This document shows, one piece after another, positions 1 through 64,000 of a stretch of DNA of 64,000 bases. Position 1 is the stretch's first letter, and each line of letters opens with the position of its first letter. Source of the stretch: an uncultured delta proteobacterium (GTDB lineage: Bacteria > Myxococcota_A > Polyangia > Fen-1088); the NCBI GenBank assembly GCA_963737265.1, contig CAVTRY010000011.1, positions 256,001 through 320,000 of the forward strand, in the 5' to 3' direction. The translations under genes were made by a program, and so were the position numbers. The notes beneath the pieces are model-generated. The model saw only the letters and a program-made list of their open reading frames with translations, was not told the DNA's origin and made no database searches.

Positions 1-676
1 GATAGCCGCCGGCAACCCCGATCAGCAGACGATCTTGCGTGAAATGCTCGGCGTAGAAGCGCTTCACATCGTCGAGGCCAAGCGCGGACAAGCCCGCCAC
101 CGTGCCGGGCGTTGGATGCCCGTAGGCATGGCCGGCATAGATCACGGTGCCGAGGGCTTGCTTGCCCAGGTCCTCGTCGTCGTTCCCGCGCAAGGTTTTG
201 GTGATGGCGTCGAGCGCGTCCTGCTTGAGCCGGGTGAAGTCCTCGCTGGAAAAGCGCGGGGTCAGGATCTGCTCGGCCAGCAGCGACGCAAATGCCTCCA
301 GGTTGTCGCGGTGGACGGTGCCGGTGAAGACGAAGGCGTCCTTGTCCCCGTAGACGTGAATATCCGCTGCCATCGGATAGAGCGCATCCAGCACCTCGGA
401 CCACGTCCGCCGTACCGTGCTGCCTTCGCCCAGCATCGCGGCGGTCAGTGCAGCCAGCCCTTCGCGTCCCGCCGGGTCGTCGGCAGCCCCGACCTGGAAA
501 ACCAGACGGAGCGCGACCAGCGGGCTATTCGGTGAAGGCAGCCGGACCACGCGAATGGGGCTGGCCTCCGCATGGGCGAGGGCAGGAGCGGCGGCCATGG
601 CCGCGACAGAGAGGAGCATAGCGAAAAACCTCCGGTGAAACGCGAACGAGTTCAAAATGCTTGGCGCGGCGGTCAT
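1..676 (-). CDS. M16 (pitrilysin/insulinase) family peptidase, probably the non-catalytic partner subunit; runs off the window edge
   Basis: Manual translation gives MLLSVAAMAAAPALAHAEASPIRVVRLPSPNSPLVALRLVFQVGAADDPAGREGLAALTAAMLGEGST, the M16 N-terminal pattern without HxxEH. The ATG at 676 overlaps the stop of the upstream M16 gene (ATGA). Confidence 0.85.
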   Translation of the reverse strand, partial: MTAAPSILNSFAFHRRFFAMLLSVAAMAAAPALAHAEASPIRVVRLPSPNSPLVALRLVFQVGAADDPAGREGLAALTAAMLGEGSTVRRTWSEVLDALYPMAADIHVYGDKDAFVFTGTVHRDNLEAFASLLAEQILTPRFSSEDFTRLKQDALDAITKTLRGNDDEDLGKQALGTVIYAGHAYGHPTPGTVAGLSALGLDDVKRFYAEHFTQDRLLIGVAGGY

Positions 677-2079
677 TGTACCCCGGCAGCTTCGGCAGCT
701 TCGGCAGCCTCGGCAACTTCCGGTTGAAGCGTGACCACGGTGCGATTCCGAGGCGTGAAGTACTTTCCGGCCACCCGCTTGACGTCGGCCGGGCTGACCT
801 CGGCCAGCAGGGCGAAGGTGTCGTCGATGGCCGACAGCCTGCCGGCGAGGGCCAGGAATTCCGCCCCAATCAGTGCTACCTTGTCGGCGGTGGCGAGCTG
901 GCCGGCAAAGGCGTAGCGGGTGTGCGACACCACCTCGGCCAGGGTCTTGTCGCTCATGCCATCGGCCGCGATACGGGCGATTTCGTCGTAGATGACCTTC
1001 TCGACATAGGCCAGGTCCTTGCTGTCCTTCACCCGGGCGAGAATCGTAAACAAGTTGGGATCCACGTGGCGTTCGCACGCCCCGTCGACGATCTCCACCT
1101 TCTGCTCGTCGAGCACTAGGCGGCGGTAGAGCGGCGAGCGCTCGGCGAACACCAGCTCCGACAGGACTTCCAGCGCCACGGCGTCGATGCTGGAGGTCGA
1201 GAACGCGGGCCCATGAAAGCCGATGAGCAACATGGGCAGGCTGGCGCCCTTCCACGGCACGGTGGCGCGCCGTTCGCGGGTTTGCGGCGGTTCGACGGGA
1301 ATGGCCGGGCGAGCGGGCCCGGCGCTCCAGCCACCGTAGTGTTTCTCGATGAGCGGCATGACCTGCTCGCTGGTGACATCGCCAACCACCAGCAGCAGCA
1401 CGTTATCGGGCCGGTAATAGCGGTCGAAGAACTGGCGCGAATACGGAAACTGATTGGGCATGTCGACGATGTCGCGCAGAAAACCGATGGTGGTGTGCTT
1501 GTAGGTGTGGGCCTGGAAGGCGCTATCGTAAAGCGCCTCCACCATGGGCTGCAGCGGATCGGACGCGCCCTTGTTGTATTCGCCAAGGACCGCGCGCGAT
1601 TCCTTCTGGAATTCCGATTCGGTGTATTCCAGGTGCTGAAAGCGGTCGGCCTCGATGTTGACGATGGTAGGCAGTGCCGAGGCCCCCGCCAGGATGTGGT
1701 ACACGGTCATGTCGTCCGAAGTGAACGCGTTCGAATCTGCGCCCATGGCCTTGATCGCGGCGTTGTACTTCTCGGTCGAGAACTGCCGGGTTCCGCGGAA
1801 CATCATGTGCTCAAAAAAGTGCGCGAAGCCCGACTTGCCCGGTTCGACTTCGTTGCGGCTGCCGGTGCGGACGATGGAGTAGTAGGCCACGAGGCCCGGG
1901 GAATCGTAGTGAACGACGAAGACGCGCAGCCCGTTCGGCAACGTCTTCTGGGCGGTCGGAAATGGAAATGCCTTGGCCTCTGCGGTCACTTTTGTACCTC
2001 GCGAAATGGGCTTGGGGGCGGCACACGCGAGAAGGGCGAGGCCACCAGCGATTAGTGCGGTCGGCAGGGTGTGTTTCAT
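673..2079 (-). CDS. M16 family zinc peptidase, catalytic subunit, lipoprotein
   Basis: GFAHFFEHMMFRGT (HxxEH), SNAFTSDDMTVY, lipobox LALLAC. Start could be 2079 or 2088. Confidence 0.92.
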   Translation of the reverse strand: MKHTLPTALIAGGLALLACAAPKPISRGTKVTAEAKAFPFPTAQKTLPNGLRVFVVHYDSPGLVAYYSIVRTGSRNEVEPGKSGFAHFFEHMMFRGTRQFSTEKYNAAIKAMGADSNAFTSDDMTVYHILAGASALPTIVNIEADRFQHLEYTESEFQKESRAVLGEYNKGASDPLQPMVEALYDSAFQAHTYKHTTIGFLRDIVDMPNQFPYSRQFFDRYYRPDNVLLLVVGDVTSEQVMPLIEKHYGGWSAGPARPAIPVEPPQTRERRATVPWKGASLPMLLIGFHGPAFSTSSIDAVALEVLSELVFAERSPLYRRLVLDEQKVEIVDGACERHVDPNLFTILARVKDSKDLAYVEKVIYDEIARIAADGMSDKTLAEVVSHTRYAFAGQLATADKVALIGAEFLALAGRLSAIDDTFALLAEVSPADVKRVAGKYFTPRNRTVVTLQPEVAEAAEAAEAAGVQ

Positions 2080-2177
2080 GTCACGCAACTAGCCCTGGAA
2101 TAGCACGCTCACGCAGCTTCTGCGGTATATTCAAGCACAAATGGGACCCACGCAAAGCGTGCTGGTAGCGCTGGACT

Positions 2178-4385
2178 CTATCTTGTTCTTCGCCGTCGAG
2201 CTCGAGCCGCCAAGGTTGCGGCAGCGAAGACCAGGATCCAATAACCCGAAGAACTGCCGCGGGAGCCGAGTGCGCAGGAGCAGCCGGCGTCGCTGCCTGC
2301 GGCCTTCCCAGAACCTCCTCCCGTGGTGCCGCCCGCGCCGCTCGTCTTGCTGCTCCCGCCGCTGGCCATCATGCCGCCCGCGGCTCCTCCCACCGGAGCC
2401 CCACCTGGGCCCGCAGCGTCGCCATTGCTGCTTGCGCCTCCATTGCCACCTGCGTTCGTCGCGCCCGCCGCGTCGCCTCCGCGACCGGTGGAGCCCCTGG
2501 ATCCTGTGACCCCAGTCGCCGGCGAACCGCCGGCAGCGCCACCGCTGCCCACGGCGCCACCGTTGCCCGTCGCGCCTCCTCCGCCTCGCCCAGCAGCACC
2601 ACCTGCGCTGCCGCCCGTCGTTCCGCCGCTGCCCGAACCGCCGCCCGCCCCGCCCGCGCCGCTCGCTCCGCCCATGCCACTCGTCCCGCCAGTGCCACTG
2701 GTTCCGCCCGCACCGCCCAGCGTGTACATGAGCGCGCTGTCGTGCGGAACATCCACCGAGATGGCAGTCGTCATTCCCGTCACGTCTGCGCGGTGCCAGC
2801 AATCCCGAACCGTCGGCGTGCCGGTGATCCCGAGTTGGGAAAACGTGACTGAAACCGTCGCATCCTGCGTCCCGCGATTGAACAAAGCGACCGCCTTGCG
2901 TCCGCCAGACAGATCCTTGGCCCATACCTCGGTGCTGCCCGAGGTCGCGATCTGTTTTCCACGGGCGCCCAGGGCGTCCTGATTGATCGCCAGCACCTCT
3001 TCATTGGTGAGCAGGGCAAGGGTCCATCCGTCATTGGCGAGCTTGCTGGGCATGCCGCCAAAGATGAGCGGCGACGGCATGATCGACCACAACGTCATGA
3101 CCTGGACCTGTTGATTGTGGCTGAAGGCACACGGCCGGCTGCCTATGGTCCCGAGCGGGAGCATGTCGGCGTCCGGCCAGTGCCCCGGCGTGATACCGTT
3201 GGTCGTCGACCAGTTGAGCGCCGCCGTGAATTCGTCGGAAATCGAGCTCAGTCCGTTGGTGTCCCAGAAGTCGTTCACCTGCCGCCACATGTTGGCGCTG
3301 GCGTTGAGCACCGCCACATCCTTCGGTTGGATCGGACCCGGGGACAGGCTCAGGATCGTCGAGCGCCCCGTCTTCGCAATTGAATTATGTACCGCCTGCA
3401 CTTCCGGCGAGTGAAGGCCGCTGTCCGCGTACATGTCGTCCACCTTGACGAAATCGACGCCCCAGTCGGCGTACTGCTGATAGATCGAGTCGTACCAAGC
3501 CTTGCCCGCGGCGCTGTCCGCGTTGACGCCAAACATGTGGTTATCCCACGAGCAAGTGTCGCTCGTGTTTCCCGCCTGCGACGCCGTGTAGGCTGAGTTG
3601 GCAATGGGCGAGTTGGCCGTGACCGACTTGCGTGGAATACCGCGCATCAGGTGAATACCAAACTGCAGGCCGAGCGCATGCACCTCGCCGGCAAGCGTCT
3701 TGAATCCATCGTTGCCAATCGCGGACGGGTACTTGGTCTTCGAGGGAAGCCAGCGCCCGTTGGCATCGATCGTGTCCTCCGGGTCGTACCAGAGATAATC
3801 AATCACAATCGTATTCCAGCCGTACGGCTGGAGTAGCGTCTTCAGCGCCTGAGCCTGAGTTTCCACATCCTTTTGCGTAACAGATGCAATAAAGGAATCG
3901 TAGCTGTTCCAGCCCATGGGTGGCGTCAGCGCCAGGGTCGAGCCCGCCGTCAGGGTCAGGGTGGCGCTTGCGCTTCCCGAGCTGTTGGTGACGGTCACGT
4001 CGATGGCATAGGACCCAGCCACCGGCGTCGTCCCGGCAATCGTTCCCGACGTGCCGTCGATGGTGAGTCCGCTCGGCAAATCCGTGGCCGCATACTTCAG
4101 AGGCTCTTGTCCTGTCGCTGGGATGGTGTAGAGGAAGGGGCTTCCAGGGAGCGAGCCGAGGACGGTTGGGCCGAGGATTCTCGGTGTCGCGGGTGGTGCG
4201 GCCATGGAAATTGCGATGTCGGTGGCGGCAGCCAATGCAGGTTCGGACAGCACCGTCGCGCCCGCTGAAAGCAAAGCCAGCCGGCAGTACCGCAGCCATG
4301 TCACTCGCCAGCGGTGGAGAGCTCGTCGAGGGGGAGCGCGATCTTCGGGAGCGATGTTCTGTTGGGAAAGATCTGCTGCTGCCAT
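2178..4385 (-). CDS. GH27 alpha-galactosidase-like glycoside hydrolase with putative Ig domain, Gly-rich linker and MYXO-CTERM
   Basis: TPPMGWNSYD, IVIDYLW, WGVDFVKVDD, WPDADML. C-terminal GCSCALG-hydrophobic-RRRR tail. Start approximate. Confidence 0.88.
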   Translation of the reverse strand: MAAADLSQQNIAPEDRAPPRRALHRWRVTWLRYCRLALLSAGATVLSEPALAAATDIAISMAAPPATPRILGPTVLGSLPGSPFLYTIPATGQEPLKYAATDLPSGLTIDGTSGTIAGTTPVAGSYAIDVTVTNSSGSASATLTLTAGSTLALTPPMGWNSYDSFIASVTQKDVETQAQALKTLLQPYGWNTIVIDYLWYDPEDTIDANGRWLPSKTKYPSAIGNDGFKTLAGEVHALGLQFGIHLMRGIPRKSVTANSPIANSAYTASQAGNTSDTCSWDNHMFGVNADSAAGKAWYDSIYQQYADWGVDFVKVDDMYADSGLHSPEVQAVHNSIAKTGRSTILSLSPGPIQPKDVAVLNASANMWRQVNDFWDTNGLSSISDEFTAALNWSTTNGITPGHWPDADMLPLGTIGSRPCAFSHNQQVQVMTLWSIMPSPLIFGGMPSKLANDGWTLALLTNEEVLAINQDALGARGKQIATSGSTEVWAKDLSGGRKAVALFNRGTQDATVSVTFSQLGITGTPTVRDCWHRADVTGMTTAISVDVPHDSALMYTLGGAGGTSGTGGTSGMGGASGAGGAGGGSGSGGTTGGSAGGAAGRGGGGATGNGGAVGSGGAAGGSPATGVTGSRGSTGRGGDAAGATNAGGNGGASSNGDAAGPGGAPVGGAAGGMMASGGSSKTSGAGGTTGGGSGKAAGSDAGCSCALGSRGSSSGYWILVFAAATLAARARRRRTR

Positions 4386-4619
4386 GGGGCGAGTCTCCTC
4401 CGACCTTGGTCGAGTGTCCAACGCGTAAGCGAAACAAGCTGGGTGCTGGGGCAGCGAAATGCCTTTGCCGCGGCGTGCGTAGGCAACCAAACCGATGGCC
4501 ACGCCGCCCGGACCCATCCAAATTGAAGGCACGTCCAGCCTCGCCGAGGTCGACTACGCTGACCCGCCCAGCCCGAGTGGTGACGAACCGGAGCGCCGAA
4601 GGCGGTCCGAAGACGGGGC

Positions 4620-4905
4620 CAGGGATGGGCCTATGCCCTGCGCAGCAGGCCGGAATGATGTCGGTGCTCGCCACTTCATTCTTCAGCCAGTTGCAGGTGC
4701 CACAATTGGTGTAGGTCCCGGCGGCGCTAATCGACGAGTCGACCCAATAGGACATGAACTGCAGGTATGAATAGTTCGCAAGCGAGCCGCCATGGGCGGC
4801 CATGCCCCAAGCGAACTTGCAACCAAACGGATGCGTGGCTGAACCGCACGCGCCTGTGCCGGTGGAGATGGTTCCGCCAGCGCCGCCGCTCGCGCTCGAT
4901 CCCCA
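4620..4905 (-). pseudogene. Fragment of a secreted Gly-linker protein (CGSATHPFGCKFAWG...YLQFMSYWV...CNWLKNEV)
   Basis: Protein-like segment inside ORF 3799..4956 following a Gly/Thr linker. No start or signal peptide, and it degenerates on both sides. Confidence 0.45.
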
Positions 4906-5001
4906 CGACCGCTTGTGCCCCCGAAGGAGGCGACGCTGCTTCCAGCAACGCCGCAATTAGCCCCTCCGGAGGTTGGCCAGAATAGGCCAGAATAGCTATG
5001 G

Positions 5002-5481
5002 CTAGCCGGTGGGCGGCAGTTTCGTTAGGGCGGCTCGAAGAGCGCCGAGGTGACTGTTGTCCGCGGCCATCATGGCTTGGAACAGGCGCTTGCACTGCGG
5101 ATGGGTGAAGATGAGTACCTGATCGGCGTGCAACACGGTCATGGCTTCTTCAAAGTCGATGGCGGCAACCAAGGCCTCGTGCGCCGAGGGTGGGCGGACT
5201 TGAAATTCCTCAATCGTGGTCTCGATCGCCTGGCGAAGGTTGACGAGCGTCGACGCGTCGACGATGGCGGCCGAAATCGTGTCGGCCATGGTTTCAAGCA
5301 TCAGCGTGAACTGAGCCGCGTGGTTCATTTCCTCGCGCGCCGTTTTCTTCCACAGACGCGCGATGGCCGGATCGTCTCCGTGCAACGTGGCCAGCGCCTC
5401 GTAAAGACCAGCCATGGCAAACTCGAGCGCTCGGCACGCCGTCAGCACCTTTAATACTTCTTGCGCGCCGTCGGCGACCAT
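5002..5481 (-). CDS. Ferritin-like / rubrerythrin-family protein
   Basis: ALEFAMAGLY...AREEMNHA and FEEAM...ADNSHL: two ExxH-type helix pairs at the C-terminal end of ORF 5002..6657. Confidence 0.75.
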   Translation of the reverse strand: MVADGAQEVLKVLTACRALEFAMAGLYEALATLHGDDPAIARLWKKTAREEMNHAAQFTLMLETMADTISAAIVDASTLVNLRQAIETTIEEFQVRPPSAHEALVAAIDFEEAMTVLHADQVLIFTHPQCKRLFQAMMAADNSHLGALRAALTKLPPTG

Positions 5482-5492
5482 CGCGTTCAACC

Positions 5493-5570
5493 CTAGCAGC
5501 CCGTGGTGAAAGTCTCCACGTCGCCGTTCGGGCGGATTCTGGGCCCGAGATTTTGCACCGATCGGGCGAG
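5493..5570. mobile_element. Possible solitary IS end remnant (IS5/IS1182-like terminus)
   Basis: CTAGCAGCCCGTGGTGAAA; the minus strand reads ...DFHHGLL, resembling transposase C-terminus/IR ends with a CTAG target. No second end or transposase seen. Confidence 0.3.
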
Positions 5571-5581
5571 AGCACGGTACC

Positions 5582-6949
5582 ATGCACGCCCTCATGCAAG
5601 ACGAGCTCGTAGCCCAACGCCGCCTTTCCGCGCAGGCGCGCGCCCTGACCCTTGAAATTGCCGCCGAGGCGCGCGCCGAATGGGGCTTCGCGACCGACAT
5701 CATGGCCCGGGCACTGCGTGCAAATCGCCAGCTCGCAAGCGGCGACCGGCGCTTGATCGCCGAGACGGTGTACGGCCTTCTGCGCTGCGAGCGGCGCCTC
5801 GAGGCTATTGTCGACGAGATTCTGACCTCCGCCCGGGTGCCCAGGGAGCGCCTTCTGCCGGTCACGCCGATGGTCCGGCAGGAGCTCAAGCTGCTGGTGT
5901 ATGAGTTGCGCGGTGGTATTCCGGTGGAGGCGCTCAAGGCGGAGGCGCATCGGCTGGCCGGACGTGAAGTCGATCTGGCGGCCGCAATCGCGGACGACGC
6001 CGGCCTGGCCGGCCTAGTGGGCATGAACCGCGAGGCGATGCGGATCTCGTACCCGACCTGGCTGCTCGAACGGTTCACCGCCAGCTTGGGTGAGAAGGAT
6101 GCAGTTGCGCTGGCCGAGGCCATGAACACCCGCGCGCCTATGTCGGTGCGAACCAACACGGTCAAGGTTTCGCGCGACGAGCTTGCCCTGCGCCTGACCC
6201 AGGAAGGCGTCGACGCGCAACCGGCGCGCCTGTCGCAGGTCGGTCTGTGGTTGAAGACGCGGGTCAACGCCTTTGGCCTGTCGGCGTTTCGCGACGGCCT
6301 GTTCGAAGTCATGGACGAAGGCAGCCAACTCGTCGCCGAAGCCGTGGCCCCGCCGCCGCGCGGCCGCGTGGTCGACGCTTGCGCCGGGGCAGGGGGCAAG
6401 ACCCTTGCGCTGGCGGCGAGTCTGGCCAACCAGGGCCGCATCCTGGCGCTTGATTCCAATGGCAAGAAGCTGGAAGAACTGCGCCGCCGGGCTCGACGTG
6501 CAGGACTGTCCAACATCACCGCGCGCGAGGTGACTGGACCCGTGCTGCCGTCGGAGGCAAAACGCGGCGCCTGGGATCGGGTGTTGGTCGACGCGCCTTG
6601 CTCCGGGCTTGGCACTCTGCGCAGAAACCCCGAGGCCCGCTGGCGCCTCACAGCCAAGACCGTGGACGCCTTTTCCGCGGATCAGCTCGCCCTGCTGGTG
6701 ACCTACGCGCCGCTGGTCGCGATTGGTGGTCGCCTCGTCTATGCCACGTGCTCGGTGCTGCGCGAGGAGAACGACGGCGTGATCGAGTCCTTCCTGCGCG
6801 AGCGGCCAGACTTCGTCGTCATGCCACTCAAGGAAATCTGGGGCAAGGAACGCGCGCTGACCGTGGGCGACGGCAGCTTCCTGCGCTTGCTACCGCACGT
6901 GCATGACACCGACGGATTCTTCACCGCGGTGCTTCGGCGCAAGGACTAA
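5582..6949 (+). CDS. RsmB/NOP (Fmu/Sun) family SAM-dependent RNA m5C methyltransferase
   Basis: VVDACAGAGGKT, VLVDAPCSGLG, LVYATCS, TDGFF motifs. Confidence 0.92.
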   Translation: MHALMQDELVAQRRLSAQARALTLEIAAEARAEWGFATDIMARALRANRQLASGDRRLIAETVYGLLRCERRLEAIVDEILTSARVPRERLLPVTPMVRQELKLLVYELRGGIPVEALKAEAHRLAGREVDLAAAIADDAGLAGLVGMNREAMRISYPTWLLERFTASLGEKDAVALAEAMNTRAPMSVRTNTVKVSRDELALRLTQEGVDAQPARLSQVGLWLKTRVNAFGLSAFRDGLFEVMDEGSQLVAEAVAPPPRGRVVDACAGAGGKTLALAASLANQGRILALDSNGKKLEELRRRARRAGLSNITAREVTGPVLPSEAKRGAWDRVLVDAPCSGLGTLRRNPEARWRLTAKTVDAFSADQLALLVTYAPLVAIGGRLVYATCSVLREENDGVIESFLRERPDFVVMPLKEIWGKERALTVGDGSFLRLLPHVHDTDGFFTAVLRRKD

Positions 6950-7080
6950 TAGTAACCAGTCATCGACGGCGACGAAGCCACCCTTGGTCAGCGTTCACGT
7001 GAAGCATGCCATGCAGCTCGCGCGGGGCGTCTCTTCTTCCGTGCGGGTGCCGGCAATGCCCGCGTCAGCTCCCGAGCGTG

Positions 7081-9201
7081 CTACCACACACTGCAACGAT
7101 CGCGCCGTACCATCGCCGAGCCGGCCGGGCAGGCGAAGGCCGAGGCGAAGGCGGGCAGATTGCTGAGCGTGCCGTTGACCCGGAAGCGCGGCGGGGAATG
7201 GGGATCGACCCTGGCCAGGCTGCGCTCGAGCTCGGGCCGCCGGTTGGTGCACCAGGATTGCGCAAGGGCCAGGAAGAAGCGCTGCTCTTCCGTGGCATCG
7301 ACGAATGCCGCCGCTCCGACCGAGCTCGGCGTACGGGCTTGCGTCCGATGGAGCAGCGCCTGCAGGGAAAGCTTGACCCCGCCGAGGTCCGCGATGTTCT
7401 CGCCGAGGGTGAGCTTGCCGTTGATCGGGACCTCGTCGTAGGCGTGATAGCCGGCGTATTGCCTGACCACGCACGCGGTTCTCTCCTCGTACGCGCGTTC
7501 CACCTGCGGGGTCCACCACTCGCGCAGGTTGCCGCTCTTGTCGAACTTGCGCCCCTCATCGTCGAACCCGTGGGTCAGCTCGTGCCCCATCACCATGCCG
7601 ATGGCGCCGTCATTGGCGGCGTCGGGTGCGCTCACGTCGAAGAACGGGGTTTGCAGAATGCCCGCCGGGAAGACCATCTCATTGAGCTGAGAATTGTAGT
7701 AGGCGTTGACCGTCATGGGCGTCATGGCCCATTCCTGGCGGTCGACCGGCTTGCCGATCTTCGCGTACTGGCGCTCGCTTTCGAACGCATCCGCGGCGAG
7801 CACGTTGTCGGTGTAGTTGTGCCGGTCGATGTGGACGCGGTCGTAGCGGCGCCACTTCTCCGGATAGCCGATCTTGTCGTACACCGCGTGCAGCTTGTCC
7901 AAGGCCGCGGCCCGCGTAGGCGCGTCCATCCAGGCGATTTGTTCGAGATCCCTGGCGAAGGCGGCCTCGATGTCGTGCACCATGGACAGGGCACGCTGCT
8001 TGGAATCGGCGGAAAATACCTTCTTGACGAAAGGCTGAGCCAGCGCCTCGCCGAGGGCCGCATCGGTGGCGTCCGCACAACGTTTCCAGCGTGGCAGCAG
8101 GACCTTGGCCCCGGTCAGATTGTGGCTGGCAAACGCGAAGGACTCGTCGACGAAGCGCGGCCCCAGGGCCATGGCGTGGTCGGAAACCGCGTGCCAGCGT
8201 AGATAGGCACGAAGCTCGGCGAGCGGCGTGGCTTCGAGCAGGCGATTGAGCCCTATGAAGAATCCGGGCACTGCCACGTTGATGGCTCGGACTCCGGATA
8301 GATCGGCTACGAAGTAACGCTGCCACGGAAAATGCGGCGCGGACGCCTCGAGGCCGGCGCGATCGATCCGGTGGTACACGTTCTCCGGATCTCGCCGATC
8401 GACCAGCGACATGGAGGCTTGCGCGAGCTGGGTTTCGAGCTGCAGCACGACGTCGGCATCCGCGGCAGCAGCGGTCGTGGTCTCGCCAGCGAGGACGAGC
8501 ATGCGCGCGATGTGGCCGCGGTAGGCCTGGCGCAGCTTGCCCGATTCCGGATCCCGCTTCAGGTAGTATTCGCGATCGGGCAGGCCCAGCCCGCCCTGGT
8601 CGGCTTCGCCTATCATCTGCGTGGCGTCGCGAAAGTCCTGATCCGGGCCGAAGGCGAAGAACACGCCGAAGGCGCGGTCCTGCATCCAGCGCACGAGGAC
8701 GGCCAATCGGTCGAGGTCGGAGACCGCCGCGATGCGGGCCAGCCAGTCGGACAGGGCCGTCCGTCCGGCCTCCGCCACCGCCGGCTCGTCCATGCAGGAG
8801 GCGTAGAAATCGCCCACCCGACGCGCGTCGGGCTCGCCCGGGTTGACCTGCCCGGCGGCGTAGGCATCGAGGATGCCGTGCAGGATGTTCTGGTTGCGTT
8901 CGTGGATTACGGAGAAGGATCGTGTCCACGCCGGGCGATCGGGCGGAATCGGGGTGCGCGCGAGCCAGGTGCCGCACGCGTATTGATAGAAGTCCTGGCA
9001 GGGTGAGACCGAGTGGTCGATTGCAGTCGGATCGAATCCGAGCGCGACCGCATCCCCGGCAGCCGGCGCAGCGATGGGCGCGGGCGTGGGAGGCACCGGG
9101 TGGGGTTGGGGCGACGGACCCACTGCGGGGGTCGCCCGGCACCCACAAACCGCGAAGATCAGTCCGAGAAGATCTCTGCGCAGGAAAAATTGCATGGTCA
9201 T
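7081..9201 (-). CDS. M13 family metallopeptidase (neprilysin/PepO-like), lipoprotein
   Basis: PCQDFYQYACG, VNAYY, GHELTHGFDD, GENIADLGG, DPHSP. True start near MTMQFF, not at the ORF-track start. Confidence 0.93.
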   Translation of the reverse strand: MTMQFFLRRDLLGLIFAVCGCRATPAVGPSPQPHPVPPTPAPIAAPAAGDAVALGFDPTAIDHSVSPCQDFYQYACGTWLARTPIPPDRPAWTRSFSVIHERNQNILHGILDAYAAGQVNPGEPDARRVGDFYASCMDEPAVAEAGRTALSDWLARIAAVSDLDRLAVLVRWMQDRAFGVFFAFGPDQDFRDATQMIGEADQGGLGLPDREYYLKRDPESGKLRQAYRGHIARMLVLAGETTTAAAADADVVLQLETQLAQASMSLVDRRDPENVYHRIDRAGLEASAPHFPWQRYFVADLSGVRAINVAVPGFFIGLNRLLEATPLAELRAYLRWHAVSDHAMALGPRFVDESFAFASHNLTGAKVLLPRWKRCADATDAALGEALAQPFVKKVFSADSKQRALSMVHDIEAAFARDLEQIAWMDAPTRAAALDKLHAVYDKIGYPEKWRRYDRVHIDRHNYTDNVLAADAFESERQYAKIGKPVDRQEWAMTPMTVNAYYNSQLNEMVFPAGILQTPFFDVSAPDAANDGAIGMVMGHELTHGFDDEGRKFDKSGNLREWWTPQVERAYEERTACVVRQYAGYHAYDEVPINGKLTLGENIADLGGVKLSLQALLHRTQARTPSSVGAAAFVDATEEQRFFLALAQSWCTNRRPELERSLARVDPHSPPRFRVNGTLSNLPAFASAFACPAGSAMVRRDRCSVW

Positions 9202-9708
9202 GACGAGCAAAGGGATAGCAGAGAGGATGAAGCCGAGCGATGGGAGTTCCTCGACAGTGGCTCGGTCGGGGCCGATATTCCACGGTCGCTGCGCCGCAAG
9301 TGCGCGATGTGCATGCACAACTCCACGTGATGGAGATTCATCGGCAATCAATCGAGACGGCGGTGGACGATGGCCACAGGACCCGCACCCCGCACTACAA
9401 CCGCGTCCTTGGCGCTTTCGAGAAGCCCGAGATGAGAGCCATCCTGACCAGCCGGATCTCGACTGGGGCCGTGTCAGCACGCTCCCCGCGCGGGACGAAC
9501 CCGATGCGGGCGCGCAGGCGGAGCGTCGCCCACTCGAACAGGGCGCTCTCGGTCTCGTCAGGCTCGATGTCGCCCAAGGCGTACGTGAGCTTGCTTTCGG
9601 TCGGCGCGGTGCGAGGGGCCGCGCCGACGTGCGGCGCACTTCGTTGCGTTCGTAGCGCACACTCGAGGACCGTCGCGCCCCGTCGCCGGCCTTGCGGCCA
9701 GCTCGTAC

Positions 9709-9725
9709 ATGCAATAGAGTTGCAC
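9709..9725. promoter_or_regulatory. Putative Zur/Fur-family box (degenerate)
   Basis: ATGCAA-TAGAG-TTGCAC, matching the palindromes at 16858 and 17513. Confidence 0.55.
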
Positions 9726-9759
9726 CTCGTGGCGAACGACGATACTCGACCGGCGGGGC

Positions 9760-10590
9760 GTGGGCACGGACACCGTTCTCGGCCGGGTGGTCCAGCTCTT
9801 GGCCGAGGTCGAGAGCACGTCGGTCCCCGTGCTGCGCTTGTTCGAAAAGCGGGCCGGCGTCTGGCTGCCCCTGGTGTTGGCCGTGGCGGCAACCACGCTG
9901 TTTTTCACTCGGGATCTTTCCCGCGCGATCGCGGTGCTGGTCGCCGCGACACCGACGGCTCTGGTGGTGGCGGGCCCTGCCGCCGTGATCGCGGCGATGA
10001 GCGTCGCCACCCGCTTGCGCATCCTGGTGAAGAGCTCGGACTTCTTCGAGCACGCCTCGGAGGTGGATACGCTGATCCTCGACAAAACCGGGACCGTCAC
10101 CGTGGGCGCCCCGACGGTGGTGGACGTTTTGCCGGCGCCGGGCGTCGACGAGAACGAATTGCTGGCGGTCGCCGTCGCGTGCGGATTTGGCTCGCTCCAC
10201 CCTGCCTCGCGCGCCGTCGTCGCCGCCGGGGTGGCGCGGGGCATCGTCGCCGCCAGGCCCAGCGATGTCAGGGAGCGGCCCGGCATGGGGTGCTCGCGAC
10301 GGTCGACGGCCAACCGGCAATGCTGGGCCGCCGCGCGTTGCTCGTCGAGCACGGCGTGGAGGTCGAGGCCCACGGTCCCGAGGACGCGTCGCAGGTCTGG
10401 GTCGCCCGCGAGAAGCGGTGCCTCGGTTACTTCACTCTCCGCGATCAGCCCCGTCGTGAGGCCCGGGACGCTCTGCTCGCCCTGCGCGAACTGGGCATCG
10501 ACCGCTTCATCTTGCTGACCGGGGATCGCGCCGCCGCCGCGCGCGAGGTCGGTGCGGCCCTGGGGATGGACGAAGTCATCGCGGGGCCCA
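9760..10590 (+). pseudogene. Internal fragment of a P1B-type heavy-metal ATPase, frameshifted near 10290
   Basis: AATPTAL (CPC position), LDKTGTVT, SLHP, ERPGMG, then in another frame LRDQPR...LLTGDR. N- and C-terminal domains are missing. Confidence 0.8.
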
Positions 10591-10813
10591 AGATCTCCCG
10601 CTCAGACATGGAGGAACCCATAACCGGTCGCTACTGCGAGACGTTGCTCCTTTTGCGTAACTCCTGGCGCTTGCCTCCGCCATGATCTGGTGTGGCGCCA
10701 TGGCGGGCTCGACACACCTGGTGGCTTTGACCTCCTGCTGCAACGAAGTTGGTATTCGGACCACCCGTAAGATGTTCGTCGAGTCGTGATGGTTTCGAGA
10801 GTCACGGTATCCA

Positions 10814-10830
10814 ATGCAATCTAGTTGCAG
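10814..10830. promoter_or_regulatory. Putative Zur/Fur-family box
   Basis: ATGCAA-TCTAG-TTGCAG, just upstream of the MerC-like ORF. Confidence 0.6.
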
Positions 10831-10864
10831 CGGCGCGGAGGCCAGACCATGGTTAGCGTGAGAC

Positions 10865-11287
10865 ATGTCGGTGTTCACCACTCCATCCCCTGGCGCGGAA
10901 CTGGTTGTAGCGATGCTGGGCGGCTCCGCGACTCTGCGCGGGCTCGGCGCGCGGGCATCGGATTCCGACCGCGTTGGGATTGTCGCCTCAACTCTTTGTG
11001 CGGTTCATTGCGCCGGCACGGCTGTCCTGGCGGGTGCCTCCGGTATCGGTGCGCTCTTCGCGGACGAACGCCTCGAGGTCGGCTTCTTCGTCTGTGCAGT
11101 CTCCGTCGCTCTCGTGGCCCTCGTGCGCGGCTGGCGCCGCCATCGCTCGAGGATGCCTGGCGCTGTAGGCTCGTTCGGCATCGTCATTCTGCTGGCCGCG
11201 CGATGCGGGGCGACCGCGAGCTCCGCTGCGGAAGCAATGCTCTCCGTGGTTGTGTGGCAATGGGGCCTTGTCGCTCGCCCAAGGTAG
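10865..11287 (+). pseudogene. MerC-domain membrane protein, C-terminally truncated
   Basis: DRVGIVASTLCAVHC motif, hydrophobic helices, GWRRHR. Runs into a TonB-dependent receptor fragment. Confidence 0.7.
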
Positions 11288-11714
11288 GGACATTACGTCT
11301 TCGCAGTTCCTGTTTGATTCGGACGAGTTGAGCTACACCCAAGGCCATTGGGTCCATATGTGCCACGATCAACTCCTCACGGCCTCCGCAGGCGCCGCCT
11401 ATGTCTTGCAAGAGAGTTTTGGAAGAACGCGTCCGTACGTGGACATGCTTTTCGGAAGTGGATTGCGGAAGGATTCGGCATCGCCCACTCTCACGGTCCC
11501 AGATGGTGCGCACGTCCCGGCGTACTGGACGCTGAACCTGGGGGTCGTGCAGGATTTCAATCTCGGCAAGATCCACGTTTTGAAAGCTCGAATCGACGTC
11601 ATGAATGTGACCGATAGGCTTTACCAGCTGCGGGATGGCACCGGCATCGGGGTGAACGCCGCCCAGTACGGGATGCGGCGGGGAGTGTTCGGCTCGCTCA
11701 GCTTGACGATCTAA
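11250..11714 (+). pseudogene. C-terminal fragment of a TonB-dependent receptor
   Basis: Beta-strand pattern YWTLNLGV, ARIDVMNVTDRLYQLRDG, QYGMRRGVFGSLSLTI. Only ~150 aa. Confidence 0.75.
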
Positions 11715-11719
11715 GCGCC

Positions 11720-11865
11720 TACCCTCGCCTGAAGGCGAGGGGTTCGCGAGCACGCCGGCCGACTGAAGTCGGCCCAGCCGGCGTGCTCTGGGAGCTGAAC
11801 GGAGTTGACCTAGCCCACCGGCGCTTCGCGCCTCCTGAAGGCTTCGCCTAAAGGCGAGGGGTTTC
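11720..11865 (+). mobile_element. Non-autonomous IS200/IS605-like palindromic mini-element (no ORF)
   Basis: Paired subterminal hairpins CCCTCGCCTGAAGGCGAGGG (11722) and CTTCGCCTAAAGGCGAGGGGTTTC (11842). Internal stem GAGCACGCCGGC...GCCGGCGTGCTC and a GTTGACC motif. Confidence 0.6.
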
Positions 11866-11990
11866 AAATTGGAGTGAGCCGTTCATAGTCATGGTCCTTT
11901 CACACGACCACGTGCCCGCCGAGGATCGTCGGAACCTTCTCGCGTGTGCTCACGTTGGCACGGAGGGCGGCGCGGGGGTAGGGTGCTGCG

Positions 11991-12561
11991 ATGACTCCCA
12001 CGCTGCGGCCGGATAACCTGGTCTGGATCGATCTCGAGATGACGGGTCTCGATCCTTGCGTCGACGTCGTCTTGCAGGCGGCGCTGGTAATCACCACCGC
12101 CAACCTCGAAACGCTGGACGAGCTCGCCGTCGACATCCGCCAGACGGAAGAGGTTCTGGCGTGCATGTCGCCTCACGTGCGCGAAATGCACACGCGCACC
12201 GGATTGGTTGACCGCGTGCTGCGCTCCACCGTCGACGCTGGCGACGCCGAGCGACTTCTGTTGGCGCGCATCGCCGTATGGTGTCCTTCACCGGCGATGC
12301 TGTGCGGAAACTCGATCTGGAACGATCGCCGTTTTATCGCGCGCCATATGCCCGCACTCGATCGATACCTGCACTACCGGGTTGTGGACGTGTTCGAGCA
12401 TCAAGGTCCTCGCCGGCCGATGGTACGGCGAGGCGGCGGTCTTCGCGAAGCCGACCGTCGGAGCTCACGACGCGAACATCGACGTCAAGCTCTCAATCGC
12501 CGAGCTACGGCACTATCGGGAAACGTTGTTTCGTGTGCCGAGCGTTGACGTGCCTGGCTGA
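11991..12561 (+). CDS. orn: Oligoribonuclease, with a +1 frameshift near 12392 (probable sequencing indel)
   Basis: LVWIDLEMTGLD, EMHTRTGL, LCGNSI..DRRF, HYRVVDV, continuing as SSIKVLA...HDANIDVKLSIAELRHYR in the next frame. Confidence 0.85.
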
Positions 12562-12616
12562 GCTGTTACGTTTGCGCACTACCCACGGATCGACAGGGAG
12601 TTGTCTTTGAGGGTGG

Positions 12617-12788
12617 CCGCGGGCATGCGCAGGTGCGCCGAGGCCAGGAGCTCGCTGTCGAGCAAAACCTCCTCGGGCAGGCCTTGGCGGGCGAGTTGGC
12701 CGTGGGCAAGCACTGGCGCTGAGGTGGTCGAGAAATGCGAGGAAGTGCGCGCTGCCCGTTGGCATTCATGCCGGCCGTCGATGGTTCG
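12617..12788 (-). pseudogene. Degenerate, internally deleted duplicate of the 3' part of the ECF ATPase at 14052-14286
   Basis: Shares the peptide LAHGQLARQGLPEEVLLDSELLASAHLRMPA and near-identical DNA with 14052-14148. Confidence 0.75.
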
Positions 12789-12807
12789 CATCCTCGGACA
12801 CCAGCGT

Positions 12808-13233
12808 CTACGGCGCCCTCATCAGGATTCGGAATCCCGCTTGCGCAAAGTGCTGATCGGGAGTCGCTGCCTCGGTCGCTGCGTGGTCGAGCATGATCTC
12901 CATGCTCAAACAATCAGTCAGGCTCCATGTCTTATCCGCGTGGGCGGCGTACCGGGCCTCGGCGCGGTCCAGTAGTTGTGGAGTCAAGCGCTCAATGGTC
13001 CAGCCAGCCATCCTTTGGCGCAGGCGGCGCAGCCATGACGCTGCGAGTGCCCGCAAAGGGCTGCGGGCGAAGAAGTTCCCAAACTCGATCAATACCGCGT
13101 CGGTCGTCACGAGAGCTTGCCCAGACTTCTCCCAACTCCGGGCCAAGGTCTTGGCCTGGGCGTGAAGCGAGTCCTTCTGGTTGATGAGGGCGACCAGGTA
13201 GCCCGTGTCGATCAGTATTGCCGCCTTAGCCAT
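12808..13233 (-). CDS. PIN-domain (VapC-like) toxin
   Basis: ILIDTGYLVAL, TTDAVLIEF, WSLTDCLS, DQHFAQAGF. Confidence 0.9.
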   Translation of the reverse strand: MAKAAILIDTGYLVALINQKDSLHAQAKTLARSWEKSGQALVTTDAVLIEFGNFFARSPLRALAASWLRRLRQRMAGWTIERLTPQLLDRAEARYAAHADKTWSLTDCLSMEIMLDHAATEAATPDQHFAQAGFRILMRAP

Positions 13234-13657
13234 CGTGGTTTTCGTAAAGGTACTGGTCGACGTTCTGACTGCCGTCGGTGCGGTCATCGCGACCGGCCTC
13301 CCCTACCAGAGCAGAGAGAAATGCTCCGGGGCTGCTGTTTGGCGGCGCGCCAGGAAGCGGCGAGTTGGGGTTGGGGATCACCTGATGAATCTTCACTTCT
13401 ACCGTGTCGCCGCCGTTGATTCCCGTGACGGCCGCAGGGACGGCGAATTCATTATCGTAGGTCAGGTCCGCCAAGAGGTGATTCCATCGGCCCTGTCCCT
13501 GCCGTCTGATCGAGTAGCGCACAATATGGTTGCTGGGCCGTCGAGTCAGCCCCAACCGCCGTTGCTCGGCGGCGGGAATTGCGATCAATCGATTCTTCGT
13601 CCGGTGGACCATAGCCGAAAACCTGGCCAGGGTAGTCGCAAGATTGGGGTTTGCCAT
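13226..13657 (-). CDS. Putative antitoxin with two AbrB-like segments and a D..NxDxYLY tail
   Basis: Overlaps the PIN gene start by 8 nt. RLIAIPAAEQRRLGL, EFAVP...GDTVEVKI, C-terminal TDGSQNVDQYLY. Confidence 0.65.
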   Translation of the reverse strand: MANPNLATTLARFSAMVHRTKNRLIAIPAAEQRRLGLTRRPSNHIVRYSIRRQGQGRWNHLLADLTYDNEFAVPAAVTGINGGDTVEVKIHQVIPNPNSPLPGAPPNSSPGAFLSALVGEAGRDDRTDGSQNVDQYLYENHDG

Positions 13658-13908
13658 ACCGGGAATTGTGCTGCGTCCTTGGAACTTAGTCAAGTCGCGC
13701 ATTGATGACTTGATAAGCTCTGGGCGTCGCTATGCTGCATTGCTGAGCGGTCCTTGCGTTGCTCAGGGCTCTAGGCCAACCACCCATACCCCATGCCGTC
13801 TCCGATCTCCCCCTTCGACGTGCGGCTGTGGAACCGGATGGAACCGTGGCAGCATTGACGGTCCTCGCCGATCCGGGCCGCGGCTTTGGACCGGCTTTGA
13901 ACGCCCAC

Positions 13909-14382
13909 CTACCGCTGACAGCCACTCTCGATATCCAAGACCCCACGGCCATCCGACTGCAGCAGGCGAACGAGTTGCTCCATGGTCCTTGGTATTTCGC
14001 ACACATTGGGTATGGAACGCGGACCGTATGCCAAGCGAAAGCCTTCGATCACCGCGGGCATGCGCAGGTGCGCCGAGGCCAGGAACTCGCGGTCGAGGAG
14101 AACCTCTTCGGGCAGGCCTTGGCGGGCGACTTGGCCGTGCGCGAGCACGACGACCGACTCGGCCCACGCCAGCGCCAAGTCGGTATCGTGAATGGCTAGC
14201 ACGACCGTCGTTCCGCTGGCGCTCAACCGATGGAGGAACGCCAAGAACTGTATGCTGCCCGTGGCGTCCATGCCGGCCGTGGGTTCGTCGAAGATGAGCA
14301 CGTCGGGTCGCATGGCCATGATGCCCGCGATGGCGGCCCGCTTGCGCTGACCACCGCTCAGCATTATACGGGCAGTCAGCAT
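13909..14382 (-). pseudogene. ECF/CbiO-type ABC ATPase, N-terminally truncated (no Walker A)
   Basis: Begins at LSGGQRKRAAIAG, then LIFDEPTAGMD and IHDTD. Confidence 0.75.
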
Positions 14383-14385
14383 CGG

Positions 14386-15446
14386 TCACGCCCTTGGGCC
14401 ACGCCAGGCAATCAGCTTGCCGGATTCGTACGCGACCACCAGGACGTCTCCTTTGGGGCTCCAGACGATCTTCGCCGCCGACGAGTCCCCTATGCCGAAT
14501 GCAAGCGGCTTTTTCGGCTGGCGCGCGTCCCAAACGAACACCGCACCATCGCGACCGACACTCGCAAGCAGGTATCCACCGGCCTGGAACGCGACATCGG
14601 TGATGGCGTTGGCATGGCCAAGACCGATCTTCGGTTGGGTGCCCGCGGGTCCCTTGCCCGAGAAATCCCAGATACAGAGCCCCTCGCCACCACCCGTGGC
14701 AAGGTATCGGCTGTCCGCGCTCCAACTGAGTTGCTTCACCTTCACCGGATAGCCCGACATCTCAAGGCCCTCGCCCGAGGCGGCCTCCAGATGTGCACGG
14801 AGGCGTCTTGCGACCCGCAGACGATCCACTTGCCGTCCGGGCTCACGCGCATGCAGATGAGCGAGCCCTTCCACTGAAAGGCGCGGCCTGACTTTCCGCT
14901 CGCCGCATCCCAGAAGCGCAGACCTCCGTAGGCGCTGGTCACGAGGCGATGGGAGTCAACGGGCCCTGCCAGACCGCTCGCGGTGCTCGGACGGACGAAT
15001 GCATGGATGGATTTGAGGTCCGGGCTCCAAACCTTGACCAGCTTTCCAGACCCGGTTGCCAGGCGGCTGCCGTCGGGAGTCCAACCCAGAAGCTCCACCC
15101 AGGCGGCGCCTCCCTCGGCTTCGGCGAGCGGATCGGATGAGCTCGCGGACCATAGCCGGACGCGCCCATCTTGGCCACCCGAGGCGAGGCGACTTCCGTC
15201 GGGAGACCAGGCGAGCGCGAGCGCACCAAGCGCGTGGCCTGCCACCTTTCTCCGGGATCTGCCGTTCGGCCCCATCAGATAGATGCGGCCTTCGCCTCCA
15301 GCCACGGCCAGGGTCTCGTGGCCCTGCGACCAGGCCATGTCGATGGGGAAGTCGCCGATTTCGGTTTGCCACAGGATCTCCAGCACGGGGACATTGGCCA
15401 CCGCCTTCGCAAACGCATCCGCCTCGGGCGCGATCAGCGCAGGCAT
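14386..15446 (-). CDS. WD40-repeat protein associated with the COG0523 GTPase, frameshift near 14788 (probable homopolymer error)
   Basis: [21 protein letters not shown] and [14 protein letters not shown] repeats. Split between ORFs 14742..16118 and 14386..14874. Confidence 0.82.
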
Positions 15447-16810
15447 GCGCGGAATCCTTCGTTCAATGCGGTCGCGTCGAGATCGCGGCCGATGAACACC
15501 AACTGATTGGACCGCTTCTCTTTCCCCCACGGCCGCTCGGGCTCGCCGTCGAACAACATGTGGACGCCTTGGAATACGAAGCGCCGATCCTGATCGGCAA
15601 TGCTGACGATGCCTTTCATGCGGAAGATGTTGGTCCCTTGCTCCATGAGAGTCTTCGACACCCACGCGTTCAACTTCTTCTCGTCCAGGTCGCCATCGGC
15701 CACGATGCTGACCGAGGTCACGGTGTTGTCGTGCACATGCCCTGGGTTGTACTGGTGAACCGAGATAGGCTCGACGGCTTCGCCATCGCGGCGCACGAGC
15801 CGCATGGCGAACTCCGAGGGCAGGTGCTCGGTGTAGAGCACGACATGACCCGGGTAGGGGATCTCGATCAGGACGCGTTTCTCGCCCTTTCGCTTGAGGT
15901 CGATGCGATAGAGCACGCCAGGAAGAAGATAGCCCCCCGTGGCGGGATTGCTGCGCCTCTCGGAGATCAGGCTGACCGCCTCGGCACGTGCCGCTATCAA
16001 CTCCTTGTCGCGTGTATTCGGGATCGGGAGCAAGAGCACGTCCATCGACGGATCGGGGCTGCCATCCTGGAGGGTCAGCACGTGCTCGCCCTTGCCGAGG
16101 CGATACACGCCAGACCACTCGAACGGGTACTCCGGCTCCAAGAAGGCCGGCCGGGTGTCCAAGGCACGCGTGAGATCGAAGCCGCCAACATCGAGAACGT
16201 GGTCCAGATCGATGTCGGCGTTGCGCGTTCGGTGAATGCGAGCCATCGCGTTCATCGAGCGGATCGTCCGCTCAAGGGCGTCAAGCTCCTGCTCGGACAC
16301 CAGGTCGACCTTGTTGAGCAGGATGACGTCGGCAAACGCGATCTGCTCCTGGCACTCTTTGCTGTCCCTGACGTGGAGCGAGACGTGTTTCGCGTCGACG
16401 AGGGTTACGATGCCGTCGAGTCGCAACTGATCCCTCACCTCGTCATCGACGAAGAAGGTTTGCGCGACCGGGGCCGGGTCGGCGAGGCCCGTCGTCTCGA
16501 TGAGAATGGCATCGAGCCTATCCCGCCGTTTCATCAGATTACCGAGGATGCGAATGAGATCCCCGCGCACGGTGCAGCAGATGCATCCGCTGTTCATCTC
16601 GAAGATCTCTTCCTCGGCACCAATGACGAGGGCGTTGTCGATACCCACTTCGCCGAACTCGTTCTCGATGACCGCGATTCTCTTTCCGTGGTTTTCCGTC
16701 AGGATCCGGTTGAGAAGCGTGGTCTTTCCCGAACCCAGAAAACCAGTAAGGACAGTGACAGGGACGCAGTCCTTCTCCGAAGACTCGTCCGTGGATTGTT
16801 GATTCGCCAT
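15434..16810 (-). CDS. COG0523/CobW family G3E metallochaperone GTPase
   Basis: [39 protein letters not shown], and a CobW_C domain (FRMKG, QGVH). Confidence 0.95.
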
Positions 16811-16857
16811 GAAGCTCTCCCTTGATGAGTGCAGATGGTATAGCTGGCGCCGGGCTC

Positions 16858-16878
16858 ATATGCAAGTCTGTTGCATAT
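16858..16878. promoter_or_regulatory. Putative Zur box between the divergent COG0523 and zur-like genes
   Basis: Perfect arms ATATGCAA-GTCTG-TTGCATAT. Confidence 0.8.
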
Positions 16879-16955
16879 ATTGAAAAGGAAGATCGTCGAG
16901 TTGCGAACCCGCGCGCGACCTATGATAGAATGACGGTCAAAGAGCAGGAGACACG

Positions 16956-17426
16956 GTGCGAAGGAATGCGAAGAACCCGGAGACTCAGCAGAGAATCGAC
17001 GACAAGGTGCGGACCTTGCTCGCCAGCGCCAAGTTGCGCCACACCCGGCAGCGGAGTGGAATCCTCGGACTGCTGGTCGAGAAACCAGGGCCCTTCAGCA
17101 CCCAGGAGATCCGTTCTCTCCTTGGCCAGGAGACCTGCGATCCGGTGACGATTTACCGTGTTCTGGAGAACTTCGAGAAGGCACGTATCGTGCGCCGATG
17201 TGACTTTTCGGATGGGGTTGGGCGGTATGAGCTCGCCGCGGGCGACAAGCACCACCATCACCTCGTCTGCACCGGGTGTCGGCGCGTCGAGGATCTGGAC
17301 GTCACGGACTGCCCGACCCAGAAGCTTGAGCGCTTGGCCCGCGCGCGCGGCTACGCGGAAGTCGAGCACTCGCTCGAAATCTTCGGACTCTGCCCGCGCT
17401 GCCAGACCATCGCCGGTCCCGGCTAG
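16956..17426 (+). CDS. Fur-family metalloregulator, probably Zur
   Basis: TRQRSGIL, VTIYRVL, HHHHLVCTGC, GLCPRC. Flanked by zinc-starvation-type genes. Confidence 0.9.
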   Translation: MRRNAKNPETQQRIDDKVRTLLASAKLRHTRQRSGILGLLVEKPGPFSTQEIRSLLGQETCDPVTIYRVLENFEKARIVRRCDFSDGVGRYELAAGDKHHHHLVCTGCRRVEDLDVTDCPTQKLERLARARGYAEVEHSLEIFGLCPRCQTIAGPG

Positions 17427-17512
17427 GCTCCGGCCAGGGTCTTGGCTTGCCTGCGCAGGCGGAATTGCTCCGTGACGCCGCCGATGAACAGCGTGGCGAC
17501 TCCGGCCCATTC

Positions 17513-17535
17513 GATATGCAAGTCAATTGCATATC
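17513..17535. promoter_or_regulatory. Putative Zur box upstream of the leader peptide/TBDR operon
   Basis: Perfect arms GATATGCAA-GTCAA-TTGCATATC. Confidence 0.8.
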
Positions 17536-17760
17536 AAGATTACGGGATTATGCACAGCCGATGTGGCGACGCGGTACCAGCGGGTGCGAGCGTCGTAGGT
17601 GGCGAACGAATGCCTCCTTTGCGAGCCGCGCGACGGAATGGCAAATCATTGGAAGGATCCAACATTCGACTTGCTCGTGACCGACGCGTGGCTCATATTC
17701 CGGCGCAGCATGCTGGCGCGAACGGATAGAGACAGGCCGCTTCTGCCCCGTAAGGGTGCT

Positions 17761-18156
17761 GTGGTGGCCAGACTGTTCGCTGCGGCACTGATCGCCGCCG
17801 TCGGATTCGCGCAGTTCTCGGCCTTCCGGCACGAGGCCAACGTCAGGCACGTGGAATGTGCGGAGCACGGAGAGGCGATCGATGTCGGAATCGTCTCGAA
17901 CCTGGGACCGCCTGCCGTGCACCATCGCGCTGCCGGCACGGGGATGGAAGGGGCCGATAGTGCAGGGGTCTCGCCCCACGAACACTGCTCCGTCGTCTTA
18001 GCGTTTCGGGCAAGCGCGCGAGCACAGATGGTAAGGCTGGCCACGCGTTTCGTTCCGCCGGCAATTGTCGTTAGCCGGATTAGTGCTCCGGCACCGCGAC
18101 CTGGACGCGCGTTCGTCCTCGCTCGTGCGCCGAAGACCTCGCCCCCGTCGGTCTGA
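17761..18156 (+). CDS. Small exported His/Cys protein, DUF2946-like candidate leader peptide
   Basis: Signal-like N-terminus, HEANVRHVECAEHGE, HEHC, Pro-rich C-terminus LARAPKTSPP. Lies directly upstream of the TBDR. Start uncertain. Confidence 0.6.
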   Translation: MVARLFAAALIAAVGFAQFSAFRHEANVRHVECAEHGEAIDVGIVSNLGPPAVHHRAAGTGMEGADSAGVSPHEHCSVVLAFRASARAQMVRLATRFVPPAIVVSRISAPAPRPGRAFVLARAPKTSPPSV

Positions 18157-18204
18157 TCCATTTCGATCCGTCGACGTGGGTGGACCCTAGCTCCAGCGCG
18201 CGCT

Positions 18205-20916
18205 GTGCGAGCTACGTGGCCGTCGTCAGCCGCCCACCTGTTCATCGTTTTTCGGACCTATCGAGGAGATCTCGTGTTTTCACCGCGCCCCATTTCTCAT
18301 CGCCACAATCGCTTTCGATCCCTCAAACCCAGCGTGTGTCTTGCGCTCGGGTTGTGCGCCTGGTTCGCGGCGCGGCCCATGGCTCGTGCCCAGAACGCGG
18401 AAACGCCCACGCTCGAACCGCCGACGGTTTTGGAACAGCAACAGCCTTCCTATCCCCGAGAAGCTGCCGGCGGCGCGCAAGGCGATGTCGTGGTCAACGT
18501 GGCGATCGACAGCGCGGGAAACGTCACCGGGGTGACGCTCGTGCATGGCGCGGCGCCGCCCCTCGACCGCGCCGCGATCGAGGCAGCCAGCCACTGGCGA
18601 TTCAAGCCCGCGCTCCGCGATGGCGTCGCGGTTCCGAGCCGAGTTCAGCTCCTCTTCCACTTCGAGCCGCCGCCGTTGCCTTCATTGCCCGCACCTCCGT
18701 CCAAGCCAGAGACCGCCAGCCCGCCGGCCGTCCCGGCGCCCACGCCGACCACGCAATCGCCGGCCGTCCCGGCTCCCGTGCCGACGACGGAATCGCCGCC
18801 GGCCGCGCCATCTGCTCTTGAAGTCACCGTGCTCGGCCGCCGTCCGCCGGTCAGCCGGGGCGCGTCCGATTTCCAAATCCGCGTCGACCAGCTTGCCGAG
18901 GTCCCGCGCGCCAATGCCTCCGAGCTGCTCAAACTGGCGCCTGGCATTCTCCTGACCAACGAAGGCGGCGAGGGCCACGCCGAACAGGTCTTCATGCGCG
19001 GGTTCGATGCGCGAGAGGGACAGGACATCGAGTTCACGGTGGGCGGCGTGCCAATCAACGAAAGCGGGAACCTGCACGGTAACGGCTACGCCGACACGCA
19101 TTTCATCATCCCCGAATTGGTCGAGTCGCTGCGCGTGCTCGAAGGACCCTTCGATCCGCGCCAGGGGAACTATGCAGTGGCCGGCAGCGCCGACTACCAG
19201 CTCGGGCTGGCCGAGCGGGGACTCACCGCGCGCTACACCAGCGGGAGCTTCGGCACGCAGCGCGTGCTGGGGCTGTGGGGGCCGCCGGGCGAGAGCACGC
19301 ACACCTTCGGGGCGGCCGAGATCTACAAAACGGACGGGTTTGGTCAGAATCGGGACGCCCAGCGCGCGTCGGTCATGGGTCAGTACGAGGGGCGCTTCGG
19401 GAACAGCGGCAGCTACCGCATCACGACCCAGGCCTATGCCACCCACTTTCATTCGGCCGGCATCGTTCGCGAGGACGACTACCAATCGGGGAAGATGGGC
19501 TTCTTCGACAGCTACGACCTCAGCAGCTTCGCGCGCGAGCACGTGCCCGAGAGCGGAGATGCCTCGCGCTACTCGCTGGCCGCAGATCTCGAAACCCGCG
19601 CCGGGGACACCACCTTCTCCCAGCAGATTTTCGTCATCAAGCGCGACATGCGCCTGCTCGAAAACTTCACCGGGTTCCTGCTCGACGTGCAGGAGCCGCT
19701 GCAAAGCGTGCACGACCAGCGCGGCGACATGATCGACCTCGCCGTTCACGAGGTCACCATCGGCGCGCGCGGCTCCGCGCGCCTGCACGGAATCTTTCTC
19801 GGCCAGCTGCAAGAGATGGAGTTGGGCTACTTCGCACGCGGCGACCAGGCCGCGGGCACGCAGCAGCGCCTGGAGGCGTCGACCGGCGTGCCCTATCTGA
19901 CCGACACCGATCTCGTCTCCCAGATCGGAAACATCGGCCTCTACGGCGACGCGAACCTGCGGCTGCGCTCGTGGCTCAGCCTGCGCGGCGGCGCACGCGC
20001 CGACCTTCTCACCTACAGCGTTCTCAACAACTGTGCCGCGCAGACCGTCGCCCATCCCTCGACCACCAACCCTCCCATCGACCAGAGTTGCTTGAGCCAG
20101 CAGGACTACGGACGTCCGCGCGAGCCCGACCAGGAAACCTCCACGTCGAGCGTCGCGTTCCTGCCGCGCGCCTCGCTCATCGTCGGCCCCTTCCGCGACG
20201 TCACCTTTTCGGCCAGCTACGGCCAGGGTATTCGATCGATCGATCCCTCCTACATCACCCAGGACGTCGCGACGCCGTTCGCGCACATCGTCGCCTACGA
20301 AGCCGGGGCTGGCTACGCCGCGAACATAAGGGACACCACCGTCATCGCGCGCTCGGTCTTTTTTCAGACCGTGGTCGACAGGGATCTCATCTTCGACCAA
20401 ACCGCCGGGCGCAACGTGGTTGGGGTCGGCACCACGCGCTCGGGCTGGATCGGGGCGCTGCGCTTGACCGGACGATTTTTCGACGAGTCGGCGAACCTGA
20501 CCCTGGTACGTGCGACCTTCAACGACAACCACGAGGCAGTGGCCTACGTGCCGTCCACCGTGCTCCGCTCCGACACCGCGCTTTTCACCCTGTTGCCGTG
20601 GCGCCCGCGCGGGACGCCGGTGCGCGCCTCGCTGAGCGGCGGCGTGACCTTCGTCGGCCGGCGCCCGCTGCCCTATGGGGAGGTCAGCGATCGTATCTTC
20701 ACCGTCGACGCATCAGCCATCCTTTCCTGGTCGCACTACGAATTGCGGCTCCACTCGACCAACCTGCTCAACACGCAATACCGCCTGGGCGAATACGACT
20801 ACGCCTCGGATTTTCACGGCCAGCCGCAGCCGACGTTGGTGCCCGAACGCGAATTCGCGGCCGGCGCGCCCCGCGCGGTTTTCGTCACCTTTGGCATCAA
20901 CCTCGGAGGTTCGTGA
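18205..20916 (+). CDS. TonB-dependent receptor with N-terminal TonB-C domain and Pro-rich linker
   Basis: YPREA...GDVVV..IDSAG..WRFKPA TonB-C domain. Plug LLKLAPG...GHAEQVFMRGFD...IIPELVESLRVLEGP. C-terminal GAPRAVFVTFGINL. Start uncertain. Confidence 0.92.
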   Translation: MRATWPSSAAHLFIVFRTYRGDLVFSPRPISHRHNRFRSLKPSVCLALGLCAWFAARPMARAQNAETPTLEPPTVLEQQQPSYPREAAGGAQGDVVVNVAIDSAGNVTGVTLVHGAAPPLDRAAIEAASHWRFKPALRDGVAVPSRVQLLFHFEPPPLPSLPAPPSKPETASPPAVPAPTPTTQSPAVPAPVPTTESPPAAPSALEVTVLGRRPPVSRGASDFQIRVDQLAEVPRANASELLKLAPGILLTNEGGEGHAEQVFMRGFDAREGQDIEFTVGGVPINESGNLHGNGYADTHFIIPELVESLRVLEGPFDPRQGNYAVAGSADYQLGLAERGLTARYTSGSFGTQRVLGLWGPPGESTHTFGAAEIYKTDGFGQNRDAQRASVMGQYEGRFGNSGSYRITTQAYATHFHSAGIVREDDYQSGKMGFFDSYDLSSFAREHVPESGDASRYSLAADLETRAGDTTFSQQIFVIKRDMRLLENFTGFLLDVQEPLQSVHDQRGDMIDLAVHEVTIGARGSARLHGIFLGQLQEMELGYFARGDQAAGTQQRLEASTGVPYLTDTDLVSQIGNIGLYGDANLRLRSWLSLRGGARADLLTYSVLNNCAAQTVAHPSTTNPPIDQSCLSQQDYGRPREPDQETSTSSVAFLPRASLIVGPFRDVTFSASYGQGIRSIDPSYITQDVATPFAHIVAYEAGAGYAANIRDTTVIARSVFFQTVVDRDLIFDQTAGRNVVGVGTTRSGWIGALRLTGRFFDESANLTLVRATFNDNHEAVAYVPSTVLRSDTALFTLLPWRPRGTPVRASLSGGVTFVGRRPLPYGEVSDRIFTVDASAILSWSHYELRLHSTNLLNTQYRLGEYDYASDFHGQPQPTLVPEREFAAGAPRAVFVTFGINLGGS

Positions 20917-21719
20917 TGCGGAAACGACGTCTCTGGCTCTTCTCGCTCTTGCTCGCGCCGGGAGGCATTGCGTGCGTGGGACAAACCGGCGGCGACGCCA
21001 TCGACTTCGCGGTGGCCGCCGTGGGACCGGCGAGCGCGATCCTCGGGCAACCGCTTGCTTGCACCAACGACGGCAACTGGGCCATCTCGCTAACCCAGGC
21101 GACGCTGCATATCGGGGCCGTGTACCTCGATCAAAGCCAACCGATTTCGGGCGGACAAGCCACCGGCTGCTACCTCACCGGGACCTACGTCGCGCAGGAA
21201 ACCTCGGCGCTCGACGTGGATCTCCTGTCGCCCGAGCCGCAATTGTTTCCCGCCGACGCCCACGGCATTACCTATCCGCCAGCGCTGGTCGGCCAGGTTT
21301 GGCTGACCCACGGGGATATCAACACCATTGCCGATCGGGTTCCCGTGCTCCAGGTGGCGGGCACGGCCACGCAAGCGGCCAGCGCCTATCCGTTCACCGC
21401 CGCGCTCACCATCGGATCGAATCGGCAAGCCTCGGGCGGCGCGGTGGCCGGGGGCGATCCCATTTGCAAGGAACGCATTGTCTCGCCGGTTCCGGCCGCG
21501 GTGACCATCCAGCCGACCGGCGGGCTGCTTTTGACCGTCGATCCGTGCCGCCTGTTCACCAACGTCGACTTCAGCCAGCTGGGGCCAGGCTCGACGCCCG
21601 GCACGTACGCCTTCAGCGACGACCCGACATCGGCGGGCTACACCCAGCCGAGTCAGAACCTTTACGGAAATCTGCGCAACACGGGGCCGTACACGTTCTC
21701 GTGGACCCCGAATCCATAA
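20916..21719 (+). CDS. Lipoprotein of unknown function (TBDR-associated)
   Basis: ATG overlaps the TBDR stop; lipobox in MRKRRLWLFSLLLAPGGIAC. Confidence 0.8.
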   Translation: MRKRRLWLFSLLLAPGGIACVGQTGGDAIDFAVAAVGPASAILGQPLACTNDGNWAISLTQATLHIGAVYLDQSQPISGGQATGCYLTGTYVAQETSALDVDLLSPEPQLFPADAHGITYPPALVGQVWLTHGDINTIADRVPVLQVAGTATQAASAYPFTAALTIGSNRQASGGAVAGGDPICKERIVSPVPAAVTIQPTGGLLLTVDPCRLFTNVDFSQLGPGSTPGTYAFSDDPTSAGYTQPSQNLYGNLRNTGPYTFSWTPNP

Positions 21720-21761
21720 ACACAGAAGGAGATGAAAGCAATGAGAACCAGAGATGAGAGA

Positions 21762-23096
21762 ATGCGAACCAAGATCTTGATGATTGGGGCGGTCGTCGTC
21801 GTGGCCGCCGCGTTTGCAGGCTGTGGGAGCAGCAGCAGCTCGCCGCCGGACACGGGCGGTGCGACCACGGCCGGCGGTGCGACCGGCGCAGGCGGTGCCA
21901 CCAATACTGGCGGCGCCACCGGCGCGGGCGGATCGGGCGTCACGAGCTTCACACCGCCCGCGGATCCGGGCCCTGGAGGAATTATCTTCGCGGCCTCGGG
22001 CGAGGTCCTCGCGCTCACGGGTTACGCCTTCCCGCCCGTGAACCCCGGCGATCCGGCATTCGTGGACGGTTGGCAGGTGAGTTTCACGCGCCTGCTCGTC
22101 ACTGTCGACAAGATCGTGCTGTCGAGCAACCCGGACGTCAGCCCCGGCAACCAGGCGCTCACCGGGCCGGCGCCGGGCAGCGTGGGTGGCGGGCTGGTCG
22201 CCGAGGTGGATGGGCCCTGGGCGGTCGACCTGGCTCACGGCGATCCCAGCTACCTTCCCGGCAAAGGTGGTCCGGGCGAAGAGGCGGTACCCATCGTGGC
22301 GCTCAAGACCCAGAACAAGAACGGCAACAAGGCCTTCGCCACCGACGGCACCCGCTACGCATTCGGGTTCGATGTCGTGCCCGCGACAACGAGCGCTCTC
22401 AACGTCAACCTCGATAGTGCGGCGATGTCCGACTACCAGCAAATGGTCGCCGATGGCTGCACCGTGCTTTACGTTGGAATCGCCACTTTCAAGGGCGGCA
22501 CGGTTCCAGGACACACAGATTGCAATAGCGGAGCCTATGCCACCTGGCCGACCACGGTAAACTTTCACTTCTGCTTCAAGTCGCCGACTACCTACGGCAA
22601 CTGCCAGAACCCCGACAACGATCCGGCGCAGGCCCTCTCCGGCGAAGAGCACGAGCGCGGCATCGCGTTCCTGGCCAACGAATCGGTCATCGGGCAAGTC
22701 ACGATTCACACCGATCACCCGTTCTGGGATAGCGTGCTGCACGACTCGCCCGCGCACTTCGACCAGTTCGCCGCGCGTGTGGTCGGCCAAGTGGACGCGG
22801 GCGTGCCCACGGCGACGCTGGAAATGACCCAGGGGGTGGACTACACCGCGTACACCGATGCGCTCGGCAATCGCCTCAACTGGCGCTACTGCATGGATCC
22901 GCCGACCGACGTTCACCCGCAGTTCACAGGAGCCATGGCCTTCGATCCACAAAGCGTGCCCCACGCCACCGGGAACGATCCCTCCACCGGCCTGCGCGAC
23001 TATTACGACTACACGACTTACGACCAGAGCACGCAAGGGCACCTGAACTCGGACGGGCTGTGCGCGGTCGAGCGGCACTATCCGTCGCCCCAATGA
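21762..23096 (+). CDS. Lipoprotein of unknown function with Gly/Thr linker, His/Cys-containing
   Basis: Lipobox FAGC, GEEHER, TIHTDHPFWD, QGHLN. Confidence 0.8.
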   Translation: MRTKILMIGAVVVVAAAFAGCGSSSSSPPDTGGATTAGGATGAGGATNTGGATGAGGSGVTSFTPPADPGPGGIIFAASGEVLALTGYAFPPVNPGDPAFVDGWQVSFTRLLVTVDKIVLSSNPDVSPGNQALTGPAPGSVGGGLVAEVDGPWAVDLAHGDPSYLPGKGGPGEEAVPIVALKTQNKNGNKAFATDGTRYAFGFDVVPATTSALNVNLDSAAMSDYQQMVADGCTVLYVGIATFKGGTVPGHTDCNSGAYATWPTTVNFHFCFKSPTTYGNCQNPDNDPAQALSGEEHERGIAFLANESVIGQVTIHTDHPFWDSVLHDSPAHFDQFAARVVGQVDAGVPTATLEMTQGVDYTAYTDALGNRLNWRYCMDPPTDVHPQFTGAMAFDPQSVPHATGNDPSTGLRDYYDYTTYDQSTQGHLNSDGLCAVERHYPSPQ

Positions 23097-23104
23097 GGTA
23101 AGCC

Positions 23105-23803
23105 TTGAGCGCCATTGAAACGGTCAAGCGGATCTTGCTCGCGTCGGGCGCGGGCTGGGTCCTCTGGTTCCTTGGGGCGCTGTCGATGGCCAGCCTCGCG
23201 CTGGCCGTCGAGCGCTGGCTCTATTTGCGCAGACGTGGTGGCGATCTCGAAGCCCTCGCTCGCGAGCTCGACGAACACCTGTCGAGCGGCGACTTCGTCA
23301 GCGCACGGCGCGTGCTCGAGGCCAGCTCAGCGGTGGCGGCGCGCGTGGCGGACGCGGGCTTGCGACTCGCCGAGCGGGGAACCGAGGCTGCCGACAAGGC
23401 GATGCAAAGTGCGGCGGCTCTCGAACGCGGTCGCCTCGAACGCTGGCTCGCCTTCCTGGCCACGGTGGGCAACAATGCTCCCTTCATCGGACTGTTCGGA
23501 ACCGTGGTGGGCGTCATCCACGCTTTCGAAGAGCTCGGCCACGCCGCCCCTGCCCACGCAGCGGCGGCTGGCCAGGTCGCTTCGCAGGCGGTGATGTCCA
23601 GCATCGCCGAGGCCCTGGTCGCGACCGCCGTCGGCATCCTGGTCGCGCTGCCGGCGGTGGCGGCCTACAACTACTTGCAACGGCGAGTGACGGCCTTGCT
23701 TTCCGGGGCCGAGGTGTTGACCAACCTGGTGCTCGCATACATCGCGGACGATGCGCGGCCGCGACTGCGCGAGGTGAAAGGGGTGGGCGATGGCGGCGCC
23801 TAG
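23105..23803 (+). CDS. exbB: MotA/TolQ/ExbB proton channel protein
   Basis: LATVGNNAPFIGLFGTV and IAEALVATAVG. Confidence 0.9.
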   Translation: MSAIETVKRILLASGAGWVLWFLGALSMASLALAVERWLYLRRRGGDLEALARELDEHLSSGDFVSARRVLEASSAVAARVADAGLRLAERGTEAADKAMQSAAALERGRLERWLAFLATVGNNAPFIGLFGTVVGVIHAFEELGHAAPAHAAAAGQVASQAVMSSIAEALVATAVGILVALPAVAAYNYLQRRVTALLSGAEVLTNLVLAYIADDARPRLREVKGVGDGGA

Positions 23804-24212
23804 CGGACAGGCCGCGAACGGGATCATCTCCGGCATCAACGTCACCCCGCTCGTGGACGTGATGCTCGTGCTTCTGGTGATCTTCATCGTGACGGCGAAG
23901 ATCATCGTGACCCCGGCGGTGCCGCTCGATCTGCCGCACGCGGCTCATGGCGAGGAGGTGCAAGTCGTTCTGTCGGTGATCGTGCCCGTGCGCGGGCCGA
24001 TGCTGGTCAACGGCGCTGCTTTGCCGAACGACGAAGCCCTGGAGGACAAAGCGCGTGCGGCCCTGGCTGGCGACCGAGATCTGCGCGCGGTCATCCAAGC
24101 CGATGGCGACGTGCCCCACCGGCGCGTGATCCACGTGCTCGATCTGCTCAAAGGCGCCGGGCTAACCCGCGTGGCGTTCGGTGCGCTTCCAGTCGAGCAA
24201 GAGAAGCAGTGA
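23790..24212 (+). CDS. exbD: ExbD/TolR biopolymer transport protein
   Basis: INVTPLVDVMLVLLVIF and IQADGDV. Confidence 0.92.
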   Translation: MAAPSGQAANGIISGINVTPLVDVMLVLLVIFIVTAKIIVTPAVPLDLPHAAHGEEVQVVLSVIVPVRGPMLVNGAALPNDEALEDKARAALAGDRDLRAVIQADGDVPHRRVIHVLDLLKGAGLTRVAFGALPVEQEKQ

Positions 24213-24222
24213 GGCACGTTTC

Positions 24223-25047
24223 ATGCGCTATCCTTTGTCGACCAAACTCGTGAACCGTTCACCGCGCATCGTGGATCTGGTTTTTCTCGCCGAGCCCGCG
24301 GGCCGATGGCGGCGACTTGCCGTGGGCGGCGCGGCGGTGCTGGCGCTTTATGGTGGCGCTCTTTCGCTGGTGAGCCGCCTGGGCAACTCCCTCGGTCCGT
24401 GGAGCGCGGAGATGGCCGCGCGCATTCACGAGGCCATCGCGATGGAGCGAGCGATCGATGTGACGCCGCCTCCGCCCCAAGCTGCACCACCACCTCCCGC
24501 GCCCGCGCCGGAAGCGCCCCATATCGCGATTCCTCGAACCGCGCGGGCACTCAACGCGCAGCAACCTCGCGCGACGCCACCCGCGCAGGCGGGACAACTC
24601 GCGGCGGCGTCGACGGAGCCGGTCGATTTCACCGGCATGGCGTTCATCGTCGGCTCGGGTGCTTCCTACGCCGGGGGGACAACGACCAGCAGCGGAACCA
24701 GCCGCAAGGCAGCGCTCGGTGCCGTCGGTCCTGGGCCAAGTGTCGGCAAGTCGTCTGGTGGTCGCAGTCGAGCCCGCCAGGTCTCGCTCGACCAATCCGC
24801 TTGGAACTGTCCTTGGCCGGCCGAGGCCGATGCCGAGCAGGTAAACGAACAGACGGTCGTACTGAAAGCGAGCGTGGGAGCCGACGGCCGGGCCGAGCGG
24901 GTGGATGTCCTCAGCGATCCTGGATTCGGATTCGGTGCGGCTGCTCGCCTTTGTGCGCTCCGGACTCGCTTCGAGCCCGCGCGCGATTCGGCCGGACAGC
25001 CCATCGCCGCACAATCTCCCTCCATCCGCGTCCACTTTTATCGGTGA
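24223..25047 (+). CDS. tonB: Energy transducer TonB
   Basis: N-terminal TM helix, Pro-rich linker, C-terminal VGADG..DPGFGFG..RFEPARD domain. Follows exbBD. Confidence 0.78.
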   Translation: MRYPLSTKLVNRSPRIVDLVFLAEPAGRWRRLAVGGAAVLALYGGALSLVSRLGNSLGPWSAEMAARIHEAIAMERAIDVTPPPPQAAPPPPAPAPEAPHIAIPRTARALNAQQPRATPPAQAGQLAAASTEPVDFTGMAFIVGSGASYAGGTTTSSGTSRKAALGAVGPGPSVGKSSGGRSRARQVSLDQSAWNCPWPAEADAEQVNEQTVVLKASVGADGRAERVDVLSDPGFGFGAAARLCALRTRFEPARDSAGQPIAAQSPSIRVHFYR

Positions 25048-25056
25048 AGGACTCTC

Positions 25057-25353
25057 ATGCGCTCGCACCTCTTGCTTTTCGTGGTCCTCGTCGCCGGTGA
25101 GCTCTCGGGTTGCAATCGTCATCCCGCGCGCGTGGACGAATGCGAGGCGATCCTCAACCGTCTCATAGAACTCGAGCTCAGCGAGTCCGGATACCGGGAT
25201 TCTGTTCTTCGTGCGCGTTGGCAGCAGGACCTGGCCCGTCGCTTCGCGCCGGACATGGACCGTTGTCGCGGGCGCGAAGTGCGCGGTTCTCTTAGGACTT
25301 GTCTCGCAACGGCGCGGAGCTCGGAAGAGATCGTTCACCGGTGTCTCGATTGA
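25057..25353 (+). CDS. Small Cys-containing putative lipoprotein
   Basis: Lipobox LSGC, four further Cys, RBS-like GAAGGA upstream. Confidence 0.6.
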   Translation: MRSHLLLFVVLVAGELSGCNRHPARVDECEAILNRLIELELSESGYRDSVLRARWQQDLARRFAPDMDRCRGREVRGSLRTCLATARSSEEIVHRCLD

Positions 25354-25559
25354 TCTGGATTCGCCGCCGCCCCTTCCGCGTTGCCCTTCTAGCTGCCTTG
25401 CATTTTCACAATCTCGATCTTGGCAATCACTTGGCAGGGGATGGTGTAACCCGAGGCGCGGAGCCCGCGGCTATCTGAGGCGACTCGTCATCCTTCCGGC
25501 GGATGTCGGCAATCGGATCCGACCATCCGGTGTCAGGTATACTAGGAGACACAAAAGCC

Positions 25560-26177
25560 GTGAGCGACGCGCGCGACAAAAGCATCCTGTTTCTTCCAGG
25601 CGAAGTGGGTGAGCGCGCCCTCTATGCCAGGTTGGTCGCTGGCGAGGACGCCGCGTACCGCGAGTGCTACCAGCAGCACGCGCCCAAGCTGATGCGTCTA
25701 CTCACTGGCATCCTGCGCAACAAGGCCCGCGCCGAAGAGATTTTGCAGGAAACCTTCATCGCGGCCTTCCGAGGCATCGCCCGCTTCCGCGGCGAGGTGA
25801 GCATTGCCGTCTGGCTTGCGCGCATCGCCACCAACCGGGCCTACAACGCCCTTCGGGACGAAACCCGGGCCAAGCGAACCGCGCCGCCGCCCTCCGGCGA
25901 GCACGTCACGCATGCCGAGCTGCACGTCGAGGGCAGAGATCTGGCCCGCAAGGTCATGGCCATCTTGGATCAAATGGAACCATCCAAGAAGCTGACCCTG
26001 CTACTGCAAGCCGAGGGTTACACCACCGCGGAGATCGCCAACGTCACGGGAGAGCCCCGCGGGACCATCTTGGCCCGCCTGTCGCGCGGCCGTGCCGAGC
26101 TGTCATTGCGCATGGCCGAGGCCGGGCTTGTGGCGCGCGAGATGCCGGAGCACGTGCACGTGGAGGATCGGTCGTGA
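25560..26177 (+). CDS. ECF RNA polymerase sigma factor
   Basis: AEEILQETF, WLARIATN, EIA...GTILARLSRGR. AGGAG upstream of the GTG. Confidence 0.9.
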   Translation: MSDARDKSILFLPGEVGERALYARLVAGEDAAYRECYQQHAPKLMRLLTGILRNKARAEEILQETFIAAFRGIARFRGEVSIAVWLARIATNRAYNALRDETRAKRTAPPPSGEHVTHAELHVEGRDLARKVMAILDQMEPSKKLTLLLQAEGYTTAEIANVTGEPRGTILARLSRGRAELSLRMAEAGLVAREMPEHVHVEDRS

Positions 26178-27275
26178 CCGACTGCCTCTCGCTGCGCGAG
26201 CGTCACTTCACACCGGGCGCGGACAGCCATGCCGCTCCGGCGTGGGTCGCGCATCTCGGCGACTGTGCGGAATGCAGATTGGCGGTGGAGAATCTGCCGC
26301 AGGTCGATCGGGCGCTCGCCGAATGGTCGCGCGCGTCGCTCGAAGATCCCGGATTTTGCCACAGTCGCGCTGGCCGCCGCGGGCGCAGCGCGCAACCAAC
26401 GCAGACGGCGCACGGTTCGCCGTTCGGTGCCTTTCCTATACACAGGCTTCGTCACCGCCGCGCTGGCCGGCGGCTTGGTCGCCGCCGTGTGGGTCGCGCG
26501 CAATCGGGCTGCCGCGCCCAAGCTGCTGCTTGCCGGCGGCGAGCTTCACGCCACCGCCGAGGCCAAGACCGCCGTGCTCGGTAATGGCGCACGTGTCCGC
26601 TTGGACATGGGGACGCTCAAGATCGAAACCGGGAGTCGGTCCACGCAGGCATTGCTGCTGCCCGCCGGACGCGTTTTCATTGAAGTGCCCAAGCTGCCGG
26701 CCGGCAGCACCTTGTCGGTGCGCACGCCCGACGCGGAAATCCGGGTGCGTGGCACCCGTTTCCAAGTCATTCGCATCAGTCAGGAGACACAAATCCAAGT
26801 CAGCGAGGGCGTGGTCGAAGTCCGGCCGGTGGGATTGAGTCGGCCCACACAGTTCCTGCGCGCGGGCGAATCGACCACGGTCGGCTCGGCCGAGGCATAC
26901 CGCGAAGGCTTGCGGCGCCAGACCCTCGCCGCGCTCGAGCACGGCGAATTCTCCGCCGCCGAAGCGCGCATCGGTGAGTTGCTTGGATCGGGCGCCGAAG
27001 CTGCCCAGCAAGCCGAGGCCCAAGCACTCTTGGCCTGGTCGCTTTCCGCCCGCGGTAAGCGCGGCCTTGCCATCGCACGCTACCGGCAAGCGCTGGCGTT
27101 GTATCCCGCCGGGCAGCAAGCCCTTTGGGCGGAAAACGCCTGCGCCGAGCTCGCCATTCTGGTCGAGCAGGAGAGCCCCGCCAGCGGTCCCTCGGCCTGG
27201 GCCGATTGTCTGCGCCGATTCCCGGACGGCGTGCACGCCGAACTGGCTCGCGCGCGCGCCCAGCCCTCGCGATGA
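26174..27275 (+). CDS. Anti-sigma factor (zf-HC2-like N-terminus, TM, FecR domain, TPR-like C-terminus), frameshift near 26343
   Basis: HLGDCAEC in one frame, VRTPDAEIRVRGTRF and VSEGVVEV in the next. GTG overlaps the sigma stop. Confidence 0.8.
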
Positions 27276-28240
27276 ACGCGGCGGCCGTCGGCATCGCGGT
27301 GTGGCTCGGGGTGACTTCCCCGTCGAGTGCCCCGGACCTGCAGGTTGAAGCCCTCGACGCAACCGGCGCGGTCATGCCCGAGCTGGCCGACGCCGTGGCG
27401 CGCGCCCTGGTCGCTGGGGGCGCCCGGGTCGTGCTGCGCGGCCCGACCAGCGCATCGTGCCTCTACTGCGCCCAGGTGACGGTGAGCGAGGTGGCTTCGG
27501 GCAGCTGTCGGATCGCGCTCAAACAGGAGCAGCGCGAGGCCTCGGCGTCGCTGCACTTTTCTGGCGCCAGCACGCTCTTCGACCGCGCGCGGGCCATCGC
27601 CATCCAGACGCGGCTGCTTCTGACCTGGGACACTGGCGGCGACGCCCGCAACCAGGAGCCCGTGACCAAGCCTGTCGCGCACCGGAGCCAGCACAAGCCC
27701 GTGATGGCGCCGCAGGCTCTCCAAGCCGGCGCCGCGCGCGCCGAGACGAGCGTGCCCGACGAGGTTGCAAGAAACTCTCCCGCGGGATCGCCGGTCGCAA
27801 GATCCGACCAGCCCGCTCCCGAGCCAACCTCCAAGCCCACCCGACCCAGTCCCGCCACGCCCGCTCTGCCTGTCCCGCCACCCACACCGACAGCGCTGTT
27901 TTCCCATCGCGCGCCGGCCGTGACTGCGCACGCCACGCGCAGGTGGCCTTGGATCCCGACCGCCGTGGGCGGGGGCGCCGCCATCGCCGCCGGGGCTTGC
28001 GCGCTGGTGGCGCGGGATCGCTACAACGCCTTGTCGGATCGTTCGCAGAGCTATGCCAGCGCCTTGGCGGCAAAGCAAAGCGGCCAGAGCTGGCAGTGGG
28101 CTAGCTTCGCCCTCGCCGGCGTCGCGACGCTGGGGCTGGGAACGGGCATGATTGGCTTTTGGGGCCACCTTTCCCTGACGGCACAGACCGCCCCTCTGCC
28201 TGGAGGAGGCATGGTGGCGATCGAGGGAGATTGGCCGTGA
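27272..28240 (+). CDS. Hypothetical exported protein with Pro-rich linker and myxobacterial C-terminal membrane segment
   Basis: ATGA overlap with the anti-sigma gene. RRWPWIPTAVGG...APLPGGGMVAIEG tail. Confidence 0.65.
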   Translation: MNAAAVGIAVWLGVTSPSSAPDLQVEALDATGAVMPELADAVARALVAGGARVVLRGPTSASCLYCAQVTVSEVASGSCRIALKQEQREASASLHFSGASTLFDRARAIAIQTRLLLTWDTGGDARNQEPVTKPVAHRSQHKPVMAPQALQAGAARAETSVPDEVARNSPAGSPVARSDQPAPEPTSKPTRPSPATPALPVPPPTPTALFSHRAPAVTAHATRRWPWIPTAVGGGAAIAAGACALVARDRYNALSDRSQSYASALAAKQSGQSWQWASFALAGVATLGLGTGMIGFWGHLSLTAQTAPLPGGGMVAIEGDWP

Positions 28241-28917
28241 GATCGATGCTCGTCGCGCTCGTGCTCGCAGCCTTCGCGGGCTCGTGCGACTTCGCTTCTG
28301 CCTTTCAGCGCTATTGCGCGAACAACCCGCGCTGCCTGACCGACGCCGGGGCTATCGACGCCGGGATGATCGACGCGCAGGCGGCGGGGGATGCCGCCGA
28401 CGCCAACAACGGCCCGCCCATTCCGCCTCCGACCAACTGCGGACCTTCCGGCGGTTGTGCGACACCCAGTCAGGTGTGCCACCCCTTCGGCCAAGTGTGC
28501 ATGAATCTTTGCAACACCTCCGCGGACTGTCCACCGTACCTCGACACCTGTGTCGAGATTCGGGATCCCGCCGGCAATGTGCGCACGCCCAAGGTGTGCA
28601 CCTGCACCAGCGCCCAGGTCTGCAATACCTACTCGGCTGGTTTCACCTGCAATCCGGCGGACAGCTTGTGCGAGCCCCTATGCGCCAGCGGAGGAGACTG
28701 CGCCATGTACCAGCCCCCACGCTTTTGCGATCAGCTGAGCGGGTTGTGCCAAAGTACGATACCGTCCTGCTCGAGTGGCGCCGACTGTTCCCCCGGTCAG
28801 CCACGCTGCGATCCCGTCACGCTCCGGTGCACCGGCTGCGTGACCGACTCCGATTGCTCGGGCCGCCTCGACGGCCTGGTGACCTGCGGGGTGTCCGGAA
28901 GTTGCGTAGTGCCCTAG
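28237..28917 (+). CDS. Cys-rich lipoprotein
   Basis: Lipobox FAGSC, repeated CxxxxDC modules, GTGA overlap. Confidence 0.75.
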   Translation: MRSMLVALVLAAFAGSCDFASAFQRYCANNPRCLTDAGAIDAGMIDAQAAGDAADANNGPPIPPPTNCGPSGGCATPSQVCHPFGQVCMNLCNTSADCPPYLDTCVEIRDPAGNVRTPKVCTCTSAQVCNTYSAGFTCNPADSLCEPLCASGGDCAMYQPPRFCDQLSGLCQSTIPSCSSGADCSPGQPRCDPVTLRCTGCVTDSDCSGRLDGLVTCGVSGSCVVP

Positions 28918-29027
28918 CGTCGAGGCGGCTGAAACTATTTCTTAGGGGCACGTCGAGTTGAGCGCAGCCGGCGCGAGCGTGGTTGTCACATTGGTCTGGA
29001 GGTAAGCCGGGGTATTCTCTTGTGCGT

Positions 29028-30830
29028 TCAGCCCGGCGGCAGGATCATCATCACCATCGCACTCGGGGGAAGGTCGATGGTGAACGCGTTGGTGCCGGCT
29101 TGCGCGACGCCTGCGAGCGTGGGTAGCGTGTCCGCACCCGGGTTCGCGACACCGTTGATTTGAAGCCCGACGGCCTCCTGCGGCGCATTGCCGGGGGCAT
29201 TGCCAGCCGGAAGGAGAACCCATTTCGTGCCCGTCGCCGCCGCGCCAAAGCCAGCCACATTCACCGTGGCCGCGATGTCCGTGGCCGGGTCATTGTTCAC
29301 GAGAAAGAGCGTGAGGTTTCCGGCGGTGTCCTTGGCCGCGTAGGCCCGCAAGGAGGCATTGGCGCTTGTCGCTGCCACCTGCGAGGCTCCGAATTTTTGG
29401 GAAAGAAGGTAGTATGTGTAGTAGTCGGGAACCGGATTGTAGTTGGAGGTCAGGCCATTCTTGAGATCCCACTTGTTCGCTCCGACCCAACCGTTCGAGG
29501 CCAGCTCCAACAGCAGCTGCGAGTCGAACATCGCTTCGACATACAGGCTTCCCAAGTCGCCCGCCCCTTGCGTCGATTGGAATTCCGTCATCCGGTAGGG
29601 GATCTTCCCCACGTACGCCGCACCGTAGACCTGCGACACCATGCCATTGACCGCCGTGGTAAAGGTCGCGATTTGGCCCACGGCGTCCAACACACCCTTG
29701 TCGAGTGTCGGGCCCGCGACGGTACCGCCGCCCATGGTGAAGGGATAGTCGTGGACGATGAGGTAGTCGGGGACGAGTCCCTTGGCCTTGATTGCGGATA
29801 GCACGCCGACCGTCCACCCGGGGACGTAATTGTCCGCCATCGCAACGGCTCCGATAAGGATAGTCGAATCGACCGCTTTCATGGCGTTGTAGTAGTCGGC
29901 GAATTCGTTGCCGTAGGTTGTGGCGTCCGTATGTCCCTGCTCCCAGGATCCATAGTCCTCGTTGCCAATTTCCCACACCTGGGCGGCGTAGTGGTTGGTG
30001 ACGTTCATGTAAGTCACCCACTGCGCCGCCAGGCTAACCGCTTGATTGTGGGTGTATTGGGTGTTGCACCAGTAGCCGCTGAAGTTGACGATCGGCTGCA
30101 TGTGGGCGCCGAAGCTCGAAATAAACGCGATCGCCTGGTCGGTCGTGGAGGCTCCCCCGGAACATTGGGTATTGTTCCACGCGACGATGTCGCCCCACGA
30201 TCCGCCCGGCCAACGAACCTGAGGGTATCCGACAAGCTTCATCCGGTCCTCCCAAGTGGATTCTCCCGAGTTCACCAAGGAATTCCACGCCTCGATATTG
30301 GTGCTAAAGATGTCGCGCGGGATCGTGCGAAGCACCGACGAGGCATCGACAGCGACCACCGGGTGGGCAAATCCGGAAGTTCCACCCGATGACACCGCGC
30401 CATCCCGTCCAGTACCGGCGTCGCTCCCACCCGTCGTATTTCCTCCGCTGCCGGAGGTGCCGCCCGATGCCGGTTGCCCGCCAGAGCTGGTCGCACCGCC
30501 GCCTGTCCCCGTTGTGCCACCCGTGGCTGGTGCGCCGCCGCTTGTCGAGCCCGCGATCCCGCCCGCGCTGGTCGTTCCGCCAGTAACCTGCTGTCCACCT
30601 GTCCTTGCCGTGCCGCCCGTAGCAGGCGCGCCGCCGCTTGCCGAGCCCGCGGCCCCGCCAGCGCTGATCGTTCCGCCCGAGCCTTGCGCTCCGCCCGTGC
30701 GCTGGCTTCCGCCGGCCGCGCCCGTGGTACCACCACTCTGTGTTCCCGCTGCAGGCGTGGTGTTCCCGCATCCTCCGATCGAGAGAGCGACCAGAGTGGT
30801 GGCAGCAAGAGCAAACAGCGGTCTTCCCAT
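29028..30830 (-). CDS. Clan GH-A glycoside hydrolase lipoprotein (GH44/GH51/GH79-like)
   Basis: Lipobox IGGC, Gly/Thr linker, VRWPGGS, WEIGNE, MTEF, C-terminal beta-sandwich. Confidence 0.75.
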   Translation of the reverse strand: MGRPLFALAATTLVALSIGGCGNTTPAAGTQSGGTTGAAGGSQRTGGAQGSGGTISAGGAAGSASGGAPATGGTARTGGQQVTGGTTSAGGIAGSTSGGAPATGGTTGTGGGATSSGGQPASGGTSGSGGNTTGGSDAGTGRDGAVSSGGTSGFAHPVVAVDASSVLRTIPRDIFSTNIEAWNSLVNSGESTWEDRMKLVGYPQVRWPGGSWGDIVAWNNTQCSGGASTTDQAIAFISSFGAHMQPIVNFSGYWCNTQYTHNQAVSLAAQWVTYMNVTNHYAAQVWEIGNEDYGSWEQGHTDATTYGNEFADYYNAMKAVDSTILIGAVAMADNYVPGWTVGVLSAIKAKGLVPDYLIVHDYPFTMGGGTVAGPTLDKGVLDAVGQIATFTTAVNGMVSQVYGAAYVGKIPYRMTEFQSTQGAGDLGSLYVEAMFDSQLLLELASNGWVGANKWDLKNGLTSNYNPVPDYYTYYLLSQKFGASQVAATSANASLRAYAAKDTAGNLTLFLVNNDPATDIAATVNVAGFGAAATGTKWVLLPAGNAPGNAPQEAVGLQINGVANPGADTLPTLAGVAQAGTNAFTIDLPPSAMVMMILPPG

Positions 30831-31066
30831 AGCGAGGCCCTTTCACGGCGTCAAAATAGTCCACCTCGGTAATGTGCGGGTACGTGGCGAACCTTCTAGT
30901 GCGGGAGAAGACGTCGTTTACTGGATAGTAAGGGCGCGCCACCGTCGCGCCGGCGAGTGCGGCGGTCGTGTATAGTCTTGACCGAGGCGCCGTTTTGAAA
31001 CGTATCCTTCCAGTGGGCGTCAAAATCATCACCTTGGTAGCCCCTTGATGGGATACACTGGCTGCC

Positions 31067-31942
31067 GTGACAGAGACAGCGCCATCAGGCGACGGCATGG
31101 GCGGCAGTATCGATCTCATCGCAGCGATGTCCAAGCAAACCAGCGCGGGACAGCAAGAACTCGCGACGCCGACGCACCTCGGAGGCATTGGTCGCGGCCG
31201 GAACATGGCACTCGTCCTTCTATTGTTCGCGGCCCTCCTTTTCGCCGCCTTTTGCGAGGGCTACCTTCCCCTGATCTCGCTGCCGTTTGGGCTCTCACTG
31301 GTCGGCGGTCTGGCGTTGGCTATGTGGCTCGCCATGCGGACATCCACGGCGCGAATGTTGGCCCTGTTGCTTTCGATCTTCTTCATCGAATACGCCAAAG
31401 AGACCATCGGCATTCGGTCGGGACTGTGGGTGTATCACGGCGTTCGAGGGCAATACCTCTTCGGCGTTCTGGCGTGGGTCGTCGCAGGAGTATCGACGCA
31501 CGCTCTTTCGACGGGTGTCGCCATCCCACTTCTGCGGCGGCTCGACCTTAAGGCTCCACGCTGGCTAGGCTCGGCGACGCTGGTTGGGTTGTTCGCATTG
31601 GTTCCGCTGACGCTGGGTCCGTACTGGGCTGGCACGGGAGCTCTCTTCTGGTCTTTCTACGCATTCATGCTGGCGGCGACGCTGCGCGGGACGCTGCGAA
31701 TGCCTTTCCCCGTGTTCGGTGCCATCGCTGTTTCTGCGTGGCTGGTGGGCAACCCGGGCGAATTCCTGGGATCGGTCAGCAGCGGTGCTTGGACGTTCCC
31801 GCACAATCCCGACTACCCGCCCTTCTTCTTGCTGGCCAGTTGCTGGCCGCTGGAGATCCTCGCCCAGTATTCCCTGTCCGCCTTTCTCGCCGGCGAGCCG
31901 CTCGTCGACAAGGTGCCATCCAGCAAAGGATCCCACGCATGA
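31067..31942 (+). CDS. Multi-pass membrane protein of unknown function
   Basis: About 8 hydrophobic helices with an internal two-fold motif E.IG...GLW.Y / EFLG...GAW.F. Confidence 0.65.
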   Translation: MTETAPSGDGMGGSIDLIAAMSKQTSAGQQELATPTHLGGIGRGRNMALVLLLFAALLFAAFCEGYLPLISLPFGLSLVGGLALAMWLAMRTSTARMLALLLSIFFIEYAKETIGIRSGLWVYHGVRGQYLFGVLAWVVAGVSTHALSTGVAIPLLRRLDLKAPRWLGSATLVGLFALVPLTLGPYWAGTGALFWSFYAFMLAATLRGTLRMPFPVFGAIAVSAWLVGNPGEFLGSVSSGAWTFPHNPDYPPFFLLASCWPLEILAQYSLSAFLAGEPLVDKVPSSKGSHA

Positions 31943-33477
31943 CCCATCTGTCGGCCGACGAAAAGACCCTGCGGAGTTTGCTGAAAATAAGCGGCGTCAC
32001 CTACTTGCTCGTCGGTTTCGCCTTCGCGCTGGTGCCGGATCCGATCCTGTCGGCCATCAATTCCCTTTCCCGCGCGGTCACGCCCGGGTTGCCTGAGACG
32101 GCGCCGTCTCAGGAGAGATTCTGGGTTGCCCTGGCCTTCTCGATGATGATGACCATCACCGCGTTGTGTTTCATCGCCGCGCACAACGTTCGTCGCAACA
32201 AAGGCTACGTCGTTTGCCTGCTGATTTCGAAGGCGGCCTCGACCCTCTCGGCCTTGGCCTTCTTCGTCCTTTCCGAACACCAGCTCGCCAGTCTGGTGAT
32301 CGTGGCGGTCGACGGCTCGATCTTCTGGATCACGCTTGCGTTCTTCCTGCGCGCCCAACGTGCGTTCTTTCGCGACCAGACGGATTTCTTGAACAAAAAG
32401 CCCCCCACACCGCCCAGTTCCGGACCCACGACGGTTGCCGCTATTTGCGGCGGCGACAAGCTCGACTGCTTGGACAAGGTTTTGGCCGAGACCGACTTCT
32501 TCGACGTACTGGAGAAGCGTTGGGCTGCCTCGGGCAAGGCGCGCGACGCCTTCAGCGTCGTCATCAAGCCGAACTTCATGTTCACGCACTCGAAGAGCGA
32601 CACGTCGTCGTATACGGATCCAGCCCTGGTCGAGGCCCTGGTCGACCGCATCGCCGCCAAGGGCTTTACGCGCGTCACGCTGGTCGAGGCGCAGAGTACC
32701 TATGGAAACTACTATCGCAACCGCGAGGTCGTGAAGGTCGCAGAGCACGTCGGCTATGCGCGCAATCGGAACTACGGCATCGTCGATCTGACGGAGGAGA
32801 TGGTTCCGCACGACTACGGAGGTCGCCTGGGCAAACACGTCATCGGCCCGACCTGGCGCGACGCCGATTTCCGCATCTCGTTTGCCAAGAACAAGACCCA
32901 CATCTTCTGCAACTACACCCTCACGCTGAAAAACGTCTACGGCACGCTGCCGATGCAGAACAAGCTGAAGGAGTACCACACCAAACGTGAGTACGATTGG
33001 CCCACCATCGAGACGCTGAAGCACTTCCCGGTTCACTACGGCCTCGTCGACGCCTTCACCAGCGCGGATGGTCAGTTCGGTGTCATCACCGACCCCAAGC
33101 CCAACCCGACCCGAACCATCATCGGCGGGGAGAACCTGCTGGCGGTCGACTGGGTCGGGGCGAAAAAGATGGGTCTCGATCCCGACGATCCCAGCGTTGG
33201 GCGCTTCCTTCCGCTCGCGGTGCAGGCTTTCGGAAAGCCTGAGATTCGCTGGGTCGGCGATACGTCGACCTACGAAAATTGGCACAACGTCAACGCCGCA
33301 TTCATCCGCTCGCTCGATCTGGTGGAAGAGGCGTACGCCTTTAGTAACTGGTGGTTCTCGGTCCTCACGGCGATGGATCCCTACTTCGCCTTCAAGATAA
33401 GAGCCTGGCCGATTCTCGTGATGCGCAGGTTGCTCGCGCCTTTCAAACGCTTGCTCTATCCCCACGACGCCCTCTAG
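31939..33477 (+). CDS. DUF362-domain protein with N-terminal 4-TM region
   Basis: VVIKPNF, TDPALVEAL, KNKTH, TLTLKNVYG, LLAVDWVGAKKMG. ATGA overlap. Confidence 0.75.
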   Translation: MTHLSADEKTLRSLLKISGVTYLLVGFAFALVPDPILSAINSLSRAVTPGLPETAPSQERFWVALAFSMMMTITALCFIAAHNVRRNKGYVVCLLISKAASTLSALAFFVLSEHQLASLVIVAVDGSIFWITLAFFLRAQRAFFRDQTDFLNKKPPTPPSSGPTTVAAICGGDKLDCLDKVLAETDFFDVLEKRWAASGKARDAFSVVIKPNFMFTHSKSDTSSYTDPALVEALVDRIAAKGFTRVTLVEAQSTYGNYYRNREVVKVAEHVGYARNRNYGIVDLTEEMVPHDYGGRLGKHVIGPTWRDADFRISFAKNKTHIFCNYTLTLKNVYGTLPMQNKLKEYHTKREYDWPTIETLKHFPVHYGLVDAFTSADGQFGVITDPKPNPTRTIIGGENLLAVDWVGAKKMGLDPDDPSVGRFLPLAVQAFGKPEIRWVGDTSTYENWHNVNAAFIRSLDLVEEAYAFSNWWFSVLTAMDPYFAFKIRAWPILVMRRLLAPFKRLLYPHDAL

Positions 33478-33627
33478 CCGCGCGGAGCCCACGGAGCGCA
33501 AGAAGCGCGCGGAGCGCACGGAGATCAATGGACAGCGACGTGCGCTTCAGAAGGCCCTGCCTGGCATATTATTGTTCCTGCCGTCGCCATGATACGGTAG
33601 CAGACGGCTCGGGAATTTTGGTGCATC

Positions 33628-36600
33628 ATGATGTTCGCGGGAATATCGAGATTCAAGCCTGTCCGTCTCCTCGGCACCGGGGGGATGGGCAGCGTGCACC
33701 TAGTTCATGACGAGCAGCTTGGCACCGAGGTCGCGCTCAAGACCCTCAATCTGTTGGGCGGAAAGGATCTCTACCGATTCAAGCGCGAATTCCGATCCCT
33801 GGCGGACATCAAGCACCCGAACCTGGTGACGCTGTACGAGCTCATCTCGGAGAACGCGCAGTGGTTCTTTACGATGGAATACGTGGCGGGGTTGCCGTTC
33901 GATCGCTACCTGCTCGCGCAGCCTTTCCTGCCTCCCTCGGCGGGAGCCTTGCCTGCGGCGCAGCCAGAACCTCCTGATCTGTCCTCGCAGGCGAACCATC
34001 AGCGCATGTTTTGTGCGATCCAGCAGCTTTGCGCCGGAGTTCATGCCGTCCACGAGGCCGGGTCTATTCATCGCGATCTGAAACCATCCAACGTGCTGGT
34101 GACCGCCGAGGGCCGGGTTGTGATTTTGGATTTCGGATTGGCCAAGCAAACGGGCAGCCATTCCTTGTCCGACGAAGGATTGTCGGGGACTCCGGCCTAC
34201 ATGGCCCCCGAGCAGGCTCTAGAGAAGGAGTGTCTGCCGGCTGCGGACTGGTATGCCGTGGGAACAATGATCTACGAGGTATTGACGGGCCGTTGTCCCT
34301 TCGAAGGTACCTTGCTCGAAGTTCTACTCAAGAAACAATCGGAAGACCCACCCGCCCCGTGCCAAATCAACAAGCGCGCCGACGAGCTGCTGAGCGATCT
34401 GTGTATGGAGCTTATCCAGCGCGATCCGGCCAAGCGCCCGACTGGCGCGGAAATTCTCGTGCAACTCGGCGCCGTGTACCGCAAGCCCGTGCTGGCCCAG
34501 ACCGGCCACCTCACCCCGATCGGCATGCCCGCGCAGAGTGTGCTTGGCCGCGAGGCGGAGTTGCAGGCCCTCTATCGCGCCTACGCATCGATGCGCAAGG
34601 GGAACCTTGCCGTGGTGGCGGTGCAAGGAACCTCCGGGATCGGCAAGACCTGCCTCGTCGAGAGCTTTCTCGAGGACGTGCTGAGCTCGGGTCCGGCGTC
34701 CTTGCGCCCGCTGGTGTTGCGCGGGCGCTGTCACGAGCGCGAAACCTTGCCGTTCAAGGCTTTCGACAGCGTCGTCGATGCCTTGAGCTATCGCTTAGCC
34801 AACCTCACTGGAGACGATCAGGCCTACGTCTTGCCGGACGGCATCTTGTACCTGTCCGAAATATTCCCGGTCTTACGCAGGCTCAAGCTCATCGAGCAAG
34901 AACGCTACTTCTTGCCACCCCTGCGTGACGCCAAGGAGTTGCGCAACCAAGCGTTTGTTGCCTTTTGCGATCTGCTGGTGCGTATGGCGCGCATGCAACC
35001 TGTGGTTGTTTTCATCGATGATTTACAGTGGGCAGACCGTGACAGTTGTGCCCTCTTGCGCACCTTGGTGCAGCAGCCAGGCGCGCCGGCCTTGCTCCTC
35101 GTCGTGAGCAGTCGTCTTGTCGCCGACGGCAGCCCAGGCATCATCGGAGCCCTGTTGCAGGAATTCGAGCAACGGCCCGACGCGGAAACCATCACCTTGG
35201 GTCCGCTTTCGGTAGACAACACCCGAGCCCTGGCAGATTGCCTAATCGATGGCAACGAGATGGTGGCGGCGGTTCGGCAGCGCATCGCCGACACCGTCGC
35301 CAGCGAAGCGGGCGGCAATCCATTTTTTGCCGTCGAGCTCGTGCAACATCTTCTTAGCATGATCTTGCCCGAAGGTGGATTGACGGTGCCGTCCGATGAA
35401 AACGGTCTCGGCTTGGATGGGATGATTCTCAAACGGGTTGGCAGCTTGCCCGAGGAAAGTCAACGCATGCTAGAGGTCATCGCCGTGGCGAGCGATCCCT
35501 TGCCCCAGCGGGCGCTCGCCTGTGCCGTTGGCGTTGCCTTCGGGTCCGAGGAATGGGAACGAGGGATCTCCGCGCTCATCGAGGGGCGCCTGATCAGCCG
35601 CAGGGGCAGGCAGGGATCGGACGTCGTGGAGGTCTACCACGATCGCATCGGCGAAACAGTCGTGGCCCATCTCGATGAAGCAGTCTTGCGACAGGTGCAC
35701 TACCAGCTAGCCCAGGCCGTCGAGCAGTGTGATCGCCTACGAACGGATATGTTGGCCCGCTACTGGCTTTCGGCCCACGACAACGAGCGGGCCAAACGCT
35801 ACGCCTGCGACGCCGCTGCCGAGGCTCTCGGCAAGCTGGCGTTCGATCGTGCCGCCGAGCTCTACGAGACCGCCGCCGCATTGGAATCCGACCATGAGGC
35901 AAGAACCGAATTGCTGCGCTCCCTCGGGGATTGCCGCGCAAGCAACGGACACGCCATTTTGGCCGCGGCGGCCTATCAGCGAGCCGCCGAGAACACTAGC
36001 ACTGTTCAATCGCTGCGGCTGCACCATCTGGCGGCCGAGCAACTTCTACGGGGCGGCCAGATCGCCCAGGGCCTCGAGGTCCTCAAGGATGTGTTGAGAC
36101 AGTCCGGACTTTCCCTGGCCTCGGGCCCGCGGCGCGCCCTCCTGTCCATTGCGTGGCGCCTGCTGTGGTTGCGCCTGCGTGGGATGAGGTTCGTGGAACG
36201 GCCCGTGTCGAGCATTTCCCCTAAGAACAAGCGACTGCTGGATGTGCTTTGGTCGGTGAATATCGGCCTTGGGGTTGTGGATACCCTTCGCGCGGACGAC
36301 TTTCTGCTGCGTTTTCTGATGCTCGCTCTCAAGGTGGGGGACATTCGGCGGGTTGCCCAGGGGCTTTCGATTCTGGCGGGGCAGCTTGCGGCGCTTGGTA
36401 GCTCGCATTTTGGCTGGGCCATGCGCATCCTGTCCGAGGCAGAAGTGCTGGCGCGGCGCTCGGCGGATCCCGCCACCATTGGCTTGGCCAGAATGTGCAA
36501 GGGCGTGTACCGCTATTTCGTCGGGGAGTGGGATGCCGCGGCCAACGAGCTTTGCGCCGTCGAACAGTACTTCCTCAGTCATTGCCACGGCGTGAGTTGG

Positions 36601-37407
36601 GAGCTTGCCACCACGCGCTCGTTTGCGTGTTTCTCGTTGCGCCTGGCGGGAAGGCTCCGCGAACTGTGCGAGCGCTTCGATCGCTACACGGCCGACGCCG
36701 ATCGCACCGGCGACCGCTACTTGGCCACCAACTTACGCACCTACCCATCGGTTGTGTGGATGATCCGAGACGACGTTGCACGTGCGAGCAAGGACATTGA
36801 GGGAATATTGGACGCCTGGCCTGCCGACATGTATCAGGTGCAGCACTTCTTTTACCTCTATGCACGCTGTGAACACGCTATCTACGCCGGCCGCCCCGAG
36901 GTGGCGTCTCGGGCCATCCTCGACGAGACGCCGAAACTTCGACGGGCGGGACTGCTCAAGCTGAGAGGCCTTCGGGTAGAATACGCATGGATCTGCGGTC
37001 GCGTTGCAGTGGCCGCGGCTGAGGGTATCCCCGAAGGGGAACGTCTCCCGCATCTTCGCCAGGCCCAACAATGCGTGCGCTTCTTGAGCGAAGCCGAACA
37101 TCAGACCGCGGTGGCCATGGGCGCCGCTATCGAAGCGGGCGTACACTGGCTTTCGCCTGGGGCAGATCGTAGTGCGGCCCTGGTCGCCCTCGATCGTGCA
37201 GTGGCGACCGCCGAAGCCGCCGGTGCTATTCTGCTGGCGGAGGCAGGGCGCAGGTGGTTGGGTGAAATCATTGGGGGACGCCGTGGCGAAGAACTTCGCA
37301 TTCGGTCTCACGGCTGGATGGCCGAACAAGGCGTGCGAAACCCCGCCCGCCTAGCGTACCTTGTCGTACCGGGCTTCCGTGGGCGCGATTCGAAGCCCGT
37401 TTCTTGA
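33628..37407 (+). CDS. Ser/Thr protein kinase with AAA ATPase and helical repeat domains
   Basis: LGTGGMG, VALK, HRDLKPSN, DFG, YMAPE. Walker A GTSGIGKT, IDDLQWAD, GGNPFF. Confidence 0.93.
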   Translation: MMFAGISRFKPVRLLGTGGMGSVHLVHDEQLGTEVALKTLNLLGGKDLYRFKREFRSLADIKHPNLVTLYELISENAQWFFTMEYVAGLPFDRYLLAQPFLPPSAGALPAAQPEPPDLSSQANHQRMFCAIQQLCAGVHAVHEAGSIHRDLKPSNVLVTAEGRVVILDFGLAKQTGSHSLSDEGLSGTPAYMAPEQALEKECLPAADWYAVGTMIYEVLTGRCPFEGTLLEVLLKKQSEDPPAPCQINKRADELLSDLCMELIQRDPAKRPTGAEILVQLGAVYRKPVLAQTGHLTPIGMPAQSVLGREAELQALYRAYASMRKGNLAVVAVQGTSGIGKTCLVESFLEDVLSSGPASLRPLVLRGRCHERETLPFKAFDSVVDALSYRLANLTGDDQAYVLPDGILYLSEIFPVLRRLKLIEQERYFLPPLRDAKELRNQAFVAFCDLLVRMARMQPVVVFIDDLQWADRDSCALLRTLVQQPGAPALLLVVSSRLVADGSPGIIGALLQEFEQRPDAETITLGPLSVDNTRALADCLIDGNEMVAAVRQRIADTVASEAGGNPFFAVELVQHLLSMILPEGGLTVPSDENGLGLDGMILKRVGSLPEESQRMLEVIAVASDPLPQRALACAVGVAFGSEEWERGISALIEGRLISRRGRQGSDVVEVYHDRIGETVVAHLDEAVLRQVHYQLAQAVEQCDRLRTDMLARYWLSAHDNERAKRYACDAAAEALGKLAFDRAAELYETAAALESDHEARTELLRSLGDCRASNGHAILAAAAYQRAAENTSTVQSLRLHHLAAEQLLRGGQIAQGLEVLKDVLRQSGLSLASGPRRALLSIAWRLLWLRLRGMRFVERPVSSISPKNKRLLDVLWSVNIGLGVVDTLRADDFLLRFLMLALKVGDIRRVAQGLSILAGQLAALGSSHFGWAMRILSEAEVLARRSADPATIGLARMCKGVYRYFVGEWDAAANELCAVEQYFLSHCHGVSWELATTRSFACFSLRLAGRLRELCERFDRYTADADRTGDRYLATNLRTYPSVVWMIRDDVARASKDIEGILDAWPADMYQVQHFFYLYARCEHAIYAGRPEVASRAILDETPKLRRAGLLKLRGLRVEYAWICGRVAVAAAEGIPEGERLPHLRQAQQCVRFLSEAEHQTAVAMGAAIEAGVHWLSPGADRSAALVALDRAVATAEAAGAILLAEAGRRWLGEIIGGRRGEELRIRSHGWMAEQGVRNPARLAYLVVPGFRGRDSKPVS

Positions 37408-37645
37408 ACTGTTTCGTCACGCGGCGATGATCGACGTGGCACGGTTCAGTGCGCGAGCGTGAAGCCTGGCGCCACAGGTGGCGTGCGGAGCAGTCGCTCG
37501 TGCCCTGGGGCGCGGAGGGCGTCGGCAATCCCGGGCTCGGCGTGGGCTGAAACACTATTGTTGCAAATCCTTTCGTGCGGTGGGGAATCGAACCAGCGAA
37601 ACCGTCGATTCACATTGCATTCCACAGCTCTATCGGAGGCCAAGC

Positions 37646-39739
37646 GTGATCAAGCTCAACGCAAAACTGCTCGTCGTATTCATGTCCGCCAGTGTCGCAG
37701 CCTGCAACGCCGGAGCATCGGGCGGTGGTGACAATGCAAACGGTGCCCTTGGCCGCGTGGAGCTTCAGCTCCAAGCTGTGCCGGGTATCTTCTTGAACAC
37801 CTTGGCCTATTCGACCACTGGTCCGCATTCCTACTCGGGCAACGTGGATGTCTCGCACTCCGCGACGATCAGCGCGGTCATCGGCAACATCGCCGCTGGA
37901 TCGCCCTACACCCTGACCCTCACGGGAACGGCCACCGACGGAACGACAACCTGCACGGGAACCTCGGCGCCCTTCGCCGTGACGGCGTCGATGACGACCG
38001 CGGTCGCGGTGCATCTCGACTGCAAGCTGGCGCACAACACCGGAAGCATCTCGGTGACCGGCCAAATCAACGTCTGTGCGAACGTCGCCGGTGTCAGCGC
38101 GAATGCGCCTGTTGGCAACACCATCGCGCTTTCCAGCACGGCCACCGACCCCGACAGCGGTCCGGGTCCAATCTCGTATTCGTGGACCGCCAGCGGCGGA
38201 ACGCTGAGCAGCACGACCGTCGCGAACCCGACCTTCGCGTGCAGTGGCCCGGGAAACGTCTCGCTTGCCCTAACGGTGAGCGACGGGGATCCGGGTTGCG
38301 GCGACACCTTCGATCTCCAGCTGACTTGCCCGCCGGACTCGGCCGTCGGCGCACAGGCGTGGGTCGAAATCGGCGCGAGCAGCCAGGCCATTGCGCGGCT
38401 CATCACACCGTACACCGTGTGCCCCTCGATCACGGTCGATGGGGTTTCGAGCGCCATGACCGTCCGAGCTCTGCCGGCTAGCCTTCCGATCCGGACGACC
38501 AGCACCGATGCGAGCCTCGCTGCAGCGATGACGTCGGGCAACTCCAAGCCCTCGATCTTCATGACGACAACGTGCGAGTTCCTTCTCCCCGCGGCAGCGA
38601 CCACGGCCAGCGTGGCCGGCATCAGCCTGCCGCTGCCGAAGCGGGTCGTCAACCGCGTGGTGATCCTCGGTGACACCGGGTGCCGCATTTCGATCGGAAA
38701 CGTCTACCAGGCCTGCGCCGATCCCACGCAGTGGCCCTTCTCCGTCATCTCGTCGGTGGCTGCGGCCATGCAGCCGGATCTCGTTCTTCACGTCGGCGAC
38801 TACGAGTACCGCGACAATCCCTGCCCTCCGGGCAACACGGCCTGCGCCGGACAGCCCTGGGGCTACGGATCCGACGCCTGGGCGGCGGACTTCTTTACGC
38901 CGGCGGCGCCCCTGCTTGCGGCGGCTCCGTGGGTCATGGTCCGCGGTAACCACGAGGTTTGCAACCGCGCCGGGCAGGGCTGGTATCGGTATCTCGATCC
39001 GAACCCGTTCGACGGCACCGACGTCAAGACCTGCGACATTCCGGCCAACGACAACGTGGGCAATTACAACGATCCATGGGCCGTCTCGTTCGGCGACACG
39101 CAGTTCATCGTGTTCGACTCGTCGAACACTTCAAAGAGCGTCTACTCGCCCCCTGCCTTCATGCCCTACACGACCGAGCTCGCCGAGGCGGCCAGCTTGG
39201 CGACCCCGAACATGCTGAACCTGTTCGCCGTCCACCACCCGGTCCTCGGCTACTCTGCGGGCAGCCCGCCGACGGTGGGTAACCCTGGTCTCCAGTCGGT
39301 GATGAACGCGGCTTACCCAGGCAATTACTACCCGCCCAACATCGCCATCGCCCTCCATGGCCACGTGCACGATTTCCAGGCCTTGGGCTTTTCCAGCAAC
39401 CACCCGGCGACCTTCGTCGCCGGCAACGGCGGCGACAACCTGGACGCCGCGCTGCCCGCCGTGTTCGACCCCAACTCCGATTTGCCGGCGGCGAACACCT
39501 TGGTCAACACGTTTGCCTTCTCGAACGGGTTCGGCTTCATGCTGATGGATCGCGTGGGCGCCGTTGGCCAGAAGGACTGGAAGTTTACGGCGTATCGCAC
39601 GAACGGCACGGTGATCGCGGTGTGTAGCATGGCGGCGCCGGTCGCCTGCAGCGGCGTGTGCGACAGCACCCCGGGTAGCCAGATCACCTGCACCGACGGC
39701 AGCGGCAGCACCGTCGGTACCTACAAGAACATCCCATAA
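37646..39739 (+). CDS. Secreted lipoprotein: Ig/PKD-like domains plus calcineurin-like metallophosphoesterase
   Basis: Lipobox VAAC, GDTGC, HVGDY, RGNHE, VHHP, HGHVH. Confidence 0.85.
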   Translation: MIKLNAKLLVVFMSASVAACNAGASGGGDNANGALGRVELQLQAVPGIFLNTLAYSTTGPHSYSGNVDVSHSATISAVIGNIAAGSPYTLTLTGTATDGTTTCTGTSAPFAVTASMTTAVAVHLDCKLAHNTGSISVTGQINVCANVAGVSANAPVGNTIALSSTATDPDSGPGPISYSWTASGGTLSSTTVANPTFACSGPGNVSLALTVSDGDPGCGDTFDLQLTCPPDSAVGAQAWVEIGASSQAIARLITPYTVCPSITVDGVSSAMTVRALPASLPIRTTSTDASLAAAMTSGNSKPSIFMTTTCEFLLPAAATTASVAGISLPLPKRVVNRVVILGDTGCRISIGNVYQACADPTQWPFSVISSVAAAMQPDLVLHVGDYEYRDNPCPPGNTACAGQPWGYGSDAWAADFFTPAAPLLAAAPWVMVRGNHEVCNRAGQGWYRYLDPNPFDGTDVKTCDIPANDNVGNYNDPWAVSFGDTQFIVFDSSNTSKSVYSPPAFMPYTTELAEAASLATPNMLNLFAVHHPVLGYSAGSPPTVGNPGLQSVMNAAYPGNYYPPNIAIALHGHVHDFQALGFSSNHPATFVAGNGGDNLDAALPAVFDPNSDLPAANTLVNTFAFSNGFGFMLMDRVGAVGQKDWKFTAYRTNGTVIAVCSMAAPVACSGVCDSTPGSQITCTDGSGSTVGTYKNIP

Positions 39740-39743
39740 CCGA

Positions 39744-41105
39744 ATGGAAGCAACATCCCGACGGCGCCTGGCAACGGGCGCCGCGTTTGTATGGGCGCTG
39801 GGGGCGTGCGGGAAAGGCGCGCCTTTGCCCTCGCCGAAGCCGACCCAAAAGCCGACAATCGAACAGGCGTGGGCCGCGGCGAAGGTGCCCAAGCTGTCCG
39901 GGACGCCCGTGATACCGGCCCGCCGCACCCATGTCCTTCCGGTACCACCTCGCCAGGGACCGTCGGACAATCCTGTGCTCGTGGCCCTCGGCAAGAAGAT
40001 CTTCTTTGACGAGCGCTTGTCGGAGCCGCCTGGGACGAGCTGCGCGAGCTGTCACGATCCGGCGCGTGCCTTCTCGGGAAGCCATGGCTCCGGCATCGGC
40101 GTACCGCTTGGCAGTCGACCTGGACGCTTCGCTCGGCGTACTACGCCGTCCATTCTATACATGAGGTACGTGCCCAAGTTCCATTTTTTCGAGGACGACG
40201 AAGTCCCCGTGCCTGAACCGCGCGGCGGTTTCTTCTGGGATGGGCGCTCCGACAGCGTTGCGGAGTTGGTGCGCCAGCCTCTCTTTAACCCCGACGAGAT
40301 GAACGCCGGGAGCCCGTCCCGCCTCGCCGCCAAGATCGTGCGCGGACTCTACGCGAAAGAATTCCAGACAGCGCTCGGCCGGTCCTCGGCGCCGGAAGCG
40401 ATCGTGCGCGGGGTCGGCGCGGCCATCGAAGCTTTCTTGAAGAGCGACGAGATGACGCCGGCAACCTCGAAGTACGATGCGTACGTGCGCGGCCAGGCGA
40501 CCCTGACGGAGCAAGAGCGGCTCGGCCTGGAGATATTCAAGGACCGCCGACGCGGTGCCTGCTCGGGGTGTCACCGCATGGCAGAAACGTCGACCAATCC
40601 GGCGGAATCGATGTTCAGCGATTATGGGTATGATGCGGTTGCCGTGCCCCGCAACCGCGATTTGCCGGGCAATCGAAATGCTTTGTCCTTCGATCTCGGC
40701 CTTTGCCAACGGAGGAACAAGGCGACACCTTCGGACGACAAAAGGTGGTGTTCGAGCTTTCGCACGCCGTCGCTGCGCAACGTCGCCGTTCGGGGCAGCT
40801 TCGGGCACAACGGCGTGTTCAAGACCCTGCGCGCGGTTGTGGAGTTCTACGCCCGGCGCGCGGTATCGCCCGGCCTCGTCTACCCGCCGGGGCAGAAGTT
40901 CGACGACGTGCCGCCGAGATACCGAGGCAACGTCAACATCTACTCTCCCATCTACAACAAACGGGAGGGCTCCCCGTCGCCGATGACCGATGAGGACATC
41001 GATGCGGTCGTGGCCTTTTTGGGGACGCTGACCGACGCGTCCTACGTGGCGGCGGCGGCGCGCGGGGGGGGCAGCACGCCGGTCGCGCAGTCGCCCGCGC
41101 GGTGA
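39744..41105 (+). CDS. Diheme cytochrome c peroxidase/MauG superfamily protein (BthA-like)
   Basis: CASCH and CSGCH, FFWDGR, NPDEM, FRTPSLRNV, VVEFY. Confidence 0.88.
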   Translation: MEATSRRRLATGAAFVWALGACGKGAPLPSPKPTQKPTIEQAWAAAKVPKLSGTPVIPARRTHVLPVPPRQGPSDNPVLVALGKKIFFDERLSEPPGTSCASCHDPARAFSGSHGSGIGVPLGSRPGRFARRTTPSILYMRYVPKFHFFEDDEVPVPEPRGGFFWDGRSDSVAELVRQPLFNPDEMNAGSPSRLAAKIVRGLYAKEFQTALGRSSAPEAIVRGVGAAIEAFLKSDEMTPATSKYDAYVRGQATLTEQERLGLEIFKDRRRGACSGCHRMAETSTNPAESMFSDYGYDAVAVPRNRDLPGNRNALSFDLGLCQRRNKATPSDDKRWCSSFRTPSLRNVAVRGSFGHNGVFKTLRAVVEFYARRAVSPGLVYPPGQKFDDVPPRYRGNVNIYSPIYNKREGSPSPMTDEDIDAVVAFLGTLTDASYVAAAARGGGSTPVAQSPAR

Positions 41106-41118
41106 GAATACTGGCCAC

Positions 41119-42228
41119 ATGACGAGTCTCCTTGGGCGAGGGATCCAGCGCGCCACTGTTATCTCGGCGGCCGCGATCGGCCTGGCCACGTTGGCGCCCG
41201 AACGCCTCGCCTTAGCCCATGCCGTCGGCGTCTCCAGCGGCGAGTACCGTTTGGACGGCAACGTGCTCTACGGCGACATCGGGATGGCCGGTCGGGAGCT
41301 AGCCCGCTTGCTCCCCTCCATCGACTCGAACCACGACGGGGCGATCGACACCGATGAGCTGGCCGCGGGTCGCGAGGCCGTCGCGCGCGCCCTCGTGGGT
41401 GGCGTGACCGTGAACGCCGACGGAAGGGCTTGCCTCGGATCGCTAGCCCGGACGTGGGCGCTCGAGGCCGAGGGCGGCGTCGTCTTCCAGGTGCGCTACA
41501 CGTGCCCGGAGGTTCCTGGTCGGCTCACGCTGGCCGTGCCGATCCTCGACGCCCTAGCGCCGGGGCACCGCCACATGGCACGGGTTTTCCGTGCGGGCAG
41601 GGCACAGGTCAAAGTGCTCGACCGGTCCCACGCTATCTGGACCTTGGACGAGGCGATCCCGACTGAGAGCGCGGCCGGAATGGCTTGGTCGATGCTCAAG
41701 CTGGGGGTCGAGCACATCCTCACCGGCGCGGATCACCTGGTCTTCCTGCTAGGCCTCATCCTCGTGGGCGGGAGACTGCGCTCGCTGGTGGGTGTGGTGA
41801 CCGCCTTCACGCTCGCGCATTCGATCACGCTGGCGCTCGCATCTTTCTCCGTGCTCACGCCGAGTCCGCGCCTGGTCGAGCCGGCGATCGCATTGTCGAT
41901 CGCCTACGTCGGGGTCGAGAACTTCTTCGTCAAGGATGCGAGCAAGCGCTGGCGCATCACCTTCCCGTTCGGGCTCATCCACGGGTTCGGTTTCGCGGGC
42001 GCCCTGCGCGCGATATCCTTGCCCCGCGGACAGATCCCGACCGCGCTCGTCTCGTTCAACTTGGGCGTGGAGGTAGGCCAGTTCGCCGTTCTCGCCGTCG
42101 CGCTTCCCGTCATCCTGGCGGCGCGCCGCTCTCCTTGGTTCGGAGATCGGGGCGTGAAGGTGACGAGCGCTATGATTGCTGTCGTCGGAGCCGTGTTGTT
42201 CATCGTGCGCCTCGCGGCGCAACGGTAA
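41119..42228 (+). CDS. HupE/UreJ family membrane protein with N-terminal periplasmic EF-hand-like domain
   Basis: HILTGADHLVF, FTLAHSITL, GLIHGFGF, FNLGVEVGQ. DSNHDGAIDTDE loop. Confidence 0.88.
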   Translation: MTSLLGRGIQRATVISAAAIGLATLAPERLALAHAVGVSSGEYRLDGNVLYGDIGMAGRELARLLPSIDSNHDGAIDTDELAAGREAVARALVGGVTVNADGRACLGSLARTWALEAEGGVVFQVRYTCPEVPGRLTLAVPILDALAPGHRHMARVFRAGRAQVKVLDRSHAIWTLDEAIPTESAAGMAWSMLKLGVEHILTGADHLVFLLGLILVGGRLRSLVGVVTAFTLAHSITLALASFSVLTPSPRLVEPAIALSIAYVGVENFFVKDASKRWRITFPFGLIHGFGFAGALRAISLPRGQIPTALVSFNLGVEVGQFAVLAVALPVILAARRSPWFGDRGVKVTSAMIAVVGAVLFIVRLAAQR

Positions 42229-42308
42229 AAGGTGTGCCTCGTTGGGTCGACAGGCGGCTCGCTGGCGGCTCATTCGCGAAGTCGCCGATCCGGCCTTATG
42301 ATGTTGCC

Positions 42309-43610
42309 ATGAAATTCCTAACCGGGATGTCGGTGTTGTGTCTTATCGTCGCTGGGGCTGCGTGTTCGGATTCGGATTCTACCAAGAAGGGGTGCGGAAG
42401 CGGCTGCCCGTCGGGGTTCGTGTGCCAAAGCAACCAGTGTGTTCAGCCGCAGGGCTTGGATGGTGGCTCCCACGACAGCGCACCAGCCGTTGATGCGAGG
42501 GCAGTGGACAGCCAGCTTGTCGTCGACGCCACACCAGTCAATTACGTGACCGGATCGGCCGACATTGCGCCGCTCGTAGACGGTGCGCAGATGGTGGACA
42601 GCGCGGCCTCCCTCGACGCTTTGGTTCAGGGAGACACGGGTGCGCAAACCGACGTGGCCGTCCGGTCCGACACGGCGACCCAGCCGGATGTCCCGCTGCA
42701 AGCCGATGACAGGTCCGATGCGATCGTCCTGGCGGACGCGTCCGTGACCCTGGACCTGGTGCCGCTGCTCGACTCGACGGCGCCGCTGGATAGCGCCGTT
42801 CAGTTGGACGCGGACATTTCGGTCGATGCCACGTTGCCGCTGGACACGGCCATGGCGCTTGATTCCGGGCAGGCAGTCGACTCGGCCACCCTCGTCGACA
42901 CCGGCACGCTAATCGACGCGCAGACCTGTGCGTCGCCCTCGCAGTGCCCTCTGGTCTGGTTCACCTTCGACGAGCCAGCCGGCACGGGCACGGTTCGCAA
43001 CAATGGCACCCTGGCCATCAGCAACACCGCGAGCTTTTTTGAGCAAGGAGTTCCGGGCAAGGTCAATCTTGCCATCTCGCTCAATGGAACCAGCAACGGG
43101 ATCCTCATGGCGAATAATTTGGCACTGGATGCCCTCCCCAGCGTCACCGCGGAAGGCTGGATTTACTACGCCGATCTCAACGACGGCACCTACTCGACAT
43201 TGGCCAAGAAGGATGGCGTGTTTCTGTGCCGGGCCAACAACAGCGGTTCGACCCACGAAATCCAATCCGCGATTTGGGCCGCGTCGCCCGGCGGGGACCC
43301 GCTTTTCAATCAGTCGGCGGCCATTTCCACGCCCGCGCTCAACACTTGGTACCACATGGCCTGTGTGTGGGACGGTTCCAGCAAAACCATGACGACCTTC
43401 TGGAACGGAAGCCAGATCGGTTCCTGGACCGACGCCACCCGGGCCTCCACCCTGGAAAGCAGCAACAATCCGTTCCTGGTGGGCGGCGCCGGCTACGGCG
43501 AAAACCTGCTTGGCCGACTTGACGAGTTCAAGCTGTGGAGCCAAGCTCGTACGCCCCAGCAGATCGGTCAGGCGGCCGGCAAGAGCTGGGACGGGAGCAC
43601 CTGCAACTAG
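42309..43610 (+). CDS. Lipoprotein with Asp-rich linker and C-terminal LamG/concanavalin-like domain
   Basis: Lipobox GAAC, WFTFDE, NTWYHMACVWDG, GRLDEFKLW. Confidence 0.8.
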   Translation: MKFLTGMSVLCLIVAGAACSDSDSTKKGCGSGCPSGFVCQSNQCVQPQGLDGGSHDSAPAVDARAVDSQLVVDATPVNYVTGSADIAPLVDGAQMVDSAASLDALVQGDTGAQTDVAVRSDTATQPDVPLQADDRSDAIVLADASVTLDLVPLLDSTAPLDSAVQLDADISVDATLPLDTAMALDSGQAVDSATLVDTGTLIDAQTCASPSQCPLVWFTFDEPAGTGTVRNNGTLAISNTASFFEQGVPGKVNLAISLNGTSNGILMANNLALDALPSVTAEGWIYYADLNDGTYSTLAKKDGVFLCRANNSGSTHEIQSAIWAASPGGDPLFNQSAAISTPALNTWYHMACVWDGSSKTMTTFWNGSQIGSWTDATRASTLESSNNPFLVGGAGYGENLLGRLDEFKLWSQARTPQQIGQAAGKSWDGSTCN

Positions 43611-43639
43611 CGATCGGTTGAACGAGGAGTAGGCGGCGT

Positions 43640-45211
43640 TTGACGGCGAAGCCGAGACAAGATTCCCAATGTCGACAATCCCTTGCCGTTCTTTTCGCCA
43701 TGGCATTGGCCGGCTGTTCTTCCGGAACCGAGGGAGCCGTTCAGAGAACGGGCGGTAGCACGGCCACGACAAGTGGCGCCACATCGAGCGATGGCGCGAT
43801 CGGTAGTGGCGGCGTGACGAGCAGTGGCGGAATCCCCAGCTCTGGCGGTTCTGGCGGGGCCACCGGAGACGCCGTGGGCACCGGCGGTGCGACGGGCAGC
43901 ACAGGTGGCGGCAGCTCTGGCGCCGCGACAGCTTCGGGTGGTGTTGCGCCGTCGGGTGGCGCGGCGGTGAATGGCGGCGCGGCAGTCACCGGCGGCAAGT
44001 TTGAAACAGGTGGTAGCGCAGGCTTGGGCGGCGGAACGGTGACAGGCGGCACCACGGGGCCGGGCGGTACGACTAGCGCCGGAGGCAGAACCGGCACTGG
44101 CGGAACGAGCAGCAATAGAGGCGGAACAACGGGCGCGGGAGGCGCCACCGAAACGGGAGGAACATTCAGCACATGTCCAAGCACGAACGCCAATCTATTC
44201 GCAATCGGCGCCGACGTTTCTTGGGTTCAAGCCGACGAGGCCGCGGGCATGACCTACGTCGACACGGATGGCGTGACCAAAGACATCTTCGTTCTCCTCA
44301 TGAACCACGGGTTCAATTACATTCGCCTGCGGACCTTCGTCGATCCGACTGCGTCGGACGGCTATTCGGCGGCTGGCTATTGCGACATCACCCACACGGC
44401 CGCGATGGGAAAGCGCATCAAAGACGCGTGCATGGGCTTCTCACTCGATTTTCACTACAGTGACACCTGGGCGGATGCCGGCAAGCAGTGTATTCCCCAG
44501 GCTTGGCTGAGCATGACCCTCGCTCAAATGATCCTGAAGGTCCATGACTACACGTTCAATAGTATTCAGACTCTGATGGCCGCCGGCGCGCGACCCGATA
44601 TAGTTCAGATTGGCAATGAGATTACGCCGGGCATGTTGATCCACGCTTGCGGCGCAGCGGGCACCCTCACCTCGACCAACGCCGTCAATGGCAGTACGTC
44701 GAATTGGACCAATCTCTCGGCTTTTCTCAAGGCGGGAATCCAGGGCGTTCACGACGTCGATCCTAGCATCAAGATCGCGCTTCATACCGACATGGGCGGC
44801 TACCCCAGTGGCAACTTGAGCTGGCTGAACAATGCAATATCTCACGGCGCGAGGCCGGATTTCTATCTGGATTCGTGCTACGTGGCATCTCAAGGACAGC
44901 CAAGTGGTTGGCAGACCAACTTCAACACCCTCATGAGTACCAGCGCATTCACCAATGTCCGATTCGGAATCGCCGAATACAACAACGAAGCCGTCACGAG
45001 TCCAGCCGGTACGACCAGCATTCGAAATGCCAACGATATCATTTATAACCTGGCCAATAACCGCGGATTCGGGGCGTTCTTCTGGGAGCCGACACATTCA
45101 GGGGGCTGGGGCAGCGGTCTATTCACCGTCAGTGGAAGCGTCAGTACGGCCATCGTCTCGGCCTTTGCCATCTACGATTCGATCAAGACCACCTACAAGA
45201 GTCGCTTGTAG
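43640..45211 (+). CDS. GH53 endo-1,4-beta-galactanase lipoprotein
   Basis: GADVSW, NYIRLRTFVDP, DFHYSDTWAD, VQIGNE, IAEY, FFWEP. Confidence 0.9.
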   Translation: MTAKPRQDSQCRQSLAVLFAMALAGCSSGTEGAVQRTGGSTATTSGATSSDGAIGSGGVTSSGGIPSSGGSGGATGDAVGTGGATGSTGGGSSGAATASGGVAPSGGAAVNGGAAVTGGKFETGGSAGLGGGTVTGGTTGPGGTTSAGGRTGTGGTSSNRGGTTGAGGATETGGTFSTCPSTNANLFAIGADVSWVQADEAAGMTYVDTDGVTKDIFVLLMNHGFNYIRLRTFVDPTASDGYSAAGYCDITHTAAMGKRIKDACMGFSLDFHYSDTWADAGKQCIPQAWLSMTLAQMILKVHDYTFNSIQTLMAAGARPDIVQIGNEITPGMLIHACGAAGTLTSTNAVNGSTSNWTNLSAFLKAGIQGVHDVDPSIKIALHTDMGGYPSGNLSWLNNAISHGARPDFYLDSCYVASQGQPSGWQTNFNTLMSTSAFTNVRFGIAEYNNEAVTSPAGTTSIRNANDIIYNLANNRGFGAFFWEPTHSGGWGSGLFTVSGSVSTAIVSAFAIYDSIKTTYKSRL

Positions 45212-45221
45212 GCGCGTCGAT

Positions 45222-46613
45222 TCAGACCGGGTAGTGGGGAAGTGGAAGCGGGCGAGGTTGGGTTGTCATCGGTCCATCGATCCATCGTCTCAATCTGTCG
45301 CTGACCCGCTCGAGGTATCCGTCGCCGCGCACGACCTCTTGGTAACCTGGGACGGTTCCGACCCACGTGCCCAGTCGGAGGTTCGGCGCATCCGTGAGGT
45401 ACATCGTCGCAAGGCCCATCAGCGCGGGGCCATCCATACCCGCGGTGGTGACCCCGAGCTGGCCAACCAGGCCATGCACTCCCCTCAAATGCTCGATGAG
45501 CTGGAGTTGCGCGCGCCGCATGTCGGCGCCTTGGAAGATGGGCTCCTTCCAGAAGACCGTCATGTCGACGGCGCCCGGCGGGACCCCGCCGTCACGGAGG
45601 GCGTCGCCAATCAGGACAGGCACGCAATTGACGGCCAGCGCTCGTCGGGCAAGCTCGACAATCTCGGCGTATGTTGTGTTTCGCGTGGGATGATGCACGC
45701 CTTGGCGGACCCACAGGAGAGCCTTCTTTCCCGTCGAAACGCCGGCGAGCCTCCGCTCGGTCCAATCGACGACTGCCTGCGGGATTGGTGCATCGCCGAG
45801 GAATGCGGCCCGGACCTTTCGCTGCGCCGAGAGAGGGTCGGCGCGAAAGGCGCGTGCGACGATCTCGGGGAGGTGCTTGTTGGCGCGCGGGCGCGAGCGA
45901 TACGGCGTAAGCCTTGAGCCGAGGCCGGCGTCCCGAAGGAAGCGCTCTGCCTGCGACGATTGCCGCTTGCCCGGCTCGATCTGAATCGCGACGCCGGCCA
46001 GGACGGCTGCCGCAGCGAGGTACCAGCCTTCACCAAACGAGAAGCCCGGGTCGGCATGGAAAGTATAGGCGTGGTTTCGCTCGTCCACGATCCTGTGTGC
46101 GTCGCGTGCCGCAGCTTCTGCTGCCCGAGCTGCTTTCCACCCGGCGTTGTTGTCGAGCTCGGCGGCCACGCGCGCCGCCGCCGCCGCCGACGCCTCCGCA
46201 ACAGCGACAATCTCCTCGACCCGCTGCCAGCCGTCGTCGCAGGCTTCGCTCGTCGGAGCGCGCTGGGCGCCGAGCGAAAGTTGGCCCGCTCCGTGGCGAG
46301 CGTCTTGTGCGCGGGCAGCGTGGGCCTTCACTAACGTAGAACGCGCGTTCGCCTTTGTCCGGGCATCCATGCGAGCGTCTTCGCAAGCGTCCCTATTCGC
46401 GTCACCTCCCGCTTGTTCGCCCTGTCGCTCGGCGGCGGCGAGGACGCGATTCGCAAGATGGATCGCGAGCTGGATTTGACGACGATGCCGCTCGCGCCCG
46501 CCCGGCAAGTGCAAGGTGTCCGCCTGCGCGAGCTCGTCGGCGAGAATGGCCGCAGCCGCACGCTCGAGAGCGTGCACATCAAGAGACGCCGCGAGGTCGA
46601 GCATCGTCGCCAC
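45222..46613 (-). CDS. Hypothetical protein: N-terminal helical region, C-terminal possible GT-B glycosyltransferase-like domain
   Basis: Long ORF. ALLWVR..HHPTRNT, PVLIGD, GVTTAGMDGPALMG resemble the C-domain of GT9-like enzymes. Confidence 0.55.
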   Translation of the reverse strand: MATMLDLAASLDVHALERAAAAILADELAQADTLHLPGGRERHRRQIQLAIHLANRVLAAAERQGEQAGGDANRDACEDARMDARTKANARSTLVKAHAARAQDARHGAGQLSLGAQRAPTSEACDDGWQRVEEIVAVAEASAAAAARVAAELDNNAGWKAARAAEAAARDAHRIVDERNHAYTFHADPGFSFGEGWYLAAAAVLAGVAIQIEPGKRQSSQAERFLRDAGLGSRLTPYRSRPRANKHLPEIVARAFRADPLSAQRKVRAAFLGDAPIPQAVVDWTERRLAGVSTGKKALLWVRQGVHHPTRNTTYAEIVELARRALAVNCVPVLIGDALRDGGVPPGAVDMTVFWKEPIFQGADMRRAQLQLIEHLRGVHGLVGQLGVTTAGMDGPALMGLATMYLTDAPNLRLGTWVGTVPGYQEVVRGDGYLERVSDRLRRWIDGPMTTQPRPLPLPHYPV

Positions 46614-46696
46614 GGGCTCTCTTTACCGTCCCAGAGCCGCGCGGTCTAGCCGCGCGAACCTGGCCGAAGGCTTCTTTCGCTATACTCACGAATCGA

Positions 46697-47293
46697 CTAC
46701 TTCGCGCCACCGTAGAAATAGTAGTCGGCGCTGTAGTCAACACTCAATTCCGCGTCGGGCTTTTCGCCTTCGCAGCCAGATGCCGGGGCTTTCCCTTGGT
46801 TCGTGTTCACGCGCTGTACGTATTCCACCTTGGAGAACACCCCGGCACCTTGGTGCGCGGCCGCCTGCACGAGAAGCCACGGTATCGCATCGGCTCGTGG
46901 TGCATCGACCTGGGCAATCTTTTTTCCCCGTATGGAGCTGCCATCGACCGACAGCCAACTCGGGCCCGCGCCGTGCGTGCCGGCCCGGTTTTCCTTGGCA
47001 TCGAAGAGTTGCGCGGCGGGCGCCTTTAGAATCCAGGCTGGCGGCCCGCTGGCGGAGGCTTTGCACGAATATATCTGGGTCCCGACCGCATGAAAGCGAG
47101 CCAGCAGGCTGGCTCCTGCGGGCACGCGGATCGTCGCTGGCACTTGGGGCGACACGAGCCACCCCGCCTCGTCATTCAGGCGCTGCGCCGGACTATCGTT
47201 TCTTTGGGGTGCCGTTCGGCACGCGATTCCCATTCCCACACCCGCAAGGGAAAGCGCGAAAATCAGCGTAGTCTTCGATCGACTCAGGTTCAT
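46697..47293 (-). CDS. DUF3455-domain protein
   Basis: AVGTQIYSC, LKAPAA.L, HGAGPSW..DGS, IPWLL, VQRVNT, YSADYYFY. Confidence 0.8.
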   Translation of the reverse strand: MNLSRSKTTLIFALSLAGVGMGIACRTAPQRNDSPAQRLNDEAGWLVSPQVPATIRVPAGASLLARFHAVGTQIYSCKASASGPPAWILKAPAAQLFDAKENRAGTHGAGPSWLSVDGSSIRGKKIAQVDAPRADAIPWLLVQAAAHQGAGVFSKVEYVQRVNTNQGKAPASGCEGEKPDAELSVDYSADYYFYGGAK

Positions 47294-47361
47294 GCGTGCA
47301 GCTTCCTCGGCAACTGCTGCTTTTACTCTGACACGCGTCCCTGAGCGCGGCACTACGCAAT

Positions 47362-47841
47362 TCAGCGCGGCCCCTGGATCGGGAGCACGATGGTCGCGCA
47401 TTTCACGCGGGTCGGCCGCTGATCCTTGGGATACCTGAAGACCAGCTGTCGCGTTCGCTCCTGCCCTGGAGCAAAGGCTTCGGATCTGTCGGCGGCGGAA
47501 TTCACGTCCGGGTGTCGAGCCACGACCAAAGGTTCGGTACCCTGGCCTTTCTCGGTGAGGGTGCATGCGTCGTAGGAAAACGTTTGTTCCTCGGCGGCCT
47601 CATTGTGCACGGTCAGAACCATCCAAATGAACTTTTCGCCAATCTCGGGATGGAATTCCACACCCCCTTCGCCCACGTACTCGTCGGGGCCTTCCTTGAC
47701 CTGGCCGAGTGTAACGACCCACCCGTCGGCGCGCTTGGAAACCGGGGTGTTCATCAGGATCGAAGAACATGCCGAGAATCCGCCGATCCACGCACCTAGT
47801 AAGAACATCGTGTTGACGCCGCGCATCGATTTCATGTGCAT
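47362..47841 (-). CDS. Hypothetical lipoprotein (DUF4352-like Ig fold)
   Basis: Lipobox FSAC, KFIWMVLTVHN, FAPGQERTRQLVF. Confidence 0.55.
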   Translation of the reverse strand: MHMKSMRGVNTMFLLGAWIGGFSACSSILMNTPVSKRADGWVVTLGQVKEGPDEYVGEGGVEFHPEIGEKFIWMVLTVHNEAAEEQTFSYDACTLTEKGQGTEPLVVARHPDVNSAADRSEAFAPGQERTRQLVFRYPKDQRPTRVKCATIVLPIQGPR

Positions 47842-47915
47842 TCCTCCAAGTGCGCCTTCTGCCTCTAGCTCGACGTTGTAGGACGACTGTCGGCCAAATG
47901 CAAGCTGACGCGGAG

Positions 47916-48155
47916 CTAGCCTGGTAGGGGCTTCTCAGGCTTCAGTTGTTTGTTCGGGTACAGGCTCATGAAGAGCTGGACCAGCTTGCTGCGACGGACG
48001 GGGTTGGTTCGGGGAAGCGTGCTGTCGCAGTCCGAGCAAAGATAGAAGATCTCCACGCCCGGCTGGCCATCGACGAGCTGATACGAAAAGCGAATGATAG
48101 TGGCCTTCTCATCGCTCACGATGCCACACTGGTCACAGCGGAAAGTGTTGGACAT
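47916..48155 (-). CDS. Small zinc-finger-like protein
   Basis: CDQC...CSDC in ~79 aa. Confidence 0.5.
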   Translation of the reverse strand: MSNTFRCDQCGIVSDEKATIIRFSYQLVDGQPGVEIFYLCSDCDSTLPRTNPVRRSKLVQLFMSLYPNKQLKPEKPLPG

Positions 48156-48352
48156 GCTGGGTAGCGCTGCTCGTAGTTGTGGCGTCTGCTTACCACACCA
48201 AGGTGCTAATGCGATCAAGCTCGGACCTCGGCCGGGCGGTTGCTCGAGAGCTTGGCCAAGGCTTTCAGGTCAAGCGTGGCACTGCCGCCGCGTACGACCA
48301 GGGTCTTCCACACCTGGTCGAGCGGCAACTCCATTCCCTTCGACCGGCGGTA

Positions 48353-49552
48353 CTAGGTCGACGAGACCGAGAAGCTGTTGTTGATGAATTCCTGCGTCGA
48401 TCCCCCGTCCGAAGAGATTTCCCAGCCCCACTGCACCTGATCGAGTGTCCAGGTGTTATCGAATTGCCCGTATTGGGTGGTATTGTTGGCGATGAGCCAG
48501 TCCAGGATGGCTTTGATGTCCACCGTTCCCGTGGTGACGTTGGTGCTGCTGACAAAGGAAATCGTGGCATTGCTTCCGTTGCTGCCATAGTGGACGGTCC
48601 AGGTGTAGTCGCCGATGGTGGGCTTTGTCGAGGCTACAATGGACGAGATCGGCCCCGCCTTGTAGGTGTACATCCAGATCATGAGCTCGATGCGCGTGTT
48701 TCCGCCTCCGGGGGTCCTGAGCCATATGTCGTAGGCGGCTTCCCAAACTCCAATATTGCCGGGCACGGTAATGTCGAAGCTGCTGGTGTATGTGTTGATA
48801 GAGCTGATGAGCTTTCTGGGTGAAACACCGATGTTGGGATAGGACTTGACGCCACCGGTCTGGGGATGATTGCTGGCAAAACCCCACAAGGTTGACGTGG
48901 TCGCCCACACGCACTCGGGGCCTGCGCCCGATCCCCAGACGTTGTTGGCGACGGAAAAGCCACTGGTATTGTACGACGGCCCCTCATTGACGCAGCTACA
49001 GAAGCTCGACGTGATGCCTGCGGGCACTGCTCCTGGGCAGGTGGTGGTAACGGCACTTGTGTTGTAGGTGGTGCCACCGCCGCCGGTCGTACCGCCCATG
49101 GCGGCTGTCCCGGCCCCGCTCGTGTTTCCGCCCATTGCGTTCGTTCCACCCTTTGCAGGCGTCGTTCCACCCGCTCCCGACGTCATACCGCCCATGTTCG
49201 TCATTCCGCCCTTGCTCGCGGTTCCGCCCATTTCCAACGTCGTGCCGCCCATGTTCGTGGCGCCCGCGCTGGCCGTGCTTCCGCCCAGGCTTGTCGCGCC
49301 GCCGGCGATGGGCGCGGATCCACCCATAGCCGTCGTTCCTCCGGCCCCGTTGGTCGTGCTGGTCGTGCCTCCGGCACCCGCGCCTGCCGTGCCACCGGTC
49401 GTCGTCGATGAACCTCCCACCGCGCTACTGCCGCCGGTGCTGGCCGGCCCGGCGGTGTTGCTCGAACAGGCGCCGGCAGCAGACGCCCCGATCAGGGCAG
49501 CAAGGAAAATTCCTGTGTCAAACCAGGACCCATTGAAACCGCGTGTCTTCAT
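48353..49552 (-). CDS. GH12 endoglucanase/xyloglucanase lipoprotein
   Basis: NNVWG, VKSYPN, AAYDIW, ELMIW, WGWE. Lipobox AGAC and Gly/Thr/Met linker. Confidence 0.88.
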   Translation of the reverse strand: MKTRGFNGSWFDTGIFLAALIGASAAGACSSNTAGPASTGGSSAVGGSSTTTGGTAGAGAGGTTSTTNGAGGTTAMGGSAPIAGGATSLGGSTASAGATNMGGTTLEMGGTASKGGMTNMGGMTSGAGGTTPAKGGTNAMGGNTSGAGTAAMGGTTGGGGTTYNTSAVTTTCPGAVPAGITSSFCSCVNEGPSYNTSGFSVANNVWGSGAGPECVWATTSTLWGFASNHPQTGGVKSYPNIGVSPRKLISSINTYTSSFDITVPGNIGVWEAAYDIWLRTPGGGNTRIELMIWMYTYKAGPISSIVASTKPTIGDYTWTVHYGSNGSNATISFVSSTNVTTGTVDIKAILDWLIANNTTQYGQFDNTWTLDQVQWGWEISSDGGSTQEFINNSFSVSST

Positions 49553-49852
49553 GAGAAAGATCCTCCCCGAGCGCGAGATTGGCGATAGCCACCTCCCGTA
49601 TATGTAAGGAATTCGCAGAACTGTGCACCTGCAACGCGTCTTGAACGGCAGGTCACCAGCCAATCTCCTGGGCGGTCTGCGGGCCGATCACACATTGCCC
49701 TAGGCTCTCGGGCATCTGGGCTGCCGACTCGGAGACGGCGATGAACCGTGGGGAGAGAGCCGGTTCGGCGTAGCCCGCCGGGAATATGGGCAAGGTCTGC
49801 CGCCCGTCCCATGTGTCGCGACCCGGCTCCTCAGTCTTGGGTGACAGGGTTG

Positions 49853-49886
49853 ACCATAGGTCCTCAGATTTCTGAGGACCTATGGT
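49853..49886. repeat. Perfect 16-bp inverted repeat with 2-nt spacer
   Basis: ACCATAGGTCCTCAGA-TT-TCTGAGGACCTATGGT, between divergent genes. Confidence 0.85.
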
Positions 49887-49981
49887 ATGCAGATTGAATC
49901 GAAGCCTGATCTTTCGCGATCCATCCGTGGCTAAATTGTGGATCGGAGCTTGCTAGGTCAGGCTACGCAAAGGAGTTATTC

Positions 49982-50875
49982 ATGCGCGTGCTCATGACGA
50001 ATGGTGGACTCGGATTGGCGTTCGCCTTGTTCCTTTTCGGTTGTCAGAAGGAGGGGGTGGAGATCATCTCCGACGCGGGCGTCTCGCAGGGCGGCGCGGG
50101 GTCACCGCCCGTTGGGACCGGAGCGGGCGGAACAGGTGGGCTGCTGGGAACGGGCGGCGCATCCGCGACGGGCGGCGGCTTTGCAACTGGCGGCGGACCT
50201 GCAGCGGGCGGCGCACCCGCGACGGGCGGAAGAACCGGTCAGGGTGGATCGCAGGGCGGCGTCAGCGGCGGCGCGCCGGGAACGGGCGGGCAGTCTTCAT
50301 CGGGTGGCGCGATCGGAACTGGGGGCGGTGCCAAAACTGGTGGTGCGATCGGCGCGGGCGGAATGCTTGCCACCGGCGGGTCGACCGGTCCGGGTGGCGC
50401 GAACGGCGGCGCTGGCGGGGCAGGCGGGTCGGCGGCGGGAGGCAGCCTGGGTGGAAGCGGCGGCGGGTTGGGAGCGGGCGGCAGCGCCGGAGGGAGCCAC
50501 GGCGGGGCCGGAGGCGGCTCAGGCGGGGCGGGTGGTCAGGTGGCGGACGGCGGCGTTAGCTGTACGGATTTGGAGAATCAATACCAGGCCGCACTGCCGG
50601 CGGCACGCAGCTGCGACGTCAATGCGATCGGGCAGTGCCAGCAACCGGTCAGCTCATCTCTCTCTCCCTGCTTCGTCAACTGCATGACGTACGTCAACAA
50701 CGCCTTGACTCTGAATGCCATCAAGGCGAGTTGGGTGCAAGCCGGCTGCAATCAGATAGTGGCCATTTGCCCCCTGATTGCCTGCATCCAGCCCAAAGCA
50801 GGTGTGTGCGTCGCCGCCGACGCTGGCGGTGGAACGTGCAGCTCCGTAAGCGGCATCCTAGCGTCGGCGAACTGA
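49982..50875 (+). CDS. Gly-rich lipoprotein with small Cys-rich C-terminal domain
   Basis: AAGGAG RBS, lipobox LFGC, Gly linker, C-terminal domain with about 10 Cys. Confidence 0.75.
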   Translation: MRVLMTNGGLGLAFALFLFGCQKEGVEIISDAGVSQGGAGSPPVGTGAGGTGGLLGTGGASATGGGFATGGGPAAGGAPATGGRTGQGGSQGGVSGGAPGTGGQSSSGGAIGTGGGAKTGGAIGAGGMLATGGSTGPGGANGGAGGAGGSAAGGSLGGSGGGLGAGGSAGGSHGGAGGGSGGAGGQVADGGVSCTDLENQYQAALPAARSCDVNAIGQCQQPVSSSLSPCFVNCMTYVNNALTLNAIKASWVQAGCNQIVAICPLIACIQPKAGVCVAADAGGGTCSSVSGILASAN

Positions 50876-50913
50876 AGTCTCTTGCAACATGCCCGCTCGG
50901 TCGGCGGGAAAAA

Positions 50914-51669
50914 CTAGGCGATCCCGGCGCACTTGGCGATTTCGAAGAAGCGAGGCGCAAGGGTCAGACGGCGCCCGTCCAGCGACAGAGCTTGCTTGCG
51001 GGCGAGGTCCGCCACGATACGCGAAACCGTCTCGCGGCGGGCACCGACCCGGCTGGCAAGATCGAGTTGGGTTGGAATTCGGGGTATCACTTTGCCGCCA
51101 GCCGAATCCTCGCCCTCATCGCGAGCCAGGTTGTAGAGCAGGCGACAGAGCCGATCTTCAACGTCCGAGGTCGCGAGCCCGGCGGCCAGCAGCTTGACAA
51201 AGCGGAGGCGCCTGTCCATATCGCGGACGAGAGCCAGCGCCGCCTGGGGAAGGCTGCCGAGTAGGGAGAGAAACTCGGCGCGTGGGATGAACATCAGAAG
51301 ACTGGTCTCGGCGGCGACCAGCCCGTCGCCGGGAATGCTCCCAGCCGACGTGAGAGCAGCGTCGGCGATCAGATTTCCCGCGCGGAACGTTTCGAGCGTC
51401 AGCTCGCGTGCATGGTCGGTGCGGCGTATGGCACGCAAGGATCCCTTGACCACGAGGATCGCAGCATCCAACCAGCGGCCTTCGCACAGCACCCGTTGTC
51501 GCCTGCCGAACGACGAGAGCGAGGCAGTCAGCGAGAGGGGCGCGAGTGCGTGGTAGGGAAAACCGGCGAACCAAGGCGAGTTGTGCAACGCACTCAATAC
51601 CGGGTGAAAACTCATCTCCCGGTATGTCGCCGCCGAGGTGTCGGAACCTAGTGGAGCGATGGCATTCAT
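50914..51669 (-). CDS. Crp/Fnr family transcriptional regulator
   Basis: cNMP-binding fold and HTH TQLDLASRVGARRETVSR. AGGAGG RBS. Confidence 0.88.
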   Translation of the reverse strand: MNAIAPLGSDTSAATYREMSFHPVLSALHNSPWFAGFPYHALAPLSLTASLSSFGRRQRVLCEGRWLDAAILVVKGSLRAIRRTDHARELTLETFRAGNLIADAALTSAGSIPGDGLVAAETSLLMFIPRAEFLSLLGSLPQAALALVRDMDRRLRFVKLLAAGLATSDVEDRLCRLLYNLARDEGEDSAGGKVIPRIPTQLDLASRVGARRETVSRIVADLARKQALSLDGRRLTLAPRFFEIAKCAGIA

Positions 51670-51798
51670 AAGAACCTCCTAGTCGCACGCGTAGTTGAGA
51701 AAACTCGATGAAAAGGACCTTTCGGCAGATCCTTCCCTACTTGTCTCGCGGCCGGACAAAACCTTACGGGTTTTTTTGGAGACAACCCGTGCGGGGAA

Positions 51799-53175
51799 TC
51801 AGAACGAGTAGACGCGCACGTAGTCGAGCACCAGATCCATGGGGAAGGCGGCGTTGTCGATGGTGCCGCCCTGGGTGCCGCCGAGGGCGAGGCTCAAGAC
51901 GAGGTACTCGGGGATCCGGTAGAAGGGCGAGGTGGTGTTGAAGGTGCTGCGGGCAAATTCATTTCCGTCGAACTGGAAGGACAGGTGGTCGGGGTACCAA
52001 TCCACCGAGTAGACGTGAAACGTGCTGCTGGGCTCGTCGGTGGGCGAGAAGGCGTACGTGACGTAGCCGATGTCGCCCGACGCACCGCCGGCCTGCGCTC
52101 CGGCATCGAACGACGTCTTGTCCTGCCCCTGCTCCATGATCGATATCTCGCCGCACTGGGGCCAGCTGCCGACGGTTCCCAAGAGGACGATGCCCGGAAA
52201 CGAACCCGCGCCCGCGGGGAGGATGGCGCGGATCTCGAAGCGGCCAGACTGGAAGTTGGCCTTGCCGCTGGTTTCCAGCCGCCCCGATGTGTAGTCGCGC
52301 AGGGCGCGCAGGGTGAGGTGACCCTGCCCGTCCTGAAAGACGTTCGCCGTGCGGGTCGTGTATTTCTCTTGGTCCCCATTCGCGTTTCCTTGCGGTGACG
52401 TGGAGTAGGTCCATTTCGTGGTGTCCGCACCCGAATTGGCCGGACCGTTGAACTCGTCGGAGAAGACAAGCTTGAGTGTGGCGCCGCCAGTGCTGGGAAC
52501 ACCGCCCGTGGCGCTCGTGGTCGTTCCGCCTGAGCCGGTCGTGCCGCCCGCGCCGGCTGTGCCACCCGCGCTTGATGTGCCACCGAGTCCGCCAGCTCCG
52601 GTCGCAGCTCCGGTGCTAGGTGTACCACCCGCGCTCGTGGCGCCGTCGGCGCCCATCGTGCCGCCGCTTCCAGTCGCTCCGCCGGTTCCAATCGCCCCGC
52701 CGTCGGCCGTCGCTCCGCCCGCCTCCGTATTTCCGCCGCTGTCGGTCGCCCCACCAGCGCCGCTGGTGCCGCCGGAGCTATCGCTCCCGCCGACGCTCGT
52801 CGCACCGCCCGAATCGGCCAAACCGCCGGTGCTCGACGACCTTCCGTCGCCCTCGGTTCCGCCCAAATCCGGCGCCGCCATTCCGCCCGCGCCGAGCGAC
52901 TCGATTCCGCCCGAGGCGATGGCTCCGCCCGCGGCCGGCGCATCTGGTGCAGCGGAGGTTTGACCGCCACCCTGGGCGCTATCCAGCGGCCCGGCGCCGC
53001 CGGCTGCGGGGGCGCCTGGTGCATCCTCCCCGGCGGACGCGCCTAGATTGGCGCTCGGCGCGCCGCCCTCGCTGGCGACGAGGGCAGGGTTGACGGCCAG
53101 GCCCGAGCCTCGTACCTGGCAGTTGGACGACGCGCAGAGCACGATCGCGACAGCAAACAACAGCGATCTCTTCAT
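51799..53175 (-). CDS. GH16 family glycoside hydrolase-like secreted protein
   Basis: LVFSDEFNG, YTSGRLET, WPQCGEISIME, FHVYSVDW, LDYVRVY. Confidence 0.85.
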   Translation of the reverse strand: MKRSLLFAVAIVLCASSNCQVRGSGLAVNPALVASEGGAPSANLGASAGEDAPGAPAAGGAGPLDSAQGGGQTSAAPDAPAAGGAIASGGIESLGAGGMAAPDLGGTEGDGRSSSTGGLADSGGATSVGGSDSSGGTSGAGGATDSGGNTEAGGATADGGAIGTGGATGSGGTMGADGATSAGGTPSTGAATGAGGLGGTSSAGGTAGAGGTTGSGGTTTSATGGVPSTGGATLKLVFSDEFNGPANSGADTTKWTYSTSPQGNANGDQEKYTTRTANVFQDGQGHLTLRALRDYTSGRLETSGKANFQSGRFEIRAILPAGAGSFPGIVLLGTVGSWPQCGEISIMEQGQDKTSFDAGAQAGGASGDIGYVTYAFSPTDEPSSTFHVYSVDWYPDHLSFQFDGNEFARSTFNTTSPFYRIPEYLVLSLALGGTQGGTIDNAAFPMDLVLDYVRVYSF

Positions 53176-53351
53176 GGACTCGACTCCTTGCCCTTACTCG
53201 TAGCCCTGGGCTGCGACAACTTCGTGCATTCATCGAAAGAGGGACATGCACATCCGTGTGAGCATCGGCGATTTTTGGTGGCCTTGGCAAGAAACTATGG
53301 TCACGCAGTGTGCTGGCGGCTGGCAGGTGAGACGTGGTCTACGTACTTGAT

Positions 53352-54326
53352 TTACGTGTCAATGGAACGCATGTCGGCGTAGCGCTGGCCGACCGCCTGA
53401 CCAGCCTGATCGAGCATGTGCAGGTCGTCGGGCGACAATTCCACGCGCGTGGCCGCGGCATTTTGCTCGAGGTACGTGCGCCGTTTGGTGCCGGGAATGG
53501 GAACTACGTCCTCGCCGCGACCAAGCACCCACGCCAGCGCCACCTGCGCGGCCGTCGCACCTCGTCGGGCCGCGACTTGCGCCACGACGTCGGCGACGGC
53601 CAGGTTCTGGGCGAGGTTTTCGCCCTGAAAACGGGGGAAACGCTGCACGCGCGAGTCGCCGGGCCCAAGATCCTCGGGCTTGCGAATAGTGCCGGTCAAG
53701 ATGCCGCGGCCGAGCGGGCTGTAGGGCACGAGGCCGATGCCGAGCTCGCGTAGGGTGGGCAGGATCTCCGTTTCCACATGGCGCTCGAAAATCGAAAACT
53801 CGGTCTGCAGCGCGCTCACGGGATGGACCTTGTGCGCGCGTCGGATGGTGGCCGGCGCGGCCTCGGACAGGCCGAGGTAAAGCACCTTGCCCGCCGTCAC
53901 CAAGTCGCCCATGGCGCCCACGGTTTCCTCGATGGGCACGTCCTTGTCCACGCGGTGCTGGTAGTAGAGGTCGATGTGGTCGACGCCGAGGCGAGTGAGC
54001 GAGTCGTCGCACGCCTTTCTCACGTAGTCGGGGCGGCCGTTGATGCGGATCCAGGTGCCGTCCTCGCGTCGTTCGTTGCCGAACTTGGTGGCGATGACGA
54101 CGTGCTTGCGCCGGCCCGCGAGCGCGCGCCCGACCAGGCGCTCGTTGGTGAAGGGGCCGTACATGTCGGCGGTGTCGAAGAAGTCGATGCCCAGCTCGAC
54201 CGCGCGTTGGATGGTCGCGATGGCCTCGGCGTCGTCGCGCGGGCCATAGAATTCGCTCATGCCCATGCAGCCCAGGCCGAGCGCCGAGACTTGCAGACCC
54301 TGTGTTCCTAGTTTGCGTTTTTTCAT
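53352..54326 (-). CDS. Aldo/keto reductase
   Basis: [46 protein letters not shown]. Confidence 0.95.
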
Positions 54327-54390
54327 GGCGAGAAGGATAGCGCCGCCAGCGGCGAGAGTCAGGCCGCAAGCCTGGTGGGTTGCGGATTCG

Positions 54391-55248
54391 CTACCAGCGC
54401 GTGTCCGACTGTGGCTCGGCAATCACCTCGCGGAAGGTGCGGCTGCGCGGCCTGGCCTGCCTGACCACCTCCTGTTCGACGTATTTTTCGGTTTCGGCGT
54501 CGGCCTTGGCGCGCATGACCCGCGTGGCTGCTTCGGCTTCCTCGCGCAGTTGGTCAAGCTCCACCTGTTTTTTGGCAAGCTCGATCTCCTGTAGCTTCTC
54601 GCGCTGGGTGGCCTCGGCCTTCAGGCGCTCGTGCTCGGCCTGCTCCGCAGCCTCGATCTTTCGGCGCGTGGCCTCGCTGTCGAGCAAGGCCTTTTGTCGA
54701 ACGGCGTCCTGCTCGGCCGCCAGCCTGGCGCGCACGGCGGTGATGATCTCGTCGTCGTATTTCACCGCCTCCAGGGTGACCAGGGCGATTTCCAGATGGG
54801 AGCCGGCGATGCGGCGGCGCAGGTCGCGGAGCACCTCGTCTTCGACTTGCTCGTTTCGCTTCATCACATCGAGATAGCTGTAGCGGGCAAAGACCCCGCG
54901 CGTGGCGCTGCGGAAGGCGGGTCCGATGACCTTGTCGTAGAAGCCGGTCCCGATTTCGGTGTCGAGCTCGTAGAGCTCGCTGCGTATCGGGCGGTAGATC
55001 ACGGCGATCTTGAGATCGAGTTGTAGGCCCTCGGCGGACGTGGTGCGAATATCCTCGGCGCGGGTGGAGTAGGTGACGTCGAAATCCTCTATGCGGCCCG
55101 TAAGTCCGACATAGTGAACTCCGGGCCCGACGGGTTGGCGTTGCAGTGTGCCGTGAGAGCCGTCGAAGTAGATACCGAGGTGACCGGGTTGCACGGTCGT
55201 GGAGCACGCCGACAGCAGCAAGCAAAGAATCGGCCCGAGAGCACGCAT
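54391..55248 (-). CDS. SPFH/prohibitin (band 7) family lipoprotein
   Basis: [25 protein letters not shown]-terminal coiled coil rich in AE. Confidence 0.8.
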
Positions 55249-55511
55249 GAAGATCTCCTTTAGGTTAGCGACCATGGAGCGGTCATGATGCGCCCAATGA
55301 TAGCCGGAAAGGGGGACGATTCGCAGCGCGAGGGGCATCTTTTTCAAGCGGGCACGTTTCCCGCCTTGGTTCGAGCTCGCGAGCCCTGTGCGCAACATCC
55401 TGTCGTTTGGCGGCTCAAATCGCTAGTATCCCCACCGCAGGCCGTCCCGTCTTGTTTCGGACTGAACCGAGCGGACAGGCTGGCGACTCATAGTCTTGTG
55501 GAGATGGAGCC

Positions 55512-56535
55512 ATGAATTCAATGATCAACCTTGCCACCTCTTGTGCGCATCCGCGCGCGCTGCGGTCCGCGTGCTACGTTCTTGCCCTGCTGAGCTCGAT
55601 CGGCTGCGGGGCACGCAGCAGCCTGCTCACATCGTCACTGGAGGGCGGCGACAACGGAGGCGAAGGCGATGCTACCGGTGGCTTTCAAGCCGCGGGTGGC
55701 AGCTTCGTCGCAAGCACCGGCGGCCATTTTGGCGCCGGCGGTGCGAGCGGAAGCGTGGCGACCGGGGGCTACCATGTTTCGGGCGGAAGCCCGAGCGTGA
55801 GCGGCGGAAGCGTGATGACCGGGGGCTACCCTGTTTTGGGCGGCAGCCCGAGCAAGGGCGGCGCGACGGCGATCGCGAATGGCGGGCGCATTTCGAGCGG
55901 AGGTACGCCGCTGGCGAAAGGTGGTGCAGGAGCCGGCGGAGCGATTGCCTTCGGCGGCAGCGCGCACACAGGTGGCAGCCCGGCAACGGGCGGCACAGCG
56001 GCAGTGGGGACGCCGACGGTCCAACCCGACGGTTACGTGACCCTTCGTACCGGCACGGCGGTCATGCAGGGACACGTTTCCTCGTACGAGAGCGGCTCGG
56101 GATCGTCGATTACCCTGACTTACACGTTCGAGCTCCTTCTGCGCATCAGGCACGGTGCCGGCCGATAGCACCTACAGCTCCTGGGCCGGGGCGGGTTTCA
56201 ACATCAACCAGGCCGAATCAGGCGCCAGCGGGTCTTCGGGCTCTTTGGCGCTTATGGGTAGCTCGATTTCGGTGACCTATGTGAATCGGGATGCCTCGCC
56301 CCTCGAATTGCAGTTGTACGACGGAAGCAACTACTGGTGTGCCTATCTGCCGGCATCGGCCAGCTCGACAACGACTACGATTCCATTTTCCCAGCTCAAC
56401 ACGCAGTGCTGGGACGGTCTCGGCAGCACGTTCGTGTCGGGTACACCAATCACGACGGTTCAACTGGTGGTCGCATGCAATGCCTTCACCCCCACGCTAT
56501 TCGATTTCTGCTTCCAGGGCATGACGGTCCAGTAG
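55512..56535 (+). CDS. Gly-rich lipoprotein with C-terminal beta-sandwich (carbohydrate-binding-like) domain, frameshift near 56127
   Basis: Lipobox SIGC. Removing one T joins TYT to SSSFCASGTVPADSTYSSWAG...IPFSQLNTQCWD...FDFC. Confidence 0.7.
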
Positions 56536-56547
56536 GAGCAGCGCGGG

Positions 56548-58047
56548 CTATCGCATGCGGCGTTGTAGCTCGACAGGATCGCGGGCCGCGGCCAGCGCGA
56601 CGGCTTGGCTGATGCGTCCTCCACGCACGAGGTTGAGCAGCGAGGTGTTGAGCGCAACCATGCCGTCGTCGCGGCCGGTCTGGATCTGGGTGGCCAACTG
56701 GTGCGTCTTGCCCTCGCGAATGAGGGCGCCGACCGCGTAGTTGACGGTGAGCATTTCCAGCGCCGGATAGCGCGTGCCGGGCAGGGCGCCGTTGAGCAAG
56801 CGCTGGGTCACCACGGCGCGCAGCGAACCGGCAAGCTGCAGACAGATTTGCGCCTGCTGGTGTTCGGGGAAGCTGTCCACGATACGGTCGATGGCCATGG
56901 GCGCGCTTCCACTGTGCAGGGTGGAAAGCACCAGGTGGCCAGTCTCAGCGGCGGTCAGGGCAAGGGAAATCGTCTCGCGGTCGCGCATCTCACCGACCAA
57001 GATAATGTTCGGGCATTCGCGCAAAGCCGCGCGCAGACCGGCGGCAAAACTTTCCACGTGGCTGCCGATCTCGCGCTGATGGATGAGGCAGCGGCGCGGC
57101 TGGTACACGAGCTCGATGGGATCTTCGAGGGTGATGACGTGGCGGGCGCGGGTTCGGTTCACCGACTCCACGATGGCGGCCAACGTGGTGGACTTGCCCG
57201 AGCCCGCGGTGCCCACGACCAGCACCATGCCGCCCGCCAGATCGCCCAAGGCGCCGACGCTGTCGGGCAGGTTCAGCTCGGCGAGCGTGGGGGCGTGGCG
57301 TTTCACCGGCCGCAACGCCATGGCCAACCCATGCGCCTGTCTGAACACGTTGACTCGCAGGCGGCGCGGGCCTTCCGCATCGACCGCGGGCGCCTCCCAC
57401 GCCAGATCCACACTGCCGGCCACATCGAGATGCCGGCGGCGCGCCGGATCGAGCAACGAATCGACGAGATCCAGGATTTCCTGCTGGTCGATAGGCTGTC
57501 CGGATGGCGCGAGACTGTTGGCCGCCCGGATCCAGAGCGGCTGCCCTGCCGACACGATGATGTCCGATACGGTGGCGTCGATAGCGTGCGCTATCGCGAT
57601 CGCAAGATGGGCGGGCGCGGCCACACGAGTGGCAGCTGGCGGTGCCGTGGACGGTGCCGGCGAAGGCGCGACACTGTGAACGGGAACTTCCACCGCGGCA
57701 GGGCTTGCGCTAGTGGGAGGCGTTGCCGCCGGCGTTGCCACAACCGCCCCTGAGCGGCGTAGCTTGAGCGACAGCTTGTCACCGTTCAGGCGCGCTTCCA
57801 CGGCGAAGGCACCATGGCGCTGGGATCGATAGACGGCGTCGCACGCGCCCGTGGCGCGCAGCTGTTCGAGCTCGCTTGGCGCCAGTGCCTCGGCCGCGAA
57901 GGTATCGAGTATTTCCGCGCTGAGCGGTGGCATGGTCAGGCCGCGCCCCTGGGCCGCGGTCAGCACCGGCGGCTCGCGCGTCCGGAGCACGAGCCCGCTC
58001 GCCTTCTGCGCATCGATGAGCGACAGCAGAGAATCAATGGCTGCCAT
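56548..58047 (-). CDS. PilT/PilU family type IV pilus ATPase with duplicated N-terminal domain
   Basis: GTAGSGKSTT, TLEDPIE, AALRECPNIILVGEMRD, AAETGHLVLSTLH. Confidence 0.9.
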   Translation of the reverse strand: MAAIDSLLSLIDAQKASGLVLRTREPPVLTAAQGRGLTMPPLSAEILDTFAAEALAPSELEQLRATGACDAVYRSQRHGAFAVEARLNGDKLSLKLRRSGAVVATPAATPPTSASPAAVEVPVHSVAPSPAPSTAPPAATRVAAPAHLAIAIAHAIDATVSDIIVSAGQPLWIRAANSLAPSGQPIDQQEILDLVDSLLDPARRRHLDVAGSVDLAWEAPAVDAEGPRRLRVNVFRQAHGLAMALRPVKRHAPTLAELNLPDSVGALGDLAGGMVLVVGTAGSGKSTTLAAIVESVNRTRARHVITLEDPIELVYQPRRCLIHQREIGSHVESFAAGLRAALRECPNIILVGEMRDRETISLALTAAETGHLVLSTLHSGSAPMAIDRIVDSFPEHQQAQICLQLAGSLRAVVTQRLLNGALPGTRYPALEMLTVNYAVGALIREGKTHQLATQIQTGRDDGMVALNTSLLNLVRGGRISQAVALAAARDPVELQRRMR

Positions 58048-58106
58048 GCCTTGGGACCTAGCAAGTCCTGCGCCGGTAGGCAATGCTCGGCTGCCCGCCC
58101 ATCTGG

Positions 58107-60210
58107 CTAGCGGGCCGCGGTTATTGGCGCGGTGCGGGCGTCGGACTCGAGACCGACGCGGATGGGCAGCACCGACATGGGCAATCCCTTCCAGTGCAGG
58201 CGCCGTTCGATTTGGTAGGCGGTTTCGTTGTGAAGAATCCGCTGCCACCAGGTTTCGCGCTTCCAGATCAGCTTGCCGGCGAAGAAGGCCGAACGAGGAT
58301 ATTCGGCGGCCAGAGCCGTGCATTGCGCGGTCGCCTCCTTGACTGCGTCGAGAGCGGAACCCATGCGCGACGAAGCGTGCCATCCGAGGCCGCGCGCCAG
58401 CTTGACGTACTTGTCGAGAGATTCTCGGGTGCGCGCCTCCAGGCGCTCGATTTCCTCGCTGCCCTTGAAGGTCCCGGAATCCAAGACCGCCACGGACACG
58501 AAGATGACGTTCTTGAAGTAGCCTGCGTAACTGCGCTGGATGGAGAGGAGCGAGTGGATACCGATGCCGCCAAAGCCGCCCACCATGAGCACGGCGGTCG
58601 GTTCGCGTGGGTCGGGTTCGCCGCCCAGGCCCTCCATCAAGCCGAGGTCGCCGAGCTCTTGATCGAGCCGGCGCAATTGCTGCGCCACATGCCGGTAGTG
58701 CAGCTCGATGCACAGGCAGAGCACCACGATGGCGGCGGTGACCAGCAGTGTGACCCACGCGCCTTGCGAGAACTTCTGCACCACGGTGAACGCGAGAATC
58801 CCGGCGCACAGAACCAGCGCCACGGTGTGCAGGAGAAGACTGTCGCTTCCAATGCTCGGCGCGGTGGCTGCGCTGCCACCAGAAGCGACACATGCCGATT
58901 TGCGAGAGCGAGAAGGTCACGAACACGTTGATGGCGTACATCACGACGAGAATGTCGAGGCTGCCATGGGTGGCGATGAGCAAGACCAGCGCGGCTCCAC
59001 CGAGAATGATGATGCCATTGGCGGTGGTCAGGCGGTCCGACAGCGACGCGAATCGGTGCGGTAGCCAGGAATCCACGGCCATGTTCGACATCACGCGCGG
59101 GCCGTCGATGAAGCCGGTCTGCGCGGCCACGAACAGCAATGCGCCCTCCGACGCCAGGACCAGAAGAACGAAGATCTTTCCCATAGGCAGACCGAGCAAG
59201 CGCCAGTTGCCGGCAAAGGCTTCGACTAGCACGCCGTTGAGGGTTTTTCCTTCCGCGGGCTCGACGTTGAAAAGCAGGTAGCAGAGCAAGATGCCGGCCG
59301 AGGTAATCGCCAGCGACAGGGCCATGTAGACCATGGTCTTCTTGCCGGTATGCACGCGCGGCTCGCGCATGATTTGCAGGCCGTTCGAGACCGCCTCGAT
59401 GCCGGTGTAGGTACCGCTGCCGCGGGCGAACGCCGCCGTGAACACCATGAACAGGCCCCACAGACCGAGCGTCGACACGCCCTGGTGGACACCGGTAGTG
59501 ACCTCGCCGGCCAGGACGCCGAAGCGGGTGAAGTGCGACACGAGGCCGCCGATAATGAGAATCGCGTGGGTGACCAAGAAGACGAGAAACACCGGAAGCA
59601 GGGTCGTGACGGATTCCTTGATCCCGCGCAGGTTCAGCAAGATGAGGGCCAGAATCGCCACGACCTCGACCATCAGTTTGAACTGGTGCCAGCCCAGGGG
59701 AAGCATGTTGAACACGGCATCCGCGCCCGACGCGACGGACACCGAAATCGTCAGCACGTAGTCGACCAACAGGGCGCTGCCCGAGACTACGCCGGCGTGC
59801 CGGCCAATCAGCTTGGTGGCCACCACATAGCCGCCACCGCCCGAGGGAAAATGCTCGATGATCTTGCTGTAGGAAATCGACAGGATCATGACCGTGAGCG
59901 CGGTAGCGAGCGCCAGGAACACCGCCAGGAAGGTGTAGTTGCCGTGTTCGCGCAATGCGCGGAAACACTCGTCAGGGCCGTAAGCCGACGATGAAAGTCC
60001 GTCCGCGCCAAGCCCCACCCAAGCGAGAAAGGCAATGAGGGAGATGTTGTGAAAAATCCCAGGGTCGCGGAAGTTCTTCGGGCGCCCCTGCAGGACGTTC
60101 CACACGCGCTCGTAGAATGTCGGGACCTCTAAGGAAAGCGCGGCGCTACTGTCATCCTCCGCGGGGCTGGCGCCAGCTTCGGATGAAGCAGTGCTATCTT
60201 CATGGGACAT
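58107..60210 (-). CDS. APC family permease (KimA/YdaO-like K+ transporter), frameshift near 58845
   Basis: GADGLSSSAYG, SGGGGY, LLVDYVLT, TGIEAVSNG, C-terminal LHNETA. Downstream of a c-di-AMP riboswitch. Confidence 0.85.
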
Positions 60211-60255
60211 TTCACGCTCTCCTGATGCGGCCTTTGACCTCCGTCGGGCCGCTCT

Positions 60256-60365
60256 GCCTACGAGGTTAGCTGTCGGGCTCGGAGGGAGGAGCACTCCGGC
60301 GCTTGTGCGCTACGCCCCCAAGATTAGGTGGGTCCCCCGTTCGGGCGTGGTCGCCGATTCGGCAT
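60256..60365 (-). ncRNA. c-di-AMP (ydaO/yuaA) riboswitch
   Basis: Minus strand reads GCCGAATC...GAACGGGGGACCCA...TTGGGGGCG...CCGAGCCCGACAGCTAACCTCGTAGGC, matching the conserved ydaO elements, just upstream of a ydaO-like gene. Confidence 0.9.
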
Positions 60366-60530
60366 GGACGGGCGATCTACGACCGCGGATCGCAAATGTC
60401 AAGCTGGCTGCATCCCGTGATCCTCCCGCTAAAGACACTTGGGCGCTTCACTTCTTCCACATTCTGGTAGGCTGGGCGCCGCGGAAACCCAAAGAAGCCC
60501 TCGCAGGGTTCATGTCAGGAGAAAATGCCC

Positions 60531-61037
60531 ATGGCTACGGTCACTCTCAGGGGAACCCCAATCACAACCTCGGGAAATCTGCCCGAGGTGGGAAGCAAGG
60601 CGCCGGATTTCAAGCTGGTCGGCGTGGATTTGCAGGACGTCTCGCTCGCCAGTTTCAGAGGCAAGAAGAAGATTCTCAACATCGTGCCCAGCCTAGACAC
60701 GTCGGTGTGCGCGACCTCGGCGCGCAAGTTTAACGATGAGGTCAAGCGCCTTCCCGATTCCGTCGTGCTCATCGTCTCGGCGGATCTGCCCTTCGCGTCC
60801 GAGCGTTTCCAGTCCGCCGAGGGGTTGCGCGATGTCGTTCCGCTGTCGATGATGCGGTCACGGGCCTTTGCGCGGGACTATGGCGTTCTGCTCACCAGCG
60901 GCCCGCTCGCCGGCATCTGCGCCCGCGCCGTGGTCGTGCTCGACGAGAACGACAGGGTCCTTCACACCGAGCTCGTGGCGGAGATCGCGCGCGAGCCGAA
61001 CTACGAACGTGTCTTGGCCGCGGTGCGAGGCCGATAG
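60531..61037 (+). CDS. tpx: Thiol peroxidase (Tpx-type peroxiredoxin)
   Basis: [36 protein letters not shown]. Confidence 0.9.
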
Positions 61038-61092
61038 TCTCGAAACGGGCGCGCGGACACGGAAACGCCAACTTCTGCTATCCTCGCGCGCT

Positions 61093-62076
61093 ATGCGTAC
61101 GTCTTCTTCGCTGAAGGGAATTTGCTGCATCTCGGGATTCACCGTCGCTCTGCTAGCTGGGGCGGCCGGCTGCGGAAGTAATAGCCCGAGTCCTGACGCC
61201 GCTCAGGCTGCCGACGCCGAATCTGCGCAGGACACCCCGGCGGCGTCCCCGCCCTATTGCACCCTCGCGACTCCGTCTACCGCACTCGCCGATATGTCGG
61301 GGACCTGGGTGGTGCGCGCCGAGGGGTCGCAAGTGGTCAACGCGGCGACTATCGGGGCGCTGCAGACCAGGAGCATTTTCTACATTCTGGTTTCCATCGG
61401 CCAAACCGGAACGATCGTTCTCGCCCAGGGAAGCTATTGCGATCGCGCCGAGGTCGACGACACGAAGTCCCCGGTGAAGGTCGTTATTCCGGACGCCTGG
61501 GCGCACACCGAGACGCCGGTCGTGCGGACGGGTTCTTTCCTTCCTGGTTCCGACGGGATTGGCGTTCTCAGCTTCCCCTCCTGGCCGGAAGTTGCAGGTG
61601 CCACGCTAGCCAACCCCGGCACCGATCCACTCCCGACAGATCCAAGCGATCCTCGGGTTGTCGATTCAGACAACGACGGAAACCCCGGCATCACCGTCAG
61701 TTTGACCGGTCTCTTCACGGCAAACCTCTATTCGGTTCAGCGCCAGATCACCTCGTTCCTCGGCATTCCGGTCGCGGCGGATAGGGTGGAAGGGACGCTC
61801 ACCTTTGAATCGGACCAGACCGTTCTCGGCTCAACCAATCCCACCGTCACAGCTCTCTACGCGCAGTCGCTTTCCGGTCCGGATCCGGTCGTCTGCGATA
61901 GTACCTTTGCCATGGTCAGGGTTTCCCATAGTACCATTGGTCTGAGTGCTGGCGTGGACGGCGGCGAAGTCGACGGCGGCAGTCCCGACGACGGAGCGAT
62001 CAATGGCGCCGCGGTCGACGGCGGCGCGATTGGTTGCGATTGGGTGCGCGCGAACGAAGCGGTGCTGTTCCCCTAG
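61093..62076 (+). CDS. Lipoprotein of unknown function
   Basis: Lipobox AAGC, DSDNDGNPGITV Ca-binding-like loop. Confidence 0.7.
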   Translation: MRTSSSLKGICCISGFTVALLAGAAGCGSNSPSPDAAQAADAESAQDTPAASPPYCTLATPSTALADMSGTWVVRAEGSQVVNAATIGALQTRSIFYILVSIGQTGTIVLAQGSYCDRAEVDDTKSPVKVVIPDAWAHTETPVVRTGSFLPGSDGIGVLSFPSWPEVAGATLANPGTDPLPTDPSDPRVVDSDNDGNPGITVSLTGLFTANLYSVQRQITSFLGIPVAADRVEGTLTFESDQTVLGSTNPTVTALYAQSLSGPDPVVCDSTFAMVRVSHSTIGLSAGVDGGEVDGGSPDDGAINGAAVDGGAIGCDWVRANEAVLFP

Positions 62077-62099
62077 CCCGAAGTTCCGTGATTTGAGGC

Positions 62100-63581
62100 C
62101 TAGCGTGCGATGCGGAAGGTCGCGCCAGCTCCCAGCATGTAGCCGGTGCTCTTCCAGCCCGGATAGCCGGGGTTGTTAGTCTGCAGGCCGGCGGTACCGG
62201 CGGCGGGCAGGCCGGTATTGATGTTGATGGCGTTGCTGGGGTATTCGTCGATGACTGGATGGGCGGCATTCGGATCTTTCGTCACGTCGCGCGGGATAAA
62301 CAGCGAACCAAACAGGGTGATGCCGGCTTCGAGATCCTTGCCGAGAAACCTCACCGGTCCCTCAATCCCGGCGCTGGCGAGCAAGCGCGAATTGTCGACG
62401 TAGTTGGTGCGTCCGGTTTGGTCGGGTACGGGCGACGGCGAATAGCCGATGTCGGCGGTGACGTGCCGTTCGCGCCACAGGAAGCCGCCGCCGAGCGCGA
62501 CGCTGACGGTATTGTTCCAGGTGTCGAGCGGGTGCTCGCCCTGGCGGTTGTAGTACTGCGACCAGCGCTCGCCCAATAGTTGAATGCCGATTTCCCAAGG
62601 CGCGCGACCGTCGGCACGGTGGGGACCGCTGTAGCTGCCCCCGACGGCGAAGCGCAGCGGTTCGCTCCCTTGCGAGATGGTGTACGTCTGTTGGACCGAG
62701 TTTTGCCCCGGCGGATAGGCGTAGTTCCAAAAACGCAGATCGTTTTCGCCCTGGGTGTTGTTGGCAAAGGCAACATGCAGGGTAGCGATGACCGCGCTGC
62801 GCTGGGTTGGGTGCATGGTCGCCGCGAAGTAGGGTCTGAACTTGCTGTCGGTGTGAATGTCGGGAGCCAACAGCACGCGGCTCTGGTCCGAGCCGTCGGG
62901 AACGTAAACGGCTACCTTGGATTGGGTGAGGATGGCGACGTCGATACCGGCCCCGATGGAGATCCACTCGTTGAGCTGGGAGCCGAGGGCGAAGGTGAAG
63001 GTGGAGACGTCGAGCCGGTCTCCTAGCAGCTCGAAGTGAAGCTTGTCGGAGAAGTACTGTTCGCGTTCGTCGGCGAAAAAGCCGTTCTGGTCCAGGAAGG
63101 AGCGCACCGGGAGGAAGGCGTAGAAGCCGAAGACCAAGGCCTTGCCAGCCAGCGGGCGCACCATGCCGATGGCGGCGTAGATGGCGTTATTGTCGGCGTC
63201 GGTGTTAGAGCGTGGATTTGGCAGATTCGCGGTGGCGAGCGGGCGAATGACGTTGGAGCCGCCGGGGACGACGCTCGAATACACCGTATTTGGCACGTCT
63301 ACGCCCGCGGGGCGCGCCTTGAGACGAATGTTGCTCTGGGTTGCCAGCCCGAAGAAGCCGACCTCGATCTTGGGGGTGGCTTCTGGCAGCAGCGAGGGAT
63401 TGAAGTAGGTCGCCGCGGATCCGTGGGAAAGGACGCGCGCCGTGATTTGGTTCCCGCCCGTGGTCGCGCCGATGATTTCGAGCGTGCTGGAGGCGCGGGC
63501 GAGGTTGGGAAAGTCTGCGAAGAAGAGGGCAGCGACGAGCAGCGCGGGGCAGGTGCGCAACGGATGCGGGGTGCGGTGCAT
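62100..63581 (-). CDS. FadL/OmpP1-like outer membrane beta-barrel protein
   Basis: Signal peptide, ATYFNPS, YSPSPVPDQTGRTNYVDN, amphipathic strands. Confidence 0.7.
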   Translation of the reverse strand: MHRTPHPLRTCPALLVAALFFADFPNLARASSTLEIIGATTGGNQITARVLSHGSAATYFNPSLLPEATPKIEVGFFGLATQSNIRLKARPAGVDVPNTVYSSVVPGGSNVIRPLATANLPNPRSNTDADNNAIYAAIGMVRPLAGKALVFGFYAFLPVRSFLDQNGFFADEREQYFSDKLHFELLGDRLDVSTFTFALGSQLNEWISIGAGIDVAILTQSKVAVYVPDGSDQSRVLLAPDIHTDSKFRPYFAATMHPTQRSAVIATLHVAFANNTQGENDLRFWNYAYPPGQNSVQQTYTISQGSEPLRFAVGGSYSGPHRADGRAPWEIGIQLLGERWSQYYNRQGEHPLDTWNNTVSVALGGGFLWRERHVTADIGYSPSPVPDQTGRTNYVDNSRLLASAGIEGPVRFLGKDLEAGITLFGSLFIPRDVTKDPNAAHPVIDEYPSNAININTGLPAAGTAGLQTNNPGYPGWKSTGYMLGAGATFRIAR

Positions 63582-63661
63582 GCGCGAATGATGCCACGGA
63601 TCCCGAGCCGCATGGCCGGTCCGGCGCGGATTGAGTGTCCAGTCCGCCCGACGCATGTGCC

Positions 63662-64000
63662 TCAACCGAACAGGGCCAGTGCTTCCTCGAATTCGAGACG
63701 AGCCAGCCCTTCGCTAAAGCGCGCGCCGCGGGAATCGTTGGCGGCGCTCGCGGCGCTGGCCCGACCAGCTTCGGCCAGGGCCGCGTCGTAGCGCTCGCGG
63801 TAGCACGCAAGCTCGGCCTCGAGATCGGCGGGGCTGCGTAGGAGATACGAGGCCGCTTGGGCGCGCGAGGCGAGCGCTTCGTAGGCGGTTCGGATCCGTT
63901 TGAACCCGTCTGGGTCGCTGTGCGGAGGATGCTTCGCGAGCGCGACGAAGTAGGCACGTTTGATGGCCGCGACGTCGAGCGTTGGGGCGATCCCCAAGGT
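63662..64000 (-). CDS. J-domain (DnaJ-like) protein; start lies beyond the window
   Basis: LGIAP...IKRAYF...KHPPHSDPDGFKRIRTAYE. Confidence 0.75.
   Translation of the reverse strand, partial: TLGIAPTLDVAAIKRAYFVALAKHPPHSDPDGFKRIRTAYEALASRAQAASYLLRSPADLEAELACYRERYDAALAEAGRASAASAANDSRGARFSEGLARLEFEEALALFG

Follow-up and report, generated by a model that had tools for sequence, protein, structure and literature searches.

Genes of the locus and the proteins they encode

The locus lies within a 64,000-nucleotide stretch of DNA (the window) from a soil myxobacterium and comprises a Fur-family regulator gene flanked by two palindromic boxes, a COG0523 gene paired with a WD40-repeat gene, and an operon of eight genes in the order small ORF, TonB-dependent receptor (TBDR), lipoproteins LP1 and LP2, ExbB, ExbD, TonB and a small lipoprotein (Table 1). 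Adjacent operon genes overlap by 1 to 32 nt or lie no more than 12 nt apart; the small ORF alone is set further off, ending 117 nt ahead of the TBDR gene. An earlier note on this DNA had described such an operon headed by a "leader". Its gene order and tight coupling stood up, but the "leader" is a genuine conserved His/Cys-rich membrane protein, new here. It combines an N-terminal TM helix with H24-x5-H30-x2-C33-x2-H36, H73-x-H75-C76 and an invariant C-terminal APKTSPP (18-sequence alignment). It matches nothing in Pfam or NCBIfam, nor does any of its homologues have a Pfam family, and its start is uncertain because the frame is open from 17599.

Table 1. Features of the locus, in window coordinates
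Feature	Position	Strand	Match or landmark
WD40-repeat gene	14390..15446	-	PF00400 4e-22; 3' of COG0523, start overlaps COG0523 stop
COG0523 G3E GTPase, 458 aa	15434..16810	-	cobW 1.1e-61, CobW_C 1.6e-27
Box 1	16858..16878	.	ATATGCAAGTCTGTTGCATAT; 47 nt 5' of COG0523 start, 77 nt 5' of fur start
Fur-family regulator, 156 aa	16956..17426	+	PF01475 1e-19
Box 2	17514..17534	.	ATATGCAAGTCAATTGCATAT; 87 nt 3' of fur stop, 226 nt 5' of small-ORF start
Promoter-like block	17665..17695	+	conserved 5' of small ORF in type-1 loci (alignments)
Small membrane protein ("leader")	17761..18156	+	79 homologues
TBDR, 880 aa	18274..20916	+	TonB_C 4e-16, Plug 5.6e-12, barrel 3.9e-6
LP1, 267 aa	20916..21719	+	lipobox GGIAC; start overlaps TBDR stop by 1 nt
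LP2, 454 aa	21732..23096	+	lipobox FAGC
ExbB/TolQ-family proton channel	23105..23803	+	PF01618 1.8e-30
ExbD/TolR	23790..24212	+	PF02472 9e-24
TonB-like protein	24181..25047	+	TonB_C 7e-5, 23.6 bits vs cut-off 24.6
Small lipoprotein, 98 aa	25057..25353	+	lipobox LSGC

The receptor consists of a signal peptide, a TonB_C-like domain (residues ~57-131), a Pro-rich linker, a stretch LEVTVLG that we read by eye as TonB-box-like, a plug and a barrel; a 29-sequence alignment gave a mean column identity of 63% and revealed a conserved Cys pair in one loop. Profile matches thus bear out the earlier idea of a TonB-fused receptor with a dedicated ExbB-ExbD-TonB, the TonB-like protein having a TM helix, a Pro-rich stretch and a weak C-terminal domain (with an alternative ATG at 24223). 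No inner-membrane importer is encoded within the operon, and no NRPS, PKS or siderophore-synthetase family was found among the GC3-filtered ORFs scanned across the window, in line with the proposed absence of metallophore synthesis genes.

In LP1, C85 and C184 are invariant and H65 nearly so (45-sequence alignment). None of the 45 members matches Pfam, and a profile search of the PDB gave no relative; the N-terminal domain is homologous to that of LP2. LP2 has a long Gly/Ser/Thr linker past its lipid-anchored Cys, and alignments of close members show H326-T-D328-H329...H337-D338...H342, E305-E306-H307, H437 and six Cys to be invariant, the conserved cysteines suggesting that LP2 is extracytoplasmic. 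Its 1040 homologues fall into 387 clusters at 50% identity. Neither 20 nor 59 members yielded a shared Pfam family, only scattered single matches under cut-offs and one lipid-attachment signal, and a PDB relative was not found. Some LP2 paralogues adjoin OprB-family or BBP2 porins, so that the family keeps company with several kinds of outer-membrane channel. The small lipoprotein, which carries a conserved C-x-R-H past its lipobox and four more conserved Cys (20-sequence alignment), matches nothing in Pfam or NCBIfam. The novelty claimed for the two larger lipoproteins was upheld; together with the products of the small ORF and the small lipoprotein gene, LP1 and LP2 appear to represent four families without description and without a Pfam or PDB match.

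The COG0523 protein has a CICC motif, and an insert of ~170 aa separates its GTPase domain from CobW_C; it scores under every NCBIfam cut-off (YjiA-like 242/361, ZigA 191/600 and CobW 187/332 bits). The WD40 frame is broken near 14778, where tblastn with the orthologues from two other loci (L059 and L078) splits, and its last ~120 residues (the C-terminal repeats) are thus readable only in another frame, owing to either a pseudogene or an assembly indel. The COG0523-WD40 pair does face one palindrome as described, though with this frameshift.

The regulator and the palindromic boxes

Both boxes are perfect 21-bp palindromes of the form ATATGCAA-N5-TTGCATAT, with arms ATGCAA-N5-TTGCAT in a 6-5-6 layout, box 2 being a perfect copy of the arms of box 1. 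Allowing up to 3 mismatches, the window contains 3 matches against 0.02 expected, a number reached in none of 100 shuffles. In the whole genome (6.55 Mb), the palindrome occurs at up to 2 mismatches only at box 1 and box 2, and a reversed control pattern gave no match, so the earlier description of two perfect palindromes around a Fur-family gene is confirmed. Read by eye, the left arm of box 1 forms the -35 of a COG0523 promoter (TTGCAT-17-TATACC, minus strand). The conserved promoter-like block of the operon lies ~130 nt downstream of box 2 and is degenerate here (TCGACT-17-TGGCTC), compared with TTGACA-17-TAnnnT in relatives. A consensus promoter scan detected none at box 1, near box 2 or at this block. 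The GC content is 0.585-0.595 across 16000-17500 and 0.63-0.68 in the flanks.

The regulator bears the motif HHHHLVCTGC and a Cys4 site (C105, C108, C146, C149). Its PDB neighbours are ScZur (9e-15), a Fur (8.5e-15), Mtb FurB (2e-13) and Nur (2e-7), and its top NCBIfam models are Fur (1e-18), far under cut-offs. Positions aligned to D65 and C79, which we take to be zinc ligands of ScZur, are R80 and A94 and thus not conserved, while E92 aligns to the Glu presumed to be a ligand of Fur site 2. The lack of these two positions, together with the Nur-box layout of the operator, weakens the labels "Zur-type" and "zinc" given before. The genome has only one other Fur-family gene, encoding a canonical Fur with an HHDH motif, which adjoins an ORF judged by eye to be ferritin-like; PF01297 (the ZnuA family) has no match in this genome (99.5% completeness).

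The regulator is rare: 15 proteins were found at E<=1e-10, and within the order it occurs in 1 of 89 genomes, the present one (0/88 others at E<=1e-20). A metagenome contig, L159, carries a COG0523-box-fur unit with one box (92% and 87% identity), the box 1 position being occupied by a related box. COG0523-box-fur is thus a conserved unit, in which COG0523 is the regulator's conserved partner and probable target.

Conservation of the uptake module in Polyangia

LP2 is far more widespread, being present in 36/89 genomes of the order (35/88 without the present one, at E<=1e-30). The following tallies come from 80 loci fetched with LP2 itself and are therefore conditional frequencies. LP1 lies directly 5' of LP2 in 51/70 loci with enough flank, and a TBDR 5' of LP2 in 43/58. 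Of the 48 loci whose flanks are complete, 15 show the whole operon (type-1) and 19 only TBDR-LP1-LP2 (type-2). The small ORF is found in 13/15 of the former and 2/19 of the latter, and the small lipoprotein in 12/15 and 0/19, respectively. TBDR-LP1-LP2 is a conserved Polyangia module, reported here for the first time.

The operon's closest relatives (L005-L008, 86-89% protein identity) have no fur, COG0523 or box in ~4 kb upstream, and neither a regulator orthologue (the best match reaching 30% identity) nor a perfect box is present in five genomes that carry the operon form. These observations, together with the rarity of the regulator relative to LP2, the single box of the L159 unit and the distance of box 2 from the conserved block, weaken the notion of a "self-contained Zur system".

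On the other hand, comparison of loci points to a metal role. Boxes akin to these (TTGCAAC-N3-GTTGCAA) lie at module promoters of other genomes, often beside Fur-like genes, and in eight other loci similar boxes lie immediately at the start of a TBDR, LP1 or LP2 gene, in several cases with a Fur-like gene next to them. In 1.05 Mb of loci, 11 of 14 TTGCAA-N5-TTGCAA sites (<=2 mismatches) fell within -150..+40 of TBDR, LP1 or LP2 starts, a zone making up 3.3% of the sequence searched. Fur-like genes are adjacent to the module in five loci, an ArsR gene adjoins LP1-LP2 in L014, and COG0523-WD40 adjoins the module in L078 and also in L059, where a degenerate box separates the two. The same box accompanies a separate ExbB-ExbD pair of genome G519 (51% and 49% identity to the pair here). 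Among the box regulons inspected for five further genomes, no member points to a particular metal (no znu, mntH, nik or ribosomal paralogues), and in two of the five (G520 and G521) the box was not enriched over control. As related boxes recur at module promoters, often near Fur-like genes, this evidence supports a metal role for the uptake operon; of the earlier proposal of zinc or other metal acquisition, the metal part was thus strengthened but zinc was not.

Proposed mechanism, alternatives and known systems

Our reading, towards which we lean slightly, is that the locus encodes a Polyangia-specific TonB-dependent system for outer-membrane uptake of a transition metal or metal complex, under Fur-family regulation. 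Its core, established by synteny, is the TonB_C-bearing receptor with LP1 and LP2. LP2 would bind the substrate through the His/Asp cluster HxDH-x7-HD-x3-H, to which EEH and a distal His would add further ligands, and the lipoproteins may, as suggested earlier, capture metal at the cell surface for the receptor. The core is joined here to its own ExbB-ExbD-TonB in a single operon, and two envelope proteins, one inner-membrane-anchored with periplasmic His/Cys motifs and the other a small disulphide-rich lipoprotein, travel with the energiser. The metal-loaded regulator may bind both boxes and repress COG0523 together with a promoter near box 2 that would read into the operon; metal starvation would then lift the repression of both. 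Zinc is the most likely metal, at somewhat less than half of the total probability, with nickel, cobalt and manganese as further candidates. It is favoured because of the COG0523 partnership, the lack both of a ZnuA-family protein and of any other Zur candidate, and the other Fur lying beside a ferritin-like gene, although the operator has a 6-5-6 layout like that of the box of Nur, a nickel sensor.

A rather unlikely alternative is that the juxtaposition is incidental, the regulator controlling only itself and COG0523-WD40, while the operon runs on its own conserved promoter and imports a substrate that is not necessarily a metal, for instance a peptide, glycan or cofactor, the His/Asp site of LP2 then serving either in binding or in enzymatic catalysis. 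The closest relatives lacking regulator and box, the one-box COG0523-box-fur unit, the position of box 2 upstream of the conserved block and the GC dip, as expected of an inserted cassette, would all fit this. However, box 2 perfectly repeats arms otherwise absent from 6.55 Mb, and the boxes at module starts in the eight other loci, as well as COG0523-WD40 beside the module in L059 and L078, also speak against it.

The 6-5-6 boxes, ATGCAA-N5-TTGCAT here and TTGCAA-N5-TTGCAA in relatives, match the Nur box, the cobalt chaperone CobW is among the relatives of COG0523 (187 bits), and a HupE/UreJ_2 gene lies 16 kb downstream, which might suggest a Nur-like regulator with receptor and lipoproteins importing nickel or cobalt. 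We nevertheless regard this as improbable, since Nur is a weaker neighbour of the regulator than ScZur or the Fur proteins, neither a nickel enzyme nor a nik gene turned up in the vicinity of any box, and COG0523 scores under the CobW cut-off. Uptake of iron, haem or manganese under a Fur-, Irr- or Mur-like paralogue seems more doubtful still: a TBDR with a TonB of its own is classic for iron uptake, the best NCBIfam models are Fur, and E92 aligns with the presumed Fur site 2 ligand, but a separate canonical Fur stands beside the ferritin-like gene, COG0523 is, to our knowledge, no hallmark of iron regulons, and the box is unlike the n-1-n Fur layout. Least probable of all is a copper-handling module, in which LP1/LP2 would be copper-binding lipoproteins distantly like MbnP and the small His/Cys protein would carry copper in the periplasm, for even if a protein-language-model search linked homologue P0026 to MbnP clusters (score 0.91, 183/256 features shared, 11/30 hits) and one LP2 paralogue adjoins a cytochrome c554/YtkA-like protein, PF20243 matches 0/59 LP2 and 0/45 LP1 members, hhalign against 15 Polyangia MbnP sequences gave probabilities <=3.6%, the conserved residues that could act as ligands are His, Asp and Glu, Met-rich motifs being absent, and Fur-family and COG0523 partners are, as far as we know, atypical of copper systems.

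The metal-uptake system that we favour resembles several known ones in part. In TbpA/TbpB and SusC/SusD, a lipoprotein gene is translationally coupled to a TonB-dependent receptor gene, as here, and the likeness extends to the long flexible linker of LP2 past its lipid anchor; no sequence similarity was detected, however, and some LP2 paralogues have OprB or BBP2 porins as partners instead. The myxochelin receptor MxcH (NCBIfam NF038079) likewise has a TonB_C-like domain before its plug, model positions 1-275 corresponding to TBDR residues 49-345, but the receptor scores 88 bits where the cut-off is 925, which shows the barrel to belong to no related family, and siderophore genes were not seen near it among the GC3-filtered ORFs of the window. 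Zur boxes are not known to have the 6-5-6 layout of the operator described here.

The Nur box of Streptomyces coelicolor is a 6-5-6 palindrome, tTGCaa-N5-ttGCAA, and Fur boxes are given an n-1-n layout (PMC2691836). A Fur-family protein and a 6-5-6 box are thus in common, whereas the Nur regulon includes sodF and nikABCDE and the boxes here (ATGCAA-N5-TTGCAT) accompany COG0523 and a TBDR operon; in sequence, Nur is also a more distant neighbour of the present regulator than the ScZur and Fur structures are. ZepA of Anabaena, a PEP-CTERM exoprotein bearing the site H-X2-9-H-F/Y-H, is described as Zur-regulated, extracellular and zinc-binding (PMC10957091). LP1 and LP2 differ in being lipoproteins with another motif and no detectable Pfam similarity, and metal binding by LP2 is a prediction, but protein-based, metallophore-free extracytoplasmic capture (putative here), a conserved His cluster, Fur-family control and sporadic distribution would be common to both. 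Finally, Zur-regulated TonB-dependent zinc receptors include the ZnuD type and ZnuK/ZnuL of Caulobacter (PMC4176598). Set against such systems, the present operon encodes in addition LP1, LP2, the His/Cys membrane protein and the small lipoprotein, none of them from a described family; zinc is its predicted substrate, its receptor has an N-terminal TonB_C domain and its genome is without ZnuABC. What the present locus shares with them is a Fur-family regulator, COG0523 and a TonB-dependent receptor in one neighbourhood, consistent with metal-controlled uptake across the outer membrane.

A receptor, two lipoproteins and a dedicated energiser

The operon that the earlier note had described to the right of the regulator was recovered as stated, with all eight genes present and tightly spaced: rightward, these are the small ORF, the TonB-dependent receptor (TBDR), two lipoproteins (LP1 and LP2), ExbB, ExbD, a TonB-like gene and a small lipoprotein. 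Junctions between them are overlaps or gaps of at most 12 nt, save for 117 nt ahead of the TBDR gene. Neither Pfam nor NCBIfam gave a match for LP1, LP2, the small ORF or the small lipoprotein, and four of the eight operon proteins are, as far as sequence comparison can tell, without a described family. No inner-membrane importer is encoded in the operon. After a gap of 149 nt 3' of it there are an ECF sigma factor and a FecR-like anti-sigma gene (25503-27275), a pair which is not kept beside the operon elsewhere, as matches of 25-27% were found in loci L010 and L057 only.

Positions of the boxes and genes of the regulator cassette and the operon
Feature	Position	Strand	Sequence or remarks
Weaker boxes (TGCAA-N5-TTGCA core)	9707-9727 and 10812-10832		6-7 kb upstream of the fur-operon region
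WD40 gene	14390-15446	-	start 15446; frame break near 14778
COG0523 GTPase	15434-16810	-	cobW 208 bits, CobW_C 95.7 bits, GCICC visible
Box 1	16858-16878		ATATGCAAGTCTGTTGCATAT; pattern search
Fur-family gene	16956-17426	+	PF01475, 71.3 bits vs cut-off 23.1, E 1e-19
Box 2	17514-17534		ATATGCAAGTCAATTGCATAT; pattern search
Small ORF	17761-18156	+	79 homologues
TBDR	18274-20916	+	TonB_C 4e-16, Plug, barrel
LP1	20916-21719	+	lipoprotein
LP2	21732-23096	+	lipoprotein
Small lipoprotein	25057-25353	+	98 aa

The receptor belongs to the TBDR family by both its plug (46.5 bits vs 23.9) and its barrel (27.4 vs 27), its TonB_C domain spans residues 57-131, and the model of MxcH matches its N-terminus alone, at 88 bits against a cut-off of 925. 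Among TBDRs its family stands out by its conservation (mean column identity of 63% in 29 sequences), with an invariant NxxGNLHxNGYxDxHF in the plug and an invariant Cys pair within one loop. N-terminal TonB_C domains are not mentioned in the consulted part of a TBDT review (PMC11658791). The energiser is composed of adjacent ExbB (105.7 bits) and ExbD (84.4 bits) genes and of a TonB-like protein which is borderline for TonB_C (23.6 bits vs 24.6) and has a TM helix and a Pro-rich stretch. As to the small ORF, it had been taken for a leader, but it is a genuine gene. Its homologues have in common an N-terminal TM helix, the motifs H-x5-H-x2-C-x2-H and H-x-H-C, and an invariant C-terminal APKTSPP; all 79 are unnamed, and none has a Pfam family. 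In the alignment of the small lipoprotein, C-x-R-H and four further Cys are conserved.

LP2 has 1040 homologues at E<=1e-3 among 8000 candidates scored, forming 387 clusters at 50% identity. No Pfam family is shared among 20 members or among 59, the scans giving scattered single matches under the cut-offs and one lipid-attachment signal, and a PDB profile search returned 0 matches. Close members are invariant in H326-T-D-H329, H337-D338, H342, E305-E306-H307, H437 and six Cys, and H326, D328, H329 and H437 are conserved at 90% or more in 59 sequences reaching down to 30% identity. LP1 has no Pfam match in any of 45 members, and only two chance-level matches, with no relative, in a PDB profile search; its conserved residues include one His and two Cys. 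LP1 and LP2 are homologous over their N-terminal ~100 residues (hhalign 93.5% with signal peptides; 63.8%, E 7e-5, without them).

A copper-related reading of the module (TBDR-LP1-LP2) arises only from an embedding similarity: a search with a homologue (P0026) proposed MbnP clusters with a score of 0.91. However, neither Pfam nor hhalign confirms such a kinship, as 0 of 59 LP2 and 0 of 45 LP1 members match MbnP (PF20243) at E<=1 and the hhalign probability, which speaks against the lead, does not exceed 3.6%.

Palindromic boxes and the Fur-family regulator

The two perfect 21-bp palindromes reported around the Fur-family gene are real. With up to 3 mismatches their pattern has 3 matches in the window against 0.02 expected, a number reached in 0 of 100 shuffles, and when up to 2 are allowed, the 6.55-Mb assembly (25 contigs, 99.5% complete) has box 1 and box 2 as its sole sites; there the pattern search found no other strong box. 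The window holds ATGCAA-N5-TTGCAT twice, and TTGCAA-N5-TTGCAA is present in L011 and L031, two loci from other genomes. Both the 6-5-6 layout and the half-sites agree with the nickel-responsive Nur box, whose consensus is given as tTGCaa-N5-ttGCAA in the consulted part of PMC2691836. A looser box, TGCAA-N5-TTGCA, is found 9 times in the genome vs about 2.5 expected (a hand estimate from base composition), and those outside the window lie within or beside unrelated or unrecognised ORFs. One of the two weaker upstream boxes precedes a truncated, frame-broken P-type ATPase fragment (9760-10685), and the other stands 35-50 nt ahead of the gene for a MerC-family membrane protein (10865-11287), 6.7 kb upstream; the fragment and this gene are metal-related, and might belong weakly to the same regulon or supply a candidate inner-membrane step.

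All promoters named here are readings by eye, and a consensus promoter scan gave none near box 1 or box 2. Box 1 seems to provide the -35 element of a COG0523 promoter (TTGCAT-17-TATACC), and a comparable arrangement is seen at box 2 (TTGCAT-16-TATGCA). Loci with ExbB and the following genes behind TBDR-LP1-LP2 (type 1) have a common promoter-like block, TTGACA-17-TAnnnT, whose copy in the window is degenerate and lies at about 17665-17695, so that box 2 stands about 130 nt upstream of it.

[quoted passage not shown] As to the label "Zur-type", given earlier to the whole system, the regulator's sequence speaks partly for and partly against it. C105/C108 and C146/C149 align with the CxxC pairs of S. 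coelicolor Zur (ScZur, 3mwm) and M. tuberculosis FurB, as expected of a structural Cys4 zinc site, and both of these are among the closest solved structures, with HHHHLVCxxC in common; but the curated Zur model NF008646 stays far under its cut-off (38 bits vs 167), and the regulator is also under every cut-off of the Fur, PerR and Irr NCBIfam models. Regarding the regulatory zinc ligands of ScZur, which we take to be D65, C79, H85 and H87, H100 and H102 of the regulator are conserved while R80 and A94 align to D65 and C79, and C82, D83 and E92 are near the putative regulatory site. The closest kinship is not to Nur in the PDB sequence comparison: Nur (3eyy) matches with E 2e-7 over residues 63-150 only, more weakly than Zur and Fur structures.

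The COG0523 protein has the cobW domain, CxCC motif and CobW_C domain of a G3E GTPase, and no subfamily model reaches its cut-off on it; it is a putative target of the regulator in the window and in L159, a metagenome contig. Of the COG0523-WD40 pair that box 1 was said to face, both genes are present, but the frame of the WD40 gene is broken: the final ~120 residues can be read in a different frame only, unlike in the intact orthologues of L059 and L078, and this may be either decay or an assembly indel. Since a stray ABC_tran fragment (13909-14382) and a PIN-domain gene (12808-13287) lie beyond it, the region looks degraded. Elsewhere in the window, a single 1248-aa open frame (56548-60294) has amino-acid permease and T2SSE/type IV secretion ATPase domains; it may be an unusual fusion, or else a missed stop has joined two genes.

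Distribution of the module and a proposed history of the cassette

We fetched 80 loci using LP2 as the query, and the counts obtained from them are therefore conditional on LP2 presence. Nearly all come from Polyangia MAGs, with Minicystis rosea and Byssovorax cruenta in addition; M. rosea DSM 24000, which is cultivable, carries TBDR-LP1-LP2 (L076). The earlier note had asked for a conserved gene order with the lipoproteins accompanying the TBDR, and such an order was found: LP1 immediately precedes LP2 in 51 of the 70 loci whose flanks suffice, and a TBDR is upstream of LP2 in 43 of 58. Among 48 loci with full flanks, 15 are of type 1, 19 contain only TBDR-LP1-LP2 (type 2) and the remaining 14 have other arrangements. 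The small ORF and the small lipoprotein travel with the energiser (13/15 and 12/15 type-1 loci, respectively, vs 2/19 and 0/19 of type 2). LP2 itself was present in 21 of 401 sampled genomes of the phylum, in 36 of 89 of the window's order and in 7 of 12 other genomes of the genus.

In L014 (same MAG as L023), LP1-LP2 follow two BBP2 (OmpL-like) porin genes with a divergent ArsR-family gene, and boxes are found ahead of LP1 and of LP2; downstream there follow a cobW-domain gene and one of the radical SAM/B12-binding type. A third recurrent arrangement, without LP1 and TBDR, is composed of an OprB-family porin, an LP2 paralogue, an opposite-strand Usp gene and two exporter-fold ABC half-transporters, and was seen in six or seven loci (L015, L035, L040, L046, L051, L053, L056). 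LP2 thus accompanies several kinds of outer-membrane channel. MnoP, which carries no weight in this account, is probably an OprB-like Mn channel.

The view that regulator and operon form a self-contained system is weakened by this comparison. The nearest operon relatives (L005-L008, 86-89% protein identity) have no fur, COG0523 or box in the 4 kb upstream, and five genomes with type-1 operons have neither a regulator orthologue (best 30% identity) nor a perfect box. Of 89 genomes of the order, the window's own alone was found to have the regulator, whose relatives number 15 proteins at E<=1e-10 in a collection of 5.8 billion. L159 carries COG0523 (92%) and fur (87%) with a single box between them, and the 325 nt that follow fur contain no other. 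The GC content over 16000-17500, the fur cassette, is 0.585-0.595 vs 0.63-0.68 in the flanks, which fits an inserted segment. The simplest history would have a COG0523(-WD40)-box-fur cassette inserted next to an older operon, which a further copy of the box now faces.

Does the module belong to such regulons in other genomes? Over the 1.05 Mb that the loci cover, TTGCAA-N5-TTGCAA, when up to 2 mismatches are allowed, gives 14 sites, a total which is unremarkable because six control patterns range from 2 to 19. However, the zone within -150 to +40 of estimated TBDR, LP1 or LP2 starts, which makes up 3.3% of the sequence, contains 11 of these sites, although, the loci being mutually related, they stand for perhaps five or six independent lineages. 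Written out more fully, the consensus reads TTGCAAC-N3-GTTGCAA. In five loci (L011, L023, L033, L054, L065) the module is adjoined by Fur-like genes with 27-41% identity to the regulator of the window, four of these genes having DHPH instead of the HHHH motif. One genome with two module loci (G519) has an unlinked ExbB-ExbD pair, 51% and 49% identical to the window's, with the same box, and in L059 WD40-COG0523 is divergent from the TBDR with a degenerate box between. Box searches in five type-2 genomes gave 24, 10, 13, 37 and 10 forward sites vs 11, 9, 22, 5 and 2 for controls, and the neighbours of the best sites included ExbB-ExbD and no metal-naming gene. Together these observations are good circumstantial evidence for placing the module in Fur-family, hence metal-responsive, regulons.

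Proposed function and known systems

We propose that the module serves TonB-dependent outer-membrane uptake of a metal or metal complex. LP2, aided by its paralogue LP1, would bind the substrate via the His/Asp cluster and work with the TBDR, which the dedicated ExbB-ExbD-TonB would energise in this genome; the energiser would be accompanied by the product of the small ORF, a His/Cys membrane protein facing the periplasm, and by the small lipoprotein. We also propose that the module was brought, probably recently, under a rare Fur-family repressor, which would act through box 2 and have COG0523 as its primary target. Gene content, synteny, conserved motifs, the places of the boxes and the distribution of module and regulator are direct observations, from which metal binding, localisation, contacts among the proteins, repression at box 2 and the metal itself are inferred.

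Zinc is the favoured candidate as the metal. In its favour we count COG0523 as the regulator's conserved partner (L159), the finding of no ZnuA-family protein and no znuABC in the 99.5% complete genome, the closeness to the ScZur and FurB structures, and the fact that the only other Fur-family gene of the genome has an HHDH motif and lies beside an ORF that looks ferritin-like by eye. Against certainty stand the Arg and Ala at the Asp and Cys ligand positions of ScZur, the Nur-like operator, the models under their cut-offs and the lack of a metal-naming gene among the box neighbours examined in five other genomes. In another part of the window (37478-42228), a three-gene cluster may be another metal-related unit; it encodes a 753-aa protein with a weak metallophosphoesterase match, a di-haem cytochrome c peroxidase (CCP_MauG) and a HupE/UreJ_2 membrane protein.

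The boldest reading, which we regard as unlikely when taken as a whole, is that of a new class of metal capture, independent of metallophores, within the envelope of myxobacteria. LP2 would have a new fold and a new His/Asp metal site passing the ion to the paired TBDR, OprB or BBP2, and the TonB_C domain of the TBDR, the APKTSPP His/Cys protein and the small lipoprotein would couple ExbBD-TonB to onward transfer; this periplasmic relay, previously unseen, would dispense with a dedicated inner-membrane importer.

Polyangia are abundant soil predators, and to our knowledge their metal economy is essentially unstudied. LP2, with over 1000 homologues, has a candidate metal site that lends itself to direct testing. 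Should it bind zinc or another metal, an organism without ZnuABC would have a route of capture based on protein. If the proposed history is true, it is a case of a regulator cassette recruited to an older uptake operon. The fuller box consensus is usable as a Fur-family operator motif for regulon prediction in Polyangia.

A literature search, with bioRxiv supplements and the PDF supplements of PMC1698941 outside its scope, found no description of the module. Its kind, Fur-family-controlled TonB-dependent metal uptake with accessory binding proteins, is known: from the parts of the sources consulted, the Zur-regulated receptors of Caulobacter (PMC4176598) exemplify such uptake, and ZepA, a Zur-regulated exoprotein (PMC10957091), exemplifies the accessory binding protein. 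MxcH, the myxochelin receptor, has the N-terminal architecture of the window's TBDR, the rest of its model being unmatched. With Nur, as presented in the part of PMC2691836 consulted, the operator shares its 6-5-6 layout, whereas the regulator's sequence is nearer to Zur and Fur structures. What is new is the composition: four family-less proteins of eight, a TonB_C-bearing receptor and a Nur-like operator.
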